Shown here one piece after another: positions 1-64,000 of a stretch of DNA of 64,000 bases. The DNA lies in IMG/VR virus record IMGVR_UViG_3300030012_001663, positions 1 to 64,000 of that record; one strand, written 5' to 3'. The notes beneath the pieces are model-generated. The model made no database searches. It was given only the letters and a program-made list of their open reading frames with translations, and had not been told where the DNA came from. Source of the DNA: a virus. Both the position numbers and the translations under genes were made by a program. Position 1 is the first letter of the stretch; each line of letters begins with the position of its first letter.

Positions 1-4
1 AGCC

Positions 5-76
5 ATGAATGGCATACTAATAATAACAGTAATATTATTATATATACTATTACTATACTTAATATCTATAGGGTGA
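5..76 (+). CDS. Possible 23-aa hydrophobic peptide (MNGILIITVILLYILLLYLISIG)
   Basis: Translated by hand; single TM-like stretch; could be spurious in AT-rich DNA. Confidence 0.3.
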   Translation: MNGILIITVILLYILLLYLISIG

Positions 77-148
77 CCTATAGTATCACACTTCCTTAAG
101 GAGTAGTTTGTTTATTGTTTTTGGTTAAGGTAAGTGATAACCAGTGAG

Positions 149-191
149 AGGGGAGAACAGGGTGGATCTAACGGGGTTCACCTTTCTCCCT
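149..191 (+). promoter_or_regulatory. GC-rich long intergenic hairpin
   Basis: GGGAGAA/TTCTCCC plus GGGTGGATCT/GGGTTCACCT (with G-U pairs) upstream of ORF 212. Confidence 0.5.
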
Positions 192-211
192 GATCATACA
201 AATTTAAAATT

Positions 212-1084
212 ATGAATCAATTAGAAAGAAATCAAGTAATACAAGGATTTAAGATCATTTGCTGGATTATTGTCAAGTGTATAGGCTTTGCTATAGGTGT
301 AGCCGGGCTCTTGTACCTTATACTATCTATATTCACTCTATCAGCACACGCTCAATCATCTAATATAGAAGATAGATTTGGGTATCCTGATGGATATGAA
401 AGAATATATAATGATACTTACAGTAAATTCCTGAGACAACATCCATTGAAAGACAATAACGTAGTTAAATACTTCAATGGCAAGAGAAAATATAATAATA
501 ATGTATGGGCAGCTGTATATGATTATGATATTGGACCAAGAAACTTACACCAATGTGCAGATGCAGTAATATATATGCGTGCAAGTTGGATGTATAGTGA
601 AGGCAGAGGGGATGATATTGAATTAGTGGCCAGTGATGGCACTATTATGCCTTATAGAGACTGGCTCAAGGGTGTTATATGGACACCAGAGGGTAATGGT
701 CTTAAGCAAGTGATGACAAAACCACGTAAAGATAACTGTGAAACATTCAGAAAGTATCTTGACCATGTATTTATATGGGCAGGTACGTATAGTTTACAAA
801 CATATGAGACTTATCAGGTAGATATCTATGATATTCAACCAGGTGATGTCTTTGTAGTAGGTGGATTTCCAGGACATGCAGTCAATGTAGTAGATGTTGG
901 CGTTAATGAAGAGACTGGACATAAGTATTTTATATTAGCACAAAGCTATATGCCTGCACAGCAGAATCAAATACTACTTAATCCTGCTACAGGAGATGTA
1001 TTCTATGAGTTATTTGACTTTATGACTGAAGTCAGAACACCAGACTGGACATTTCACGTAAATGACTTAAGAAGATGGCACTAA
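212..1084 (+). CDS. DUF4846-family exported protein
   Basis: N-terminal hydrophobic segment; motifs LHQCADAV, GDVFVVGGFPGHAV, LAQSYMPAQ. Confidence 0.75.
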   Translation: MNQLERNQVIQGFKIICWIIVKCIGFAIGVAGLLYLILSIFTLSAHAQSSNIEDRFGYPDGYERIYNDTYSKFLRQHPLKDNNVVKYFNGKRKYNNNVWAAVYDYDIGPRNLHQCADAVIYMRASWMYSEGRGDDIELVASDGTIMPYRDWLKGVIWTPEGNGLKQVMTKPRKDNCETFRKYLDHVFIWAGTYSLQTYETYQVDIYDIQPGDVFVVGGFPGHAVNVVDVGVNEETGHKYFILAQSYMPAQQNQILLNPATGDVFYELFDFMTEVRTPDWTFHVNDLRRWH

Positions 1085-1734
1085 ATGATGATGGCACAGT
1101 AACTTTACCGTTATCTACAGTGAAAAGTATGTTGAAGAGTATATATGCAGACGTTCATAACGTTGATGCAATCATAGATCTTACAGTATCTAATCTAGAT
1201 CAGGACAATATAGGTTGGATATTTAAGCTCTTGCATCAAGAATCTGCATATATACCTTTGCATAAGGGTGACTATGTAAAATTTAAACCTAATCCTTATG
1301 ATGAAGGTGATAAATTTCATGTAGATATCCTTATAGATATGGGTCTCTATGATAATGGGTACTGTTACGGTAAGATATTGAAGGACACATCATGGGGTAA
1401 AGGCTTTAATCCATATCATAAAGAGATGGTTGTACAAGCATTGTGGCATGATGAAGATAAAAAAGTTAAACATGAAGAAGTTAACTGTAAAACAATGATG
1501 CTTCAGCGTGTAAACAAATTAGATATACCTCATTTTAATTTAAACAAACTGATGTCAAGAATATCACCAAGCTTATTAGAATCTGAGATCTACAATTGGA
1601 CGGGTAATCCTGAAGATTTTGGTCCATATATGAATAAAAGATATTTATTTAAGGATAAAGATCTTGATAACTGCCTAAATGTAGATGATGCAAAGAAAAT
1701 AATTCTTAGCAAACATGTCACGGAAGCAGTATAA
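1075..1734 (+). CDS. Hypothetical protein
   Basis: 219-aa ORF overlapping both neighbours. Confidence 0.7.
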   Translation: MALNDDGTVTLPLSTVKSMLKSIYADVHNVDAIIDLTVSNLDQDNIGWIFKLLHQESAYIPLHKGDYVKFKPNPYDEGDKFHVDILIDMGLYDNGYCYGKILKDTSWGKGFNPYHKEMVVQALWHDEDKKVKHEEVNCKTMMLQRVNKLDIPHFNLNKLMSRISPSLLESEIYNWTGNPEDFGPYMNKRYLFKDKDLDNCLNVDDAKKIILSKHVTEAV

Positions 1735-1969
1735 AACATTTGGTATTGTTAATAGAGAAGTAATCACTGATCCTTCTTTATCAAAGAATGCTAAAGTAAT
1801 ATATACACTTATTTGTTGTTATTGTGGTGATAAGTCAACATGTTATCCATCAAACGGAACCATTGCTGACTCACTTAATATAGGTCTTAGGACTACAATA
1901 AGAGGTATAAAAGAGCTAAAAGATGCTAAAATAATAGAAAGAAAAGGCAGATTTTTCAAATTGATTTAG
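1715..1969 (+). CDS. Winged helix-turn-helix protein (HTH_36-like)
   Basis: LSKNAKVIYTLI..CYPSNGTIADSLNIGLRTTIRGIKELKDAKII pattern. Confidence 0.8.
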   Translation: MSRKQYKTFGIVNREVITDPSLSKNAKVIYTLICCYCGDKSTCYPSNGTIADSLNIGLRTTIRGIKELKDAKIIERKGRFFKLI

Positions 1970-2082
1970 TATTGATAGCTATATATTAGTAAAAAGTTTT
2001 GAGATAAGACTAATAAACATTGTGTTTAATCATATATGAACTGTAATAATTATTATTTTTGTTTGAGTCAGACAAAATTATT

Positions 2083-2355
2083 ATGATACTACAGTTACCA
2101 AGCGGGAGAGTTATTGAATTATCAGTAGAACAATATCTTGCGCTGTCTGATGAAGAAATACAAGAGCTTAATGGTCTTAGCTCAGCATATACAATGGAAA
2201 TATCAAATCCTTTTCATAGATCTTATGCATCTACTGCAAGAGAGCAGGCATTTGAAGATATGAAAGAGCATATTGAAGAAAGAGAACCCGCATTAGATGA
2301 GTTCACTGAAATAGATAAGCTTGAGGATGAGTACTTTCACTCAGATGATATTTAA
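2083..2355 (+). CDS. Acidic hypothetical protein
   Basis: ORF; ATG 2083 after an A/T-rich leader preferred over TTG 2059. Confidence 0.65.
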   Translation: MILQLPSGRVIELSVEQYLALSDEEIQELNGLSSAYTMEISNPFHRSYASTAREQAFEDMKEHIEEREPALDEFTEIDKLEDEYFHSDDI

Positions 2356-2387
2356 ATAATAATTTTTCAACTTTAAATTTTTTAATT

Positions 2388-2978
2388 ATGCAAGGCAAAG
2401 TCCAAATTGTGGCTGATGACAGCGGTGCTGTTATCCGTCAATCAAAAAACAACCCAGATTACGGTCATGTTAGACTAGTACAAGAAAGAGTTACTTTTGG
2501 TAACGCTGGTTGGGTTAAAAGAAATGTAGTATCTACACTATTACACGGTACTATAGAAGATCTACAAGAAACAGGTATTGCAAATCAAACTACATTACCT
2601 GGTAAAATTGTAGTAAAAGAGCAGCTTACACCGTTCAATGAAGAAAATCCAGATAGAGACCTGAAATATGCAGGTGATACTGGTATTATCTGTTGTGCAC
2701 ATGGTGAGCCTATCTATAGAAAGACTTTCTTTACCACAGATGCTAACGCTGAGGACATCTTTGTAGCACATACTAACGGAGATGCTATCAGAGAAGCAAA
2801 TGGTACGGGAAACAAGCTTAAAGACGTTGTAAAAGCAACGCCAGAAGAAGCTTTTGAAGATAATAACTCTAAACAAGTAGATTTAGAGGACTCTATCTCT
2901 GAAATTGAAAATGAAGAGGTAGTAGAAGACACAGTAGAGGAAGAAGAAGCTGTTGAGGCAGAAACTTTTGAGCTGTAA
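2388..2978 (+). CDS. Putative ssDNA-binding protein (beta-rich, acidic C-terminal tail)
   Basis: Beta-rich N-terminus; very acidic tail ending EAETFEL; function inferred. Confidence 0.45.
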   Translation: MQGKVQIVADDSGAVIRQSKNNPDYGHVRLVQERVTFGNAGWVKRNVVSTLLHGTIEDLQETGIANQTTLPGKIVVKEQLTPFNEENPDRDLKYAGDTGIICCAHGEPIYRKTFFTTDANAEDIFVAHTNGDAIREANGTGNKLKDVVKATPEEAFEDNNSKQVDLEDSISEIENEEVVEDTVEEEEAVEAETFEL

Positions 2979-2991
2979 TTCTCATAAACGC

Positions 2992-3086
2992 ATACTATAG
3001 GTCTCATAATCCTGTAGTATTTTCATAATTATCTGAAATTTAGTTAGGGAAGGGCCCTCTTGGATCGCGTCAGGGGGCCCACTAAC
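2992..3086 (+). promoter_or_regulatory. Two intergenic hairpins
   Basis: ATACTATAGG/CCTGTAGTAT (2992-3020); GTTAG..GGGCCCTCT/AGGGGGCCC..CTAAC (3043-3086). Confidence 0.5.
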
Positions 3087-3114
3087 GTTATATCACTTAC
3101 TAAAACTTAATAAA

Positions 3115-3633
3115 ATGCTTAATAAAGAACAAATAAAACAATTAACAACACTAAAGAAAAAAGAATTACTATCACAAAGAGAAGAAAGACTAAACTATTA
3201 TGGTATACTTGATGAATATCAGTTACACCCAAAAGATTTAGTACAAGATTTAAGTTACCGTAAACTTAATCCCTATCAACATTTTTTGTTTAAACGTGTA
3301 CTACATGGTTTAAACATATATAGTAAAGATGAGGTTGCTAAACTTCATTGGGATAAGAAGAGAAGAGTAACAAGAGTATGGAAAAGAGGTCAAAGAGAAC
3401 TAAACTCATGGAAACAATATATATGTAATAAGAAAGTAAATGAATACTTTAGGAAAACATTTACTGGTCCTATGGCAGAGTATATAATATCAATACCACC
3501 AGAAGAAGTATTGGAAGATTATAAGAATACTATGTCACTAAAAGACTTGGGTATTACGTATGAAGATGTTATCTTGCGGTTTATGAGCAAGGGTCTCTTG
3601 CCTAAGAACTTTTTAACTGTAAAAGGTGAATGA
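3115..3633 (+). CDS. Basic hypothetical protein
   Basis: 172-aa ORF, ATGA overlap with next gene. Confidence 0.7.
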   Translation: MLNKEQIKQLTTLKKKELLSQREERLNYYGILDEYQLHPKDLVQDLSYRKLNPYQHFLFKRVLHGLNIYSKDEVAKLHWDKKRRVTRVWKRGQRELNSWKQYICNKKVNEYFRKTFTGPMAEYIISIPPEEVLEDYKNTMSLKDLGITYEDVILRFMSKGLLPKNFLTVKGE

Positions 3634-4037
3634 TACAACAGAAGAAGAAGCTATGTAATAATTGCAATACCATGCAATTCATTTGGAAGAATGATAAAGG
3701 CAACAGGTATTGCAAATATTGCTGGCACAAAAGAAAAGAGCCTGATTCAAAGCCATTAAAGGTTAGAAAGCCTATTAATCCTAAATCAAAGAAGATGCAA
3801 GCTATAGATCTAGCATATTCCAAGATTAGAAAGAAATTTATGTTAAATAAACCTGTATGTGAAGCAGGTCTACCTGGTTGTACTGTACAAGCTACTGATG
3901 TACACCATAAAAAAGGTAGAGGACAATATCATTTAAGTGTAAACACTTGGATATCTGTATGCAGATCATGCCACACGTGGATTGAAGAACACCCAGAACA
4001 AGCTATAGAGCTAGGATATTCTGAGAAAAGAATATAG
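3630..4037 (+). CDS. Zn-finger HNH-type nuclease (NinG/Rap-like)
   Basis: CNNC..CKYC; VCE..PGC..TDVHHKKGRG..VCRSCHTWI. Confidence 0.7.
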   Translation: MIQQKKKLCNNCNTMQFIWKNDKGNRYCKYCWHKRKEPDSKPLKVRKPINPKSKKMQAIDLAYSKIRKKFMLNKPVCEAGLPGCTVQATDVHHKKGRGQYHLSVNTWISVCRSCHTWIEEHPEQAIELGYSEKRI

Positions 4038-4042
4038 ACTAT

Positions 4043-4116
4043 GCCCGTATAGCTCAATTGGATAGAGCAACAGCCTTCTAAGCTGTAGGTTCAAGGTTCA
4101 AGTCCTTGTGCGGGTA
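4043..4116 (+). tRNA. trnR: tRNA-Arg (anticodon TCT), no encoded CCA
   Basis: Cloverleaf: GCCCGTA/TGCGGGT acceptor, GCTC/GAGC D arm, ACAGC-CTTCTAA-GCTGT anticodon arm, CAAGG-TTCAAGT-CCTTG T arm. Confidence 0.95.
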
Positions 4117-4129
4117 CAAAGAAATTTAT

Positions 4130-5233
4130 ATGACACAGAGAGAAGTAGTACAAAATGATGCACTATCAATAGCAACACAACATAAAAGATGTGGATTAGG
4201 TATATCTATGGGCGTAGGTAAAACTAGAATAGCCATAGAGCACCTGAAGAAAAATTACAATCCCTTTATAAAAGCACTTGTAGTTGTTCCTAAGAATACT
4301 GTAATGAAATCTTGGACAACTGAATTAGATAAGATGGGTGATGATGATTTATTGAATCATATTACTTTCACTACTTATTTATCTATCAATAAACATAACC
4401 CGGCAGACTATGATATAGTATATCTTGATGAGTGCCATAGTTTATTGTTAACACATGAACCATTCTTAAGTCAGTTTACAGGTAGAATATTAGGTCTAAC
4501 AGGTACACCGCCAAGAAGAATGGATAGTGTAAAAGGTAGGCTAGTAAATAAATACTGTCCTATCAAGTATACATTCAAGGTAGATGATGCAACTGACTCA
4601 CATATATTAAATGATTATAATATTATTATACATGAGCTATCATTATCACCACTTAAGAATGTAAAGAAGAAAAGGAAAGATGGAGGAGTATGGTATCAAT
4701 CAGAACTAAATGATTACAGATGGATCATTAGTGTCATAGATAAAGCACAAACACCAAAGCAGAAGCAATGGGCTTCTATTATGCGTATGAGAGCTTTGAT
4801 GGACTATGAAACTAAAGAGAAATATGTAAGAACTTTGATACCACAGATCAAGAGCAAATGCATCATCTTTGCAAATACTATGGAGCAAGCAGATAGAGTG
4901 TGTACACACAGCTACCATTCTAAGAACTCTAATAGTGATTATAATCTTGAACTATTCAGTGATGGGCGTATAGATAAGTTATCATGCGTGTTACAATTAT
5001 CAGAAGGTGTTACAATTCCTGGTCTCAAAGCCGGTATTATTATGCATGCCTATGGTAATGAGAAGAAGACAGCACAGAGGATTGGTAGGCTATTAAGACT
5101 TAATCCAACTGAGACAGCAACTTGTCACATACTGTGTTACAAAGGTACTCAAGATGAGTATTGGATTAAGAATGCACTAAAAGATTTTGATCAAAGTAAA
5201 ATTAAACGTTATAATCCTGGAAAACATGGGTAG
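4130..5233 (+). CDS. Superfamily 2 (DExH) helicase
   Basis: MGVGKT, YLDECH, GLTGTP, LSEGV, QRIGRLLR; ATG 4130 avoids overlap with the tRNA. Confidence 0.9.
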   Translation: MTQREVVQNDALSIATQHKRCGLGISMGVGKTRIAIEHLKKNYNPFIKALVVVPKNTVMKSWTTELDKMGDDDLLNHITFTTYLSINKHNPADYDIVYLDECHSLLLTHEPFLSQFTGRILGLTGTPPRRMDSVKGRLVNKYCPIKYTFKVDDATDSHILNDYNIIIHELSLSPLKNVKKKRKDGGVWYQSELNDYRWIISVIDKAQTPKQKQWASIMRMRALMDYETKEKYVRTLIPQIKSKCIIFANTMEQADRVCTHSYHSKNSNSDYNLELFSDGRIDKLSCVLQLSEGVTIPGLKAGIIMHAYGNEKKTAQRIGRLLRLNPTETATCHILCYKGTQDEYWIKNALKDFDQSKIKRYNPGKHG

Positions 5234-5462
5234 AATGAAAGAAATGTATATGCAAATGGTTGAAGAAGAATATAATGGCAGCCATGATGCATTTATACAA
5301 GAATTAGCACGTGTGACATGTGAAGAGTTTATACATGAAGACTCTATGCAATGTCCAAACTGTCACAATCATAGCATATTGCGTAATGAAACAGATGTAA
5401 TATGTGATGTATGTGGTCAGGAATTTATATTAGTAGAAGGTAACACTTTAAGATTTAAATAA
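5226..5462 (+). CDS. Small zinc-ribbon protein
   Basis: CPNC..CDVCG; likely start ATG 5226. Confidence 0.65.
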   Translation: MGRMKEMYMQMVEEEYNGSHDAFIQELARVTCEEFIHEDSMQCPNCHNHSILRNETDVICDVCGQEFILVEGNTLRFK

Positions 5463-5620
5463 TGAACTTAAATATATTTAAAAGAAAGATCCCAAAAAGA
5501 TATGTAACAATTGCAGAACGTAAAAGAAGAAGAGAAATGGAAATGCAAATAGTTAACATTATTGGTATAATATTTATAGCAATGATATTAGTTATGGGCG
5601 TAGTACTAATGGTTAATTAA
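5462..5620 (+). CDS. 52-aa basic protein with C-terminal TM helix (not in ORF track)
   Basis: MNLNIFKRKIPKR...IVNIIGIIFIAMILVMGVVLMVN; TAATG coupling; fills the gap exactly. Confidence 0.65.
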   Translation: MNLNIFKRKIPKRYVTIAERKRRREMEMQIVNIIGIIFIAMILVMGVVLMVN

Positions 5621-5624
5621 TATT

Positions 5625-5894
5625 ATGAGTAAATACACACATGATTATGAACTTGATAATGGTCAGTGGGTAGAAGTTGAGTATGAGTATGACCCAGGAG
5701 AACCTATGATACATACGTATCCTAATGGTGATCCAGGTCATCCTGGCTCAGCACCTTCTGTCAATATATATGCAGCATATGCTGAAGTAAAAGATAAGAA
5801 TGGTCTTTTAGTAAGCGTAAACATCTGGCCTTATTTATGTCTAGATGATCAAGCTGATATAGAAGAGAAACTATATGATCACCATGAAGAATAA
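5625..5894 (+). CDS. Acidic hypothetical protein
   Basis: 89-aa ORF in operon context. Confidence 0.65.
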   Translation: MSKYTHDYELDNGQWVEVEYEYDPGEPMIHTYPNGDPGHPGSAPSVNIYAAYAEVKDKNGLLVSVNIWPYLCLDDQADIEEKLYDHHEE

Positions 5895-6267
5895 TATATT
5901 TGTCACGCTGGCTGTTAAAAACGGTCAGCTTGACTTTCCAAATAAAGCACAAGAGAGTAGGTTTACCAACTTTCTTAAAGACGTCCCAGATGGAACTGCA
6001 ATAGATCTACATATGGGCTATAGTACAGATAAAGGTAGTAATGCACAACTTGCAAGAGCTCATGCAATGATAAGAGAGATAGCACAGTACCTTGGATATA
6101 CTTTTGAAGAGATTAAGTTACAAGCTAAGCGCCAAGCTGGCCTATGCTTTACAAGAAATAATGTAGAGTATTGTAAATCCTTTGCACAATGTGATAAGGA
6201 TGAACTTAATTTAGTGATACAAGCTCTGATAGAGATTGGAGACTTTAATGGAATGCAATTACGTTGA
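5884..6267 (+). CDS. NinB/DUF1367-like recombination accessory protein
   Basis: SNAQLARAHAMIREIAQYLGYTFEEIK..S....KDELNLVIQ pattern. Confidence 0.5.
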   Translation: MKNNIFVTLAVKNGQLDFPNKAQESRFTNFLKDVPDGTAIDLHMGYSTDKGSNAQLARAHAMIREIAQYLGYTFEEIKLQAKRQAGLCFTRNNVEYCKSFAQCDKDELNLVIQALIEIGDFNGMQLR

Positions 6268-6681
6268 TTGACTATTTACATCATCAGTAATCTTCTTCTC
6301 TAATTCTTTAACTATATCAGCTTGACCTTGTAAAACAGCTTCCGTAAGCTTCTTTAAGTCTTCTTTATCAATAGTTCTATCATCCTTGATAGCTAAACCT
6401 TGTTCAGTTGCTTGATATCTAAGTAACTCTAATAAAGAGTATATAGCATACATATGCTGTTCATACCATTTAAATTTAGCATCTTCAAGTTTGATTTCAC
6501 CTGATATAACATCACCGCATTTTCTGATGATTGGTCCTACGTCCTCTGGATTAGGAATAACACTATTAATATAATACATTAATACATCTTGGAATGCATA
6601 GATATAACCTGGATTTATTGTAATATTTTCAATATTCTTTGTTGTATCCCACTTAGGAGCTACATTAATTTTTTCACTCAT
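6259..6681 (-). CDS. Hypothetical protein, lone inverted gene in the early arm
   Basis: 140-aa ORF filling the gap, with its own promoter at 6717-6746. Confidence 0.7.
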   Translation of the reverse strand: MSEKINVAPKWDTTKNIENITINPGYIYAFQDVLMYYINSVIPNPEDVGPIIRKCGDVISGEIKLEDAKFKWYEQHMYAIYSLLELLRYQATEQGLAIKDDRTIDKEDLKKLTEAVLQGQADIVKELEKKITDDVNSQST

Positions 6682-6694
6682 AATAAATAATTTT

Positions 6695-7429
6695 ATGCAA
6701 ATAGAAATGTTTCAAACAAATTTAGATAAAAATAACGAGAACTCAATAGATATCAATGAAAAAAGAGTCAAACTAATAGAGAAGTTTGGTGATAGCAGAT
6801 GGTTATCTATACTTGGGCCATGGATAAATGGTCCTGATCATACTAACGTATTTAATTACTTAGTAAATCAAATAAATGAAGGTAAAAGGTTCACACCCAA
6901 ATATGGAGATATATTCAATGCGTTTTTGCATTGTGAGCCTGGGGACGTAAAGGTAGTAATTATTGGACAAGATCCATACCCACAAGCTGGAGTTGCTGAC
7001 GGGATTGCGTTTAGCTGTAGCAAGAAAGGGAAAGCTGAGGCTTCTCTACGCTACATCTTTTCAACACTGTATCAGAACATACATAGCGCTGATCCGGATT
7101 TGTCAAGATGGTCTAAGCAGGGAGTTATACTTCTAAACACTGCCTTTACTACCCAAGTTCAAGCAGTGGGCGCCCATTATGAAGTATGGAAACCCTTCAC
7201 TGCCTATCTCCTTAAAGAGATTAATAATCTAAGTGATAAACTTGCTATTGTATATATGGGTCGTAAGGCTCAACAGTATGAAAAGTATTTCCCTGGTCAA
7301 TATAATATACATCTACCTCATCCAGCCTCAGCTGCGTATCGTGGTGGTAAATGGGAACACAATGACTGTTGGAACCGTATCAATGAACACTTAAAATCGG
7401 TTAATAAACCCTTGATAAACTGGGTATAA
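6695..7429 (+). CDS. ung: Uracil-DNA glycosylase, family 1
   Basis: VVIIGQDPYP, ADGIAFS, WSKQGVILLN, HPAS. Confidence 0.93.
   Translation: MQIEMFQTNLDKNNENSIDINEKRVKLIEKFGDSRWLSILGPWINGPDHTNVFNYLVNQINEGKRFTPKYGDIFNAFLHCEPGDVKVVIIGQDPYPQAGVADGIAFSCSKKGKAEASLRYIFSTLYQNIHSADPDLSRWSKQGVILLNTAFTTQVQAVGAHYEVWKPFTAYLLKEINNLSDKLAIVYMGRKAQQYEKYFPGQYNIHLPHPASAAYRGGKWEHNDCWNRINEHLKSVNKPLINWV
6717..6746 (-). promoter_or_regulatory. Flavobacterium-type sigma70 promoter (TTG-N19-TAAATTTG)
   Basis: Exact match to the -33/-7 consensus on the - strand, 35 nt upstream of ATG 6681. Confidence 0.7.
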
Positions 7430-7442
7430 AATCGTATATTTA
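7412..7442 (+). promoter_or_regulatory. Flavobacterium-type promoter (TTG-N20-TATATTTA)
   Basis: Near-consensus match upstream of the replication operon. Confidence 0.55.
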
Positions 7443-7462
7443 CATTTCAAAAACCAATTAAT

Positions 7463-7960
7463 ATGTCGTTAGAACAAGACGTAGAAATCATCCGTACTTA
7501 TCTTAAAAGAAAATATAAGCGTTATGCAAATCTTTATGTTTACAAATCTGTAGACAGGAATAGAGAACTGGATGAAACTGTAAAAAATGCTCTTGAATAT
7601 ACAAGATTAGCATTTCCTGAATGTAACATAGGTAACACTTTTAAAGGCACAACAAGAAAGCGTGAGGTAGTTGCAATAAAGCAAGCACTCATGTATATCT
7701 TAAGAAGAGAAAGGTGTTATAAGAGTAGTGCTATAGCAAGAGCTATGGGTATGCATCATGCAACAGTACTACATGCAGAGAAAGTAGGAGATAATATGAT
7801 AGCAACCAAGGATGAATTATTTTTAGACGCATATGATAACTTAACTAAATATTTGACAGATGTGGGACTTACTGAATCTGATAATAAAAAAGGGCTTAAC
7901 CCCAAATCAATGTCTCTTGCTATTTTCCATAAAGGAGAAAATATCACTGAGTCAATATAA
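7463..7960 (+). CDS. DnaA C-terminal (domain IV)-like HTH DNA-binding protein
   Basis: TRKREVVAIKQALMYILR..SAIARAMGMHHATVLHA resembles the DnaA domain IV pattern R..R.IV..RQ..MYL...IG..F..DHTTV.HA. Confidence 0.7.
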   Translation: MSLEQDVEIIRTYLKRKYKRYANLYVYKSVDRNRELDETVKNALEYTRLAFPECNIGNTFKGTTRKREVVAIKQALMYILRRERCYKSSAIARAMGMHHATVLHAEKVGDNMIATKDELFLDAYDNLTKYLTDVGLTESDNKKGLNPKSMSLAIFHKGENITESI

Positions 7961-8453
7961 TACTAGTAAGACAAAAGAATTACTAGTACGTAAAGGATTT
8001 CTAACTATAGAGGATGGTGTATATAAACTTACACCTGAATCTACTAAAGTATTAGCAGTCCTTGATAGTTACTTTATAAAAGCAAAGAAGAAAACTGATG
8101 CAGAAATAATGGGTAAAAACTTTGTCAAGCATATAGAGCAGTATAGAGAGATCTTTCCTGCTAAAAGATTACCAAGTGGTAAACCGGCAAGACAAAATAT
8201 TAAAGCATTATCTACAGCATTCAGATGGTTCTTCTCTTCTTATGGTCACACATGGGAAGATATTATTAAAGCAACTAAAATGTATGTAAATGAATATAGA
8301 GATAAAGACTATAGATATATGGTAACAAGTCAATATTTTATTTGCAAACAAGATAAAAATAAGGTCAAATCATCTCCATTGGCAGACTATTGTGATCTTA
8401 TAAAAGAAGGAATAGATACTGAAGATAAACACTTTAAAGAAAAAGTAGTATAG
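7860..8453 (+). CDS. Putative replication initiator/helicase loader
   Basis: wHTH-like N-terminus; directly upstream of dnaB; function inferred. Confidence 0.45.
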   Translation: MWDLLNLIIKKGLTPNQCLLLFSIKEKISLSQYNTSKTKELLVRKGFLTIEDGVYKLTPESTKVLAVLDSYFIKAKKKTDAEIMGKNFVKHIEQYREIFPAKRLPSGKPARQNIKALSTAFRWFFSSYGHTWEDIIKATKMYVNEYRDKDYRYMVTSQYFICKQDKNKVKSSPLADYCDLIKEGIDTEDKHFKEKVV

Positions 8454-8454
8454 T

Positions 8455-9414
8455 ATGGCAAAAAAAGCAACAGAAGCTTGGGTAGGTCAGTATGCAGCCT
8501 TCAATGAAGCGCTTAAATACATGTACCGTAGACAGACTGGAGAAGAAAAGTCAATATATACACCATGGCCTAAGTTTAATGATGCTACCACAGATGGATT
8601 AGAATGGAATACACTAACTGTAATAGGTGGTAGACCTGGTTCAGGTAAAACACTTATCAAAGATCAGATAGTGAGAGAATCATTTATACTTAATCCACAG
8701 GATGAGTTTAGAGTCTTAGAATTTCAATTTGAGATGGTTGGTAGAACCTCAGCTATCAGAGAATTTAGTTCTATAACTGGTAAAACTTATAAAGAATTAT
8801 GTAGTGCAGGCAGTAAGATTACTACTGATGTACTAAATAAGTGCCACCAATATGCTAAGGAACGTGTTAAGTATCCTGTAGATATTGTCAGCCGTCCTAT
8901 GACGGTAAATCAAATGCGTGAGCAGATTGATATGTATATGACAATGCATAAAGGCAAAAGAACAATAATAACATTGGATCACACTATGCTTGTTAAAAGA
9001 GCGCCCTATCAGAATAGTAGTTTAGATATGCTATTTGAATTAGGTGAGTTCTTTACACAAGTTAAAAGAGAGTATCCTTGTTTATTTGTTGCACTGTCAC
9101 AGCTCAATAGGAATATTGATAACCCTGATAGGGCTGTTGATGGTAAGTATGGTAACTATATCCTTGAGTCAGATATATTTGGTTCTGATGCTATGTTACA
9201 GCATGCTGATACTTTGATAGGTATTAACAGGCCAGCAAAGCAGAAGATCAGGTACTATGGACCAGACAGATATATCATAGAGGATGATAGGACGCTTGTA
9301 TTACACTTCTTGAAAGCAAGAAACGGTGATGCAAGAATGAGTTTCTTTAAAGCTCAATTTGAGCAAATGGAGATAGCAGAGATGAATACACCTGAGACAC
9401 AACAAAGAAGATGA
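8455..9414 (+). CDS. dnaB: DnaB-like replicative helicase (C-terminal RecA domain only)
   Basis: GGRPGSGKT, FEM, LDH, ALSQLNR, GSDAMLQHAD, KARNG. Confidence 0.92.
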   Translation: MAKKATEAWVGQYAAFNEALKYMYRRQTGEEKSIYTPWPKFNDATTDGLEWNTLTVIGGRPGSGKTLIKDQIVRESFILNPQDEFRVLEFQFEMVGRTSAIREFSSITGKTYKELCSAGSKITTDVLNKCHQYAKERVKYPVDIVSRPMTVNQMREQIDMYMTMHKGKRTIITLDHTMLVKRAPYQNSSLDMLFELGEFFTQVKREYPCLFVALSQLNRNIDNPDRAVDGKYGNYILESDIFGSDAMLQHADTLIGINRPAKQKIRYYGPDRYIIEDDRTLVLHFLKARNGDARMSFFKAQFEQMEIAEMNTPETQQRR

Positions 9415-9944
9415 TCACAACAAAAAATAAAAGTTATATGTCACCAGAAGAAAGAAAAGCAAAAGTTAAAAAGTTGCGTGAAACTCACCAGGAGTGGTTC
9501 AGTAATAATGATTTAACTAATGCATTATATATACCTAAGATGGCTTATAGACCTAGCGGCAAGGATGAACTACATGTTAGTTTCTTCCCTAGTGAGTTAG
9601 AAAAGAGTGAAGATATATACACAGAGTTTGTTAGTATTGACTATGAATCAGAAGATCCTAAAAGAACTTTGTATCTACACAAGTACAACCCACATTGGCG
9701 TGATGAATATGAGCTGACTGAGAGTAAATCAGGATATCAAAGACACTTGATACCTGTAAGTGAATTGATTGTAATAAGAGATATTACGGAAAAGAGAGAG
9801 TCTAAAGAAATATTAGACTTTGCAAATCTTCCTAATCCAGATGATAAGAAAGATCCAACAGTAGTAGATGCATTATTACAGATTAATGAAACACTAAATA
9901 ATATAAATAAAACTATGTATCACATTTTAAACAAGATGAATTAA
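9411..9944 (+). CDS. Hypothetical protein
   Basis: 177-aa ORF translationally coupled on both sides. Confidence 0.7.
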   Translation: MITTKNKSYMSPEERKAKVKKLRETHQEWFSNNDLTNALYIPKMAYRPSGKDELHVSFFPSELEKSEDIYTEFVSIDYESEDPKRTLYLHKYNPHWRDEYELTESKSGYQRHLIPVSELIVIRDITEKRESKEILDFANLPNPDDKKDPTVVDALLQINETLNNINKTMYHILNKMN

Positions 9945-10627
9945 TGGCACAATCTGTATTAATTATTGCTGACTCAGGGTCAGGCAAATCAACAAGCATG
10001 AGGACATTAGATCCTCAAAACACAGTAATTATTAATATTGCTAACAAACCTTTACCATTTAAGGGCTGGAAGAGCAAGTATACACCAATGAATAAAGATA
10101 ACCCAAAAGGTAATCTTGTATCAGTATCTTCCGCAGCTGGAGTTGCAAAAGCTATGAAGCATGTTAATGATAATATGCCACACGTTACAACATTAGTTGT
10201 AGATGACTGGCAGTATATGAGTTCCTTTGAGTACTTTGATAGAGCGCAAGAGAAAGGCTATGATAAATTTACATCTATAGCAGCTAATCTTGCACATGTA
10301 GCTAAGTTACCAAAGGACATGAGATCTGATCTCACTATATTTTTCTTGACTCATTCAGAAGAGTCTACAGATATTAACGGACACAAAAGAGTGAAAGCTA
10401 AGACTGTAGGTAAGATGATTGATAATGCTTTGACACTAGAAGGTCTTTTCTCTATAGTGTTATTTGGTAAAGTACGTAAAGATGATGATGGTGTTCTTGA
10501 ATATGGTTTTGAAACCCAAAACAATGGAGAGAATACATGTAAATCACCAATGGGTATGTTTGAAGAACCATTCATTCCAAATGATCTTGCTTATGTATTG
10601 GATTGCATAAACAAGTATGATAATTAA
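9944..10627 (+). CDS. Sak4-like P-loop ATPase (AAA_24)
   Basis: ADSGSGKST, LVVDD, FLTHSE, KTVGKMID..LEGLF, CKSPMGMF. Confidence 0.8.
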   Translation: MAQSVLIIADSGSGKSTSMRTLDPQNTVIINIANKPLPFKGWKSKYTPMNKDNPKGNLVSVSSAAGVAKAMKHVNDNMPHVTTLVVDDWQYMSSFEYFDRAQEKGYDKFTSIAANLAHVAKLPKDMRSDLTIFFLTHSEESTDINGHKRVKAKTVGKMIDNALTLEGLFSIVLFGKVRKDDDGVLEYGFETQNNGENTCKSPMGMFEEPFIPNDLAYVLDCINKYDN

Positions 10628-10660
10628 TTAAGTTAAATTTTAAAAGTAAATTCAAAAATT

Positions 10661-11341
10661 ATGTTTAATACTAAAGATATGTCTGCCGGTAGTGGTAGAA
10701 CAAAACCAGTAATGGGAGCAGGTAATAATGTTATTAAAATCAATAACATTACATTTGATCAAACACCATATGATGTTGATGCCTATAATATTACTTTACA
10801 TGTAGAGGGTAAGCCAGAAGAAGGAGAATTCCAAGGTTTCTTAAAAGATGTAAATAACCCTAACGGTGAGCGTTACGCTGGCCAGGTAGGTAGAATTAGG
10901 TTTAGCCCTTATCCTTACAAAGATACTACGTTACCAAGTGGTGTAGAAATCAGTAGAGATAATGAAATACTAAAAGGTATGATCTTCCTATCTGAAGTTC
11001 TTAATAAAAGAGAGGAGCTTGATAAGATAGAAGCAAATACTATTGAAGAGTTCATGAATGAGTGTAACAACTTATTCTCAAATAGTGAATACTTTAATGC
11101 ATGTATTGGTGGTAGAGAATGGGAGAACAAGGATGGCTATGTAAACCTTGACTTGTATTTACCACGTATCTCTAAAGATGGTGTTCCATTAGAAGCACTT
11201 GAAAAAGAGAACTCTAGACTTCTTACATTTAATAACTCAGAACATGTTAGAAAATTACAGAAGAAAGAGAATAACAATAATGAAGGAAATAAATCATTTG
11301 AGCCAGCTACATCTAGTGTAGGTGATGATTTTGATTTATAA
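10661..11341 (+). CDS. Putative ssDNA-binding protein partner of Sak4
   Basis: Follows the Sak4-like gene; beta-rich; acidic tail GDDFDL. Confidence 0.55.
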   Translation: MFNTKDMSAGSGRTKPVMGAGNNVIKINNITFDQTPYDVDAYNITLHVEGKPEEGEFQGFLKDVNNPNGERYAGQVGRIRFSPYPYKDTTLPSGVEISRDNEILKGMIFLSEVLNKREELDKIEANTIEEFMNECNNLFSNSEYFNACIGGREWENKDGYVNLDLYLPRISKDGVPLEALEKENSRLLTFNNSEHVRKLQKKENNNNEGNKSFEPATSSVGDDFDL

Positions 11342-11349
11342 TAATTAAT

Positions 11350-11451
11350 AATAAATCCGGGCGCTCACTGGTGTTAGTCCAGACGTGGCAACAGCAGCTT
11401 AATGGGAGTCAAACTACAATAGCGTGACCAAGGCCCCTCCCGGTATTTATT
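11350..11451 (+). ncRNA. Candidate structured RNA (multi-stem, T-loop and GNRA loop)
   Basis: GC-rich island closed by AATAAAT-CCGGG/CCCGG-T-ATTTATT; inner CTGG-TGTTAGT-CCAG and TG-GCAA-CA hairpins. Confidence 0.55.
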
Positions 11452-11462
11452 TAATAGAGCAA

Positions 11463-12440
11463 ATGTTTAATACCAAGAATTTAGTATCAAGAGACTCTGA
11501 TGTTCCAAGCTATTGGGTATTTCAATATTATCTAGACTTGCCTGTAGAACTTACAGGACAAGATATTAAAATGAAATCTATATTTAATCCAGCTGAGAGA
11601 ACTGCATCTATGTGTATTTATGTAGATAAATCTATTATGCAGTATAAGTTTAAGTGCTTCTCAACCGGTAAATATGGTAGTCATATTGATATAGTAAAAG
11701 AACTATTTAATATAGATTACTCACAAGCAGTAACAAGAATAGTAGAAGACTACAATATATATGCAAAATCAGAAGAGTATAATAATGTTAAATTTAAGGT
11801 AGCAGCAAAATGGGAGATAGATCATGTGCAGACTAGAGAATGGAATGCACAAGATTCTACAGTTTGGTTGCCATACAATATTGGTAGTAGCTTGCTTGAT
11901 GCTTATAATGTCAAGCCTATACAATACTACAATATGTTTAAGGAGGAGAATGAAGAGATTAAGACTCTACAAATAGAGGCTCCTTATATGTATGGTTACT
12001 TTGATAAGGATGGTAATGTCTATAAGATATATCAACCAAAATCTAAAAAGCATAAGTTCCATAAAGTTAAAAGCTATCTGCAGGGTTTTGATCAACTGAA
12101 GTATGATAAGCCCTATTTGATTATATGTTCATCATTAAAAGATGCTATGTGTCTAAAGAGTATAGGATACAATATAGAAACAATAGCACCTGATAGTGAG
12201 AATACTGTAATTAAACCTTACTTAATTGAAAACTTAAAAAAGAAATACAAGAAAGTAATAACTCTATTTGATAATGATGAAGCAGGTTATAAGGCTATAG
12301 ATAGATATCTAGAACTGTATGATATAAAGGGCACTGCGTTGCCGCTATGTAAAGATATATCAGATGCAGTAAAAGAACATGGAACTAAAATAGTACATGA
12401 AAAGCTTAAACCTCTTTTGTCTGAAACATTAAAACTATAA
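11463..12440 (+). CDS. DNA primase (Toprim)
   Basis: SIFNPAERTASM..FKCFSTG N-domain; SSLKDAM; LFDNDEAG; KDISD; ATG 11463. Confidence 0.85.
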   Translation: MFNTKNLVSRDSDVPSYWVFQYYLDLPVELTGQDIKMKSIFNPAERTASMCIYVDKSIMQYKFKCFSTGKYGSHIDIVKELFNIDYSQAVTRIVEDYNIYAKSEEYNNVKFKVAAKWEIDHVQTREWNAQDSTVWLPYNIGSSLLDAYNVKPIQYYNMFKEENEEIKTLQIEAPYMYGYFDKDGNVYKIYQPKSKKHKFHKVKSYLQGFDQLKYDKPYLIICSSLKDAMCLKSIGYNIETIAPDSENTVIKPYLIENLKKKYKKVITLFDNDEAGYKAIDRYLELYDIKGTALPLCKDISDAVKEHGTKIVHEKLKPLLSETLKL

Positions 12441-12443
12441 TAT

Positions 12444-12896
12444 ATGAAATGGTTTATACCAGGCAATGTACCCTCAAGTAAAAATGGTAGAAGATGGACC
12501 GGTAAGTATTTCATAGCAAGTAAATCTGTTATGAACTATAGGAAAGCAACAAAATCCTACTATGAGAAATTTGCTCCTCTGTTTAGAGAAGAGCTTAAGA
12601 ATCATAAACTACCCGTCTCAATAGCATTTACATTTGTTAGAGGTACTAAACACAAGTTTGATTATATAAACCCTGCACAAACTGTACAGGATGATATGGT
12701 TAAACATGGTTGGATTGAAGATGACAATGCTGAATTTATACTACCAGTATTTATACAGTATAGTTATGATAAAATCAATCCGGGAGTATTTATTGAAATA
12801 ATTGATAACACTGTAAATAATGATGAACACAAATCTAGATCTAAAAGATCAAATCCTCCTAACAAGACTAAAAGGAAAAGGAATATCACAACTTAA
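12444..12896 (+). CDS. RusA-like Holliday junction resolvase
   Basis: GNVPSSKN; FDYINPAQTVQDDMVKHGWIEDDN (D.DN..K...D..........DD pattern). Confidence 0.75.
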   Translation: MKWFIPGNVPSSKNGRRWTGKYFIASKSVMNYRKATKSYYEKFAPLFREELKNHKLPVSIAFTFVRGTKHKFDYINPAQTVQDDMVKHGWIEDDNAEFILPVFIQYSYDKINPGVFIEIIDNTVNNDEHKSRSKRSNPPNKTKRKRNITT

Positions 12897-13212
12897 TATA
12901 TCATTCTCAGGGTCAGGAGACTCAGGAGATGTGGATGAGGTTGGTTATAAAACTAATGATGGGGTTGACTCATGGCAATTAGATATAAATAACAGACTAA
13001 TTGAATCAACTGAAGAAGAAAAAATAAAAGACATGGCTTATACATGGCTTTCTAATAATCTTCTTTATGATTGGGTAAATAATGAAGGTGGCTCAGGTCA
13101 ATTAAATATTAACTTGAGTGATTTTTCATGGGACTTAGACTATTATGAACGTACTGTCCAAGAACATAACTTTGATGGTCAAAATATTTTTAGAAATGAG
13201 TCGTGTGGTTAA
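12820..13212 (+). CDS. DUF6878-like protein
   Basis: ISFSGSGDSGD and DWVNNEGGSG motifs. Confidence 0.65.
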   Translation: MMNTNLDLKDQILLTRLKGKGISQLNISFSGSGDSGDVDEVGYKTNDGVDSWQLDINNRLIESTEEEKIKDMAYTWLSNNLLYDWVNNEGGSGQLNINLSDFSWDLDYYERTVQEHNFDGQNIFRNESCG

Positions 13213-13366
13213 GAACTTCTGTTGTATTTGTGAGAAACCTTTTGAAGGATTTGGACATAGTCCCAGACCATTAGCAGAGGATGGTTGTTGTTGTGATACC
13301 TGTAATTATACTAAGGTAATCCCAGCAAGATTATATATGGGGCAGTATCCAGGCACATATGATTAA
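13196..13366 (+). CDS. Small Cys-rich zinc-finger protein
   Basis: CCIC..GHSPRP..CCCDTCN..VIPAR; ATG 13196. Confidence 0.65.
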   Translation: MSRVVKNFCCICEKPFEGFGHSPRPLAEDGCCCDTCNYTKVIPARLYMGQYPGTYD

Positions 13367-13713
13367 TGGCACATCCATTAATACACAGTAAAAGTTCTGT
13401 AAGAAAGTGGGGAGGCAAGGTTGAAGACTACCAGCATATACATGACTGGTTTGATGAGACTAAATCATGGTTAGGTCATTCTAACCATAGAGCCTTTCGT
13501 CATCATTCTGAAGGAATTTTTGAATGTGAAAAAATATTTGGTAAAAGTTTTACTAACTCTGATGGTAAAACAGTATATACCAGATATGTAGGTGAACAGC
13601 ACGTAAAAGAAGATTGTAATAATTATATACCATCTGCTAAAGAGTGGTTGTTTAATATTGGATCAGGTAATAGACCTGATTGGATGATGAAAACAATGAA
13701 AATTAATGATTAA
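13366..13713 (+). CDS. DUF6915-like protein
   Basis: MAHP..H..SS..KWGG..EDY..IHDWFD..K; HRAFRHHSEGI; EQHVKED. Confidence 0.75.
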   Translation: MAHPLIHSKSSVRKWGGKVEDYQHIHDWFDETKSWLGHSNHRAFRHHSEGIFECEKIFGKSFTNSDGKTVYTRYVGEQHVKEDCNNYIPSAKEWLFNIGSGNRPDWMMKTMKIND

Positions 13714-14062
13714 AATGAATTTAGAAGAATTTAAAATAACAAGAAAGCAATTACATGCAACTGAAGAAGACTTTGAATTAGCATTGGAAAATATAGATAA
13801 CTTAAAACTGTCACAGAATATTAAAGTATTATTCTGTAAAGATCTTTCATTTAATAGAAGACATAGATTTAGAGAAAGATTTGAAATCACACTAGAAGAG
13901 CGTGAGATGAGTACTGGGGAAATGTTTGAAACAATAAAAAGTACTGGAACAGATGATGAGAAGTCTATGTTTACTTATTTAGTAGAAAATGATATCAAAA
14001 AAGGTTTCTTTAACGGTGACTTTAATTTTATGAATGAACTTAAATTAGATTTAAAATGGTAG
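13706..14062 (+). CDS. Hypothetical protein (shares a helical motif with ORFs 16490 and 17529)
   Basis: ATEEDFELALENIDNL motif; overlaps both neighbours. Confidence 0.65.
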   Translation: MIKMNLEEFKITRKQLHATEEDFELALENIDNLKLSQNIKVLFCKDLSFNRRHRFRERFEITLEEREMSTGEMFETIKSTGTDDEKSMFTYLVENDIKKGFFNGDFNFMNELKLDLKW

Positions 14063-15213
14063 CAGAACAGTTATCTAAAGCAACTAAAACACTAATACTA
14101 GAGGAGCCCTTTTATGGGCTCTTTTTAGTTGGATTAAATAAAGTATATATAAAGACTATACCTACAGCTGGTGTTAGCAAACACGGTATAGGTGTACAAC
14201 TTGCAATAAACCCAGACTTTTTCTTAGAATTATCTAATGAACATAGAATAGGCTTAGTGAAACATGAGTTACTTCATATTTCATTTGGACATCTTATTAT
14301 GAGAGATATGTATCAAGATAAAAAGTTATTTAATATTGCAGCAGACATAGAAATAAACCAGTATATATCTCATAGCTACTTACCTGAAGGAGGTTTAACA
14401 TTACAAAGCTTCCCTGAACTAGATTTACCAGAGAAGGCAGGTACTAAAAAGTATTATGATTTATTGCAACAAGCTAAAGAAGATGGTACATCACCAACTC
14501 TTGACTCTTTGATGTCACAAATGGATGGTAATACACCCTATTGTCATACAACTTGGGATGAGCTAGATGAATTATCTGATGCTGATAAAAAGCTTATACA
14601 AAAGCAAATAGAGCATCAGCTAAAAGAAACTGCTGAGCAAACAGAGAAGAGGAGAGGTAATATACCGGGTGAACTAGCTGATTTAATACACAGGCTAAGG
14701 CATGTTGAACCACCTAAATTTGATTGGAAAGGATATCTAAGAAGATTTGTAGGTAATTCTAGTATATCATACACTAAGAAGCTAAGGAGAAAATATAACA
14801 AAAGATATATATCTAATCCTGGCCTAAAGATTAAGTTTAAGAATCATATACTAGTTGGTGTTGACACAAGTGGATCTGTATCTAATAAGGAACTTGTTGA
14901 GTTTATGAGTGAACTTACTCATATGCATAAAACCGGTCACAAGATTACAGTAGCACAATGTGATACGCAGATTAATTCTATAAAAGAATTTAATCCAAAG
15001 AAAGACTGGGAAATTAAAGGTAGAGGAGGTACTGACTTCCAACCTGTAATTGATCATTATAATGAGAAGAAAGGGCGTTATACAGCCCTTATATATTTAA
15101 CAGATGGTGAAGCTTATAGTCCTGATAACTGTCCACAAAATACCTTATGGGTACACAGTTCTCAATGTAGCATAAATGAAGAATTACCAGGATTAAAAAT
15201 ACAATTAAATTAA
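14056..15213 (+). CDS. DUF2201-type metallopeptidase plus VWA domain protein
   Basis: HELLH zincin, NIAADIEIN, MIDAS DTSGS, GRGGTDF, LTDG. Confidence 0.88.
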   Translation: MVAEQLSKATKTLILEEPFYGLFLVGLNKVYIKTIPTAGVSKHGIGVQLAINPDFFLELSNEHRIGLVKHELLHISFGHLIMRDMYQDKKLFNIAADIEINQYISHSYLPEGGLTLQSFPELDLPEKAGTKKYYDLLQQAKEDGTSPTLDSLMSQMDGNTPYCHTTWDELDELSDADKKLIQKQIEHQLKETAEQTEKRRGNIPGELADLIHRLRHVEPPKFDWKGYLRRFVGNSSISYTKKLRRKYNKRYISNPGLKIKFKNHILVGVDTSGSVSNKELVEFMSELTHMHKTGHKITVAQCDTQINSIKEFNPKKDWEIKGRGGTDFQPVIDHYNEKKGRYTALIYLTDGEAYSPDNCPQNTLWVHSSQCSINEELPGLKIQLN

Positions 15214-15221
15214 AATTAAAA

Positions 15222-16490
15222 ATGGCACAAGTAAATTTAAATATTGAAGAACTAAAAGGTTTTGTAAACCACATTGTTAGTAATAATAGATTCTTACAAA
15301 AAGACCGTAAGAATCCAGTATCTATAGAAGTTGTAGGTGAGTCAGGTATTGGTAAGACTTCATCTATTATTGAAATGGCAAAAGAGCTTGACTTAGATTT
15401 TGTTAAGCTTAACCTTGCTCAGATAGAAGAGCTAGGTGATCTTGTAGGTTTTCCTGTAAGACAATTTCAAATGTATAAAGAGAAGCAAGTAACAGTATCT
15501 AATGATAACTTAGAAATGGTGACAGCAACACAAAGAGCAGCAGGTGCAAGCCTTGCTAATTTGAGTAGCACTGTAACTAAGAAAGTTGGCCAATGGGTTG
15601 ATGAACTTGCTGTACAGGAATATTTAAAGAATGGATTTAAAATGACCGGTAAGAATAGAATGTCTTATTGTGCACCAGAATGGATTTCTAATAAGAAGAA
15701 AGGTGGTATCCTGCTTCTTGATGATTGGAACCGTGCTGATGTACGTTTCATACAAGCTGTTATGGAACTTGTAGATAGACAGACTTATATCTCATGGTCA
15801 TTACCAGAAGACTGGCACATAATCCTAACATCAAACCCTGATAATGGTGACTATATGGTAAACTCTGTAGATGCAGCACAGAAGACCAGATATATCACTG
15901 CTAATCTAAAGTTTGATGTAAATGTATGGGCTAAGTGGGCAGAAGAAGCAGGAATAGATACACGTTGTATCAACTTCCTATTACTTCATCCAGAATTAGT
16001 TACACAAGAAACTAATGCAAGGTCTATTACAACATTCTTTAATGCAATATCTAGTTTTAATAACTTTGAAGAGAACCTATCACTAATTCAAATGATTGGT
16101 GAAGGTAGTGTAGGAGATGCATTTGCTTCTATGTTTACAACATTTATCAATAATAAACTTGATAAACTTGTAACACCTATGGATCTATTGACTCATGATA
16201 ATGAGCAATATATTCTTGGAGAACTAACTGGATGTATTGGTAAAGATGATTCATATCGTGCAGATATTGCATCTACTCTTGCAACAAGATTAGCTAACTA
16301 TGCTGTTGTATACTCAAAAGAGAATACAATTACGCAGAAGATTACTGATAGACTAGAAACATTATGTACTAAAGACTACTTTACAAATGATCTTAAGTAC
16401 TTAGTGGTAAGAACAATCTTTAATGGCAACAAAGCTAAGTTTAATAAACTTATGATGAAGCCTGAAATAATAAAAATGACAATGAAGTAA
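15222..16490 (+). CDS. MoxR-like AAA+ ATPase
   Basis: GESGIGKT, GDLVGFP, PEW, LLLDDWNRA, TSNP; adjacent to the VWA gene. Confidence 0.85.
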   Translation: MAQVNLNIEELKGFVNHIVSNNRFLQKDRKNPVSIEVVGESGIGKTSSIIEMAKELDLDFVKLNLAQIEELGDLVGFPVRQFQMYKEKQVTVSNDNLEMVTATQRAAGASLANLSSTVTKKVGQWVDELAVQEYLKNGFKMTGKNRMSYCAPEWISNKKKGGILLLDDWNRADVRFIQAVMELVDRQTYISWSLPEDWHIILTSNPDNGDYMVNSVDAAQKTRYITANLKFDVNVWAKWAEEAGIDTRCINFLLLHPELVTQETNARSITTFFNAISSFNNFEENLSLIQMIGEGSVGDAFASMFTTFINNKLDKLVTPMDLLTHDNEQYILGELTGCIGKDDSYRADIASTLATRLANYAVVYSKENTITQKITDRLETLCTKDYFTNDLKYLVVRTIFNGNKAKFNKLMMKPEIIKMTMK

Positions 16491-17536
16491 TGGCAAATAA
16501 AAGCGTTTTTCAAGAATTTGATGTTAACGCTCTAACACAATACAGCCTTGGTAGTAACTCAGAGAGATTTGGGTTACTATCAAGGGGTGTTGTAAATGAG
16601 GTTATATTAACAGAAGATAAAACATCTGTAGATGCTATGCATGATATAGTTAAAATACCTACTATAACATCACTAAAGAAAGGTAGTTATAAAAAAGCAT
16701 TTGTAATACCTGGCTGTGAAGTATCAGCAGATAGACTTAAACAATCACTGAAGGATCATGGTATAGCTATGACAAATGATTATGAGATTGCAGACTTAAT
16801 TATAACTCATGATAATCTACATCAAGGATTTAATAATGAGGAGAATATCAAAACAAATGTTTTGTTTGGTACAATATGGAACTATGAAGCATATGATATG
16901 TCTAAATCTAATTCTTTATTAGGTGTAAGTAATCCTAACAACCTTCGTGTAATTTATACTCCATCTGTAGCTGATAAAGTAAATAGATATAATCTTGATG
17001 AGGAGGTAAGTTTATATGATCTAGCATACCTAACAGGCTTGGGTTGTAACTTAGCATACAGAATAGGTACTGAGGGACTAGCAGTTGTAGATACTGATAC
17101 AGTTTTACATGAGTCAGCCTCATTAACCGTATTAGATGAAGAACTATTGCGTACTCTAGTAGGATGTTTAGAATCCTATAATGATGAAAACCTAGCAATG
17201 GCTTCTAAAATGATCCCAACATTGGATTATACAAAGAACTTGCATCTTATATGGAGATTAGCGGATACTCTCTACTCTTATAGTCATAAATTTAGTAGAG
17301 ATAAAGATGTGAACTATTGGATGCAAAAAGCTAATATTGATCACTATAGAAGTTTATCAGCAGAAGCTATGATTCAAGAACTTCACAATGAAGGTAAGCT
17401 TGACACAATAACATTTAGATATTTAGAGCCTATATGCAGGAAAGAAATATATATCTCTAATAGAGAACTATATGTATTTCAATGCCAAGTTAGGCCTGAA
17501 TACCGTAAATATTTAAAACACAGTACAAATGAATAA
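16490..17536 (+). CDS. Hypothetical protein with BRCT-like segment
   Basis: KKAFVIPGCEVSADRLKQSLKDHGIAMTNDYEIADLII; paralogous to ORF 17529. Confidence 0.6.
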   Translation: MANKSVFQEFDVNALTQYSLGSNSERFGLLSRGVVNEVILTEDKTSVDAMHDIVKIPTITSLKKGSYKKAFVIPGCEVSADRLKQSLKDHGIAMTNDYEIADLIITHDNLHQGFNNEENIKTNVLFGTIWNYEAYDMSKSNSLLGVSNPNNLRVIYTPSVADKVNRYNLDEEVSLYDLAYLTGLGCNLAYRIGTEGLAVVDTDTVLHESASLTVLDEELLRTLVGCLESYNDENLAMASKMIPTLDYTKNLHLIWRLADTLYSYSHKFSRDKDVNYWMQKANIDHYRSLSAEAMIQELHNEGKLDTITFRYLEPICRKEIYISNRELYVFQCQVRPEYRKYLKHSTNE

Positions 17537-18761
17537 TGTATATAAAATTAAAATAAAAGTAAATGACAATGGTCTATATAGTGATGTAGACCTAAATAAA
17601 CTAGGATTATTTCTTGGTGATATTACAAACTACTCATGGTCAAGGCCAATGAGTAAGTTTGATAATGTGAAACTTAATCTTATTGATGCACCAGAATTAG
17701 TGCAGATAAAAGATAAAAAACTATATAGATATCCTAAGTTATGTTTACCAAGAATGAAGGTAGATCTTCTTAAAGAGAAGTATAATGTAAAAGTGGTCAG
17801 AGATAAAGCAAAATCAGACTACAGCATTATATCTATGAAGTATTTAGATAGCATTACTGCTGTTCCGTGGGATACTTATTATGATATCTCTATATTAAAA
17901 GATATGATAGATTATTTTACATCAGTACAACAACAGTATCCTGATACAATATCGGTAGACTTTGCAGATAAACTGAATATGCTTTATAGAACTCTACATA
18001 CAACAGATAGAATACATATAGATTTGCCATATTATTATGGTAATAACAATTCAAATAACTTTGATCTTGTTAGAGATGCAGCTAATAAAATTCTAAGAGA
18101 TGTTAGTGATAGCAGAAATCTTGTTTATGTAAAAGAAGAGAATGAGCAAGACTTTAATTCACTTATGTCAGGATCTCAGTTAGTTCTTGATAAAGTAATC
18201 AATAGTATATGTTCTGAAGATATGCATGTTATGACTGCAGATGAAGTAGATCAAATGCAAACTATGATACAAAGTGATGATAGAGCTAACAGAGCTCTTG
18301 CATTAGAAATGATGTCTAATTGTAACTTAGAAGCATGCCTTGATAAAGTTGCTTCAACATTCTATTTTAATTATAATTACTTAAAGGATGCTAACAACTG
18401 GAATCATGTAAATGTAAAAGCACTGAGAGAAAGACTTGGTGGTTTTACAAATGACCATGGTAATGATAGTCAGATATATATGTATCAAAATCTAATTAGA
18501 CTGCTAGTAGCAGAAACTGCATTTACAGAGTGGGCGTGGTTTGAAATTAGGAAACGTATATATAATAATGTATATTTAGGAAATAATTTAACCGGATCAG
18601 CAAAACGTGGTGGTGAGACTGTAGATAACCTTTTCACTATTAATATTGAGGATATAAAACTAAATGAAGAATTACAGAAGGCACTTATTGTAGAGCCAGA
18701 CGGTAATGAAATCATAGAAGAGTTAACAAGCCTTGATGGATTTGATGATCTACCATTTTAA
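17529..18761 (+). CDS. Hypothetical protein with BRCT-like segment and C-terminal DDLPF
   Basis: KKLYRYPKLCLPRMKVDLLKEKYNVKVVRDKAKSDYSII; ends GFDDLPF. Confidence 0.6.
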   Translation: MNNVYKIKIKVNDNGLYSDVDLNKLGLFLGDITNYSWSRPMSKFDNVKLNLIDAPELVQIKDKKLYRYPKLCLPRMKVDLLKEKYNVKVVRDKAKSDYSIISMKYLDSITAVPWDTYYDISILKDMIDYFTSVQQQYPDTISVDFADKLNMLYRTLHTTDRIHIDLPYYYGNNNSNNFDLVRDAANKILRDVSDSRNLVYVKEENEQDFNSLMSGSQLVLDKVINSICSEDMHVMTADEVDQMQTMIQSDDRANRALALEMMSNCNLEACLDKVASTFYFNYNYLKDANNWNHVNVKALRERLGGFTNDHGNDSQIYMYQNLIRLLVAETAFTEWAWFEIRKRIYNNVYLGNNLTGSAKRGGETVDNLFTINIEDIKLNEELQKALIVEPDGNEIIEELTSLDGFDDLPF

Positions 18762-18766
18762 TAATT

Positions 18767-18901
18767 ATGACAGAAGAAGATATGAAATACAGACAAGGCA
18801 GATCTAGAAAACAAGTAGAATCAACGTATAAGTTGATGGACTTCTTACTAGTATTTGCCTTGGCATCTTCTATCATTGGTCTTATTATATCTATAATATG
18901 A
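18767..18901 (+). CDS. 44-aa single-TM protein (not in ORF track)
   Basis: MTEEDMKYRQGRSRKQVESTYKLMDFLLVFALASSIIGLIISII; ATGA overlap with 18898. Confidence 0.65.
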   Translation: MTEEDMKYRQGRSRKQVESTYKLMDFLLVFALASSIIGLIISII

Positions 18902-19872
18902 GTAAAGAACTAGAAGATAAATTTTATGAGAAGGAGTTTAACTTCAGCTATTCTTCATTGAATAAGCTGTTGTTCTCTCCTTCACTATTCTATAAAGAGT
19001 ATATATTAAAAGACAGGGAACAGAAAATAGAAAAACACCTGATTGAAGGTAGTGCTATACACTGTTTACTATTTGAGCCAGATAATTTTAAAAATAAATT
19101 CAGAGTTGTGCCTGAGAAAGCTCCATCTGATAATGTTAGAAAGGTGCTACATGATATGTCTTTACATACAGATGAGACAGATCTTATGAAGGTAGAAGAC
19201 TTTGTTATATTAGATTCATTAAAAGCAATTAATCTTTATCAGTCACTAAAAACTGATGAGCAAAGATTATCTAAAATTAAAGTTTCTGAATATCAAATAT
19301 ACTGGGAGTTTGTCAGTAACAATATTATTGATGTCATAGATCAAGATACATATCAACGTTGTTTAGATAGAGTAGAGATACTAAAAAATAATGAAGAAGT
19401 AAGTCAGGCTTTTGCACCAAAACAAACAGATTTTGAGTTAGATCCAATAACAACGCATGCAGAAGCCTATCTTACATCAGAACTTAAAGATTATCCTTTT
19501 GGTTTGCATGGATATGTTGACTTCTATGAAGTTAATACTGAGACAAAAACTGCTACTATTTATGATTTAAAAACAACATCAAAAAGTATAAATGATTTTG
19601 CAGATACAGTAGAATTTTATAACTATTGGTTACAAGCAGCTATATATTCTAAGCTTGTTTTTGACAATTTAGAAGATGATTCTTATACAATAAAGTTTAA
19701 CTTTGTTGTAATAGATGCCTATGATCAAGTTTATATATTTGAAGTATCTGAACCTACTATGAATGAGTGGACAAATGAATTATTAAGTGCCATAATGGCT
19801 GCAAAACACCATTATGATACTAAAAATTATAGTTTGCCCTATGAATTCTTAGTAAGAAAGGTTAACTTATAG
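18898..19872 (+). CDS. PD-(D/E)xK exonuclease (RecE/Cas4-like)
   Basis: FSYSSL, GSAIH, E..L, GYVD, YDLKT, YWLQAAIY. Confidence 0.85.
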   Translation: MSKELEDKFYEKEFNFSYSSLNKLLFSPSLFYKEYILKDREQKIEKHLIEGSAIHCLLFEPDNFKNKFRVVPEKAPSDNVRKVLHDMSLHTDETDLMKVEDFVILDSLKAINLYQSLKTDEQRLSKIKVSEYQIYWEFVSNNIIDVIDQDTYQRCLDRVEILKNNEEVSQAFAPKQTDFELDPITTHAEAYLTSELKDYPFGLHGYVDFYEVNTETKTATIYDLKTTSKSINDFADTVEFYNYWLQAAIYSKLVFDNLEDDSYTIKFNFVVIDAYDQVYIFEVSEPTMNEWTNELLSAIMAAKHHYDTKNYSLPYEFLVRKVNL

Positions 19873-19873
19873 T

Positions 19874-20455
19874 ATGGGAAGCGTCTACACAGATTACTTT
19901 CAAAAGAGCAAAGTATTCCTCTATCCACTACTTAGATTGAGGAAGGGGATTACTTATGTTCCTATAGAAACGTATATCTGTTGGGATACTGTATTTGAAG
20001 AGACAGATAATAAATTTATGTGTCTGTATAAATCAGAGTATGATGACTCATTTAAAGAGTTTGAAGATGCTTTCTTAAAAAATCATGAGCTTTTGTTTGA
20101 GCATGTTAATCTTGGAAAGGAACAATTATATATTTTTGACTTTGAGATGTATGCACATGACTTTGAAATGTTTGCAACAGGTAAATATTCTAAATTCACA
20201 GTCAATAATAAAATAGCTATATTAGATTTCTTTGGTAGTCAAGGTAGAATATCTTCTTATGTAAAAGGTTTTCTAACACCAGATGAAGAGCTACACCAAC
20301 AGTATGCAGAAAGACTTGGAGTAGACAAAGAGGTGATGGAAAATATATTTGAGGTATGTAGTGTACCAGACATATATAAAGAAACATTGTATTGTAGTAT
20401 TCCTTTTGAAATAGATTTGTTTGGTAATGATAATTTGTTATCTTTGAACAAATAA
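19874..20455 (+). CDS. Hypothetical protein
   Basis: 193-aa ORF in operon. Confidence 0.7.
   Translation: MGSVYTDYFQKSKVFLYPLLRLRKGITYVPIETYICWDTVFEETDNKFMCLYKSEYDDSFKEFEDAFLKNHELLFEHVNLGKEQLYIFDFEMYAHDFEMFATGKYSKFTVNNKIAILDFFGSQGRISSYVKGFLTPDEELHQQYAERLGVDKEVMENIFEVCSVPDIYKETLYCSIPFEIDLFGNDNLLSLNK
20417..20446 (+). promoter_or_regulatory. Flavobacterium-type promoter (TTG-N19-TATCTTTG)
   Basis: Exact consensus inside the 3' end of ORF 19874, upstream of ORF 20463. Confidence 0.65.
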
Positions 20456-20462
20456 TTAATTT

Positions 20463-20876
20463 ATGGGTATAGGAAAAAATATGATGTTAGTAACCTCTTC
20501 TTTTAGAGGAGCTAAGTCTTTTAACTTAATGCCAGTGAGCAATGACTCACCATATGTAGAAGCTATGTTTGACCCATCGTCAGGCATTTTAGCAGTAATT
20601 GGTAAAACCTCTAAACAATCATTTCATATGGTCCCTAGACTAGATGATAATGGTCAACCACAGAGACTTAAAGTTCCAAATAAAACTACAGGTAAAACTG
20701 TAAAGGAACAGAGAATAAGCCAAGAAACGTTTTCTGAGTTTTATATAACTGAGAAAGAGGAGATTGAGAACTTCATTAATATATTTGCAATAAATGCTGA
20801 ATCATTTGACTATGGGCAGTTCATGAATGTAGATGTTAAGGAAACTCAAACTTCCAACATTATACTTAATGCATAG
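20463..20876 (+). CDS. Hypothetical protein
   Basis: 137-aa ORF bracketed by its own promoter and terminator. Confidence 0.75.
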   Translation: MGIGKNMMLVTSSFRGAKSFNLMPVSNDSPYVEAMFDPSSGILAVIGKTSKQSFHMVPRLDDNGQPQRLKVPNKTTGKTVKEQRISQETFSEFYITEKEEIENFINIFAINAESFDYGQFMNVDVKETQTSNIILNA

Positions 20877-20900
20877 TTAAGTATGAATTTAAGTTGATTG

Positions 20901-20931
20901 AAAGGGGATGTGCAAGCATCCCTTTTTTTTT
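20901..20931 (+). terminator. Rho-independent terminator
   Basis: AAAGGGGATG-TGCAAG-CATCCCTTTTTTTTT. Confidence 0.8.
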
Positions 20932-20946
20932 CTAAAATAATTAAAT

Positions 20947-22938
20947 ATGAATCACTGGGTAATGGATTATGAAACATTGTCTAACTGTTTCACAGCTGTA
21001 TTTGAGCATTACAAAACTGAAGAAAGAAAGATCTTTGTAATACATGAGCTGAGAGATGATAGAAATGAGTTCATAAAGTTTTTAGAACAGAATGTAAATA
21101 ACAAAGAGTGGCATATATCCTATAATGGATTAGCATTTGATGGACAGGTCACTCAATATATAATAGACAATTGCAGTGATTGGGAAGAACTAGAGGCAAG
21201 TGCTGTAGCAAGAATCATTTATGCATATGCACAGAAGACTATTGAATCAGCAAACAATAAACAGTTTTCTGATTATGCTTTATGGCAAATGTCTATAGGA
21301 CAGATTGATATGTTTAAGATGCATCATTGGGACAACCCCGCTAAAAGATCAAGTCTTAAATGGATTCAATATAGTATGGACTGGGAGAATATTATAGATA
21401 TGCCTATATCACATACTACAGAGATTAATACACAAGAAGAGATAGATACTATAATAAAGTATTGTGTCAATGATGTAAGCTCTACAAAAGAGATATTCAA
21501 TAGATCAAAATCTTTGGTATCATTGCGTAAAGTGTTGACAAAAGAATATGGTATAAATCTATTCAGTGCATCTGAGCCAAGAATAAGTAAAGAGCTGTTT
21601 GGTTATTACTTATCAAGGAACTTAAATATACCTAAGTATGAACTTAAAAAAATGAGATCACACAGAAATGTGATTAAGTTTAAAGATATTATACTACCGT
21701 ATATAAAGTTTCAGTCTCCAGAATTTCAAAGATTACTTGAAAGATTCAAGGCAGTAGAACTTGACCCAAGTAATTTAAGAGGAGGATTTAAGTACAAAGT
21801 AAACTATAAGAATATAGAAACACACTTTGGCTTAGGTGGTGCACATGGTGCAAGAGTACCAGGTGTGTATATATCAGATGAAGATTATGTAATCATGTCA
21901 TCAGATGTTACATCATTCTATCCTAATCTTGTAATCAGGAATCGTTGGTCACCAGGACACTTTCCAGCTGAACAGTTTTGTGATCAGTATGAGTGGTTCT
22001 TTGAGGAGAGAAAGAAGATACCTAAGAGTAATCCTATGAACTATGTCTATAAGATTATTCTTAACTCTACGTTTGGTCTCAGCAATGATATAAACAGTTT
22101 CTTTTATGATCCAGAGCTCTGTATGAGAATTACAGTAAACGGTCAGCTTACACTGATGATGCTTTATGAAATGATAATGGAAGCAATTCCTGAAGCATTT
22201 GGATTATTACAGAATACAGATGGTATAGAAATAAAAATACCAAGAACACAACAAGATAAATACTTAGAAATTTGTGCTGAGTGGGAGAGAATAACTAACT
22301 TACAACTTGAACATGATGAATATGATAAGCTTATATTGGGAGATGTGAATAACTACATAGGTCAAAATAAGTTTAAGAAGGTTTCAATGGATGAGTACCG
22401 TGAGCTTAGAAAAAGTTCTCCACACTATAAATTCAAAGTAGAACAAGATAAGTTTTATGTAGCACCAACAAAGTTGAAAGGCAGATTTGACTTTCATGAT
22501 CTGATGTTGCACAAGAACAAATCTAAACTTGTTATCAAGAAAGCAATATATAATTATTTCATACATGATATACTACCAGAAGATTATTTAGAAACAAACA
22601 GAAATATTCTAGATTATTGTATTGGTGGTAAATCAAAAGGCAACTGGGAACAGCATGCCCGCTCAATAGAAAATGATGTACTTAAAGAAGAAAAACTTCA
22701 GAAGATAAATAGATACTATATATCTAAGACAGGAGTTAAGATTGTTAAAGTAAACAAGCATGACGGAAGAGAAATACAACTTGAGTCAGGTAAATGGTTG
22801 CAAACAGTATACAATGATATGAAAGTAGAACCTAAATGGGAAAACTATAATATTGATAAAGCATACTATATGCAAGCAATTGAGCAAGAAATAAATAATA
22901 TATTAAATGTTAAAGTTAATCAATTAGAATTATTTTAA
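20947..22938 (+). CDS. polB: Family B DNA polymerase with 3'-5' exonuclease
   Basis: DYET, YNGLAFD, YCVNDV (Exo I-III); SDVTSFYP, KIILNSTFG, QNTDG (Pol A-C). Confidence 0.92.
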   Translation: MNHWVMDYETLSNCFTAVFEHYKTEERKIFVIHELRDDRNEFIKFLEQNVNNKEWHISYNGLAFDGQVTQYIIDNCSDWEELEASAVARIIYAYAQKTIESANNKQFSDYALWQMSIGQIDMFKMHHWDNPAKRSSLKWIQYSMDWENIIDMPISHTTEINTQEEIDTIIKYCVNDVSSTKEIFNRSKSLVSLRKVLTKEYGINLFSASEPRISKELFGYYLSRNLNIPKYELKKMRSHRNVIKFKDIILPYIKFQSPEFQRLLERFKAVELDPSNLRGGFKYKVNYKNIETHFGLGGAHGARVPGVYISDEDYVIMSSDVTSFYPNLVIRNRWSPGHFPAEQFCDQYEWFFEERKKIPKSNPMNYVYKIILNSTFGLSNDINSFFYDPELCMRITVNGQLTLMMLYEMIMEAIPEAFGLLQNTDGIEIKIPRTQQDKYLEICAEWERITNLQLEHDEYDKLILGDVNNYIGQNKFKKVSMDEYRELRKSSPHYKFKVEQDKFYVAPTKLKGRFDFHDLMLHKNKSKLVIKKAIYNYFIHDILPEDYLETNRNILDYCIGGKSKGNWEQHARSIENDVLKEEKLQKINRYYISKTGVKIVKVNKHDGREIQLESGKWLQTVYNDMKVEPKWENYNIDKAYYMQAIEQEINNILNVKVNQLELF

Positions 22939-23370
22939 ATGAGTTACAAACCGCTACCAGAAGGCCTTACTATAAAAAGGTCTTCTGTGCATGGTTTGGG
23001 TCTATTCACAGAAAGAAATATTAAAGAAGGTGAGATACTAGGCACAACCCATGTAACACATACTGAATACTTTACAGAGCATCTAAGAACACCACTAGGT
23101 GGATTTATAAATCATAGTGAAACGCCTAATGCAGAATTAATAAGTTGTGCAAATACAAGAGATATAGAGTGTGGTGTGTTAAAACTTAGAACTCTTCGTG
23201 ATATAAAAGAAGGTGAAGAAATATGTACATATTATTCACTGTATGATCCACCTAGTAAGTTAAAAGATATACAAGTACACGGTATTGATATTATATCAGG
23301 TACAGAAATAGGTTATATTATAGATGATAAAGATTCAAAAAACCAAAACACTAGACACAAAACCAAATAA
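22939..23370 (+). CDS. SET-domain protein (putative lysine methyltransferase)
   Basis: SSVHGLGLFT, GGFINHSETPN, DIKEGEEICTYY. Confidence 0.88.
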   Translation: MSYKPLPEGLTIKRSSVHGLGLFTERNIKEGEILGTTHVTHTEYFTEHLRTPLGGFINHSETPNAELISCANTRDIECGVLKLRTLRDIKEGEEICTYYSLYDPPSKLKDIQVHGIDIISGTEIGYIIDDKDSKNQNTRHKTK

Positions 23371-24157
23371 TAATAGTGCCAATTGCATAGCTCCTAATGT
23401 TATCTATGGATGCATGGGGGGCTGTGTTAATACTTATTGTTATATGGCCCGTTACAACGGGAAAAGAGTTTATGTCAATAAGAATGTTGATCAGATATTT
23501 AATTCAGTTGTAGAATGGGAAAAAACATACTACAAACAACCAGATCAACAAGACCCTATATATACTATGGTAGATGTTGCATGTAACTCAGACCTTGTTC
23601 TGATGCAGAGACATATGCCTGAACCATTGATTGATTATCTAAAGAGATATGATGATCATCCGCAGCTAAATAGTACTATGGCTACTAAGTATCCTAGTCT
23701 TCTTAAATTAGATGTGAATCACTTTAATAAGAAACCAAGAGTTAGAGTAAGCCTAATGCCTCAGAAATATTCTGATATACTTGAGCCTAAAATGCAAAAG
23801 ATATCTAGCCGTATTGTAGATATCAATAGGCTTAAAGACTTAGGATGGGAAGTACATTGTAATTACAGCCCTCTTATATTCTATCCAGGATGGAAAGAAG
23901 AGTATAATACATTATTTAGCGTTGTAAAAGAGATAGCTGGAGTAAATAAGTGTGAGGTAATTGCACTTACAAATCACAGAAATCAAATGGCTAAAGCATC
24001 ACCAGAAGCTAGAGAACTGATGAGACGTTCATATGAGATTAAAAATCAATCTGGCGTGATGAGATATCCTATAGCACATAAAGGAAGACTTATATCAGAG
24101 TTTAAAGATATTTATAAAAAATATTTTCCTTTAGAAACTATAAGATATATCTTTTAA
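23324..24157 (+). CDS. splB: Spore photoproduct lyase-like radical SAM enzyme
   Basis: GCMGGCVNTYCY, DVACNSDL, ATK, RVRVSL, SPLIFYPGWKEEY, FP..IRYIF. Confidence 0.8.
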   Translation: MIKIQKTKTLDTKPNNNSANCIAPNVIYGCMGGCVNTYCYMARYNGKRVYVNKNVDQIFNSVVEWEKTYYKQPDQQDPIYTMVDVACNSDLVLMQRHMPEPLIDYLKRYDDHPQLNSTMATKYPSLLKLDVNHFNKKPRVRVSLMPQKYSDILEPKMQKISSRIVDINRLKDLGWEVHCNYSPLIFYPGWKEEYNTLFSVVKEIAGVNKCEVIALTNHRNQMAKASPEARELMRRSYEIKNQSGVMRYPIAHKGRLISEFKDIYKKYFPLETIRYIF

Positions 24158-24160
24158 ATT

Positions 24161-24190
24161 TTGCTGAGTCAGCAATTTTAATTATATTTA
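24161..24190 (+). promoter_or_regulatory. Flavobacterium-type promoter (TTG-N19-TATATTTA)
   Basis: Intergenic, upstream of ORF 24210. Confidence 0.6.
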
Positions 24191-24209
24191 CACTTAAAAA
24201 GTTTACAAT

Positions 24210-25112
24210 ATGGGACATAAAAGACCAACAGAAGTAACACGTAGTTACTTAGAAGCTGCCCCGCTTCCAAAATGGGGACCATCTTACACTGTAGTATCAC
24301 ATAAACAAGTGATGGACAGAACTACAAAACTACTAGAAGATAGTGGTTTTGCTATAACAAGAGAGCTATACAGAGCTAATCTAGATGCAAAAGTTGCACA
24401 GGGTATATATCACATTAAACCTAAGACAAACAGCGCTATAACAGATCCTAAAGTTCTAAATGAAACAGAATTAGGGATGATGTTTGCCTGGACAAACTCT
24501 TATGATAAAACTATTAGATTCCAATGTGCTATTGGAGGATATGTAGGAGTATGTTACAATGGTATGGTGGCCGGTGATCTTATGAATTTCAAAAGAAAAC
24601 ATACCGGTGCAGCTGATCATGATATACATATGCAAATATCTAATCAGATTAAGAATGCTGAGAAGATATACAAGCGTATTATAGATGACAGAGATGCATT
24701 AAGAAATACACCATTAACAAAAGAACAACAGGCTGCACTATTAGGTAGACTTTATTTTAATGAAGAGCTACTTGATAATACGCAGATGACATGTTGTAGA
24801 AATGAAATGAACAAGCCATCTTATGATTACAACTGTGATCAAGATAATGCTTGGACATTTTATAATCATGTAACACATGCGTTCAAAACATCTCATCCTA
24901 GAACATGGTTGAGTGATACACAAACGTTTCATGATTTTATTACTGCTGAGATTTTAGGTCAGCACCGTCCAGTTCAAGTAGATAATACCTATAATGCATT
25001 ATCTAAATATAGTGAGCTGAACATTGATGAAGATGAGGATTGGTTAGAAGTACCTAACACCGTTGATATTGATGATGTACAATTAACTGCACAACATTTG
25101 ATTAAAACGTGA
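24210..25112 (+). CDS. DUF932-family phage/plasmid protein
   Basis: YTVVSH, NSYDK, VCYNGMV, KRKHTG, NAWTFYNHVT. Confidence 0.75.
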   Translation: MGHKRPTEVTRSYLEAAPLPKWGPSYTVVSHKQVMDRTTKLLEDSGFAITRELYRANLDAKVAQGIYHIKPKTNSAITDPKVLNETELGMMFAWTNSYDKTIRFQCAIGGYVGVCYNGMVAGDLMNFKRKHTGAADHDIHMQISNQIKNAEKIYKRIIDDRDALRNTPLTKEQQAALLGRLYFNEELLDNTQMTCCRNEMNKPSYDYNCDQDNAWTFYNHVTHAFKTSHPRTWLSDTQTFHDFITAEILGQHRPVQVDNTYNALSKYSELNIDEDEDWLEVPNTVDIDDVQLTAQHLIKT

Positions 25113-25180
25113 GTGAGAATCTAATTATCCTTGTTGTTTTTATAATAATTATTCACTACTTATTGAAAAGTAAGTATAAC

Positions 25181-25250
25181 AAATAAAGTATGGGGGCAAC
25201 CAACTATATGAAGTGATTAAAATAAGCCTCGTATAGCCCCCTCTTTATTT
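25181..25250 (+). promoter_or_regulatory. Long intergenic hairpin
   Basis: AAATAAAG/CTTTATTT, GGGGG/CCCCC, CTATATGA/TCGTATAG. Confidence 0.5.
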
Positions 25251-25262
25251 AAATTCTTAGCC

Positions 25263-25490
25263 ATGACAGAGAAAGAGATAATGAAATTAATGGAAGTGCA
25301 GTATCTGAAAGGTAGATTAGATGAATTATATAAAGGTTATGTTCCTTATAGTATAGAGACTAACAACCGTATAATTGATACTAGGATTAGCAAGTATGAA
25401 AACAAATTAAAAAAAACAGATGAAGCGGCATATATACAGTATAGATTAGAAAGAGAAAACTTAGAAATACTAAGAAAAAAACAAAAATAA
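25263..25490 (+). CDS. Hypothetical protein
   Basis: 75-aa ORF. Confidence 0.6.
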   Translation: MTEKEIMKLMEVQYLKGRLDELYKGYVPYSIETNNRIIDTRISKYENKLKKTDEAAYIQYRLERENLEILRKKQK

Positions 25491-25625
25491 ATGTTAGAGG
25501 ATTTAATACTTATTCTAGAAGCCCTTAAAAATGGAGACCAAGCAGATGCCTACGCTATGTTAGAAGAAGTAATTCAAGAACTAAAAATTAAAAAGTTACT
25601 AGATGAAACCAATACAGAAATATAA
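25491..25625 (+). CDS. 44-aa hypothetical protein (not in ORF track)
   Basis: MLEDLILILEALKNGDQADAYAMLEEVIQELKIKKLLDETNTEI; abuts both neighbours. Confidence 0.55.
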   Translation: MLEDLILILEALKNGDQADAYAMLEEVIQELKIKKLLDETNTEI

Positions 25626-25628
25626 AGT

Positions 25629-25913
25629 ATGAATGCAAAAGAAAGAAAAGAAAGACCTGTATACACAGGCGTTTTAAAATATTTTCCAGATGCAATAATG
25701 GAAGTTGCTAAAGTATCTTTAGCGGGTAATGAGCAACACCATCCAGATAAACCATTGCATTGGGACCGTAGTAAATCTACAGATGAGCTTGATGCGTTAG
25801 CAAGACATCTGATTGATGCAGGCAAACTTGATGATGATGGCCAACGTCACTCAGCTAAAGTTGCTTGGAGAGCCCTAGCTAATCTACAAAAAGAGATAGA
25901 GAATGAAAGGTGA
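25629..25913 (+). CDS. DUF5664 dATP/dGTP diphosphohydrolase-like protein
   Basis: YFPDAIMEVAKVSLAGNEQH..W..DALARHL..HSAKVAWRAL. Confidence 0.75.
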   Translation: MNAKERKERPVYTGVLKYFPDAIMEVAKVSLAGNEQHHPDKPLHWDRSKSTDELDALARHLIDAGKLDDDGQRHSAKVAWRALANLQKEIENER

Positions 25914-26043
25914 AGTATATAAAAGTCATATCACTGGAAATGTTGTAGTAAAGAGACAAGATGGCTGGTATGACACAGTAAATAACAAACGGATCATGGG
26001 CTATAATGTATATAAGTTTGTATCACTATCTAAAAAGCAATAA
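25903..26043 (+). CDS. 46-aa hypothetical protein (not in ORF track)
   Basis: MKGEVYKSHITGNVVVKRQDGWYDTVNNKRIMG...; stop codon directly before the terminator. Confidence 0.5.
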   Translation: MKGEVYKSHITGNVVVKRQDGWYDTVNNKRIMGYNVYKFVSLSKKQ

Positions 26044-26071
26044 AAAAGGGGCACTAAGCCCCTTCTTTTTT
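26042..26071. terminator. Bidirectional terminator at the convergence of the two genome arms
   Basis: AAAAAAGGGGC-ACTAA-GCCCCTTCTTTTTT. Confidence 0.85.
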
Positions 26072-26189
26072 ATAGATGTAGTGTTTATTGTAGTTCCGTA
26101 AGATTAAATAGTTTCTTACCGTAATTCAAGAGAATAAAAGCCATCTATATAACTACTATCTCTTGTTGCTTTACCCAAGCAGGGTTTTA

Positions 26190-26795
26190 TTAAAGACTCA
26201 GCTCTCTATATAGTATTGAAAACTTCAAAGGTGAATCACCTTGTGAGACTGTAGTACCAGCTGTAGACACTATATTCAAAGCAGCGTTTGGTACAATAGC
26301 AGTGCCTCCAGTTAGTGGGTCTGAAATATTAAAATAATCATTAGTAGAGTTAAGTGTTGCATATGCAAAAAATTGACTACTGTTTAAATCAGTATTTCCT
26401 AATTTAAAGTTTACTCTTTCTCCTGACATAAAGTCACCGGCAAAGTTATATGCAACAGAATTAAAATCTATTTTGTAAACTACATTCATTATAGCATAGA
26501 CTTTATCTGCCCCTGGTGCTGGAAGAACTTCAATGCTTCCTCCATTATTTAAGGTAAGCACTTGTTCTGGTGTTATTACCACTGTTTTCTTTCTAAGATC
26601 ATCTGTTGCTGAAGAGCCTCCAAGCAAAGCTTTTAATTTAGAGAGTCTAACAATACGTAGTTCTGGCTTTTCTGCAGAATCAACACCTGGAGCTTTACCT
26701 TTATCTACACCTATTGGTATAAAGTCATTTAGTTTTGGAGCGCTAACAAATTTGTTACGCTTGAATAATCCTAATAAGTCTTGTAATAAGTTCAT
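26190..26795 (-). CDS. Virion fibre/appendage protein (shared N-terminal anchor)
   Basis: N-terminus MNLLQDLLGLFKRNK..NDFIPIG shared with three other late genes; beta-rich C-domain. Confidence 0.6.
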   Translation of the reverse strand: MNLLQDLLGLFKRNKFVSAPKLNDFIPIGVDKGKAPGVDSAEKPELRIVRLSKLKALLGGSSATDDLRKKTVVITPEQVLTLNNGGSIEVLPAPGADKVYAIMNVVYKIDFNSVAYNFAGDFMSGERVNFKLGNTDLNSSQFFAYATLNSTNDYFNISDPLTGGTAIVPNAALNIVSTAGTTVSQGDSPLKFSILYRELSL

Positions 26796-26815
26796 TTTAT
26801 TTTATTTTAATTTTA

Positions 26816-29800
26816 TTATACATCCGTAAATCCTAAATCTTGTAGTTTAGTTCTTACTAAGTTTTGATAGAATCCTGATGTTGTATTTTGTTGAGATATA
26901 CCATTTGTGTAACTTGAGCCAGTATATCCTTCAAATTCTATCTTTCTTGGATTACCTGGTGATGGTTCAACTTTTAATTCCGCATCAGTCCAGCCTCCAC
27001 TACCACCAACAAAGTTAGAAGCAGCTACACCATCACGTAAACCTTTAGATATAAAAACAGCATCATCTGCATTACCAGTTGCTTTATCAGAAGCTGCAAA
27101 GAAACAACCAACAGCATTTACAGCAGTTGGTGTACCATTCATTGTAGCATTTGGGCCATAAGTAATCCAGTCTTTAAGATTATTAATATCATCTAGTAAA
27201 AAGCCTGCACCACCAGTATTTCTAGCATATGGAGCATTTGTCCCTATATCATAACCGCCAGCTGATGTGCTTACTTCATCACCCCAAGCTAAAGTACATA
27301 TAGTAGTTGCTCCTTCAAATATTCCTCCCGTACTAATACTAGAATTAAATTCTGCTTGGCTATCTTGATAACCATAGTTGTATAAACCACGGAACCAGTC
27401 TTCTCCATTCGGACCACCTGAAAGAGCTGGACCATTCATGAATCCAAACTTAACGTGTGTATTATATCTATTTTGACCATTAGTTGCTGGGTTAGGTGTA
27501 ACACCAGCTGCAATTTCTTCAGCTAAAGTGTCACCTACAGCATAAAAATCTTGGAATAAAGATCTAAGGTTATTTGGATTTAGATAATCTGCACGGGCAA
27601 GATCATCACTTATACTTAATAATATATAATCACCTGCAAAGATCTCAAGGCTGACATCTATATTTGTAGTTAAAACATTTTGCGTTCTACCAGTTATAGT
27701 GCAATCTATACCTCCACTTGAAACAGTTGTTAATGCACCAGTGGTTGGATGTATTTTTTGTACTGTTGCAAGATCTGTTACACCAGATGGATTCGTATCT
27801 GGAAGTGTGAAATGAGCATCACCACCAACTTGATTATTACCAGCTACATATGCATCTATATCATTTATAAAGAAGCTTTCTGAAGTGTTTGTTGCAGACT
27901 GACAACTAATTTGACCATTAGTTGTCACATTAGTTACTTGTACTATTGCTTGTCCAATACTAACTTGACGTGCTAAAGTCTCTGCTAAGTCTACCATAGA
28001 TCCTGAATTATCTATCCAGAATGCAAAGTATGTATCTTTATCTGGAACAATACCAGCTATTTGGAATTGCTGAATACCTGTTAGCCCATCTGGGTCAGTT
28101 GCTGTAAGTGTAACAGTAAATGTACCTGCTGTTACTGGATATGTACCAGCAAGAGTTCCTGTACCATCACCATTATCTGTAAATGTTAACCATGTAGCTG
28201 CAGCTCCATTAGCATCAACCAAAGTCATGGTTAAAGTAAGCTCATTAGGAGCATGATCTGGATCTGCTACAGTCCAGTTATATGTAGCTAAGGCAGTACC
28301 ACCTACAGGATTTGACCATGCATTAGCACCGTAACTACTATCAGTTGGATCTGTTGAAGTCCAAACAGGCGCTTCTGGTACAGAGTTTACAAGTATAGTT
28401 ATAGTTGCTGTATTACTATCACAGTATCCATCATTCACTTTATAAGTAAAGAAATCAGGTTGTGTAGCATCATTATAATAATTTGCATTAGGTGTATATG
28501 TATATGCTCCTGTAGCTGCATTAAAATTGCTTATTGTTCCATTATTTGGACCACCAACTATAGTAAATGTGTTACCATATCCACCATAACCATCATCATT
28601 AGTTATAAGCGTACCATTGAAAGCTGTATCTTCATCTGTTGTAATAGTTGCATTATTAACTACTGGGCAAACATTAGCTGAGAATAATTTACAGCAAGAG
28701 TCCCAATATAGAACTGCACTGTTTGCTGAAGCTTGTCTGTATGCATAACTAAATTTAAGTGACTCACCAAATTTAAGATCAGAAGTTTGATAACCTCTGC
28801 TACCAGATGGTCCATAATTCTGCCAACTAACTCTATGTGAAACTCCTATGCTATCTAGATTGGCATTTATGAATGTATAATCAGGGAATATAACAGCTGC
28901 ATCAGCTAAGAAGGTACCTGACTTTACATTTTCTGCAACAACTACACCTCTATCACCATCAACAATATGATTCATACCTGATACTGTAGCATTAGCATGT
29001 GTTGTATCATCAACTGCAATATATGCATTTTTAAATTGTCCACCTGTCCATCCTACTGCATTACCCATTGCAATTGTATCAAAACCAACTGCAGGGATAA
29101 TAGTAGACGCATCTCTAAATTTAACTTCATTATCATTTCCTGTATCTCTTACAAGTATCTCAGTAAGAGTATCGTCTTGTGAAACGCTGTCTAATTTTGC
29201 CACACCAGTAACTTCCAATATGCCTTCAACAGTAACTTTAGTTGCTGGAGTATTTACATCTCCATCTTGCACTAAAATAGAATCACCTAGTTCATCATCA
29301 CTTGGTGTCCATAAAGGTAAACGGTATACAGTTCCTTGACCTGTTACAATATCTAATGAGTCTAGAGTTTGCCACTGAGGAACAACACCATCAGATACTA
29401 ATATAGAATTAGCTGGAGATATAGGTAACTCAACCTTTAAGTTATTTGAATCACCATACCATATTGCACCATATGTAAGTGTTTCTACAATATCATCATT
29501 ACCCCATAGTACAGTACCATCAGCTTGCCCAATAAGAACTTGGTTTGCTTGACCTGTATTACCTGCTGCATCTACAATAGCTCCATTAACATAAATACTA
29601 TCACTAGGAGCTTTTCCTAATTCAATATCACCATGTAAATGTGAGCTTGGTCCATCTACCAATAGCACTGAACCATCAAATGTAAAGTTAGCATCGTCCT
29701 CTAATTCACCATTTGGTCCTACAATTACTACTCTATTATCTGTTAAGTCTTCTACATTTACACTAGCAAGAGTTGATTGTCCATCAACATCTAGAGTTCC

Positions 29801-30328
29801 AACAATCTGAGTATCACCTGAACTCACTTGTACAGTGAAGTTTCCTTGGCCTATATTAAATTCTGTTCCGTCAAAAGTAAAATTAGCATCATCTTCAAGC
29901 TCACCGTTAGTACCTACTATAACTATGCGGTCTTCTGTAAGGTCTAAGATATTTGCTGAGCCTGCAGTAAGTTGTAAGTCTACAACAAGGTTACCGTTGT
30001 TGACTGTAATAGTATTACCAGCTTGTGTCATTATGGAATCCATAAGAGTGTCCCATGCACATGATCCTTCAGGATCTGTATACACAGGTATAAATCCAGG
30101 ATTTCCTGAGCCAGGTTGAGTACGTGTAAGATCTTCTGTTATTTCACAGACTAAGTCTCCAAAATTAACAACAAAGGGTTCCATCCTTGGCTGATAAGTT
30201 GGACCTTTACTAAGTGAACTAGTCTGATATCTCTTACCAAACTCAAAGAAGTCACGGACCTTGTCCATCTTCTTCTTTCTTTTCCCTCTTTGTAAGAGGT
30301 TTAATACCTCCTGAATATATATACTCAT
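26816..30328 (-). CDS. Large tail fibre/adhesin with Ig/cadherin-like repeats and a VWA-like domain
   Basis: Shared N-anchor; duplicated DLT.DR.VIVG.NGELEDDANFTFDG; YTYTPNANY..FTYKVNDG; FTVTLTATD; FWIDNSGSM. Confidence 0.75.
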   Translation of the reverse strand: MSIYIQEVLNLLQRGKRKKKMDKVRDFFEFGKRYQTSSLSKGPTYQPRMEPFVVNFGDLVCEITEDLTRTQPGSGNPGFIPVYTDPEGSCAWDTLMDSIMTQAGNTITVNNGNLVVDLQLTAGSANILDLTEDRIVIVGTNGELEDDANFTFDGTEFNIGQGNFTVQVSSGDTQIVGTLDVDGQSTLASVNVEDLTDNRVVIVGPNGELEDDANFTFDGSVLLVDGPSSHLHGDIELGKAPSDSIYVNGAIVDAAGNTGQANQVLIGQADGTVLWGNDDIVETLTYGAIWYGDSNNLKVELPISPANSILVSDGVVPQWQTLDSLDIVTGQGTVYRLPLWTPSDDELGDSILVQDGDVNTPATKVTVEGILEVTGVAKLDSVSQDDTLTEILVRDTGNDNEVKFRDASTIIPAVGFDTIAMGNAVGWTGGQFKNAYIAVDDTTHANATVSGMNHIVDGDRGVVVAENVKSGTFLADAAVIFPDYTFINANLDSIGVSHRVSWQNYGPSGSRGYQTSDLKFGESLKFSYAYRQASANSAVLYWDSCCKLFSANVCPVVNNATITTDEDTAFNGTLITNDDGYGGYGNTFTIVGGPNNGTISNFNAATGAYTYTPNANYYNDATQPDFFTYKVNDGYCDSNTATITILVNSVPEAPVWTSTDPTDSSYGANAWSNPVGGTALATYNWTVADPDHAPNELTLTMTLVDANGAAATWLTFTDNGDGTGTLAGTYPVTAGTFTVTLTATDPDGLTGIQQFQIAGIVPDKDTYFAFWIDNSGSMVDLAETLARQVSIGQAIVQVTNVTTNGQISCQSATNTSESFFINDIDAYVAGNNQVGGDAHFTLPDTNPSGVTDLATVQKIHPTTGALTTVSSGGIDCTITGRTQNVLTTNIDVSLEIFAGDYILLSISDDLARADYLNPNNLRSLFQDFYAVGDTLAEEIAAGVTPNPATNGQNRYNTHVKFGFMNGPALSGGPNGEDWFRGLYNYGYQDSQAEFNSSISTGGIFEGATTICTLAWGDEVSTSAGGYDIGTNAPYARNTGGAGFLLDDINNLKDWITYGPNATMNGTPTAVNAVGCFFAASDKATGNADDAVFISKGLRDGVAASNFVGGSGGWTDAELKVEPSPGNPRKIEFEGYTGSSYTNGISQQNTTSGFYQNLVRTKLQDLGFTDV
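29674..29948 (-). repeat. Internal ~29-aa duplication in the fibre gene
   Basis: NILDLTEDRIVIVGTNGELEDDANFTFDG vs NVEDLTDNRVVIVGPNGELEDDANFTFDG. Confidence 0.85.
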
Positions 30329-30339
30329 CTTATTTTATT

Positions 30340-30627
30340 TTACCATTTTACTTTATGTGACCAATATCTTGCTGATAGCTTTGAAGGTTTAGAATCTTGT
30401 GCATTATGTCTTGCATAGTATGACTTTTTTCTAGCCTTATCTTTAGCTGACTTAGGGTTTTTACCTGCACCTCTTACACCTTGCTGACCAAAACGTATAG
30501 TCTTTACTTTATCACCAACCTTAGCAACCACAACATGTGATTTAGTTTTATGATTAGGTGTGCGCTTTGGTTTATTATAACCTGACACTCCTGCTCTTGC
30601 TAATCTTGGGTCTCTCTTCTTTGCCAT
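30340..30627 (-). CDS. Small Lys/Arg-rich protein (DUF5754-like)
   Basis: YNKPKRTP.H..KSHVV..KTIRFGQQG..ARH..SARYWS. Confidence 0.75.
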   Translation of the reverse strand: MAKKRDPRLARAGVSGYNKPKRTPNHKTKSHVVVAKVGDKVKTIRFGQQGVRGAGKNPKSAKDKARKKSYYARHNAQDSKPSKLSARYWSHKVKW

Positions 30628-30631
30628 CTTC

Positions 30632-32344
30632 TTATGGGACCTGTGTTGATCCAGTTGTTAATGTTGTGTTTGTTGTATAATATGTCATAGAACCAAATAT
30701 TCTAAAATAACTTCCATTATTAAAATCACCTGCATACAAGTTTTGTAAACCAAAGTAACTTGTAATACCTGGGTGTTGTTTCATTGGCTGTAATCTTAAT
30801 GAACCTATTACAGCTGGGTCATTAGTAGTAGTACTTATACTGCATGATTTAACTTCATGGTCAAAACCATCAACAAAATCAAGGAAAGGAGATTGAAGAG
30901 TTGCTCCTGCACCTTGGGCATCAAAAGGCCAACCATGTATATATAATGCAGATGTGCTTCCAGAATTCCCTGATATAGCTGTTGCTAATACTTGAATAGT
31001 AAAATCACAATAAACCAAATTACCATGTCTAACCCAGTGACCTTGTTGTATTTGATAACTAGATATATTAAACTCTGTTGCAACTGTAGCACTTACTCTA
31101 GGAGTCCAGCTACCTCTTGTTTCTACTAGACCTTGAAAGCCTGTAAATTCATTCCATGTTATAGTATCTGTAAATGTATTTATATAATCTGCAAGGGTTA
31201 TTGTTGCTTGATAAGTAGCACTTTCTGCCTCTACCCATACAATCTGTCCATCTGATATTAGAGTATCACTAATATTATTTAAATCAGCAAGGGTAGCTAC
31301 ATTATAGAATGCCCCTTTTATATCTTCAATATCAAGTGTTTGATTTGAACCTGAAAGGCTAGACAAATTAACTGATCCACTAAAACCACCTTCAGCACCT
31401 GCTGTACTTGTAAATTCAAGATTTGATCCGTTTAATGCAACATTAGTTATACCTAACCAACTAGGCATTTGTAATGCACGTGATTGAAATCCAGTTACGT
31501 GACCAAATTGATCAAGCTTAAGACCATTATTATTATTATTTGGATCCTGTCCAACAAGTAATTGAGGATCAATTGTATTACCATAACTTAAAGTTATAGC
31601 TGAACCAGCCGAAGTACCTGTAGCAGTAGGTGTACCATGATCAATAGTACCACCTGATACAGTAATTAGATTACCACCTGTTAGTGTTGTACCACCAGCT
31701 GCTGTCTCAATTATATTACCATCTGTATCTACAGATAAATTATAAGTTGCTGTACCTGTCTTATTACCTTGACCATAGTCAACAAGCTTTACATTCTTAT
31801 GAATATCTACTATTTCTGCACCTGCTGTTGTTTTAATTTCAATTACTGGGTTATTACCAGCAGCACCAAGTCTTATACCAGCACCTGAATAATTATATAC
31901 AAATGCAAATCCATCTCCATCATCATCCCAACCAAAACTTGCTTTGAAGTTATTATCTTGTTTAATCAAAAATTCAGGATCACCTCCTGTAACTGAGCTA
32001 GGTTTGTTTATAAAGAACCTATCACAGTTATTAAATCTCATTTGATACATACCGTTACTTAGTGGTGGTGATTGAGATAATTGACTATTCTCAATACTAT
32101 CTCCACTTGCAGTAAACATAGGGATAGTTCTTTCAGAACCTGAGCCAGATATTTCTCCTACATCAAAGTAGGCTTTTAAATCTTTTAATCTAATGAGTTC
32201 ATTATGCATCTTAGGAGCCGTGAACATCATATCAACATCTAGCTTAGGTGTCTTACCTAAAACAAGAAAGTCCTGATCTTCACCAGTTTTTGTAACCTTT
32301 TTACGGGTTAACAGACCCATCATGTCTAATAACATATTTCCCAT
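30632..32344 (-). CDS. Tail fibre protein (shared N-terminal anchor)
   Basis: Shared N-motif; G/T-rich fibre repeats (LDQFGHVTG); C-terminal GSWTP..GHWVRHGNLV..GWPF receptor-binding-type domain. Confidence 0.75.
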   Translation of the reverse strand: MGNMLLDMMGLLTRKKVTKTGEDQDFLVLGKTPKLDVDMMFTAPKMHNELIRLKDLKAYFDVGEISGSGSERTIPMFTASGDSIENSQLSQSPPLSNGMYQMRFNNCDRFFINKPSSVTGGDPEFLIKQDNNFKASFGWDDDGDGFAFVYNYSGAGIRLGAAGNNPVIEIKTTAGAEIVDIHKNVKLVDYGQGNKTGTATYNLSVDTDGNIIETAAGGTTLTGGNLITVSGGTIDHGTPTATGTSAGSAITLSYGNTIDPQLLVGQDPNNNNNGLKLDQFGHVTGFQSRALQMPSWLGITNVALNGSNLEFTSTAGAEGGFSGSVNLSSLSGSNQTLDIEDIKGAFYNVATLADLNNISDTLISDGQIVWVEAESATYQATITLADYINTFTDTITWNEFTGFQGLVETRGSWTPRVSATVATEFNISSYQIQQGHWVRHGNLVYCDFTIQVLATAISGNSGSTSALYIHGWPFDAQGAGATLQSPFLDFVDGFDHEVKSCSISTTTNDPAVIGSLRLQPMKQHPGITSYFGLQNLYAGDFNNGSYFRIFGSMTYYTTNTTLTTGSTQVP

Positions 32345-32586
32345 TATCTTTTCTTTCCTTTATGTAAACCATGCTTAGCATGTTGTTTACCTTTTTTAGT
32401 TGCTGCTCTTTTCTTTTTATTTGCTGCAGCTAGCTTAGCTCTACCTTTCTTAGTGCTTTTTAGCCTAGATATAGTTTTAGCAGGAGCATATACTTCTCCT
32501 GTCTCAGAACTCTTTTTACCAGATGCGGTTCTCCACTTCTGTTTTGTCCATCTATCTAAGCTCTTTTGTCTAGCTGTTTTAGCCAT
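32344..32586 (-). CDS. Small basic protein, C-terminal half of DUF5872-like family
   Basis: QKSLDRWTKQKWRT.SGK....GEVYAP. Confidence 0.7.
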   Translation of the reverse strand: MAKTARQKSLDRWTKQKWRTASGKKSSETGEVYAPAKTISRLKSTKKGRAKLAAANKKKRAATKKGKQHAKHGLHKGKKR

Positions 32587-32588
32587 AA

Positions 32589-32723
32589 CTACTCACTTTG
32601 TGCTGCAGCATGTGAGCCATCACAATTTCCTTCAGGATCTTGTGTGTTTCCACATACGCAGGGATTAATTCCATTATTCATTGCTATGTACATTTGTATA
32701 CCTTCGTTTAACCAGTGATTCAT
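32589..32723 (-). CDS. Minimal CDGSH iron-sulfur domain protein
   Basis: CVCGNTQDPEGNCDGSH; ATG 32723. Confidence 0.75.
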   Translation of the reverse strand: MNHWLNEGIQMYIAMNNGINPCVCGNTQDPEGNCDGSHAAAQSE

Positions 32724-32727
32724 AATT

Positions 32728-33183
32728 TTACTTCTTAATAGTTTGAAACTTTTCAAATCCACGTGATCCAAAATAAGCCACGTAAATAGTAACAAGGAGT
32801 GTCTTGAGTAATTCTACCCAACTCTCATCTATATCAAAAGCAATATCAAGTGAGTCTAATACAATATAAAGAGATGTAATAACAGTAAGATATATTAGTG
32901 TCATTGGTCTAGTATTCTTACTTAACCAAGAATCAGATTTCATATCTGAGTCCCAACGCTTGCTTACTTCTTGCATCTCAATCATATCAAGCTCTAAAAG
33001 CTTCATTGCTTTTTCTTTATCTTCTGGTGTTAGTGAGGGCTCATTATCAATTAAACCTTTTACTACACCTAATACACCTGCGTCAGGTAAAACATCTCCA
33101 ACTACACCTAATATACTAGGTACTTTATCAGTTAGAAACTTACCAACCTTGGTATCTTTAAATTTTTTCTTAGGTTTTGACAT
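32728..33183 (-). CDS. Holin-like membrane protein (GTA/3TM type)
   Basis: RWDSDMKSDSWLSKNTRPMTL..TM..TM..AYFGSRGFEK. Confidence 0.7.
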   Translation of the reverse strand: MSKPKKKFKDTKVGKFLTDKVPSILGVVGDVLPDAGVLGVVKGLIDNEPSLTPEDKEKAMKLLELDMIEMQEVSKRWDSDMKSDSWLSKNTRPMTLIYLTVITSLYIVLDSLDIAFDIDESWVELLKTLLVTIYVAYFGSRGFEKFQTIKK

Positions 33184-33380
33184 TATTTCTTTTTTCCTCT
33201 ATAACCTCCACCGGCTGCTTTATATGCTTTTGCAAGCATTTGAGCTTTACGTGCTGACCACTGACCTGGTCTTCCACCTTTGCTACCCGCTTTGATTCTA
33301 TTAAACAATCTTTTACGCATTGTAGGCTTTGTATAATTACCTGATGCGTTTACTGTACTTTTTTTCTTTTTTGCTGGCAT
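33183..33380 (-). CDS. Small basic protein, N-terminal half of DUF5872-like family
   Basis: YTKPTMRKRLF..IKAGSKGGRPGQWSARKAQMLAKAYKAAGGGY; ATG 33380. Confidence 0.75.
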   Translation of the reverse strand: MPAKKKKSTVNASGNYTKPTMRKRLFNRIKAGSKGGRPGQWSARKAQMLAKAYKAAGGGYRGKKK

Positions 33381-33399
33381 AATTATTCTTTTATAACAT

Positions 33400-33633
33400 T
33401 TACTTGCTATGTCTCTTCTGTACTTTAAAGTTAGCAACTAAGGATGCTCCCTTGTGAGGTACAAACTTTCCAGAGTGCTTCATAAGTCTAAAACCAGATC
33501 CACTTTTCATCCAATGGAATCCTGCTGGAGCTTTTACCCCTTTAGTTCCAGTTGAACCACCTTTTTTATAGTTTACAACGCTTTTAGGCATTGTTCCTTT
33601 TTTCTTTGCTGCTTTTATTTTTTTTGCTGGCAT
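33400..33633 (-). CDS. Small Lys-rich protein
   Basis: MPAKKIKAAKKKG..KAPAGFHWMKSG..LMKH. Confidence 0.7.
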   Translation of the reverse strand: MPAKKIKAAKKKGTMPKSVVNYKKGGSTGTKGVKAPAGFHWMKSGSGFRLMKHSGKFVPHKGASLVANFKVQKRHSK

Positions 33634-33643
33634 ATCTATAATT

Positions 33644-34249
33644 TTATATTGCTTCTGTTCCTAGTGTTCCATCATTAGCTACAGTCAATTTATATACTGT
33701 ACCGTTTGGTGATGATAACCTAACTTCAGTTGCAGGTCCTATTGTAATTTGATGCGTATTGTTTGAAACAGTTACGCCATCTCCCTTTAATGATTTAAAT
33801 TGTAAAGTCTCTCCACTCTTTTGAGCAAACACTCCTGAGCCATCACCAACTGATTGACCCCATAGGTTTTCACCAGTATTAGGCTCACCTAAAGTGTTAA
33901 TCTCTAAGAAGTCTCCGTTCTCAGCTACACTAAGATTCAGAGATAAAGACTTTAACTTTCTCAAATTTACTGTACAGTCTTCTGTCTCAGGATCAATTAC
34001 TGTATCTTTATAGACACCTGCTGTACTAGTAAGGTTTCCTGTTGGTACATTTACAAATGTGCATACATCTGCAGGTACCTTTAAATCAGAAACCTTTATA
34101 AGCTTAACTGACTTATATGGAATAGGAGAAGCAACACCGGTCATATCAGGCTTCTCATGTATACCAATAGGTATAACATCATTAGACTTAGCCTTCTTAA
34201 TCAGCTTACCTCTCTTTAATAAACTTAATACGTCAGTAAGAATATTCAT
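33644..34249 (-). CDS. Fibre/appendage protein (shared N-terminal anchor)
   Basis: ATG 34249 gives MNILTDVLSLLKRGK..NDVIPIG; fibre motifs GVFAQKSGETLQFKSL and LSSPNGTVYKLTVANDGTL. Confidence 0.7.
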   Translation of the reverse strand: MNILTDVLSLLKRGKLIKKAKSNDVIPIGIHEKPDMTGVASPIPYKSVKLIKVSDLKVPADVCTFVNVPTGNLTSTAGVYKDTVIDPETEDCTVNLRKLKSLSLNLSVAENGDFLEINTLGEPNTGENLWGQSVGDGSGVFAQKSGETLQFKSLKGDGVTVSNNTHQITIGPATEVRLSSPNGTVYKLTVANDGTLGTEAI

Positions 34250-34250
34250 T

Positions 34251-34502
34251 TTATTTCTTTTTAGATGCTGTCCATCCACCCATTTTATATGCCTGCATTC
34301 TCTTCTTAGAACCACCGTCACCGTAAACATATCTTTTTGTCTCAGATCCGTTTCTCATTTTTTGTTCCATGTTGTCAGCCATATCCATAGATGCACCACC
34401 ATAAGTCATCTTATTTAAAAGAGACTCACCACCGTTTTTCTTATAGCCCATTGCTTTTAGTTTATTAAACAAAGCTTGAGCGCCTTTCTTTTTTTCAGCC
34501 AT
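34251..34502 (-). CDS. Small basic protein with (Y/M)xxGG repeats
   Basis: YKKNGG, MTYGG, YGDGG, YKMGG; low complexity. Confidence 0.65.
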   Translation of the reverse strand: MAEKKKGAQALFNKLKAMGYKKNGGESLLNKMTYGGASMDMADNMEQKMRNGSETKRYVYGDGGSKKRMQAYKMGGWTASKKK

Positions 34503-34503
34503 T

Positions 34504-34650
34504 TTATTCAATATTTAATGTTAATGTACATACTAATAAAAACAACCTTGCGGTTGTAAATGCATGCTTCTCATCAGGAAGAAAAAACTCCCATCCTAGA
34601 GCACACCTTTCATGAGGCCAATGAAAGGCTATTTCTAAATCCCAATTCAT
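34504..34650 (-). CDS. 48-aa beta-rich mini-protein (not in ORF track)
   Basis: MNWDLEIAFHWPHERCALGWEFFLPDEKHAFTTARLFLLVCTLTLNIE; coupled to both neighbours. Confidence 0.6.
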   Translation of the reverse strand: MNWDLEIAFHWPHERCALGWEFFLPDEKHAFTTARLFLLVCTLTLNIE

Positions 34651-34781
34651 CTTCCTTGACCTCTATATTTCTTTTTGTAGTTCTTACTAAGCTTATTAAC
34701 TGATGTCTTTGTCTTAGCATGAACTCCTGGTCTCTTTTTCTTAGCGGGCTTAACGTAAGCTTTTAGTACTAATCTAGCCAT
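34647..34781 (-). CDS. 44-aa Lys/Arg-rich protein (not in ORF track)
   Basis: MARLVLKAYVKPAKKKRPGVHAKTKTSVNKLSKNYKKKYRGQGR; TAATG and ATGA overlaps. Confidence 0.7.
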   Translation of the reverse strand: MARLVLKAYVKPAKKKRPGVHAKTKTSVNKLSKNYKKKYRGQGR

Positions 34782-35029
34782 TACTTTTTCTTTCTTGGTC
34801 TACCTCTACGTTTTTTACCCTTAGCAGCATCTACTACATCACCAGCTTGATCAGCTACTTCTGAGATAGCATCTGCTACATCTTTCATTTCTTCTTTAAC
34901 CCTCTTCACTCTTTGCTTAGTTGCTTTTACAACAGCAGTGGCTCTCTCATCAACTGTAGTCTTTGACCAGACCCAGTCCCATGCACTCTTTACAGAGGAT
35001 TTAATTTGGTTTAATACTTTTTTAAACAT
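34781..35029 (-). CDS. Small amphipathic/basic protein with AT-hook-like tail
   Basis: Ends KGKKRRGRPRKKK. Confidence 0.65.
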   Translation of the reverse strand: MFKKVLNQIKSSVKSAWDWVWSKTTVDERATAVVKATKQRVKRVKEEMKDVADAISEVADQAGDVVDAAKGKKRRGRPRKKK

Positions 35030-35041
35030 TTTGTTTTATTT

Positions 35042-35083
35042 TGGTTATATACTAAATATACAAAAATTCAATCTTTTATCCAA
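35042..35083 (-). promoter_or_regulatory. Promoter of the late small-protein/fibre operon (TTG-N20-TATATTTA)
   Basis: - strand TTTGTATATTTAGTATATAACCA; near-identical to 38858-38880. Confidence 0.55.
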
Positions 35084-35084
35084 T

Positions 35085-35399
35085 TTATACATTTTTAAGT
35101 CTATCATTCTCTTTTTCTAAGAACTCAACTTTTACAGTTAACTCGCCAACTTCCTTTGTTAAGCTAAGTATCTGTGCTCTCATAAGATCTTTTTCTTCTG
35201 AGCTGTCTTGTAATAATTTTTCAAGTCGTTTGACTCTTTCTCTAAGATCGTCTCTGTACATGTTTTGATCATTAATTTCTCTTTCTTCTGCCCTTGCTTT
35301 GTTGCTGATGTATCTTTCGTAAAATCTCCAAGCGCCAGCTGAAAACAAAACACCTATGAGTGTTACTACTACTGTCGTAATATTATCTAAGTTCTGCAT
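35085..35399 (-). CDS. N-terminal TM plus coiled-coil protein (possible lysis accessory)
   Basis: One TM helix followed by heptad repeats. Confidence 0.6.
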   Translation of the reverse strand: MQNLDNITTVVVTLIGVLFSAGAWRFYERYISNKARAEEREINDQNMYRDDLRERVKRLEKLLQDSSEEKDLMRAQILSLTKEVGELTVKVEFLEKENDRLKNV

Positions 35400-35763
35400 T
35401 GTTCTTCTTTCTATAGTAATGTTTAGTAATCTGATATAATATTATACCTGACATCATTATAGTAGTTAACCATATCCAGGCAAAAGGATTAATCATAACA
35501 CCTGAAAGACACAAGTAGATGTTTACAAAAACTGAAAATATGAAGGAGCCATAAGCTAAAGATTTTCTAACTCTTAAGTTATGAATGCATGTGGATTTGA
35601 TAAGGGCAAGTCCTAGAAGAATACTAGGTACAACTAAATAAAGTTTAAACCCTAAAGATAAAGTAGAAATCATTGGGAATAGGATAGCCCAAATAAACCC
35701 CAAAATAAGTTCAAGGGGTTCAGAATCATAATAGGTAAAAATATTTACTACTTTTTTAATCAT
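35383..35763 (-). CDS. Multi-pass membrane protein
   Basis: About four hydrophobic segments. Confidence 0.65.
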   Translation of the reverse strand: MIKKVVNIFTYYDSEPLELILGFIWAILFPMISTLSLGFKLYLVVPSILLGLALIKSTCIHNLRVRKSLAYGSFIFSVFVNIYLCLSGVMINPFAWIWLTTIMMSGIILYQITKHYYRKKNNAELR

Positions 35764-35872
35764 TACAGAAATATAAACACTATATTTGTGACTAGGTGTT
35801 ATGCTTAGTCCTATAAATAATATACAAATTTATTTGGATATTATAAACTTAAACACTTTAAATTTTATATAT

Positions 35873-36064
35873 ATGAATGCAATAGAACAAGATGAAAGTG
35901 GATTTGGATTCCACTTTAATTTATTACCCCCAGAGAGTTTATTAGGTTTTAAAACCATCAACTGTGAAGTACGTTGTAAAGATGAAGAATGGAGATCACT
36001 AAAAGGTCTTGAAGTAGGATTTTTGTTTTTCACTTTAACTTTTAAATATATTCCCTGGAAATAA
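35873..36064 (+). CDS. 63-aa beta-rich mini-protein
   Basis: ATG 35873; resembles ORFs 34504 and 42127. Confidence 0.55.
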   Translation: MNAIEQDESGFGFHFNLLPPESLLGFKTINCEVRCKDEEWRSLKGLEVGFLFFTLTFKYIPWK

Positions 36065-36065
36065 T

Positions 36066-36140
36066 TTGTAAGGCACATCAATTTTTCTTAAATTGAATAT
36101 AGTGAATAACAAGCAGTATGACCCTAGGGCTGTACTGCTT
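36066..36140 (+). promoter_or_regulatory. nrdB promoter (TTG-N20-TAAATTGA) and leader hairpin
   Basis: Promoter 36066-36096; AAGCAGTAT/GTACTGCTT stem 36111-36140. Confidence 0.45.
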
Positions 36141-36170
36141 TCTTGTCTTAACTCATAAATACTTAATAGA

Positions 36171-37151
36171 ATGAATAAAAATATCTTTGAACCACGCACT
36201 AATATCCTGCCTTATGAATACCCACAACTACTAGAGTATAAAGACGCCATAAGGCATTCTTATTGGATAGATACAGAATACAATTTTACTGAAGACATTA
36301 GTGACTTTATGACTAGAGTCAACTCAATGGAAAGAGAAGCAATTAAAAGGACTATGCTTGCTATTGCACAGATAGAAGTTAATGTCAAAACTTTTTGGGG
36401 TGACTTGTATAAACGTATGCCTATCACAGAAATTGGTGATGTTGGATTTACTTTTGCTGAATCAGAGGTAAGACACAAAGATGCTTATGCTAGACTTCTC
36501 AGAATACTTGGATTAGAAGAAGAGTTTAAGAACGTTATAAAAGAGCCTGCTATTGAAGGTAGGCTTAAGTACTTAAAGAAGTACTTAGATGGTACAAGAT
36601 CTAGAGATAATAAAATGTATACTAAATCTGTTTTATTATTCTCTCTATTTATAGAACATGTTAGTTTATTTAGCCAGTTTCTTATCATGATGTCTTTTAA
36701 CAAAGAGAAAAATATATTTAAAGGTATTTCTAATGTTGTTGAAGCTACATCTAAAGAAGAAGATATACATGGTAACTTTGGTGCTGAATTAATTAATATT
36801 ATTAAAAGTGAAAACCCTGAGTGGTTTGATGCAGAGTTTGAAGAACTAATATACTCTGCATGTAGAAAAGCATACAAAGCAGAATGTGGTATTGTTGATT
36901 GGATCTTTGAACAAGGTGAGTTAAACTTCTTACCTAAGAATACTATATTCAATTTCATAAAGAATAGATTTAATAATTCACTTAAAAAAATAGGTATGAA
37001 CCCAATCTTTGATGTGGATGATGCTATACTTATGGATACTATGTGGTTTGAGGTTGAGATTACTTCTACCAAAGAAGGAGACTTCTTCTATAAAAAGTCT
37101 ATAGATTATAATAAAAAGAGTAAGAGCATCACTGTTGATGACTTATTTTAA
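36171..37151 (+). CDS. nrdB: Ribonucleotide reductase class I beta subunit
   Basis: Di-iron motifs QIEV, ESEVRHKDAY, FIEHVSLFSQF, KEEDIH; DFFYK..DY tail. Confidence 0.95.
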   Translation: MNKNIFEPRTNILPYEYPQLLEYKDAIRHSYWIDTEYNFTEDISDFMTRVNSMEREAIKRTMLAIAQIEVNVKTFWGDLYKRMPITEIGDVGFTFAESEVRHKDAYARLLRILGLEEEFKNVIKEPAIEGRLKYLKKYLDGTRSRDNKMYTKSVLLFSLFIEHVSLFSQFLIMMSFNKEKNIFKGISNVVEATSKEEDIHGNFGAELINIIKSENPEWFDAEFEELIYSACRKAYKAECGIVDWIFEQGELNFLPKNTIFNFIKNRFNNSLKKIGMNPIFDVDDAILMDTMWFEVEITSTKEGDFFYKKSIDYNKKSKSITVDDLF

Positions 37152-37162
37152 AACCAAAATAA

Positions 37163-38788
37163 ATGGAGTACACTAAATACTATTGGCTGAATGAAGACAG
37201 CCGTAAATTTTTATCAAGAGGATATATATCAGAGGAACCAGAACAAAGAATAAAAGACATAGCAAATACTGCAGAAAAGTATTTGAATATGCCAGGCTTT
37301 GCACAGAAGTTTGAAAACTATATGTCAAAAGGTTTCTATAGTTTATCTACACCAGTATGGATAAACTTTGGTAAGCAAAAAGGTTTACCTATTAGTTGCT
37401 ACGGATCAAACATAGATGATAATCTAGATAGCATACTAAATGCTGGACGTGAAATAGGCATGATGTCTAAGTATGGTGGTGGTACTAGTTGTTACTTAGG
37501 TAATATTAGACCAAGAGGATCTGAAATTAGTACAGGAGGCCATGCTGATGGTCCTGTACACTATGCTAGAATATATGATACAGTTGTTGATGTGTGTAAA
37601 CAATCTGAAGCAAGGCGTGGGGCGTGTGCTGCATACTTACCTTTAGAGCACCCAGACATCATGGAGTTCTTAGATATTGGTACTGAGGGAAACCCTATAC
37701 AAAACTTACAGTATGGTGTTACTGTGACCAATAACTGGATGGAGCAGATGCGGGCTGGAGATAAAGACAAACGTAAAGTGTGGGCTAAAGTCATTCAAAG
37801 AAGAAGTGAATTTGGTTTTCCTTACATAATGTTTAAGGACAACTCTAATGATAACTCTCCTTATAAAGAGATTGGTATGGAGATCACCGCATCTAATTTA
37901 TGTTCTGAGATACAACTACCAACAGACACCTATAACTCTTTTGTTTGTTGTCTTGGTTCTATTAACCTATTACACTGGGATGAGATCCTAAAGACTGATG
38001 CAATAGAAACATATGTGTTCTTCCTTAATGCTGTTATGGATGAGTTTATCAAAAAGGCTGAAGTAAAAGCTGGACTAAAAAGAGCATATAACTTTGCTAA
38101 ACAACACAGAGCTATAGGTTTAGGTGTTCTTGGATACCATAGTTTATTCCAATCAAAGCTTATTGAGTTTGAGTCACTTGCAGCTAAACAACTCAATAAT
38201 CATATATTTAAGCATTTAAAAGAAGTATCTGATAATGCATCTAGATGGTTGTATGAACACAGAGGCTACAGGTCCTTGCGTGAAGGTTTTGCAAATACAA
38301 CACTAATGGCTATTGCGCCTACTAAATCTAGTTCATTTATACACGGTGCAGTATCTATGGGTATTGAACCAATCAAGTCCAACTACTTTATTAAAGATCT
38401 TGCTAAATCAAAAACTGTTTATAAAAATCCTTTCTTAGAGTGTGAATTAGAAAAGTATGGATTAAATAATAAAAAGACTTGGGATAGTATACTTAAGAAA
38501 GATGGGTCTGTTCAACACTTAGACTTTCCTACTAAGGCTGTATTTAAGTCATTTGTAGAGATAACACCAAAAGAGTTAGTTCTTCAAGCGGCACAAAGAC
38601 AAAAGTATATTGATCAATCACAGTCACTAAACTTAATGATACACCCTTCTGTTCCAGCAAAAGATATAAACGCTTTGTATATATATGCATATGAAGAAGG
38701 TGTAAAAACATTATACTATCAGTTTAGTCAAAACTCAGCTCAAGCATTCTCCAGAAATATCTTAGAGTGTGCAAGTTGTGAAGGCTAA
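37163..38788 (+). CDS. nrdA: Ribonucleotide reductase class I alpha subunit (short, no ATP cone)
   Basis: LPISCY, RRGACAAYL, SNLCSEI, AIAPT, DQSQSLN, KTLYY, CASCEG. Confidence 0.95.
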   Translation: MEYTKYYWLNEDSRKFLSRGYISEEPEQRIKDIANTAEKYLNMPGFAQKFENYMSKGFYSLSTPVWINFGKQKGLPISCYGSNIDDNLDSILNAGREIGMMSKYGGGTSCYLGNIRPRGSEISTGGHADGPVHYARIYDTVVDVCKQSEARRGACAAYLPLEHPDIMEFLDIGTEGNPIQNLQYGVTVTNNWMEQMRAGDKDKRKVWAKVIQRRSEFGFPYIMFKDNSNDNSPYKEIGMEITASNLCSEIQLPTDTYNSFVCCLGSINLLHWDEILKTDAIETYVFFLNAVMDEFIKKAEVKAGLKRAYNFAKQHRAIGLGVLGYHSLFQSKLIEFESLAAKQLNNHIFKHLKEVSDNASRWLYEHRGYRSLREGFANTTLMAIAPTKSSSFIHGAVSMGIEPIKSNYFIKDLAKSKTVYKNPFLECELEKYGLNNKKTWDSILKKDGSVQHLDFPTKAVFKSFVEITPKELVLQAAQRQKYIDQSQSLNLMIHPSVPAKDINALYIYAYEEGVKTLYYQFSQNSAQAFSRNILECASCEG

Positions 38789-38809
38789 TAAAATTAATAC
38801 TTGACAGAT

Positions 38810-38841
38810 AAGAACCGGTTAGAAATGGCCGGTTCTTTTTT
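38810..38841 (+). terminator. Rho-independent terminator after nrdA
   Basis: AAGAACCGGTTA-GAAA-TGGCCGGTTCTTTTTT. Confidence 0.85.
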
Positions 38842-38880
38842 GTTTACACATATTTAATTTGTATATTATAGTATAAACCA
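38840..38880 (+). promoter_or_regulatory. Promoter of the envelope cassette (TTG-N19-TATATTAT)
   Basis: Directly after the terminator; TTTGTATATTATAGTATAAACCA. Confidence 0.55.
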
Positions 38881-38911
38881 ACTCAAGATTATTAACATAA
38901 AAATAGTAATT

Positions 38912-39286
38912 ATGAGTTTTCTTAAAGATAAAGAACTAAGAGGATACCTTGGTGCAGCCACTGTATTCTTATTAGTAATGGGTCTTCTACTCTTCTTAGC
39001 ATTTTTTGAAATACCTGATACAAACAATGATATATTCAAAGTTATTGTAGGTATGCTTGTTGGCTCACTATCTGTTGTTATCTATACTTTTATAGGTAAA
39101 AACCCAGAAGAAGTTGAGTCACTTAAAGCTAAGAATGAAGCATTAGAAGATAAAGTCAGTCAGATGGTGATAGAAAAAGATAAATTAGAGCTTTTACTCA
39201 GAGACCTACAAACAGAGGTTATTGATAAGCTATCTCTTACAGGAGAGCATTTTGCCTTTTCATCACTTGAAGAAGATGAAGAATAG
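38912..39286 (+). CDS. Two-TM plus coiled-coil membrane protein
   Basis: Two hydrophobic helices around EIPDTNNDIF, then heptads. Confidence 0.7.
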   Translation: MSFLKDKELRGYLGAATVFLLVMGLLLFLAFFEIPDTNNDIFKVIVGMLVGSLSVVIYTFIGKNPEEVESLKAKNEALEDKVSQMVIEKDKLELLLRDLQTEVIDKLSLTGEHFAFSSLEEDEE

Positions 39287-39668
39287 AATAAAACTTTTTA
39301 CACTTGTATTTGTATTATGCAATATTATGCATGCACAGCAAATACCTGAAGATAAAAAATTACACTTTGCTGCTGGTAGTATTATAGGTGCAGCAGGTTA
39401 TGTCTGGTCTTATCAAAAACATCAAGATAAAACTAGAGCAATGATAACAGGAATATGTTTAGCATTTGCAGCAGGTGTAACAAAAGAAATGTATGACGGA
39501 CAGATAAAAGGTGGGTACGTAGAACTAGGTGATATAGCCGCAACAACATTAGGAGGAATAACATGGAGTGTTACAATACCACTGTTTCAAGAAAAAAGAA
39601 AATATTATAAATTTAAACCTGATAGGAAAAAAAGAAAGCCCAAATCTAAAAGAAAGTGTGGCAGATAA
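39276..39668 (+). CDS. YfiM/DUF2279-like membrane protein
   Basis: Signal peptide; EDKKLHFAAG, AGVTKEMYD, GDIAATTLGG; ATG 39276. Confidence 0.65.
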   Translation: MKNRIKLFTLVFVLCNIMHAQQIPEDKKLHFAAGSIIGAAGYVWSYQKHQDKTRAMITGICLAFAAGVTKEMYDGQIKGGYVELGDIAATTLGGITWSVTIPLFQEKRKYYKFKPDRKKRKPKSKRKCGR

Positions 39669-39684
39669 AATTAAATTAAATAAC

Positions 39685-40905
39685 ATGAAACAACTACTTA
39701 CAATTATACTAGCATTATTCTTTGTTACAGATTCTAATGCTCAATTCTTTAAAGAGTTATATAAAGACTTTTTAAAGTATGGAACCGTCTATGCTGCTGG
39801 TGATTATAGATCAGCATATGAGACATCAGATAAAAAATATTTAATTAGAACACCAGACGGTGCTGGTATATATGATGTACCTGAAGTAGTAGATGTAACG
39901 GAATACTTCCCTGCAGACTACAGATATGGTTTTGGTATCCGTAAACTTGCACGTTTTGACTATGAAAGAAAGCCAGGAAACTTTTGGACTGGAGATCAAA
40001 ATAGAGAGAGACAAAACGGATTGCTTGCACCTACCTCTGCTATAAAAGGATTTGAATATCTATTCCACTGGGAGAAAGAGAGACGCAGAGGAGAAGAATG
40101 GGACAATGAAAGATTCTTCATTAGACATACAGGTAAATATCATATTGTAAAGCTTGAGCAAAGATACCAAGGTGCATATGATTTTAACTATCAGTCTGCT
40201 GATGTAAGAGCTAGAATACCTATTGGTAAAAAGTTTGCTTTATCTTTAGGTGCTGCATATAGAACACATGAAAGAGTATATGGTGTAAACCCTTATGAGA
40301 TCTGGGTTAGCGCTTTAAATGATGATGGTTCACAAGCTAACTACTGGTATGAGCTTGCCTATGAGTATGGTTATCAGGATGCTTTCTATGCTACTACTAT
40401 TGTAAATCCACAAACCGGAGAAGAAGAAGAAATATTTGGATACTTCTGGTGGGATCCTCAAGGAAATAGAATTGCATCATCTGATTTACAATTCAGAGAT
40501 GGTCCATATAAAAGATTAATATCAAAATATAATAGAGATATATTAGGAGAAACTTCACAGTTTGGTTTGGTTAGTCCTGTAGTGGGATTTGACTTTTATC
40601 ATTATGATAGCAAGTTTTGGATTCACTTATATGGTACAGCATACTTACCTTATCACAAGTATGTCAAAGGAGATAAAGATGACTATGGTAGAGTACCTTT
40701 ATCTTATCTATTCAGAAACAGTTGGGATCAGTATGGTCTAGCTGATGCAGCAAAAGGAGAGCAATGGTGGGATTATCAAGGTGGTGCTAATATTGGAATC
40801 AAAATTGGTAAGTCAATAGGAATCTTTGCTGACGCAGAATATACTAGAATGTGGGATTCAGAGTTTTTTATAACATCATTTGGAATAAATTATACATTTA
40901 GATAA
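39685..40905 (+). CDS. Secreted, probable outer-membrane beta-barrel protein
   Basis: Sec signal MKQLLTIILALFFVTDSNA; amphipathic aromatic strands; C-terminus FGINYTFR; ATG 39685. Confidence 0.6.
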   Translation: MKQLLTIILALFFVTDSNAQFFKELYKDFLKYGTVYAAGDYRSAYETSDKKYLIRTPDGAGIYDVPEVVDVTEYFPADYRYGFGIRKLARFDYERKPGNFWTGDQNRERQNGLLAPTSAIKGFEYLFHWEKERRRGEEWDNERFFIRHTGKYHIVKLEQRYQGAYDFNYQSADVRARIPIGKKFALSLGAAYRTHERVYGVNPYEIWVSALNDDGSQANYWYELAYEYGYQDAFYATTIVNPQTGEEEEIFGYFWWDPQGNRIASSDLQFRDGPYKRLISKYNRDILGETSQFGLVSPVVGFDFYHYDSKFWIHLYGTAYLPYHKYVKGDKDDYGRVPLSYLFRNSWDQYGLADAAKGEQWWDYQGGANIGIKIGKSIGIFADAEYTRMWDSEFFITSFGINYTFR

Positions 40906-41186
40906 TGGCAAAGCAATTAGGAGAAGATACTAAGGTTACACTTGATCTTAAAACATTAGGAATGATTGGTGCTGGGATAGCGTCACTAGTGGGTATGTGG
41001 TTTGCTCTGCAATCAGATATTCAAGAAGCTAAAGAACTACCAGCTCCTGTTATTGATAGAATTGAATATGACCTTAAAGATGAGTTAGTGCGTCAAACTA
41101 TAATGGACACACAAGATGACGTTGATGATATCAAAGATAAACTAGATAAGATAGATCAACGTTTGTATGAACTACAACAAAGGTAG
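40905..41186 (+). CDS. Single-TM coiled-coil protein
   Basis: TM 17-34 followed by heptads; TAATG coupling. Confidence 0.7.
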   Translation: MAKQLGEDTKVTLDLKTLGMIGAGIASLVGMWFALQSDIQEAKELPAPVIDRIEYDLKDELVRQTIMDTQDDVDDIKDKLDKIDQRLYELQQR

Positions 41187-41188
41187 AT

Positions 41189-41587
41189 ATGAAAAACATT
41201 ATAACTTTACTACTATTACTACTACCGTTTATTTCTTTTTCACAAGAGTGGGTTGATGATCAATCAATTGATAAAGTATTAAACTCAAAGAGTGCTTTTG
41301 GTGATGATGAGTCTAAGATAATAGTTATAGAATTTTGGGCTAAGTTTAATGAAGCAAATGCTTTTAGTGACTGGTCTAAAATTAATGAAGATTATTACAG
41401 AGTAGATATTGGTAAAGCACCTAGTGCAAAAAAGAAATATAGAGTAAGAATGGCCCCTACCATAATTATATTTAAAGATGGAGTGGCTGAGGAAAGCTTC
41501 AAGGCAGGTCTAGATTTAGAATGTCCTGTAAGCTTGGAAGAATTGCAAGAAGCAATTAAAGAGGTTAAAACCGCGGGAGCATTTTAA
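41189..41587 (+). CDS. Exported thioredoxin-fold protein lacking CxxC
   Basis: Signal peptide; VIEFWAKFN, YRVDI, KKYRVRMAPTIIIFKDG. Confidence 0.7.
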   Translation: MKNIITLLLLLLPFISFSQEWVDDQSIDKVLNSKSAFGDDESKIIVIEFWAKFNEANAFSDWSKINEDYYRVDIGKAPSAKKKYRVRMAPTIIIFKDGVAEESFKAGLDLECPVSLEELQEAIKEVKTAGAF

Positions 41588-41596
41588 ATTAAAAAA

Positions 41597-42130
41597 ATGA
41601 AAAAATTATTACTAATATTATTGTGTTTCTTTGTTTTTACAAGTTGTGAAAAAGAAGAAATATTACCTTCAATTGAAATGAGTTTAGATGGACAATCATT
41701 TGATCCTTATGATAGATACGCACAAATCAAAACATTTGCTGGTAAAAAAAATGAAGCTGATACAGTAAAGAAAATCTTTATTCTTTATCTACAAGTAGAT
41801 GATGGAGAACCAAGATTAGATAGACAACACTTTGCTTTATACTGTTTGGATTCAGATGCAAATGATGATAACAAACTATTAGACTTAGGTAATTACACTT
41901 GGGAAAACCCAGATAATAAGTTTGCTGGTGTTGAGATACCTGGTGATCAAGAGTATGTTGTTTGGAATAGCGTGGATGTTTTAAGTGTGAGCAACGGTAT
42001 TTCTTTGCAGGCACAAGGAGAGTTTTTTAATCCTTATGTTCAAAGGAATATGACTGTTGACTTAAGACTAGAAAATTGGCCAATAGGTTTAGATGTAGAT
42101 GCTACTCCTTATGGGTACTTGCTAGACTAG
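41597..42130 (+). CDS. Lipoprotein
   Basis: MKKLLLILLCFFVFTSC lipobox followed by EKEE (Bacteroidota export-signal-like). Confidence 0.75.
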   Translation: MKKLLLILLCFFVFTSCEKEEILPSIEMSLDGQSFDPYDRYAQIKTFAGKKNEADTVKKIFILYLQVDDGEPRLDRQHFALYCLDSDANDDNKLLDLGNYTWENPDNKFAGVEIPGDQEYVVWNSVDVLSVSNGISLQAQGEFFNPYVQRNMTVDLRLENWPIGLDVDATPYGYLLD

Positions 42131-42261
42131 CCCCATCTCCAAGAAAGACAGAATACTATCATATAGAGATTGAACTCATTCCAATCATCTTCATGTTCTT
42201 TTGGCATATACTGTATTCCTACTAATGGTCCGTGTGCTAATGCTATTATTTTAAAATCCAT
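42127..42261 (-). CDS. 44-aa beta-rich mini-protein (not in ORF track)
   Basis: MDFKIIALAHGPLVGIQYMPKEHEDDWNEFNLYMIVFCLSWRWG; TAATG-coupled to ORF 42261. Confidence 0.6.
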   Translation of the reverse strand: MDFKIIALAHGPLVGIQYMPKEHEDDWNEFNLYMIVFCLSWRWG

Positions 42262-45200
42262 TAATCTATATAAAAGTCTTGTCTCTTAAGGAAACCTTCC
42301 CATTTTTGTATGGTGTATAATGCAGGTATAGCATCAAACCATTCTTTTCTCATCTTGAGCATTCCTTTCTTAGGTCTATTCTGATAATATAACTGAGAGT
42401 TATTCATCATGTTATATCTCTCCATTGGAGATATTGTAAACCTAGCTTCATTATCTGTTGCTCTTGTTAAGAATGCTCCAGTGTTTGCAAGAGTATATCT
42501 TGTAGTTGCTTGTAGTGCTTCACCTATAGCTCCTAATGTTCTTGTTGATGCAATTGGATCACTAATCATTTCTCCCATTTGTACAAGACCATCTGGCACT
42601 ACCGGCATAAACATTACAAGTTCACTGTAGGTTCTATCTGTTTGATAAATAGCCAAGTTCTTTAGTCTCTTAAGTGTTGGGTTATCATCATCGTCATCAT
42701 CAAATAATCCAAGGAGTATATTCTTAAGCATTAATGTTGCTAACACCATAGATATATCAGCCATGGTTCTTTGGAAACCAAATATTTTATTTTCTATTTT
42801 CTGATCTACTTGCTCACTTACTTCACCATAACCTCTCTCCTTCATAAAGCCTTCTTTATATGTAGCTACATTTAAATTAAGCTTTCCAAGTTGTTTAGTT
42901 ATATAGGCCATCATTTCCCACCATGACTTATATCTACCTTCCATCCATCCTAGATTCTCATCAAAGTATTCTCTCTGGAATCTTGCTCTGATAGCAGGTG
43001 CAACCCATTTGTGGAATTGTGCAAGAAGTTGTCCCAAGTTTCTTCTCTGGATAACCATTCTATCTTCTCTAGCATAGTTACCATGAATTTGCTTATTAAC
43101 TTCACGGATCTTCATTCTTGTATCAAACCTAAAGTTTTCTGTAAACTCTTTCTTTATTTCTTTAGGATTCTCTATTCCTTTTGTCTCAACAATAGTATCA
43201 TAACCTTCTTTTAGCTTTGCAGTTTGTGTTTTAGAATCAAACTCATAAGCATCAAAAAGATTAAGTCTTTCTCCTGTAGAACTGTTTTCTATTATAGTAT
43301 CCATTAATAAAGCCATACCAACAGTAGTCTGTACTTTATATTCCGCTGCATCCTGTAATGAATAACCAAATGCTTTTATATTATCTAATGAGAAAAAGTT
43401 TGTGTTTAGAGCATCATTACCTTGTATATTCTCACGGATATCAGCATCTGCATCCATCATTTGAAATTGCATAGCTAATGCTTCCCATTTAGTCATGGGT
43501 AATCTTGGGTCATATCTTTGCCCAGCACCTCTTGATGCAGCGTATGCTGTTCTTTTAATCATACTTTGTCCAATCTGACCTAAGTAAAATTCTTTATTTG
43601 CTCTGAGATAGCTTGATCTAGTATAGAATCTACCACCTAATGCTTCTATTGTATTGTTGACAGATGCAATTGCTAAGTTGTTTAAGTTACCTATAGCGTT
43701 GAATGCTACATAAGATAAAGAAGAATATGATATTAATTGTTGAACTGCTTTATCTGCTACTGTTCTATTAATTTCATCTGAGTTGTAATAAACCATTTTA
43801 AACCAAGCCTTGACTCTTTTTACAGTATTAGATTCTTCTTGTGTCTCTGAACCTTTTTTACCCACCATTCTAAGAGCAGCATTACCTACTGCATCAGCAC
43901 CTTTTGATACAGCTCTTCTTAGAGTTCCTGTTTTAGTATCTGCATCATAATAAGTTCTATCTTCAACAATAGTTTTTATAGCTTTCAAAGTATCACTTAT
44001 ATCATCCATCTGCTGATAGTTTTCAGCCATTGCTGTAAACTTAATTAAGCTATCAGCAAAGTCCATACTAATCTCATCAGCACCAGGTTTACCAAGAAGG
44101 GTTTGAACCTCAGCTTTTGCTATACCTATTTCTTTTTCATACTGATATTTTTTAATCTTACCTTGTTTGTATTGTAATTTTATAGCTTCAACTTTTTCTT
44201 CAGCAGCTTTTAGTTTTTTCTCATCTGCAGGTCTACCTACAAATAGTATAGGTAGAGAGTCAATTAAGTTTCCATTATCATCAACTGATACTCTTCTAAA
44301 TTTACTAGTTGTTGAAAAACCTTTTTTGAGCCAGTCTGCTTTATTACGTATCCATGCTTCAAAACCTAATTTAGTTCCTGCTTGATTCTTAGCATGAGAT
44401 ATCATCTTACCTCTCACTAATGGTGCTCTACCTAACATCTGATCTCTAACAGCCATAGGTAGTTTTTTAAGCATATCATCATATCTCTCTGTATATGCCA
44501 TATAGAAATCTCTTTGTGCTCTACCCAGTGCATCTGTAGGATTCATTATCTTGTTATACTTTTCACTAGTCATAACTTTACCACTACGTGTGGTTTCTTT
44601 AGCTACTCTGTATTTTCTTTTTGGGTAGTAAGAAGTACCTGGAATAAGTCTACCAGTTGGTTCTCCATTCTTTTTTTCCATGAATAGAGCGTCTTCTTTC
44701 TGATCCTGATATTTTAATCTAAACTCTGCTTGCTCTTCTGGAGAAACACCGGGTTTAAATATCCAATATCCATGAGCACCTGATGGTACAAACGTTTGAT
44801 ATCTTGCTCTTATATCTTTCCACTCTTGTGTATATTCATGAAACTCTCCGTCTACAAGTTTACCGTCTTCTATAGTCTCTGCTCTCCAAAAATCAGCATA
44901 TGCTTGTTTCTTTTGATATAAATCTAAGTTATGTTTAATATCAGCTGGGTCAGCTGTTTCTAGATCATCAATCATTACATACTCAATAGGATCACCATTA
45001 TCATACTTTAAAGCATCTCTAAGTCTATCCGCTTGCAAGTAATATTGTTGACCTAATTTTCTAATTGTAAGTCCTGTAAATCTACCATCCTCATCCATTT
45101 CAGCCATAAACTCATAAATCTTTCTTGGATCTTGAGTACCTGTAAGTTTTGCTAGTCTATTACCCAGACTTCTAATTTCTGCATTTAATGCTTCAGCTCT

Positions 45201-48002
45201 TTCCTGTCCTCTAAGTCTGGCTCTACTCCATTCTTTTGCAATTAATGCTGATAAAGTATCAGGAGATGTAGCAAGATCTCTTGTTTCAAGATCCCACCAA
45301 GTTATATCCTGCTCTTCTACTAACATTTTATTTAGTTCTTCTTCTGTAAAATCTCTATTAGAATTTTCTCTAACATATTCTCTTACATAGTCTATAACAG
45401 CTTCTTTAATAAGTCCTGTCTCATAGTTATCTCCTTGAACTTCTCTTAGCTTTTGCTCTAATGTAAGTAATAGAGATGCCTCAGTCTTGTTTAGTATACC
45501 ACTATCTTTGATAGATTTTAAACCAAGGAATGTAGAAGCAAACTTGTCAAAGTTCAATGCATATGTAATAAACTCTTTCTTATTAAAGTTAGCTGGGTCT
45601 TTTATATAGTCAATAAAAGAATTAATTTCTTTAATAGAATCTCTAAGTAGGTTTGCATATACACTACCCATAAGTTGTGCATCACCTTCTAGCGGATCTA
45701 ATGCAAGTTCAATTGCAGCTATAGCATTATTTGTATATGTCAAAGCAACATCATTTGTCTTATCAACAAACAATTGCTTTTTATAATTTTCTATAGCTTC
45801 TCTTCTTTTCTTTAAATCTGTGTGATGATTTTTAAGAACAGTCTTAAGTGACTCATATCTATTATCATCAAACTGTGGACTAGTTGGATAATCAACGTTG
45901 TCTTCTAAGAAGTTAAGATCATCTACAGGATTAAACATTTCTCCTTTAGATACATCTTGATCAATTTTTTCTTTGGCTACTGTATCTACGTTTAGTGGAA
46001 TTAGCTTATCTACAATATGATTATTGTAAGATGGTTTATGTGTAACCATACCATCCATTCTATAAGAACCATTAAACTTTTGGTTAGTACCTTTACCTGT
46101 AATATCTACATGTATATGAAAAGTTTGTGCACCATAGTCTGATTGATCTACAGTATAACCCATGTTCTCAAACATTCTTCTATACATGTTTACTTGAGCA
46201 CCATGCTTACCCCTAGTAGATAACTTCTCTACACCTTTATCTTTTAGTAAGCTATCATCTTGTAAAGCCCACTCTCTTTTGTATTGTTCTTTTGCTGTGC
46301 TTGCATATGCAGTCTTACTGGTTTTAAGATCTATAATCTTTATCTCACCTGTTGGTGTAATACCAACAATATCTGCTGTACCAGCAATTTTTGTTTTCTT
46401 ATCATATACAACAACCTGTGGTATAAATACTGTACCGTCAGCTTTTAATCCAGTTATAAATGCAGATAAGTCTGCAAAAGCTTTTTCTACTAATGCTTTA
46501 TCATCTTTTAATACACTTTTAGAGTCTGCTTGCAAGTCTTGGAATACTTGGTCAAGGGTTTTATCTGAGAGAATACCATCTACTATAGAGTCAAAATCAT
46601 TACCTATTGCAATGTTTAGTGCAACTTCTTGCTCGTTAAACATCTTACCATTAATGGCTGTAGTAGCTGAAGTGTATTGATCATTAAGGTCTGTTATATC
46701 ATAGTATGTATGATTCTCTTCATTAAGTACAACTATACTATCACCCGTCTTTGTATCTTGTGGGCCTGCAGATAATGAATCTATTGTATCACTCTGCTTC
46801 ATGGCAATATTAAAAAGCCTATCAATTATAGCTCTCTGTGCTGTATTAGCCTGAGCTTTGACATGGTTTACTATCTTTTGTAATCTATCAGATAGTGCAT
46901 ATCTTACTTTTCTATCTACAACCTTTTGTATTTCAAAAGTTATATCAGAGGTGTTAAGCATTCTTGCAATGTCTGACATTGTGGTGCTAGGTTTTATCTG
47001 ACTTGCTTTTAACACAGGTAAACCTGCATCTGTAACATACTTATGTAAGTCACTGATAATATTAAAGAACCATTTAATTATATCTGCTATCTTATCTAAG
47101 TAGCTTTTTGTAGGTGTATTCTCATACTCTTGTCTGAAATGTCTTACAAGTGCTTGAGTTACAAGCTCTAAGTTTCTGTGTGTTTCATTAAAACCAAGCT
47201 TGTCTTTGTATGATGCTTCTATCTGTTGTGCTAAGACAGGAAAGTTTTCTTTTGTCTCAGCTAACAATGAGTCAAATAACTCTGGGTTCTCTGCTTTGAT
47301 TGCATCTACAAATGGGTGTAACACCTCTTCTACTGCTGTATTAGCATCTACTCTACCGTCTATAAGTACAGCTTTACCATTTACATAAAATGATTTTATA
47401 TCATCAAACTTTACTTTTGACTTCTGCCCTGCTGGTAGAGAGTTATAATATTCTTTTGCTGCACTGACTGACATCACCTGAACATCTATCTGAGGAAACA
47501 TTCTCTCAAGATGCACTATAATATCTGTAGTTTTTAAATCACCTCTTGTTTGTGGTAGGATATCTTGTATACTAAATAAATTATCTCTTACAATAATCTT
47601 TGCTGATCTTGTTGTCTTTAAGATCTGTACTGTGTCTTGTGGAATATTATTTATCTCAAGATATCTTCTGATCTTTTTTATATTCTTATCTAGAATATTT
47701 TTATCTGCTACAAAACTCAGTCCGTCAGTTGCATTTACATAGTTGTAACCTTTATATTTTTTTGTAACAAGCTTCTTAGATATAAGATTAGAAATAACAG
47801 ACTCTGCAAACTCTCTCTTTCTTACTGATAGAGCAGTCTGGTTGTCATCAACAAAATCCATTGCTTCCTGTATAGAAGGTATAGTGTCTGTATTATTAAG
47901 ATCTTGATAAGCATTTATCAAGTTATCTGTAACAATATTAGACCCAAACTCTTCATAGAGTGCTTTGTATTCTGCTGTATTTCTATTTGGACACTTTGCC
48001 AT
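42261..48002 (-). CDS. Large virion cargo/ejection protein with degenerate zincin and PD-(D/E)xK nuclease domains
   Basis: EEVLHPF..ELVTQAL; SATT..IGNDFD..IAGTADIV..IIDLKT..QVNMY; position next to the virion RNAP as in crAss-like phages. Confidence 0.72.
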   Translation of the reverse strand: MAKCPNRNTAEYKALYEEFGSNIVTDNLINAYQDLNNTDTIPSIQEAMDFVDDNQTALSVRKREFAESVISNLISKKLVTKKYKGYNYVNATDGLSFVADKNILDKNIKKIRRYLEINNIPQDTVQILKTTRSAKIIVRDNLFSIQDILPQTRGDLKTTDIIVHLERMFPQIDVQVMSVSAAKEYYNSLPAGQKSKVKFDDIKSFYVNGKAVLIDGRVDANTAVEEVLHPFVDAIKAENPELFDSLLAETKENFPVLAQQIEASYKDKLGFNETHRNLELVTQALVRHFRQEYENTPTKSYLDKIADIIKWFFNIISDLHKYVTDAGLPVLKASQIKPSTTMSDIARMLNTSDITFEIQKVVDRKVRYALSDRLQKIVNHVKAQANTAQRAIIDRLFNIAMKQSDTIDSLSAGPQDTKTGDSIVVLNEENHTYYDITDLNDQYTSATTAINGKMFNEQEVALNIAIGNDFDSIVDGILSDKTLDQVFQDLQADSKSVLKDDKALVEKAFADLSAFITGLKADGTVFIPQVVVYDKKTKIAGTADIVGITPTGEIKIIDLKTSKTAYASTAKEQYKREWALQDDSLLKDKGVEKLSTRGKHGAQVNMYRRMFENMGYTVDQSDYGAQTFHIHVDITGKGTNQKFNGSYRMDGMVTHKPSYNNHIVDKLIPLNVDTVAKEKIDQDVSKGEMFNPVDDLNFLEDNVDYPTSPQFDDNRYESLKTVLKNHHTDLKKRREAIENYKKQLFVDKTNDVALTYTNNAIAAIELALDPLEGDAQLMGSVYANLLRDSIKEINSFIDYIKDPANFNKKEFITYALNFDKFASTFLGLKSIKDSGILNKTEASLLLTLEQKLREVQGDNYETGLIKEAVIDYVREYVRENSNRDFTEEELNKMLVEEQDITWWDLETRDLATSPDTLSALIAKEWSRARLRGQERAEALNAEIRSLGNRLAKLTGTQDPRKIYEFMAEMDEDGRFTGLTIRKLGQQYYLQADRLRDALKYDNGDPIEYVMIDDLETADPADIKHNLDLYQKKQAYADFWRAETIEDGKLVDGEFHEYTQEWKDIRARYQTFVPSGAHGYWIFKPGVSPEEQAEFRLKYQDQKEDALFMEKKNGEPTGRLIPGTSYYPKRKYRVAKETTRSGKVMTSEKYNKIMNPTDALGRAQRDFYMAYTERYDDMLKKLPMAVRDQMLGRAPLVRGKMISHAKNQAGTKLGFEAWIRNKADWLKKGFSTTSKFRRVSVDDNGNLIDSLPILFVGRPADEKKLKAAEEKVEAIKLQYKQGKIKKYQYEKEIGIAKAEVQTLLGKPGADEISMDFADSLIKFTAMAENYQQMDDISDTLKAIKTIVEDRTYYDADTKTGTLRRAVSKGADAVGNAALRMVGKKGSETQEESNTVKRVKAWFKMVYYNSDEINRTVADKAVQQLISYSSLSYVAFNAIGNLNNLAIASVNNTIEALGGRFYTRSSYLRANKEFYLGQIGQSMIKRTAYAASRGAGQRYDPRLPMTKWEALAMQFQMMDADADIRENIQGNDALNTNFFSLDNIKAFGYSLQDAAEYKVQTTVGMALLMDTIIENSSTGERLNLFDAYEFDSKTQTAKLKEGYDTIVETKGIENPKEIKKEFTENFRFDTRMKIREVNKQIHGNYAREDRMVIQRRNLGQLLAQFHKWVAPAIRARFQREYFDENLGWMEGRYKSWWEMMAYITKQLGKLNLNVATYKEGFMKERGYGEVSEQVDQKIENKIFGFQRTMADISMVLATLMLKNILLGLFDDDDDDNPTLKRLKNLAIYQTDRTYSELVMFMPVVPDGLVQMGEMISDPIASTRTLGAIGEALQATTRYTLANTGAFLTRATDNEARFTISPMERYNMMNNSQLYYQNRPKKGMLKMRKEWFDAIPALYTIQKWEGFLKRQDFYID

Positions 48003-48006
48003 GCTT

Positions 48007-51000
48007 TTATATTTTTAAGGTACACTTAATGTTTTCTAAGAAAGCATCATCACTTATACCAAATTTAAGGTTTTTTCTTTTCTTTAGGAAGTCATCAAAG
48101 CTATTTATATCTTCCTTATCTGCAAGTATTGCTAACCTATCATTGAAAGGACCTATGTTTTCATTCCAATAATTAGTCATCTTCTCAACATCCATTTCAG
48201 ATCTTTTAGGTTTAAGCATAGCTTTTAATTTACTTGGAGTTTCTACATCATCTTCAACAGCAGTTCCTGTCTCAAACTCTTCTACTCCCTCTATCTGTTG
48301 CTCTGCTCTTTCAAGTGCTGTTGCTTGTGCTTTTGTAAGTTTAGATACAAACTTAGATATATTAGTATTATTTACTTGTACGTTAACACCATCAAATGAT
48401 ATATCCTCTGCACCAGAAAAATAATTAGGATCATTTATTCCTGCAGCTCTTTCAAAGTCTTCTAGATCATTTTCTTTGTTCTTCTCTACTACTGTTTCAA
48501 ATATTGTTTTACCAGTAGGTCTAGTAAACTCAACTGTATCAAACATAAACCCAATACCATTTTGACTTGTAGAACCTGTAGAGTTTACAATTAGATAATT
48601 TGTTTTCTTGTTTACAATATTAATATCTTGTCTATCTCCTGTATCCTCTAGTTCATATAAAACTTTATTAATTCTAAGATACATTGGTGCTATATAACCA
48701 TTAGGAGTAATTTCAAATGCTTGTAGGTCTGAAGCTCTTGCACCCTCTGCAGCAAAATCTATAGTAAGACCTTTGTCATTTATGCTAATAACATTGCTAC
48801 CGCTTGGCGGTGTATAAAGAGTTTTTACAAAAGACTGAGAAGAAGAAGACTTTAGGTATCCTTCTACAAACTCTTTAGTTAGTTCTTGTATGCTTTTACC
48901 AAATACATCTATAACTCTATTTGGATCATTTTTCTGAGATAAGAATTCTTTTGCAACTACTTCAGAGTTCTGAATAAATCTATCCATAACAAAAGGTGTG
49001 AGTGCTTCTAATAAAGAGCCTTCTGCAAATTGTAAACCATCTTTTACCATTACATAATGTAATATATGTATAGCATCTTCCTTAGTGTTTACCTCACCAT
49101 AAATTTTAGCAAAACCATTTTGTAGTTTTATTTTTTGATTATCACTTAGTCTAGCAAAAGTATTTGACACAGCTGTATTCAAACCTGTATTGTTATTTGC
49201 ATCTTTAAATGATCTGTTATACACAAAGAAATCTAAGAAGTAATTATCTTCATCTTTATATAACTTCTTTAATCTATCTACTACTACATTTATATTTTCA
49301 TCTGTAATACTATTAGGATATATCATTGTGTTAGATAGTGATCCTGATCCTATTTTTGCTTCTGTATTTAGTAATTGATTTCTATAAGCTGTAATAGTTA
49401 AAAAAGATAATAAATCAGTAGATATTTTTCTTATATCATTTTCTCTTAGTTGTTTTGTGTTAAAACCAAGAGTAGCTAACATAACTTTAAAGTCTGTACT
49501 GTGTGTCATGAGGATGTTTGGTAATAATACATCCTTAAATTCTTTGTGTATTTTATAGTTTGTTGCATGGAAACTATCACCCTCAAAAATCTTTCTGACA
49601 TCAAAAGGTACAGTCTTACCACCTTTTATTCTGTGTTGCTTGAACTCTTTGTTAGTTAGCCCTAATCCTAATTGACTTGCTGCACTTTCTTTACCAACAA
49701 TATCAGCTAAGTTCTTACCATGACCTTGCATTAAGTTAATAAGTGCAGTTGCATTAATACTGTGATTAGTTATAGTATTTACTTTTTGTAATACTCTAAG
49801 AATACCAACTGTTTGAGATTTTGTAACATCTTTATCATTTAAGGCTTTTAATAAAACACCATCTGTAACTTTAGCTGGCTTAGCTTTTAATTCTCGTATT
49901 CTAGCATTAATATTAAAATCTGATACACCTTCTTCTATTAATGCAACAACTTCAGGATTATTTACAAAATATATTGAAGTCTCAAGTGGTACACCTAAAC
50001 TTACCATAGTAGTAACATAACCAAGAGCAGTTTTGTTAAGACCTAGCTTAGATGCTAATCTTTCTTTTGCATTATCAGTCATTGCTGTAATCAACTCAGA
50101 TAATATATATTGTATTCTATCTCCTTTTTTATTCTGTCTATTATTCTCTAGTACGTAGTCTACACCAAATGTTTTAAATGTAGAATTATTTATACTAAAG
50201 TGATATTGTGGATCAAGCTTAATACCAAACTCAGCAAATAAACTATAATATAAGTTGGGTTTTACAACAACACCAATAGAGTCTGCACCTTCTTTATTGT
50301 TTTTGAATGATAAAGTTTTACCAAGTAAACTATTTACATCTGTTTTAACATCTGCTGTTCTCTTAGCAAACTCTGGTGCATCTACTTCTAATGACTTTCT
50401 TATCTCTGTAAGTCTTGTAAGCCCTGTACCTTCATAAGATATAGCTACATTATTTTTACCATCTATATTTCTAGGTGTAGTTACAAAGTCATTACCAAGT
50501 AAAGCAAACTTATAATCTAGATCTTTGTTTGATAAAGCACCCGCATATGGTTCACCATAAGTTTCAACATAGGTATTATACTGTTCTAGTGTAATAGGCA
50601 TACCAAGCATCTTGAGTGCTTTAATAGAGTCTAGTTCTAAACCTGATGTTCTTCCTATTGCAGTATTGTCATCATCAAGCTTGATAGTTTCTGATCCTTT
50701 GTTTCTTTTATCTAGCGCTTCTTTATAGATATTCTTACCCCTAGCTTTTATTTTACTATTAACGTATTCTACATAGTCTGCATAACCATTTGTACCATAC
50801 TCAACAAACTCATTACCTTTTTGATAAAACTCTTTAAAGTGTGTATATAGTTTATCAATATCAAAGTCAGCACCTGATATCTCTAATAAGTCTACAGGAA
50901 ATACAGCAGTTGAGCCAAGATAAGTTGGTAAGAAATCTATCAACTTAAGATTAATAGCTGAGTGATTATCTTGAGAAGGTATACGTACACCATATGCTTT

Positions 51001-54000
51001 TGCAACAGCGTCTGGCATAGATGCATTTGTATTTTTTATTCCTGTCACTACTTCACTGTGGTGTGCAGGCATTAAAAACTCAGAATATCTTTGTCCTGTA
51101 TATTTACCATTACTATCATATTCTTTCAATCCCATTCTTGGTTTATCAAGAACAATAACTCCTTGACCTTCTGATGCTTCTATAAGTCCAGCAAGTCCGT
51201 CCATATCTCTTGATATATCCAACACTGGTTTTTCATTACCAAATTGTTTGTGGTAAACATCTTCTCTAATAATTTCTTGTCTGTCTATATTACCGTTCTC
51301 ATCTAAAGACAATACTCTTCTATACACTTTAACACCATAACCTGACATTAAAGCAAGAGATGTTCCTGGTAATTTATCAGCCATTACACTCTTACTGAAA
51401 TATGCCATAAACAATTGCTCTGCTTTTGCAATAACATTAGGTGTGTTGAGACCATACTTCATAGAACCATCTTCATTTGTCATAAACTGTTCTATAATAT
51501 TAGAACTAGCTTGTGATGCTTTTAAAGATTCTGTTGCATACTGCAAGAAGTTATATAGATCTAACTGTAAATCAACACCAGGTTGTAATAACTCATCTGA
51601 CTTAACACCATCTAAATTATCAAAGTCAACTAGTAAGTTTCTTTTTTGTATATGACTAAGTAGTATCTTTTGTGAGTTGTTTTTATTGTACTGTTCTTTA
51701 ATGTCTTTGACAGTAAACTCAGTACCATTTATAGTAACCTTTGTATTATCTTTTTGCTCTCCTGTAATTAATGTTTTCATCTGTGTAGGAGATGTTATCT
51801 GCATTTTATTAGATGGATTTACTACCTGTAATCCCATAAAGTCTGTAGATAACTCAGTTACATTATTTTTATCTATTGCAGATGCACTAAATGCTTGGTC
51901 ATGAGTCAATACATTCTGCTTTAACATCTTAAGAGCTGAGGTAGGAGCACTGAATATAACAGTTTCATTTGCTCTTTCATACTCTTCCATTTTAATCCTC
52001 ATATTATGAAGCTCTACCTTATTAGGTTTTGGAATAGTATATTCTCCATTTTCATCTTTAAGTGAAGTAAGCTCTGGTGTTAGTGCTACAGCTGACATTT
52101 TTATGTATGTACTACCATCAAAGTATACCAGCTTCATAGAGTTCATAACATGCTGGTCAGATACATAACCTCTTGTGTCTTCTGATCCAAAGAATTGATC
52201 TGCTGTCACCTCTTCACCTGATTGTACTTGATCATGTAATTGTGCAAAACCTTTATTGAGTCTACCCATACCAAAGTTAGAATATCTAGATCCTTTGGTT
52301 GTCATATAAACTTGTGCATCTGTTTCTTCTGATAACTTATCATCTGCCTTTCTTTGATACATAGGATCATTAAATGGCAGTACGCCAAAAGAACTAAGTT
52401 TGTGATTAATACCTAACTCAGGTGCAACAAAAGGCACAGTAATATTCTTATGTGCTGCATTTTGTCCTTTACCTCTTTTTACCTGATCTACTGCATCTTT
52501 AAGAGTTCTACTCTCATCTCCAAGCAACAATTGATTGATTGCGGTAGTATTTAATTTATCATTAAAATATATCTGAGCTAAATTAAATGATGCATCTGAT
52601 CTTTTTAAATTTAATTGTTCCATTGCTAAGTCTACGTCAGCATCTAATTTTCCTGACTTGTTTACTAAACCTGTAGCTGCAACTGGAATATCTGAACCTA
52701 ATACTCTAAGCTGAGCTATTGTATCTAAAAATTCATCAAACTCATTCATTAAATTAGTTTGTACATGATTGTACAACTTACCTTTTAGTGTTGTAAGTTT
52801 CTTAACTGCATCTTCAAAAGATAGTTCTCCTTTATTTGCTATCTCTTCTAGTTCTGTTGCTACTTCTTCTGATAGATAACCTCTAGATGTAAATAGCTTA
52901 TATGCTCTACCGTTTTCATCTGAGTTATATCCTTCAATTCTATCTTGAGTAGGTTCAACAACTTCTTTTACAATTCTATTATATTCTTGTCTAAGTATAT
53001 CTACAAACTCATCTAGTACTGGTACAGCAATAGTCATATCAGAACCTGTTCCTTCAACAGCTTTGGTTACTGGTAATAGCATCATATCACCTGTATTAGA
53101 TGCTTCAAGCACTCTAATTAAAGATGGTGCAAGCGCAACCTTTTCTCCATTTACCTCTACTGTTTTGTTCTTAGAGTTACTAGTATTATATAGATAGGTA
53201 TATGCATTAATAAGATTTACTAAAAACTCTTTGGCTGTTTGTTTTCCATATGTAGTAGAATCTTGTTTAACCAAACCACCGTCTCCAATGATCTGACCTG
53301 CTTCACTTTGTTCTATACTTGCAACTCTTGAACCAGCTATTCTTAATATAGATATTTGATCTGTCTCAGATAATAAATTAAATGCATCTGATTTTAGCAA
53401 GTAGTTATTAGGATATTTCTCTTTAAGCTCTGCAATAAAATCACCATCATTCATTTGTACAGCCATCTTACTGTGGAATGTTGGTAACTGATGTAAGTAA
53501 ACCTGGTTACCATCAGCATTTATATATGTACTAGCACCTACATTCTCATCAAACTGCTCATTTGCTATAGCCATTCTAATAAGTCTAGACTCCATGCCTT
53601 CAACACCTTTGTCAAAAATGTTACCTGACTTATCTTCTTTTAATGTAGCACTACTAACAATATCTCTAAATGTAACAAAGTCTTTAGATGACAATGGTTC
53701 TACATTTTGATATTGTTTTATAAATGTCTTTTGTGCTTTTGTAGGTTCTAGAATAGCTTTGCCTTCATTTGCCACAAGCATGCTGTACTTAATATATCCT
53801 GTGCTAAGTAGTATACCTGTACTATTGTATAACTTTTCTCTAATAATCTCTGCCTCTTTAGATAAAGCTTTTTCAGAAATAGACTTTCTGCTTCTTGAAA
53901 GTTTACCTATTGCATAGTCAAACGTTTGTGTTGCTTGGCTCTTGCTAGATGCATTTCTTTTAATCTCATTTAGTTTTACATCATAAGCTGCTGACCATAT

Positions 54001-57000
54001 ATTTATCTGTGATCTTGCAGCATCTCTTGAAGCAGCATCATATAAATAAGTTTTATTATTAGCCGGGTCTTTCTGTACAAATAGGTAGTTAAACCTGGAG
54101 TTTTGGAAAGACTTAATAACCTGTATCAAGAATGCAGGATTATTAACTTGTACTGGCATTTGTTTATTATCAACAAGCATTTGTACATCTTCTTGACTCA
54201 TACCAGCATCATTAAATAATCTATCAACAAATGCTTTTGTGTGCATATTGTCTTGGCCATAATTATATAATGCAAGTAATATGTCTTCTGGTGTATTAAG
54301 ATTCTTCACTGCTTTTAATGCACCATTATATACTCTATCTACATCTACTGGAACAATTAATCTTGCCCCTTCTTTTGTTACTTCACCTCCTACACCAATA
54401 GTTTGATCAACTATAAATTCATTACCAAATATATCTGTGTCTTCTACAGTAATAGTACCTATGTATTGTTTAATTTGTGTAGGTATATTAGAAGCACCAC
54501 CAATCAAACTAGCATCTTTATCCCACTCACTTACATCACGTAGCCCTAAGTTTTCTTCAATAACTTCATTTATATCTGCCTTCTTATCATACTGTAAGTC
54601 ATAAAACTCTAATTGTTTTCTCACAGCTTGTATAATAGGGAATGAGCCAGGAGACTCTTCAAACATTAATGCTGTATTTATTTCTACAAGTTGGTCATAC
54701 AATTCATCAGATAATTCATTATATCTAGTTTGTTCTGGATCATAAAGCTCATAGTATTCATCATACATTTGATCTTCAACAGCCTGTAAAGTCATTTTAG
54801 GATTCTTTTCTTTTATTTGTAAGAATCTTGCCGCCATACTGCTGACTAGGAAAGTAGATATATTAGGATCAAGATATTCAAAATCTACAGTTCTTTCTCC
54901 TGCTATTTCTTTTATAGGTAAAAGTTTATATGCATCCAGAGTAACACCCTGATTAATCAACTCATCTGTATAAAGGTTATCTGTAGTACCTCTAGATCTA
55001 AACTTACCTGCATCAATTGATTCATACAAGCTTTGTAGTTCATTTTTAGAATACTTACCAAATACAGATTTTATCCATGCAATAAATCTGTTAAACAAAG
55101 ATTTAATAAATGATGCTGTCTGAGTATCTTTTGGATTCTTTTTAAATAACTCAAACTGATCTGCCATATACTCTTCAAAGAACTCTTGCTCTAATCTCTT
55201 ACGTGACATAGAACCATAGAGATCTGCAGAGTTTTTAAACTTCTGTATTTCTGTTTCAAAGTTCTTACCTTCTGATCTTAGTTTTGCTCTAAGTTCTTTT
55301 TCTGCTAAAGCTAAGTATTGTTTCTGCTCTTCTGGTGATAGTAACATTCTAAATACTGCATGGAAAGCTTCATGGTATCTAAACCCATGATCACCAACGT
55401 ATATAGTTCCGTTGATGTCTAAACCTCCTGCAAGAGAATCAAGAGCTAAAACAAATTTACCAACAGTGACTCCGTTTTCTTTTAGTCTGTTACCTACTTC
55501 ATTAATATCTTTTATAGTAATAAAGTTAGGTAGATTGTTTTCTGCCCATGACAAGAATGAATCAATCTTTTCAGTTTCTACTTCTGCAAACTCTGCAGGT
55601 AGTATTTTGTATGCACTAGAATTATTTAATTTTTTTCTAGCATTATCCACTTCTTTTTGTAAGCTTTGGTACTCTGTATTTTCATCAAGTGCTTTCTTTC
55701 TAGGTACACCGTCTTCTTTTGCCTGCTCATATATAGCTTTCTTAAGAGCATTGGCCTGTGCTTGTAGTTTATTAAACTCTTCTATCTGCTCTTGTCTTTC
55801 AGATACTTGTTCTGACTTAGCCGCTATTTCATCAAGCTTACCTATGTTAAGAGTTTCTTCCTTCTTAGTAGTCTCTTCTTTAACAACCTTTGTACTTATG
55901 ATCTTGTCTTTATCAGCCTGTGTAGAGTCAACAGAAAAATGTAATTTTCTTTTTGGTTGTCTAAACTGTATAGTAGTATTAGTTTGATCTAATATCTCAT
56001 CTACCGTAGCTGTTTCTGATATAGGCTCCTTAAAGCTTTCAGCACTAAGTGTATTATTTGGATTAACTTTATTGTATTCTGTAATTAAACTTGCAAGAAC
56101 ATCTGTTGCACCTGTCTCACCAATTGCACCATCTATAAGTTTTTGTATAGCATTTGCTTTGATCTCAACCTTTTTACCACCCATCATGTCTAATGTAATA
56201 GACCCATAAGGTGTAACCTGTACAGCTATTTGTGTACCTGCTTTACCAGCTAGATAGTAATCTGCCTTAATTTCTTTATTCCAATCTGTATTATAAGAAT
56301 TAGATTTTACTTTACCTTTTTTATCTACATTTGATTTAGCTGTATCTAATGCTCTTTGTATAATTGTTTTAACAAAGTACTCTTGTATATCTTCTTTTGG
56401 ATTTAGATTAAGTGGTGCTAGTTTAATAGTACCATCTGGTCTCTTCATCACTGCAGTGTAACCAGTTCTTAATGCTATCTTATATAAGTTATTATCCTTA
56501 AGATCTTTAACAACCTTATCATACAATGCTTGTGCTGCGTCAGAACCTTTTTCCAAACTACTCTCAAATGTTACAACTTGTTTGCCATTTACAGTTCTTC
56601 TAATTAATACAAACTTATTACCATCATAGGTATTGTTTTCTATTTCATTTACACTAACAGCTGGACCATTGTAATCAAAGCTTTCTCCTTGTATCTTTAT
56701 ATTAAGACCAAGATCTTTTAGTTCTGATATAGATACTGATGATTTACCATCTGCAAATAATTTATCAAATATTCTTACAACACTTCTAGAAGAGTTAAAC
56801 TCACTTAAGATGTGGTTTCTATCTGCAAAGCCTTCAAACATATACTCTAAAGAAGACAAAGGATTATCATTGATGCTAAGTCTCTTGTTATCTTGATTTA
56901 CAAACAAGTATTGTCTATTAGGCATATACGCAACTGGTTGTCCTTCATAGGTTAGAGTAATAGTATACTTCTCATTTACTTTCTTTATAAATGGATTCTC

Positions 57001-60000
57001 TAGTTTATCACCTATCTTCCAGCCTTTCTCTGGGACACTAACTGCAGGATTCTGTCCTATAGTTATTTCTAGATCATTGATATCTATTACATCAATAAGA
57101 TCTCTAAATCTTTTCTCAGCATCTTCTTTTGACTCACCGTCATTTCTATGAGCATATATACCAGTTAGTTCTCCTGGTCTTACTTTGCTATAGTTAGCTT
57201 TATTTTCAATAATCTTTTCTCTAAAGTTTACTTTGTCTTTAGTGTAGAGTTTAGCAAAGCCTACTTCTTGTACTAAAATGCTATCATCTCTCTTAGCATT
57301 AAAAGGTAGTAATGATATCTTGTTACCATCTACAAGACTTGTTGGTGATCCTAATATATAGAATCCTTGCCCTACAGAATTATAAACTACATCTCCTTCT
57401 TTTAGTTCTACACCATCAAAGACATATGTAGAAGTATCAGAGCCTTGTTTCATCAATGTCTTCCAATCAGCATGTGCTTTAGTCTGGCTTGTATAGACAC
57501 CAATGCTATTTAAATTTGCTTTTGTAAACATATAACCAGGCAATGACTTACCAAAGTTATCTGTAATTCTATAAGTTTTTTCTTTCTTACCGTTTACTTC
57601 TGTAGTAACCTCTAGTATATTAATACCGGGTCCTTTTTGTACCCACTTTCTTGTTGGACTTTGTACTGTATCTAAACCTTCTTGACTCAAGTCTTGCTCT
57701 ACTACATCTGCAATATTAACTGCACCTTTTGCTAAAATAGTTCTTACACCAACTTTACTAGAGTTTTGTGTTAACCATTCACCAAACTTGCTTTCATCTA
57801 CAGCTTCTTCTGTTGGTAAAGTTTCCATCCACATATTTCTAAGCTCTTGTAATGCATAGAATGCTTTTCTTGTAGACGCTAGATTTAACCACTCAGTTTC
57901 ACTTATAGGCTGCTCACCAGTATTCAGGGTGTTAACTTTATACTTATCATATAACTTAGTTAAAGAAGACTCAAGACTACCTTGTATCTCATCCTTTTTT
58001 ATTGGTGGAAGTTTTGATTCTTGTGCATCAATATTTTCAAAGGTTTGGGTGTCTTGAATTTCAGCTGCTTCCACATCAGGTTCAGCATTTTCTTCTTGAA
58101 CATCTTCTTCTGTTTGAGCTTGCTGCTTGTATACTGATATGGCGTCCTGGATTTTTGCATACTTATCTGGATTTGTTTCTTCTGTAACTTGACCAGCTTC
58201 ATCTTCAAAGTATTTTAATACAGATGCATCACCTGTAGTTAAGAAGTGCATTGCTGTTTGAGGATCAAGTACAACACCTAATTTATTCAGTTGGTTTAAT
58301 AATGTATTCTTTTCTACATCATTAACAGATGCTTTAATAATTTTTCTGAATGTCTTTCTGCTATTCTTAAATATGTTAGCCATTATAGGCTCTATTCTTT
58401 CTGCTAGTTTATCTAGATTATCTGGATCTCTTAATATCTCAATTGCTTTGTCATAAGCTCTTGTTCTTTCTTTAAGAGTACCATAATCAAGAAGTAATCT
58501 TAATGCCCTATCAACAGCTTCAGTATTTTTAAATGTACCTTTTTCTTCTGCTAATACATTAATATAATCTAAAAATGCTTTTCTTACTTTAACTATATTT
58601 TTTTTGCTTCTGCTAAACCTATCACCTTTTTTTGTTTGGTTCTCAGGTGCTGTAATTACATCATAGTAGTTCTGTAAAGCTTTAACTTTTTTCTTTTTGT
58701 TAGCTATATCTGTTCTAAAGTTACCTTTTGTATCTTTAAGAGTTTGTATTTCTTGCTCTAGTAAACTTATTTCTTTTTGTATTGTAGGTGCATCAGCAAG
58801 TACTTGTATATCATTAGCAGCACCTTCTGTAGCAAATATAGGTTCTGTTGCTAATTCATTATAAATACTAGTAGATCTTTCTAAAGCTCTTTGGAAACCA
58901 TCTTCAGTAAATAAATTCAAAAATCTAGCATGCTCATATGCTCTCCACTTAATCAATTCAAGAGTGTGCTCACGTGTACCTTTCTTAAACTTTTCTGGAT
59001 TATATTTATTTTGATATTTATTTTTGTGGTTTCTATATCTTTTCTCTTGCTTCTCTATTCTATTGATAAGATTATTTAGTCTTTCTCTACGTTTACCCGG
59101 TGTTTCTTCTTTAGCTCCTTCAGGGAAAGCTTCTATAAGTTCCTCATCAGATAACTGAGCAAGATCTCTTAATGCATCTGTGTAAAAATGAGTTCTACCA
59201 TTATCAAATAATGTCATAGAGTGTTGGAACTGTGCAAAATCTTTTGCGTCAAAGAAACCAAGAGGATCTCCTTCATAGTTGTATACATCCATTTCTTTGC
59301 TGGTATCATGCTGTACTGCAAAGTTTAATTTGTCTGGATTAAACTGACCATCAGGACTATCTAGCATTTCATTATAACCTTTGTTATACTGTTCTACTAG
59401 TTTCTCTATGTATTCAGTCTTTTGTTTTTGGTATTCCTGAAACTGTGCTTTGTTTACAAAACGGTTATACATATTAGGCATACCCTGAAATAAAATTCTT
59501 TGAGGTCCTTGTACTAATCCACCCATTAAGAAACCATGCATAAATGTTTCAAAACCTCTTGCTGACATTTGACTATCTACAGCTGAAGCAAACGCATGAT
59601 CCATTGCTTGATGATGTCCTGCAGATGGATGTTCTAGTATTTGAGAATAAAAGTCTTTCGTACCAACAGCAACTGCTTCTTGATAAACTTCTTGAAAACC
59701 TTCTGCAAAGTTAGCTGCAAAGTATCTTATAGCACCATGAGCACCTGCTCTAGCAGTACCACCTACTGTCCAAGACTTAATTCTTTTCATAGAAGGTAGA
59801 CCAAGCCACCCTTCTCCTACATCTTCAAAAACATCTCTAGATGCTTTACCTACTGCATCTCTTAATGGTTTAGTTCTTAGTATCCTTCTACCATAGTTAG
59901 TAAGTTGCTCATTAAATATTCTACCTAATGAACCACCTCTACCACTTAATGCTTTTTGTAATACAAATTTATTTGTAAGCCATATAAATGGAGCATTTAA

Positions 60001-61287
60001 TCGTAATGTGCTATATGCAGCTTTTGATGCATTCTCATGAACTTCTTGAAATTCTTCAGGAGTCAAATCTCTACCTAATTCATTAGACTTAATAGCATAT
60101 GCATTACCAAGTTGGTTTCCATATACCATACCAGCTTCCATTTTACCTTCTGCTATAGCTAAATTTAATGCTCTTATATCCCTATAAAATCCTCCAAATA
60201 GTAATGATGCTTTACCTATATTACCAAGACCTTGAGCAGCTACTTTAGTACTATTGAGTTCTTTAAGAGCTCTCATTGTATCAGTGAATAAGAATTGACC
60301 AACTGTAGATTCACCGGTTCTTATAGCATTCCACCAACTTCTTGCATGATCAACCCTGTTAAGACCACTTAGCATTCTTTGAGTAGCTTTTGCTGTCTTA
60401 TATATATTAAAAGTATTACCTATGGCTTTAGCTCCTCTATATAGATTTCTACCAGTACCCGCAACAAATGCACCTATACCAGTTGGAGCACCTACACCAG
60501 TCATTGTTACAGCTGCTGATCCCATAGCAAGAGCTAGTTCTTCTGCTGCTATAGATCCTATAATACCAAATGTATAAGCACTATTTAAAAGAAAATTATT
60601 AGCACTAGCACCAAAACCATCTCTAGAACTAGAGCCTATTCTCATACCTTGTTCCATAGCCATAGCACCTTCAATATCAGGGTCTCCTAGGTCACCAGAA
60701 AAATAATCACCTATTGCTCTATATCCACTAAAAAATGCTGAGCCAAACAAACCTCCAAACTGTCCCCACATTCTACTTCTGTCATCAGATAAAGAACTAT
60801 TTGCATTATAAATTTCTTCCATATCTATTCTATAGGGTGTAAATCCTATAGCTGCAAACTTTGGGTGTTCATAGTATCTGTCAAATCCTGTATCTGCTAC
60901 ACTAAACCTAAATGGCTTCTGAGTCTTAAAAGGACCTGGCTCACCAGGTAATTCTATATTATGTTTCTTTAGAAGTGCTGCCGGGTTACGGCTTTCAAAC
61001 TTTAACTTATCTGTAATAGAAGGTTGTTTACCTAAGACATTAAGTCCTTCAGGCATAAAGAAAGCATTAGCCTTTGCTTCTTGAGCAAACTCTGCTTGTC
61101 TTGCTTCATCTAAAAAATCATTTACTGGAATATCACCCAAGGGTATTTTAAACACATCACTAATAGGTAAATGTGAAAGATTATCTACACTGTTCAAACC
61201 TAACTGTGTATTTATAGGATTAGGTGCTAGAACTGACTCTGTCTCCCTTGGTGATGGAACAGAGGTTATGTTTCTTTCTTCTGCCAT
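48007..61287 (-). CDS. Giant virion-packaged RNA polymerase polyprotein (crAss-type)
   Basis: GADFDIDKL (50854-50868), YGVRIPSQ, AMTDNAKE; zincin HEAFH (55360-55374) with EEYMAD; hydrophobic cargo-like N-terminal region. Confidence 0.88.
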   Translation of the reverse strand: MAEERNITSVPSPRETESVLAPNPINTQLGLNSVDNLSHLPISDVFKIPLGDIPVNDFLDEARQAEFAQEAKANAFFMPEGLNVLGKQPSITDKLKFESRNPAALLKKHNIELPGEPGPFKTQKPFRFSVADTGFDRYYEHPKFAAIGFTPYRIDMEEIYNANSSLSDDRSRMWGQFGGLFGSAFFSGYRAIGDYFSGDLGDPDIEGAMAMEQGMRIGSSSRDGFGASANNFLLNSAYTFGIIGSIAAEELALAMGSAAVTMTGVGAPTGIGAFVAGTGRNLYRGAKAIGNTFNIYKTAKATQRMLSGLNRVDHARSWWNAIRTGESTVGQFLFTDTMRALKELNSTKVAAQGLGNIGKASLLFGGFYRDIRALNLAIAEGKMEAGMVYGNQLGNAYAIKSNELGRDLTPEEFQEVHENASKAAYSTLRLNAPFIWLTNKFVLQKALSGRGGSLGRIFNEQLTNYGRRILRTKPLRDAVGKASRDVFEDVGEGWLGLPSMKRIKSWTVGGTARAGAHGAIRYFAANFAEGFQEVYQEAVAVGTKDFYSQILEHPSAGHHQAMDHAFASAVDSQMSARGFETFMHGFLMGGLVQGPQRILFQGMPNMYNRFVNKAQFQEYQKQKTEYIEKLVEQYNKGYNEMLDSPDGQFNPDKLNFAVQHDTSKEMDVYNYEGDPLGFFDAKDFAQFQHSMTLFDNGRTHFYTDALRDLAQLSDEELIEAFPEGAKEETPGKRRERLNNLINRIEKQEKRYRNHKNKYQNKYNPEKFKKGTREHTLELIKWRAYEHARFLNLFTEDGFQRALERSTSIYNELATEPIFATEGAANDIQVLADAPTIQKEISLLEQEIQTLKDTKGNFRTDIANKKKKVKALQNYYDVITAPENQTKKGDRFSRSKKNIVKVRKAFLDYINVLAEEKGTFKNTEAVDRALRLLLDYGTLKERTRAYDKAIEILRDPDNLDKLAERIEPIMANIFKNSRKTFRKIIKASVNDVEKNTLLNQLNKLGVVLDPQTAMHFLTTGDASVLKYFEDEAGQVTEETNPDKYAKIQDAISVYKQQAQTEEDVQEENAEPDVEAAEIQDTQTFENIDAQESKLPPIKKDEIQGSLESSLTKLYDKYKVNTLNTGEQPISETEWLNLASTRKAFYALQELRNMWMETLPTEEAVDESKFGEWLTQNSSKVGVRTILAKGAVNIADVVEQDLSQEGLDTVQSPTRKWVQKGPGINILEVTTEVNGKKEKTYRITDNFGKSLPGYMFTKANLNSIGVYTSQTKAHADWKTLMKQGSDTSTYVFDGVELKEGDVVYNSVGQGFYILGSPTSLVDGNKISLLPFNAKRDDSILVQEVGFAKLYTKDKVNFREKIIENKANYSKVRPGELTGIYAHRNDGESKEDAEKRFRDLIDVIDINDLEITIGQNPAVSVPEKGWKIGDKLENPFIKKVNEKYTITLTYEGQPVAYMPNRQYLFVNQDNKRLSINDNPLSSLEYMFEGFADRNHILSEFNSSRSVVRIFDKLFADGKSSVSISELKDLGLNIKIQGESFDYNGPAVSVNEIENNTYDGNKFVLIRRTVNGKQVVTFESSLEKGSDAAQALYDKVVKDLKDNNLYKIALRTGYTAVMKRPDGTIKLAPLNLNPKEDIQEYFVKTIIQRALDTAKSNVDKKGKVKSNSYNTDWNKEIKADYYLAGKAGTQIAVQVTPYGSITLDMMGGKKVEIKANAIQKLIDGAIGETGATDVLASLITEYNKVNPNNTLSAESFKEPISETATVDEILDQTNTTIQFRQPKRKLHFSVDSTQADKDKIISTKVVKEETTKKEETLNIGKLDEIAAKSEQVSERQEQIEEFNKLQAQANALKKAIYEQAKEDGVPRKKALDENTEYQSLQKEVDNARKKLNNSSAYKILPAEFAEVETEKIDSFLSWAENNLPNFITIKDINEVGNRLKENGVTVGKFVLALDSLAGGLDINGTIYVGDHGFRYHEAFHAVFRMLLSPEEQKQYLALAEKELRAKLRSEGKNFETEIQKFKNSADLYGSMSRKRLEQEFFEEYMADQFELFKKNPKDTQTASFIKSLFNRFIAWIKSVFGKYSKNELQSLYESIDAGKFRSRGTTDNLYTDELINQGVTLDAYKLLPIKEIAGERTVDFEYLDPNISTFLVSSMAARFLQIKEKNPKMTLQAVEDQMYDEYYELYDPEQTRYNELSDELYDQLVEINTALMFEESPGSFPIIQAVRKQLEFYDLQYDKKADINEVIEENLGLRDVSEWDKDASLIGGASNIPTQIKQYIGTITVEDTDIFGNEFIVDQTIGVGGEVTKEGARLIVPVDVDRVYNGALKAVKNLNTPEDILLALYNYGQDNMHTKAFVDRLFNDAGMSQEDVQMLVDNKQMPVQVNNPAFLIQVIKSFQNSRFNYLFVQKDPANNKTYLYDAASRDAARSQINIWSAAYDVKLNEIKRNASSKSQATQTFDYAIGKLSRSRKSISEKALSKEAEIIREKLYNSTGILLSTGYIKYSMLVANEGKAILEPTKAQKTFIKQYQNVEPLSSKDFVTFRDIVSSATLKEDKSGNIFDKGVEGMESRLIRMAIANEQFDENVGASTYINADGNQVYLHQLPTFHSKMAVQMNDGDFIAELKEKYPNNYLLKSDAFNLLSETDQISILRIAGSRVASIEQSEAGQIIGDGGLVKQDSTTYGKQTAKEFLVNLINAYTYLYNTSNSKNKTVEVNGEKVALAPSLIRVLEASNTGDMMLLPVTKAVEGTGSDMTIAVPVLDEFVDILRQEYNRIVKEVVEPTQDRIEGYNSDENGRAYKLFTSRGYLSEEVATELEEIANKGELSFEDAVKKLTTLKGKLYNHVQTNLMNEFDEFLDTIAQLRVLGSDIPVAATGLVNKSGKLDADVDLAMEQLNLKRSDASFNLAQIYFNDKLNTTAINQLLLGDESRTLKDAVDQVKRGKGQNAAHKNITVPFVAPELGINHKLSSFGVLPFNDPMYQRKADDKLSEETDAQVYMTTKGSRYSNFGMGRLNKGFAQLHDQVQSGEEVTADQFFGSEDTRGYVSDQHVMNSMKLVYFDGSTYIKMSAVALTPELTSLKDENGEYTIPKPNKVELHNMRIKMEEYERANETVIFSAPTSALKMLKQNVLTHDQAFSASAIDKNNVTELSTDFMGLQVVNPSNKMQITSPTQMKTLITGEQKDNTKVTINGTEFTVKDIKEQYNKNNSQKILLSHIQKRNLLVDFDNLDGVKSDELLQPGVDLQLDLYNFLQYATESLKASQASSNIIEQFMTNEDGSMKYGLNTPNVIAKAEQLFMAYFSKSVMADKLPGTSLALMSGYGVKVYRRVLSLDENGNIDRQEIIREDVYHKQFGNEKPVLDISRDMDGLAGLIEASEGQGVIVLDKPRMGLKEYDSNGKYTGQRYSEFLMPAHHSEVVTGIKNTNASMPDAVAKAYGVRIPSQDNHSAINLKLIDFLPTYLGSTAVFPVDLLEISGADFDIDKLYTHFKEFYQKGNEFVEYGTNGYADYVEYVNSKIKARGKNIYKEALDKRNKGSETIKLDDDNTAIGRTSGLELDSIKALKMLGMPITLEQYNTYVETYGEPYAGALSNKDLDYKFALLGNDFVTTPRNIDGKNNVAISYEGTGLTRLTEIRKSLEVDAPEFAKRTADVKTDVNSLLGKTLSFKNNKEGADSIGVVVKPNLYYSLFAEFGIKLDPQYHFSINNSTFKTFGVDYVLENNRQNKKGDRIQYILSELITAMTDNAKERLASKLGLNKTALGYVTTMVSLGVPLETSIYFVNNPEVVALIEEGVSDFNINARIRELKAKPAKVTDGVLLKALNDKDVTKSQTVGILRVLQKVNTITNHSINATALINLMQGHGKNLADIVGKESAASQLGLGLTNKEFKQHRIKGGKTVPFDVRKIFEGDSFHATNYKIHKEFKDVLLPNILMTHSTDFKVMLATLGFNTKQLRENDIRKISTDLLSFLTITAYRNQLLNTEAKIGSGSLSNTMIYPNSITDENINVVVDRLKKLYKDEDNYFLDFFVYNRSFKDANNNTGLNTAVSNTFARLSDNQKIKLQNGFAKIYGEVNTKEDAIHILHYVMVKDGLQFAEGSLLEALTPFVMDRFIQNSEVVAKEFLSQKNDPNRVIDVFGKSIQELTKEFVEGYLKSSSSQSFVKTLYTPPSGSNVISINDKGLTIDFAAEGARASDLQAFEITPNGYIAPMYLRINKVLYELEDTGDRQDINIVNKKTNYLIVNSTGSTSQNGIGFMFDTVEFTRPTGKTIFETVVEKNKENDLEDFERAAGINDPNYFSGAEDISFDGVNVQVNNTNISKFVSKLTKAQATALERAEQQIEGVEEFETGTAVEDDVETPSKLKAMLKPKRSEMDVEKMTNYWNENIGPFNDRLAILADKEDINSFDDFLKKRKNLKFGISDDAFLENIKCTLKI

Positions 61288-61293
61288 CTTATG

Positions 61294-64000
61294 TTATTTT
61301 TGTTGGTTGTTAAGAAAATTTTGTTTTTTCTGAGTATTGATTACCATTCTATCTCTTAATTCTCTTCTATATGCTTGAATAATATAATCTATCTCAGCTG
61401 ATGTTGCTGGTACTTTACCTGCTTCATCTATTGTTACAATCATAGGTGATATCTTATCATTTACCACAAAATCTTGTTTGTCATCACTCCAGCTTACATA
61501 ATTACCAGTCATCATAAAATTAGCGCCATCTTTATAGAAAGATAAAGAACCTCCAGCATCAACATCAAAGGTAACATTATTATCATCACTATATGTCATA
61601 TCTATTTCATAATCTGAATAACCTCTACCAAAAGCATTTTCTACAGAGTATTGACTTTTATCAGACTCTTGAGGGAATATAATACTTAACTCACCTAATA
61701 GTCCTCTTAGTTCAGCTTCTGTTACACCTTGAGTTTCTGCATCATATTTACTTACAAATTGTTTTATGTAATCATCATCAAATTTAAGTACATATGCAGC
61801 ATGAGTTTTATCCCCTTGATTTGGAGGGCCAGCTACCGGCATATATTCTATTTGAACTCTTGGGTTCTTGCCTTCTCCAGATTTATCTATTATAAAAGCT
61901 TGTATATCTTGAACAGCTTGCTCAAAAAACTTTTCTGCTACAGGTTCGTCTTTACCTAATTGGGCATTTGCTTCATCAGCATCAACTTGGCTTTCTGTTA
62001 TATTCCCAAACTGAATAACTGCAGTACCTGAGTTAAATTGTTCTATAGCACCATTCAATAAAAATGCACCCTGTTGTGTTGGTGCTTTAGGGTTAAATGT
62101 TGCATCATACCCTCTAAATTGTCTTGCAGAATCACCCGTCATTAAACTAGGAGAAACATTTTCTAAACCTTCAGCATAAGACCATCTTTGAAAAGGTGAT
62201 TTAAAATCTGAATCTTTTTCTGTAGCATGAGTATTAATAGCGCCATTAAGCGTACCATTAATTAACATTTTTTGTTGATCATACTGTACTTTAGCATCTT
62301 CTCTAGCTTTACCTATTTTAAAAAAATCTTTCTTAAGAATTAAACCATATCTATTATTTCGTCTAACCTCTTGAGCATAAGCATTATTACGGTCCTCACC
62401 ATATAACTCATCCATTTCTTTTCTAGACATGGTTCTATTGTAAACATAGTTTTTGAAATCCTTGCTAAGCTCACCTGATTGAGCTCTTCTTACATACTCA
62501 TTTATAAAATCTTCTTCAGATAGTTTAACTACATTACCATTTGCATCTTTAGAAAAAATTCTAGGAACATTATATTTCTTTACATTATTTAAAATGTCTT
62601 TGCCATATTCTGTTTGGGCTGCAAACTCAAAATTGTTATAAGCTATCTCGTTCCCTTTATTAGTAAGCATAATAGATTTATTATCCTCTCTTCTTATATC
62701 ATCAGCTCTATCTCTGAAACCATCTTTTATTTGGTTTATTTTATCATTTTCTTCTTTGCTCCTTGATGTATTTGGATTTGAATTTTTCTCTAATATAGTT
62801 GATGAGTATGTTTCAAATAATTCATTTGCTATTGCAGAATTTGCTGGATTGCTTAAAAATATTTGTGCCTCATTAATACTCATTGCACCTTGACCTGGTA
62901 TTTCTATCACTGATGGTTTACCACCTTCTATATTAGATTGTATTTGTTGATGAGCATCTTTTATAAATTCAGCCTTAGATCTTTGATTTAAATTTAAATG
63001 TTTTTGTTTTGTTAACTCATCTTCTCCTATATTATCTCTAGTTAGACTTACAATATTATTATTTCTGTCTACCTCCATATCAACATTTGCAGCAGACTTT
63101 CTACTAACACCTGGGATCATTGGGCCAATAAAAGGATTCTCCAATGATTTCTTATACTCTTCTAGTTGTGCTTTAAGTTCATATTCTTTATACATTTTAT
63201 TCATATCCATTTTGTGCTTCTCTAAAGCTACACCGTATGGATTGGCTTTGATAGACTCCTTATAATCTATCATACTATATGACTTAGCTGCAGCCATCAT
63301 ATCATCATTGATATTATACTGCATATTCATCATGAATGCTTTATTCATTAAGTCTTTATCTCTTGTACCTTGAGCTGATACAGCATTGTTTACAATATCT
63401 TCTCCTTGCTCTATCTCTTGTCTTATAGCTAAATATCTGCTTATAAAATCTTCACCTCTTTTACCATCAGGAGTATCAGCACCAATGTTGTATTTTTCAT
63501 TATATTCTTTCCAAAGATCAGCTGATACTTTCATTACCTGAGCCTTTTTCTTTTTATCTTTTAGTAATGCTGCTGTGTTAGTGCTTATTTCTTCTATAGT
63601 GGTATTAGCCCACATCTCCTCACCTTGAGCAACTGAAGCAACCTCTCCTGCTTCAAGTCTTGCATTAGCAAAGTTTCTTGCTTGTACTCTTGCGCTTGTT
63701 TTATATGCTTCTATAACTCTAGGATCATCCATAAGAGCTCTATTTAAATAAGCATATGCTTGATCTGTTACAAGTGCACCATTCTTTTGGGTTATAATCC
63801 ATCTACCTTTTTCGTCAAGTCTATCTATCTCAACGTTAAAGCCTTGTTCTTTTAATAAGGCAAGGGATGTTTCATATAAATTAGCATTAGGTACATAGTT
63901 ACCTATACCCATATTTAATGCTTCATCTGGACTTGCATTAATATAATCTTGCATTTGGATATTTAAATCCTGCACTCCAGTTTCCCAATAAAGATCTCTT
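61294..64000 (-). CDS. Large virion cargo/structural protein, 5'-truncated by the window edge
   Basis: Reading frame stays open from 63975 to the window end (RDLYWETGVQDL); helical; directly upstream of the RNAP gene. Confidence 0.7.
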   Translation of the reverse strand, partial: RDLYWETGVQDLNIQMQDYINASPDEALNMGIGNYVPNANLYETSLALLKEQGFNVEIDRLDEKGRWIITQKNGALVTDQAYAYLNRALMDDPRVIEAYKTSARVQARNFANARLEAGEVASVAQGEEMWANTTIEEISTNTAALLKDKKKKAQVMKVSADLWKEYNEKYNIGADTPDGKRGEDFISRYLAIRQEIEQGEDIVNNAVSAQGTRDKDLMNKAFMMNMQYNINDDMMAAAKSYSMIDYKESIKANPYGVALEKHKMDMNKMYKEYELKAQLEEYKKSLENPFIGPMIPGVSRKSAANVDMEVDRNNNIVSLTRDNIGEDELTKQKHLNLNQRSKAEFIKDAHQQIQSNIEGGKPSVIEIPGQGAMSINEAQIFLSNPANSAIANELFETYSSTILEKNSNPNTSRSKEENDKINQIKDGFRDRADDIRREDNKSIMLTNKGNEIAYNNFEFAAQTEYGKDILNNVKKYNVPRIFSKDANGNVVKLSEEDFINEYVRRAQSGELSKDFKNYVYNRTMSRKEMDELYGEDRNNAYAQEVRRNNRYGLILKKDFFKIGKAREDAKVQYDQQKMLINGTLNGAINTHATEKDSDFKSPFQRWSYAEGLENVSPSLMTGDSARQFRGYDATFNPKAPTQQGAFLLNGAIEQFNSGTAVIQFGNITESQVDADEANAQLGKDEPVAEKFFEQAVQDIQAFIIDKSGEGKNPRVQIEYMPVAGPPNQGDKTHAAYVLKFDDDYIKQFVSKYDAETQGVTEAELRGLLGELSIIFPQESDKSQYSVENAFGRGYSDYEIDMTYSDDNNVTFDVDAGGSLSFYKDGANFMMTGNYVSWSDDKQDFVVNDKISPMIVTIDEAGKVPATSAEIDYIIQAYRRELRDRMVINTQKKQNFLNNQQK

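Follow-up and report, generated by a model that had tools for sequence, protein, structure and literature searches.

The window analysed here is a 64-kb stretch of DNA from an uncultured marine phage. Eight ORFs, all on the plus strand, occupy positions 12820-18761 (Table 1), and they overlap or abut at the junctions (end/start) 13366/13366, 13713/13706, 14062/14056, 15213/15222, 16490/16490, and 17536/17529, in agreement with the coordinates and tight packing initially described for them. The cassette is enclosed by a co-directional replication/recombination array that extends past 18761, with primase/RusA genes on one side and PD-(D/E)XK exonuclease and DNA polymerase genes on the other, as assigned by domain and PHROG annotation.

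Table 1. Features of the locus at positions 12820-18761 of the window
Feature	Length	Positions	Strand	Assignment and basis
DUF6878 protein	130 aa	12820..13212	+	Pfam PF21798, E 7e-11; variable accessory insert
Cys-rich Zn-ribbon-like ORF	73 aa as listed	13145..13366	+	Translation CC-x-C ... CCC-x2-C
DUF6915 protein, His-rich	115 aa	13366..13713	+	PF21866, E 9e-41; phrog_8143
Small partner protein	118 aa	13706..14062	+	Predicted stand-alone copy of shared ARM/HEAT-like helical module
Zincin metallopeptidase-vWA fusion	385 aa	14056..15213	+	N4 gp25 type; DUF2201_N + DUF2201, phrog_1314
AAA+ ATPase	422 aa	15222..16490	+	MoxR/midasin clade, N4 gp24 type; phrog_1297
Partner paralogue 1	348 aa	16490..17536	+	Predicted split BRCT-like domain + ARM/HEAT-like module; AF2 model, fold search
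Partner paralogue 2	410 aa	17529..18761	+	Predicted split BRCT-like domain + ARM/HEAT-like module; AF2 model, fold search
GFDDLPF-COOH	last seven codons of ORF 17529	18738..18758	+	Translation; resembles bacterial SSB C-terminal tip

The conserved unit and its enzymatic core

The conserved unit comprises five genes, encoding the small helical protein, the zincin-vWA protein, the AAA+ ATPase, and the two BRCT+ARM-like paralogues. Their order was identical in all 65 related viral contigs with enough flanking sequence (median gaps of -8, +9, +1, and +1 nt) and recurs in a lineage with just 48% identity in the AAA+, so that the synteny expected by the sequence-only reading holds for this core. All three partners were retained together in each of the 65 genomes examined, which does not support the proposal that they are interchangeable. 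Because these phages keep their entire replication array collinear, the shared gene order is by itself no proof that partners and enzymes cooperate. The remaining three genes are variable inserts, found in 17 (DUF6878), 2 (Zn finger, a near-orphan), and 13 (DUF6915) of 82 related loci, and the array continues beyond the cassette; an eight-gene operon is therefore too broad a description. The DUF6915 gene combines patchy presence with a highly conserved sequence (75-90% identity), and shares ~70% nucleotide identity with Bacillus phage Tsamsa-like genomes. Pfam and PHROG searches with the Zn-ribbon-like ORF gave no match, and its true start is probably later than listed.

Judged by its profiles, the enzyme pair is of the phage N4 gp24/gp25 type (PHROG 1297 and 1314), as expected for the MoxR-type AAA+ and zincin-vWA proteins recognized earlier. 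The AAA+ matched phrog_1297 (E 3e-33), and the zincin-vWA protein matched phrog_1314 (E 3e-67) and the Pfam families DUF2201_N (E 5e-21) and DUF2201 (E 5e-17), while rV5 gp4 and gp12 matched the AAA+ (E 2e-22) and zincin-vWA (E 6e-27) profiles, respectively. In tblastn searches, the zincin-vWA gene had matches in 445 cultured phage records, and the AAA+ proved far from its cultured-phage homologues (~22% identity to PBS1/AR9). The best solved match of the AAA+ profile was to midasin AAA domains (E 3.7e-17 over 183 positions), CobS being a weak match (E 0.03); that midasin is, by profile, the closest solved AAA+ is a new point of this analysis.

The catalytic motifs of both enzymes are intact. 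The zincin-vWA protein keeps HExxHxxxGH and the MIDAS residues DTSGS...T...D, as do its distant N4-like, jumbo, and cyanophage homologues, and GESGIGKT, ILLLDDWNR, and TxNP were found in the AAA+ of 82/82 relatives. In all 82, Walker B reads D-D instead of D-E, suggesting that ATPase behaviour may be unusual. The AAA+ is better conserved than any other gene here: across the top 80 of 531 related viral stretches it is 83-98% identical, and its median pairwise identity is 88%, compared to 79% for the vWA protein and 53%, 42%, and 34% for the partners. The partners thus evolve much faster than the enzymes, a pattern expected of adaptor or host-interface proteins.

Three partner proteins and their predicted folds

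A helical motif had been proposed as common to the proteins of ORFs 13706, 16490, and 17529. Pairwise BLASTP among the three was not significant (E 1.3-4.7), and the similarity between families is weak (E 1e-3 to 4e-6), but family profiles aligned by hhalign match precisely over the proposed motif: the small-protein family with the 17529 family (probability 87%, E 4e-6) and the 16490 family (E 1e-3), and the latter two with each other (E 8.5e-4), whereas reversed profiles gave E 0.1-0.75. Among 3081 locus ORFs, the small-protein HMM picked out the 16490 family 62 times and the 17529 family 68 times (best E 2-4e-4), with nothing unrelated scoring better than E 0.8. In a distant lineage, there are bridging sequences that score against several partner-family HMMs simultaneously, and distant 17529 orthologues are recognized by the 16490 HMM over the BRCT part (E 8.5e-8) as well as the helical part (E 9.5e-6). 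The common motif is thereby upheld, and models suggest, as a further new point, that the fold of the shared module is ARM/HEAT-like. ORF 13706 belongs to a family (hhalign E 3e-42) whose gene directly precedes the vWA gene in 65/65 loci, with a median overlap of 8 nt; its 152 clusters at 50% identity are all small and all stand-alone. No acidic residue able to serve as a MIDAS ligand is conserved across all three partner families.

The AF2 models of both large partners reach pLDDT 87.5 (pTM 0.78 for ORF 16490 and 0.75 for ORF 17529) and predict the same architecture, an inserted BRCT-like domain followed by an ARM/HEAT-like part, with matches to the same PDB entries. In ORF 16490, an N-terminal beta region precedes a BRCT-like domain (~63-212) split by a beta-rich insert, an ARM/HEAT-like part (~211-289), and a C-terminal helical part; in ORF 17529, a beta hairpin precedes a BRCT-like domain (~59-231) split by a helical insert, an ARM/HEAT-like part (~232-313), a C-terminal region, and an acidic tail in which pLDDT drops to 60-70. 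A VIA fold search with ORF 16490 returned the BRCT domains of XRCC1 (Z 7.2, 76 aa), 53BP1 (Z 6.9, 80 aa), and PARP4 (Z 6.8, 77 aa), as well as importin-9 and STAG (Z 6.6-7.2); full-length BFVD matches had E values of 5e-8 to 7e-6, and none of its 247 homologues is named. For ORF 17529, PARP1 BRCT (Z 6.2, 76 of 106 aa) was accompanied by >25 BRCT entries in the top 50, along with AP2, beta-catenin, and Hgh1 (Z 5.5-6.3).

The models and fold searches thus favour the BRCT-like segment previously proposed for the two large partners, with BRCT and ARM matches at middling Z scores (5-7.3), a range flagged as common by the fold tool. In the models, 66-80 residues superpose on BRCT domains of XRCC1, PARP1, PARP4, TopBP1, MCPH1, and the NAD-ligase type (Z 5-7.3, rmsd 2.4-3.7), whereas the phage domain is split after beta3 by a 70-90 residue insert. 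The Pfam BRCT model did not match the phage partners, nor did any other Pfam or PADLOC model.

The acidic, low-confidence tail of ORF 17529 finishes in GFDDLPF-COOH, the only SSB-Ct-like end among ORFs in the window and seemingly the same terminal pattern as that of bacterial SSB, which ends in DDDIPF in Escherichia coli (MDFDDDIPF) and DDDLPF in Staphylococcus aureus and Bacillus subtilis (PMC5531588; PMC5928155). It is through this pattern that PriA, RecO, the chi subunit, and further proteins are brought to SSB in bacteria (PMC5928155; PMC5531588). The likeness, also new here, is one of sequence at the tip: ORF 17529 lacks an OB fold and is not an SSB, and a PF00436 (SSB) search across the phage genome gave no match anywhere. 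A DDLPF tail occurs in ~29/50 family members, distant ones included, and is missing from many orthologues, and therefore cannot be a requirement of the core function.

A putative adaptor-guided engine and its alternatives

The preferred explanation, held tentatively and at somewhat less than an even chance, is that the five-gene unit is a lineage-specific elaboration of the phage gp24/gp25 pair, in which the partners serve as adaptors to an ATP-driven remodelling and cleaving engine acting at fork- or SSB-associated proteins. It builds on what was observed above, namely the homology, the domain architecture, the intactness of the catalytic motifs, the strict synteny, and the evolutionary-rate contrast; all physical contacts, the direction in which the engine acts, and what it acts on are inferred. 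The unit would be expressed within the replication/recombination gene array, and the AAA+ ring and vWA co-chaperone would operate like midasin and MoxR-vWA systems: the MIDAS site would grip a client, ATP hydrolysis would change the client's conformation or pull it out of a complex, and the fused zincin could then cut it. The three partners would dock on the engine via the shared helical module, as adaptors or regulated clients, while the split BRCT-like domains and the GFDDLPF end may steer it to DNA ends, forks, and host-SSB-tail-binding proteins. Nucleoprotein complexes could thus be assembled, stripped, or cleaved during phage DNA replication, and the pay-off, if this is true, would be host takeover or neutralised DNA-linked defences. 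N4-like phages also place the pair beside helicase and DNA polymerase genes, in line with this explanation, as are the general vWA-capture and MoxR-release model with a third component (PMC7159879) and the need for a Vequintavirinae MoxR ATPase against a predicted defence system (PMC13716836). Weighing against it are the weak similarity between partner families, which share no candidate acidic MIDAS ligand, the middling Z scores, the patchy DDLPF tail, the D-D Walker B, and the collinearity of the array as a whole.

A rather unlikely alternative is that the pair and the three helical/BRCT proteins have separate functions and adjoin through a collinear replication module, the BRCT+ARM proteins being replisome/recombination scaffolds in their own right, e.g., bridging SSB-binding proteins, exonuclease, and polymerase. 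Such scaffolds would by themselves explain the BRCT and SSB-tail features, and gene order from primase through the gene before the polymerase is kept in all loci. In addition, N4-like, jumbo, Moorella, and cyanophage genomes carry the pair but not such partners (no partner relatives being detectable beside it in N4-like, Alteromonas, and Moorella phages), which also weighs against the adaptor explanation. However, one paralogue upstream and two downstream bracket the pair with overlapping start and stop codons, this bracket survives homing endonuclease insertions in the lineage with a 48%-identical AAA+, and no additional paralogue was found elsewhere in the phage genome.

The sequence-only reading had proposed a phage machine with adaptors for counter-defence or host takeover. 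A MoxR/zincin-vWA pair with three fast-evolving, paralogous, non-enzymatic partners stands, but its position in the replication module, together with the SSB-tail and BRCT-like features of the partners, suggests complexes associated with DNA or forks rather than a generic counter-defence device. A dedicated device of that kind, in which the adaptor-guided engine would disable or cut host immune proteins without taking part in replication, is considered unlikely. A MoxR ATPase family of Vequintavirinae, homologous to the AAA+ here, is experimentally backed as antidefence: bas54_0063 of Bas54 is dispensable on a laboratory host and required against the predicted defence system DS-28 (PMC13716836). 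Since rV5 gp4 and gp12 are homologous to the pair described here, a similar role may be argued by analogy, the link to bas54_0063 being at the family level. The fast divergence of the partners would fit, as would the reported sensing of phage SSB or replication intermediates by several defence systems. Against this, the pair is among 14 core genes of N4-like phages (PMC4193335) and present in 65/65 loci here, whereas typical anti-defence genes are patchy; it lies amid replication genes and not in an early accessory region; and a search of PADLOC and known anti-defence families gave no match.

A virion-assembly chaperone that also processes structural proteins by proteolysis, a role suggested for the MoxR/metallopeptidase-vWA pair of group 2.2 jumbo phages after the MoxR-vWA system that Acidianus two-tailed virus requires for tail development (PMC7824862), is very unlikely: the pair adjoins genes for Hsp20 and a virion structural protein in cyanophage S-TIM66, but it sits among replication genes here and in N4-like phages, N4 gp24 and gp25 are middle rather than late genes (PMC4193335), the partner features (BRCT-like and SSB-tail) are not those of structural proteins, and the structural genes of this phage lie tens of kb away on the opposite strand. 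Metal-cofactor insertion or enzyme activation, the classical MoxR-vWA role (NorQ/NorD, CbbQ/CbbO, CoxD/CoxE, CobS/CobT; PMC9976466, PMC13036017), with a phage metalloenzyme such as ribonucleotide reductase (RNR) or the radical-SAM SP-lyase (SPL)-like protein encoded nearby as the client, is highly improbable: RNR subunits and the SPL-like protein are encoded by this phage and CobS is a weak profile match, but neither the RNR nor the SPL genes adjoin the pair, classical systems lack a fused, strictly conserved zincin active site, and the partner folds are of protein- or DNA-interaction type, not enzymes.

Relation to known systems

The same two families (COG0714 and COG3864) constitute N4 gp24 (AAA ATPase) and gp25 (vWFA) and their counterparts in Schitoviridae, Vequintavirinae (rV5 gp4/gp12), and jumbo phages, a pair previously described in N4-like, rV5-like, and jumbo phages without an assigned function. 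As here, those genes are adjacent among replication or nucleotide-metabolism genes, with HExxH and MIDAS intact; in contrast, the vWA gene precedes the AAA+ gene in this phage, and three paralogous helical/BRCT proteins bracket the pair.

In midasin, the AAA+ motor acts through a MIDAS/vWA domain gripping partner proteins. The phage pair resembles midasin/Rea1 of eukaryotic ribosome assembly in this AAA+ and MIDAS/vWA logic. Midasin, however, is one 4,900-residue chain with six AAA modules, a tethered MIDAS, and unrelated clients, whereas the phage AAA+ is a single-module protein and the separate vWA protein also carries a zincin peptidase.

In the general model for MoxR-vWA ternary systems, vWA captures, MoxR releases, and a third component is restructured (PMC7159879). 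The ternary conflict systems with VMAP or iSTAND (Kaur, Burroughs, Iyer, and Aravind 2020, PMC7159879) likewise have extra conserved, fast-diverging, largely alpha-helical partners. Those systems are bacterial and defence-type; their vWA proteins bear effector domains, and a VMAP-C domain is present. The unit described here is phage-encoded, carries an N-terminal zincin on its vWA protein, and has partners with predicted BRCT-like and ARM/HEAT-like folds.

A conserved block within a replication array

An AAA+/vWA-zincin engine, encoded by adjacent genes, is bracketed by three paralogous partner proteins (the small ORF 13706 and the larger ORFs 16490 and 17529) in a block that is strictly co-conserved and translationally coupled. 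The window covers the first 64 kb of a virus record that is 95.4 kb long, with an estimated completeness of 83%, and the block lies there among replication and recombination genes that form a long array on the plus strand (table). The ORFs listed in the earlier sequence-only reading are present at their coordinates, overlapping or abutting, and its domain calls DUF6878, DUF6915 and zincin-vWA (DUF2201_N plus DUF2201) were confirmed by Pfam. Its grouping of these genes as an eight-gene operon was right about the packing, but the conserved unit comprises five genes, the other three being accessory inserts, and the array runs on past 18761 through a 44-aa ORF and then the exonuclease.

Features of the region (window coordinates) and of two distant-lineage contigs, L094 and L095
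Feature	Coordinates	Strand	Description
Array, 5′ part		+	SNF2-type helicase, UDG-like protein, DnaA-C HTH protein, DnaB-type helicase, AAA_24 ATPase, DnaG-type primase
Acidic-ended protein	10661-11341	+	226 aa
Array, middle		+	RusA, then the region described here, then PD-(D/E)XK exonuclease
DUF6878 gene	12820-13212	+	accessory
Zn-finger ORF	13145-13366	+	accessory
DUF6915 gene	13366-13713	+	accessory; His-rich, 115 aa
DUF6915 gene segment	13438-13613	+	176 nt, similar to Bacillus phages
ORF 13706	from 13706	+	small partner, 118 aa
vWA protein gene	14056-15213	+	zincin plus vWA
AAA+ gene	15222-16490	+	MoxR/midasin-like
ORF 16490	from 16490	+	partner, 348 aa
ORF 17529	from 17529	+	partner, 410 aa
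Membrane ORF	18767-18901	+	44 aa, unannotated, one hydrophobic segment
Array, 3′ part		+	two unknowns, strong terminator, DNA polymerase (phrog_1252, E 2e-130)
Gene before hairpin	20463-20876
Terminator-like hairpin	20900-20927	+	12-bp stem, then T-run; precedes DNA polymerase gene
Homing endonuclease	L094:5223-5990		GIY-YIG type, between vWA and AAA+ genes
Homing endonuclease	L095:7238-7780		HNH type, after AAA+ gene
Bridging protein	L095:7781-8284		167 aa, at the 16490 position

Relatives of the AAA+ protein are encoded in 531 viral stretches in IMG/VR, the best 80 of which are 83-98% identical. In all 65 loci from these best 80 that have enough flanking DNA, five genes occur in a single order (a small protein of ~100 aa, the vWA protein, the AAA+ protein, a 16490-like and a 17529-like protein), with successive median gaps of -8, +9, +1 and +1 nt; in the window, the AAA+ gene starts 8 nt past the vWA stop. 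Genes for DUF6878, the Zn-finger ORF and DUF6915 are found in 17, 2 and 13 of 82 loci, respectively, inserted between RusA and the small protein. The supposed operon is thus better seen as five conserved genes, accompanied by variable inserts and set within a longer replication operon. The order is also preserved in two GTDB MAG contigs whose AAA+ proteins are only 48-49% identical, where it survives the insertion of GIY-YIG and HNH homing endonucleases into the block. The engine genes are the slowest-evolving of the region (median pairwise identity 88% for AAA+ and 79%), and the partner genes are the fastest-evolving (53%, 42% and 34%).

Several further features of the locus were recorded. 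The terminator-like hairpin is probably the 3′ end of the cassette's transcription unit; a sigma-70 promoter scan gave no signal above shuffles. The membrane ORF occupies an apparent 136-nt gap ahead of the exonuclease gene and after ORF 17529; its stop and the start codon of the exonuclease share the sequence ATGA, and several related loci have an ORF of 51-55 aa at this position. The DUF6915 gene segment has ~70% nucleotide identity to Tsamsa-group Bacillus phages (E 6e-13), and the encoded protein is 75-90% identical among the marine loci carrying it, which is unusually strong conservation for its length. In L094, the vWA gene is apparently split (81 + 344 aa), and a candidate 553-aa fusion of AAA+ and partner was rejected as two genes joined across a masked N-run. 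Host assignment from GTDB matches was also rejected, as the matching contigs are of phage origin and had been binned with unrelated MAGs (Pseudomonadales, Campylobacteraceae, Rickettsiales, Micavibrio, Bathyarchaeia).

Kinship and predicted folds of the partners

A helical motif, noticed in all three partners by the sequence-only reading, was borne out by profile comparisons with hhalign and HMMs, which aligned the same helices in all three pairings. Pairwise BLASTP among the proteins was not significant (E 1.3-4.7), so that the relation is visible in profiles only, and the top BLASTP alignment of 16490 with 17529 is already this motif. Family profiles aligned reproducibly, at E 4e-6 for the small protein and 17529 (probability 87%), E 1e-3 for the small protein and 16490, and E 8.5e-4 for 16490 and 17529, compared with E 0.1-0.75 for reversed-profile controls. 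Searched against 3081 locus ORFs, the small-protein HMM retrieved 62 proteins from the 16490 family along with 68 from the 17529 family, at best E values of 2-4e-4, with nothing else under E 0.8. A 167-aa protein of L095 bridges the families, matching the 16490 HMM at E 7e-10, the 17529 HMM at E 8e-7 and the small-protein HMM at E 8e-3, and the 17529-like protein of L094 matches the 16490 HMM separately in its N-terminal alpha/beta part (HMM positions 60-127, E 8.5e-8) and its helical part (positions 214-309, E 9.5e-6). Profile similarity thus establishes the three partners as paralogues, at the level of distant homology. The bridging protein consists of the helical half only and lacks the N-terminal BRCT-like half, suggesting that the BRCT part of the 16490 paralogue is dispensable or a later acquisition.

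The family is nameless in Pfam, PHROGs, NCBIfam and PADLOC, and no description of it was found in the literature. The genome has no fourth copy, tblastn of 16490 and 17529 against 50,697 phage records gave no match, and a library-wide HMM search with the small-protein profile returned small stand-alone relatives only; one long match (P0194, 3022 aa) was rejected as a low-complexity tandem-repeat artefact.

The sequence-only reading had also proposed a BRCT-like alpha/beta segment in both large partners, and this is supported by AlphaFold2 models and fold searching. The models, built from alignments of 50 (17529) and 38 (16490) sequences, are both confident, at pLDDT 87.5, with pTM 0.75 and 0.78, respectively. 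Foldseek found nothing in the PDB at E ≤ 1e-3 for either model, and the ESM Atlas offered no usable match, its own model of ORF 16490 being poor. An exhaustive VIA search gave the same two-part result for both proteins, a BRCT-like part followed by an ARM/HEAT-like part. Residues ~63-212 of 16490 and ~59-231 of 17529 superpose on solved BRCT domains: for 16490, at Z 6.1-7.2 over 72-80 residues, which is most of each 95-105-residue target domain (XRCC1, Z 7.2 over 76 aa; 53BP1, Z 6.9 over 80 aa; PARP4, Z 6.8 over 77 aa), and for 17529, at Z 6.2 over 76 of 106 residues of the PARP1 BRCT domain, with >25 BRCT entries in the top 50 on a second look; the tool itself warns that Z values of this moderate size are common. 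The superposition follows the BRCT order beta1-alpha1-beta2-beta3-alpha2-beta4-alpha3, with moderate Z values and with the domain split after beta3 by an insert. In one of the paralogues this insert is beta-rich, in its counterpart helical. No Pfam family, BRCT included, matched 16490 or 17529 at E ≤ 0.01. The shared motif, ~75 residues following the BRCT-like part, matched ARM/HEAT units (importin-9, STAG, beta-catenin, AP2, Hgh1) at Z 5.5-7.2 over 66-77 residues, a range that the tool notes is common for helical proteins. With Z values of this size, weight comes from the agreement of two independently modelled paralogues and from the sequence conservation of the beta1-alpha1-beta2-beta3 stretch. 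Basic residues conserved in the families are R67 and K77 (17529) and K68 and R82 (16490).

In BFVD, the 16490 model matched four proteins over its full length, at E 5e-8 to 7e-6. Two of them, 378 and 363 aa long, belong to a single virus, Podoviridae sp. ctz6O13 (A0A8S5TL70 and A0A8S5TKB2); the others come from an uncultured Caudovirales phage (A0A6J5LXR8) and from crAss-like virus ctYsL76 (A0A8S5QMV2). The architecture, and perhaps the pairing, thus reaches beyond this lineage, and the presence of two relatives in ctz6O13 suggests that the tandem-paralogue arrangement may predate the marine lineage. Both ctz6O13 and ctYsL76 are human-virome phages.

ORF 17529 ends in ...EELTSLDGFDDLPF-COOH, which conforms to the pattern D-D-[IL]-P-F after an acidic flexible linker and is the only such end in the window. 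About 29 of 50 family members end in DDLPF-COOH, including some that are only ~30% identical; the rest end otherwise. The tail was modelled at low confidence (pLDDT 60-70), and phmmer with its 30 residues found no match among PDB sequences. The C-terminus of bacterial SSB reads DDDIPF in E. coli (MDFDDDIPF) and DDDLPF in S. aureus and B. subtilis; PriA, RecO and further proteins of genome maintenance are recruited by this tip (PMC5531588, PMC5928155). ORF 17529 has the tip pattern but not the canonical OB-fold SSB domain (PF00436), for which no match was found in this protein or anywhere in the 95-kb record (G000); from its sequence, the tail is probably an SSB-Ct mimic, and at most a mimic. 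The 226-aa protein encoded upstream, called SSB-like in the sequence-only reading, has an acidic ...VGDDFDL end and no Pfam or PHROG match.

The enzyme pair

The vWA protein exceeds the Pfam cut-offs for both DUF2201_N (zincin; 75.9 bits versus 23.2) and DUF2201 (vWA-like; 62.6 versus 26.4) and matches phrog_1314 (E 3e-67), while the adjacent AAA+ protein matches phrog_1297 (E 3e-33). By these profile assignments, the pair is of the known N4 gp24/gp25 type (PHROG 1297 plus 1314). N4 gp24 (AAA) and gp25 (vWFA) are middle genes of unknown function within the 14-gene core of N4-like phages (PMC4193335, PMC2784036), and profiles also connect rV5 gp4 with the AAA+ protein (E 2e-22) and rV5 gp12 with the vWA protein (E 6e-27). 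Using tblastn, vWA homologues were detected in 445 cultured-phage records, at 23-33% identity and in 410 cases over ≥80% of the query, in phages including N4-like Schitoviridae, Alteromonas AD45-P1, Moorella MTATph1, cyanophages S-TIM5/66 and ~350-kb coliphages. An AAA+ gene is usually adjacent in these genomes, often with helicase, polymerase or nucleotide-metabolism genes alongside. Among the genes flanking the pair in Alteromonas AD45-P1, Pseudomonas PS28 and Moorella MTATph1, none resembled any of the three partner HMMs (best E 0.07).

Zincin and MIDAS residues (H70, E71, H74, H79, D270, S272, S274, T326 and D350) are invariant among 10 diverse phage homologues, and among 77 close relatives HExxH is found in 75 and DxSxS in all. 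The AAA+ profile matched midasin best among solved structures (E 3.7e-17), ahead of MoxR-like 2r44 (E 1.5e-4), McrB (E 2.5e-3) and CobS (E 0.03), which, with the vWA gene adjacent, places it in the MoxR/midasin/McrB/CobS clade; the Pfam AAA_3 (PF07726) gathering threshold was missed (17.7 bits versus a cut-off of 27). The canonical Walker B motif hhhhDE is absent, all 82 relatives having ILLLDDWNR (Asp-Asp). This segment (~residues 163-171) thus carries Asp where the catalytic Glu is usual.

Possible roles and comparison with known systems

The predicted BRCT-like and ARM/HEAT-like folds, along with the SSB-tail-like end, suggest DNA-associated protein complexes as the workplace of the engine. 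If midasin and the ternary model of MoxR-vWA systems (PMC7159879) are a guide, the partners would attach to the engine through their shared helical module, the BRCT-like domains and the SSB-like tail would bring it to DNA ends, forks and SSB-tail-binding proteins, and it would remodel or cut proteins there. Alignment inspection found no acidic MIDAS-ligand residue common to all three partner families. A more specific proposal, which we consider rather improbable, sees in the engine a midasin-like segregase-protease, split into two proteins, that acts on DNA-bound protein complexes. An SSB-tail mimic and BRCT+ARM adaptors would recruit it to forks, to DNA ends and to the host SSB interactome, and there it would take apart or clip host proteins of replication, repair or defence.

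The pay-off may lie in assembling the replisome, in host takeover or in counter-defence. Core-gene status and the replication context favour a part in the replication cycle itself, and a defence-related role is favoured by a recent screen of Bas54 (Vequintavirinae), in which the MoxR ATPase gene, a candidate gp4 orthologue, is dispensable on the laboratory host and needed to overcome the predicted defence system DS-28 (PMC13716836). Rival readings are that the block is a pure anti-defence device, a virion-assembly chaperone, as proposed by Iyer et al. for the MoxR/metallopeptidase-vWA pair that they described in jumbo phages (PMC7824862), or a metal-insertion chaperone, or that partners and engine are mere neighbours.

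The pair is among the few core genes of N4-like phages and is common in rV5-like and jumbo phages. The enzymes are thus already known, and what is new is the lineage-specific set of BRCT/ARM-like partners: an abundant marine phage lineage couples the pair with three co-conserved proteins, adding to the catalogue an unnamed family whose structural relatives are encoded by crAss-like viruses and podoviruses. If the segregase-protease reading were true, it would provide the first mechanistic handle on this widespread pair and define a new class of phage host-takeover machine.

A further comparison is with VMAP-type MoxR-vWA ternary conflict systems, in which the third component has VMAP-C/VMAP-M domains and effector domains are carried on the vWA protein. 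The phage vWA protein carries its zincin at the N-terminus and lacks an effector at the C-terminus, and searches with Pfam and PADLOC models gave no match for the three partners.

Follow-up and report, generated by a model that had tools for sequence, protein, structure and literature searches.

A short-form, spore photoproduct lyase-like radical SAM gene in the replication region of a marine crAss-like phage

Spore photoproduct lyase (SPL), as represented by the Geobacillus thermodenitrificans enzyme (PDB entries 4FHC, 4FHD, and 4FHF), its Bacillus subtilis counterpart, and the NCBIfam equivalog model TIGR04070, is the closest described structural relative of the phage protein considered here. 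Roles have been assigned to its residues (PMC3467042): Lys174 and Ser195 contact SAM; Arg193, Glu268, and Tyr339 bind the 5'-dihydrothymine; the Ser76-Ser79 loop holds the 3' thymine; and Cys140 acts as the H-atom donor, with Tyr98 and Tyr96 as the radical relay. SplB-like genes are also carried by non-sporulating bacteria, the source of the family TIGR03886; those of alpha- and beta-proteobacteria have predicted LexA sites and are predicted to be repair genes under SOS/LexA control (PMC3323433), and SplB-like genes of non-sporulating bacteria lie in SOS-linked neighbourhoods (PMC3765255). Among phages, Pseudomonas phage M6 encodes gp53, a radical SAM enzyme with the SPL fold that acts as an isomerase on glycinyl-thymine in phage DNA; the same paper lists glutamine-amidotransferase and amidoligase domains among the unexplained genes of hypermodification clusters (Lee et al., PMC8989533). 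No publication on SPL-type repair by a phage enzyme turned up in the searchable literature.

The gene lies in a window of 64,000 nucleotides (positions 1 to 64,000 of IMG/VR record IMGVR_UViG_3300030012_001663), the full record being 95,396 bp long and an estimated 83% complete. This record has genes for crAss-type tail ring proteins 1 and 2, giant ORFs (4426 and 1913 aa), and a replication set (SNF2 helicase, UDG, DnaB, AAA_24 ATPase, primase, RusA, PD-(D/E)XK nuclease, ribonucleotide reductase, and a dATP/dGTP diphosphohydrolase domain) that parallels that of Cellulophaga phage phi14:2 (Crassvirales). On these grounds, the genome was assigned to an uncultured marine crAss-like phage. Its host is probably a non-sporulating member of the Bacteroidota, judging from phi14:2 and a G+C content of 33%. 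The features discussed below are collected in Table 1.

Table 1. Position of the SPL-like gene, its main active-site codons, and surrounding features in the window
Feature	Position	Strand	Basis or remark
DNA polymerase gene polB (phrog_1252; 32% identical to phi14:2 PolB)	20947..22938	+	Context only
SET-domain gene	22939..23370	+	Context only; overlapped by 47 nt by the SPL-like ORF
Short-form SPL-family radical SAM gene	23324..24157	+	ORF, Pfam, NCBIfam, AF2, Foldseek, VIA-align
Putative cluster loop codons, C30-x3-C34-x4-C39-Y40, with Y38 before the third Cys	23411..23443	+	HMMER alignment to the SPL loop
Codon of Cys87, equivalent of H-donor Cys140	23582..23584	+	Alignment to Geobacillus SPL
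Codons from R141 through E211 (23954-23956) to Y275	23744..24148	+	Profile alignment; dihydrothymine-binding equivalents
DUF932 gene, core polB neighbour	24210..25112	+	Context only
Small basic ORFs; the three tested are core lineage genes	30340..35029	-	Not part of the SPL feature

The SPL-like ORF begins with ATG and runs uninterrupted for 277 aa. Its product matches the Pfam SPL family PF20903 at 66.9 bits against a gathering cut-off of 27 (E 1.9e-18; protein residues 7-219), and a genome-level search returned the same family at 6.8e-20. With the single sequence as HMMER query, the best matches in the PDB were the Geobacillus thermodenitrificans SPL entries (4FHC, E 2.6e-10), and a profile of the SPL-like family matched 4FHC at E 4e-26, end to end over native residues 68-339. 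The gene encodes an intact SPL-family radical SAM enzyme, and the assignment is sound at the family level. At the equivalog level, identity to true SPL is about 19-20% and the score on TIGR04070 is 60.7 bits against a cut-off of 400 (model positions 64-270), while TIGR03886 gives 143.9 bits against 437.55, over model positions 61-346 only. Both scores fall far under their cut-offs, which we counted against a role in spore photoproduct (SP) repair. On these sequence scores, TIGR03886 is the nearest curated family, closer than true SPL. One relative (P0135) reaches 243 bits on this model, and another homologue (P0184) is a genuine member at 566.6 bits. The phage protein differs from TIGR03886 both in missing the N-terminal roughly 60 positions and in its setting, a phage replication module instead of a predicted SOS gene.

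AlphaFold2, supplied with 39 diverse relatives, gave a model with a mean pLDDT of 96 and a pTM of 0.92. Foldseek placed six SPL entries at the top (TM 0.80 to 4FHC, E 1.7e-15), the next radical SAM enzymes reaching a TM of about 0.5, and VIA-align superposed model residues 1-277 on SPL 62-341 with a Z of 26.4 and an rmsd of 2.4 A over 265 aligned residues; the runner-up radical SAM fold was RlmN (Z 13.9). The predicted model therefore has the SPL core fold, a partial TIM-barrel radical SAM core followed by C-terminal helices. SPL's alpha/beta domain at the N terminus (a four-stranded sheet and three helices) is not present in the 277-aa protein: since the model covers SPL 62-341, and the NCBIfam alignments start at positions 61 and 64, the first roughly 60 residues of this domain are missing. 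The aligned short forms all begin at the same point (39/39), about 13 residues ahead of the Ser76-Ser79 loop, so the shortening is a matter of architecture and not of faulty assembly. An earlier note, made from the DNA sequence, had described a full SplB-like radical SAM protein encoded two genes downstream of polB. The position agrees with ours, the SET-domain gene lying between the two, and the family and intactness of the gene hold as well, but the protein is not full, as it aligns to SPL 62-341 only. The short form instead marks out a minimal SPL core that does without most of the N-terminal domain.

Equivalents of the SPL active-site residues were read from the profile-to-4FHC alignment, and their conservation was counted over the 39-sequence alignment of diverse short forms. 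The phage protein keeps the H-donor cysteine (Cys140/141) and the Tyr96/Tyr98 relay of true SPL by sequence alignment: C87 in the motif DVACNSD aligns with Cys140 in AACTSD of Geobacillus SPL, and Y38 and Y40, which flank C39 in a YCY, align with Tyr96 and Tyr98. Both features had been picked out in the earlier note, and both withstand the alignment. Y38 is kept in 37/39 short forms and Y40 in 32/39, while the cysteine is found in 27/39 and missing from the other 12. The equivalents of the SAM contacts Lys174 (K122, 37/39) and Ser195 (S143, 35/39) are retained, as are all three dihydrothymine-binding residues, Arg193 (R141, 39/39), Glu268 (E211, 38/39), and Tyr339 (Y275, 37/39), and the loop equivalent to Ser76-Ser79, in which S18 is kept in 38/39.

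The likeness to true SPL ends at the contacts to the intra-lesion phosphate and at the hairpin with the aromatic tip. By sequence alignment, Arg273 is replaced by threonine in 38/39 short forms (T216 here) and Lys309 by V or N (V245 here), and in the subclade of the phage protein the beta-hairpin tipped by Tyr305 is shorter by 7 columns and lacks the tip residue. These replacements and the shortened hairpin were also counted against SP repair. Among close homologues, conservation is nearly complete: the 120 close clusters (>80% identity) keep the cluster loop pattern, the cysteine motif (D[VI]ACN[ST]D, 120/120), RVRVS, CEVIALT, and the C-terminal IRYIF, with a handful of conservative substitutions and a single divergent C-terminus as exceptions. 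Such retention argues for purifying selection on what is predicted to be an active enzyme.

The lineage that carries the gene comprises 1443 protein clusters at 90% identity and 159 IMG/VR loci, and gene order was surveyed in 80 polB-anchored loci (61-97% identity). In these loci, the SPL-like gene occurs as two allele types, with 70-92% and 32-37% identity to the query, and it lies directly after polB or after one to ten inserted genes. In other loci it follows DUF932 and the diphosphohydrolase gene, stands 2.3-5 kb upstream of polB, or is some 17 kb distant. No partner gene moves with it in the 80 loci. The SET gene is present in just 4 of them, once without the SPL-like gene, and is not linked to it, while DUF932 adjoins polB in loci with and without the SPL-like gene. 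Three near-complete relatives (G005, 99%; G007, 94%; G009, 99%) have no SPL-like gene anywhere in the record, another point counted against SP repair. No photolyase takes its place there, as neither PF00875 nor PF03441 had a match in any of the nine records searched. Taken together, the shifting positions, the lack of a co-travelling gene, and the relatives devoid of it identify the gene as stand-alone and accessory within the replication region.

Beyond this lineage, short-form relatives (43-48% identity to P0135 or P0129) were found in at least four other phage groups, including one complete 169-kb genome, with DnaB, PolA, 5'-3' exonuclease, UDG, dNMP kinase, a PIF1-type helicase, and a primase-like gene as neighbours. 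A locus search with P0168 as the query gave no match. In five or more phage lineages, then, the gene sits among DnaB, PolA or PolB, exonuclease, UDG, primase, and dNMP kinase, and this repeated placement in replication modules supports DNA as the substrate. Cellular homologues were limited to four MAG contigs among 185,579 prokaryote species, and because their taxon labels are inconsistent and the contigs reach about 100-115 kb, they are probably mis-binned phage. As for cultured carriers, neither the protein nor two distant relatives had a tblastn match in the 50,697 GenBank phage records searched (phi14:2 included).

Since the relay (Cys140, Tyr98, and Tyr96 equivalents) and the dihydrothymine residues (Arg193, Glu268, and Tyr339 equivalents) are retained, a thymine-dimer lyase is the most economical reading, and we regard light-independent direct reversal of an SP-like thymine dimer in phage DNA as the best-supported function, though by a modest confidence that stays not far above an even balance. 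The enzyme would be active, stand-alone, and co-expressed with the replication genes of the phage. By homology, a [4Fe-4S] cluster held by C30, C34, and C39 would cleave SAM, and the resulting 5'-deoxyadenosyl radical would take a hydrogen from C6 of the saturated (dihydro)thymine held by R141, E211, and Y275. The methylene bridge to the adjacent thymine would then break, Cys87 would give back a hydrogen atom, and the radical would pass back via Y40 and Y38. As a result, a spore-photoproduct-type thymine dimer would be reversed without light in injected or replicating phage DNA.

The same fold might, however, serve the repair or processing of a different substrate through altered specificity, be it another lesion or cross-link of the saturated-pyrimidine type (with other UV or radical dimers and DNA-protein cross-links as candidates), host DNA, or RNA. 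Several of the features above fit such a change: the protein is closer to TIGR03886, a family whose substrate is putative, than to true SPL; it has lost the N-terminal domain; other residues stand in place of Arg273 and Lys309, and the hairpin is shorter; and about a third of the diverse short forms (12/39) lack the H-donor cysteine. On the other hand, no part of the family is more conserved than the residues reading the dihydrothymine and the loop around the 3' thymine, and the consistent replication-module context points to DNA. We therefore consider a different substrate unlikely, while ranking it first among the alternatives to SP-like dimer repair.

The next alternative is that the enzyme, like M6 gp53, modifies bases, tailoring a thymine-derived base against host nucleases without any part in repair. 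There is a precedent, since a part in thymidine hypermodification has been demonstrated for an SPL-like phage radical SAM enzyme (PMC8989533), and the two proteins have in common that they are phage encoded and share the SPL fold, gp53 having a thymine derivative in DNA as its substrate. In L107, a distant relative, moreover, the SPL-like gene stands directly behind glutamine-amidotransferase (GATase) and amidoligase genes. The gene is also accessory and shifts within the replication module, as counter-defence genes often do, and its phosphate-contact residues and hairpin differ from those of SPL. Against this, the similarity to gp53 itself is remote. That protein has 480 aa and a canonical Cx3Cx2C motif, and it is reached solely by a 52-column match (hhalign 86%), with no BLASTP match and no orthology, whereas true SPL aligns end to end. 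The setting differs as well. M6 gp53 belongs to a kinase-transferase-PLP cluster and has a ThyA-type gene close by, but Pfam annotation of the neighbourhood of the SPL-like gene showed no kinase, transferase, or PLP partner, and thus no cluster of 5-hmdU kinase, aGPT-Pplase2, PLP enzyme, and dUMP hydroxymethylase. The 95-kb record has no ThyA-type, ThyX, or amidoligase gene, and no ThyA-type gene was found in G001-G004, among them the SPL-bearing genomes G001 (complete) and G003 (92% complete). Finally, no gene moves together with the SPL-like gene, and the Cys-Tyr-Tyr relay specific to SPL is kept. A DNA-modification role is thus less likely than repair of an SP-like dimer, and we retain it at a low probability because of the gene order in L107.

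Sunlight is a main cause of virus inactivation in surface seawater, and when infectivity recovers, this is usually put down to host photolyase and excision repair. If the repair reading is true, some phages of an abundant lineage bring their own dark repair in the form of a light-independent radical SAM lyase, and the spore-type photoproduct might form outside spores. The lesion could arise from sunlight on densely packed virion DNA or in frozen or dried particles. A fuller scenario, in which the dense (or frozen, or aerosol-dried) DNA of sunlit marine virions gathers the spore-type dimer and crAss-like phages reverse it in the dark with a minimal Cx3Cx4C lyase, is a tentative one that we consider more doubtful than probable; were it true, models of how viruses decay at sea would gain a new class of lesion and a new route of repair. 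We found no report of SP in capsids or hydrated phage particles in the searchable literature, which was likewise counted against SP repair.

SASP-bound DNA in Bacillus spores yields SP, and the earlier note had accordingly coupled the lyase to a set of tiny basic proteins at 30.3-35.0 kb, which as SASP analogues would coat the packaged DNA, drive SP formation, and have the lyase as their partner. The basic proteins are real: seven late-region ORFs encode products of 44-95 aa with a pI of 10.1-11.7. The proposed coupling failed the co-occurrence check, an outcome that the note itself had listed as refuting. No match to SASP (PF00269) was found at E <= 1 in the 95-kb record, and the seven ORFs showed no SASP similarity, giving just sub-threshold matches to DUF5872 and DUF6321; they sit among fibre and lysis genes, away from the lyase gene. 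Three of the proteins (30340-30627, 32344-32586, and 34781-35029) were searched in near-complete relatives. Homologues of all three are present in the relatives devoid of the lyase (G005, G007, and G009; 94-99% complete), and two SPL-bearing relatives have them too, except that 32344-32586 is missing from G006. The basic proteins are absent from the 10-kb flanks of distant SPL-bearing phages, and the 95-aa protein, the one searched there, is absent from whole records of SPL-bearing phages in other lineages, two of them at least 92% complete (G001, a complete genome of 169 kb, and G003, 92%). In phi14:2, no homologue of any basic protein was found. Because relatives without the lyase keep the basic proteins and distant carriers lack the 95-aa protein, the lyase and the tested basic proteins are distributed independently. 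A spore-like composite of this kind is thus very improbable, and the basic mini-proteins that were checked should not be read as partners of the lyase. This negative co-occurrence test is a contribution of the present analysis, together with the accessory, position-shifting nature of the gene and the interspersed cluster loops described next.

HMMER pairs the cluster loop of the phage protein with that of Geobacillus SPL and places a two-residue insertion between the second and third cysteines, so that the motif reads Cx3Cx4C (C30, C34, and C39) where true SPL has Cx3Cx2C; the unusual spacing had been noticed from the sequence and is thereby confirmed. We found no description of a Cx3Cx4C radical SAM spacing in the searchable literature, and the loop is presumed to bind the cluster from its alignment with SPL; the unusual spacing was also counted against SP repair. 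That the insertion destroyed the SAM-binding cluster site and left a degenerate, non-catalytic protein, as its absence from the described radical SAM variants that we found might suggest, is extremely improbable, since the three cysteines and the exact pattern CxGGCxxxYCY are kept in 120/120 close clusters, the loop recurs in other clusters interspersed with Cx3Cx2C relatives, and the AF2 model is confident through it (block pLDDT 89-97). Of the 50%-identity representatives drawn from 1.84 billion proteins, only 184 match at E <= 0.001. Among the short forms of roughly 280 aa, about a dozen 50%-identity clusters carry C-x-G-G-C-x-x-[ST]-Y-C, one cluster has Cx3Cx3C, and many have the canonical Cx3Cx2C. 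In a midpoint-rooted maximum-likelihood tree, the short forms make up one clade (support 100/98) that branches from within or beside TIGR03886 (P0184), and the Cx3Cx2C and Cx3Cx4C loops are interspersed within it. The cluster nearest to the phage protein in the tree (P0122, support 96/94) has the Cx3Cx2C loop, as does P0144. This distribution marks the insertion as a recurrent, tolerated variant and not a sign of decay. The observation that the cluster loop tolerates two extra residues should be useful for radical SAM enzymology.

Some members of the window's crAss-like lineage carry a second SPL-like allele, found in the polB-anchored loci L172, L174, L176, L178 and L186-L191, which is divergent (32-37% identity to the query) and sited at other positions around polB. 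These observations suggest that family members have been exchanged repeatedly. The SET-domain gene lying between polB and the SPL-like gene in the window was found in only 4 of the 80 related loci, one of which has no lyase, and seems to be an accessory gene in its own right.

Positions of further features in the window and in three distant phage loci with an SPL-like gene
Feature	Locus	Position	Strand	Match
DUF4846 gene, left end	window	212-1084	+	strong, E 1e-67
SET-domain gene	window	22939-23370	+	
94-aa protein	window	25629-25913	+	PF18909, E 4.7e-11
Giant ORF, 1913 aa	window	42261-48002	-	
Giant ORF, 4426 aa	window	48007-61287	-	
Two small ORFs after SPL-like gene	L088	10886-11715	+	
SPL-like gene and flanking genes	L107	3285-7987		
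Homing-endonuclease gene near SPL-like gene	L104	4622-5299	+	GIY-YIG/NUMOD1

Among the distant phages, the SPL-like gene at locus L088, from the lineage with the complete 169-kb genome, is directly followed by two small paralogous ORFs. The longer of these matches a Rieske [2Fe-2S] domain (E 1.6e-05), and its product might serve as electron donor to the radical SAM cluster. In the marine phage fragment L107, the SPL-like gene is flanked by a GATase and Amidoligase_2 pair on one side and a DUF932 gene on the other; Cellulophaga phage phi14:2 has a similar amidoligase system. In another fragment (L104), the SPL-like gene has a homing-endonuclease gene ~1.1 kb downstream.

In the window, the match of the 94-aa protein is confined to the N-terminal domain of dATP/dGTP diphosphohydrolase, and this protein has an annotated counterpart in phi14:2. 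The two giant ORFs occupy the place at which phi14:2 has the genes for the subunits of its virion RNA polymerase and for large structural proteins.
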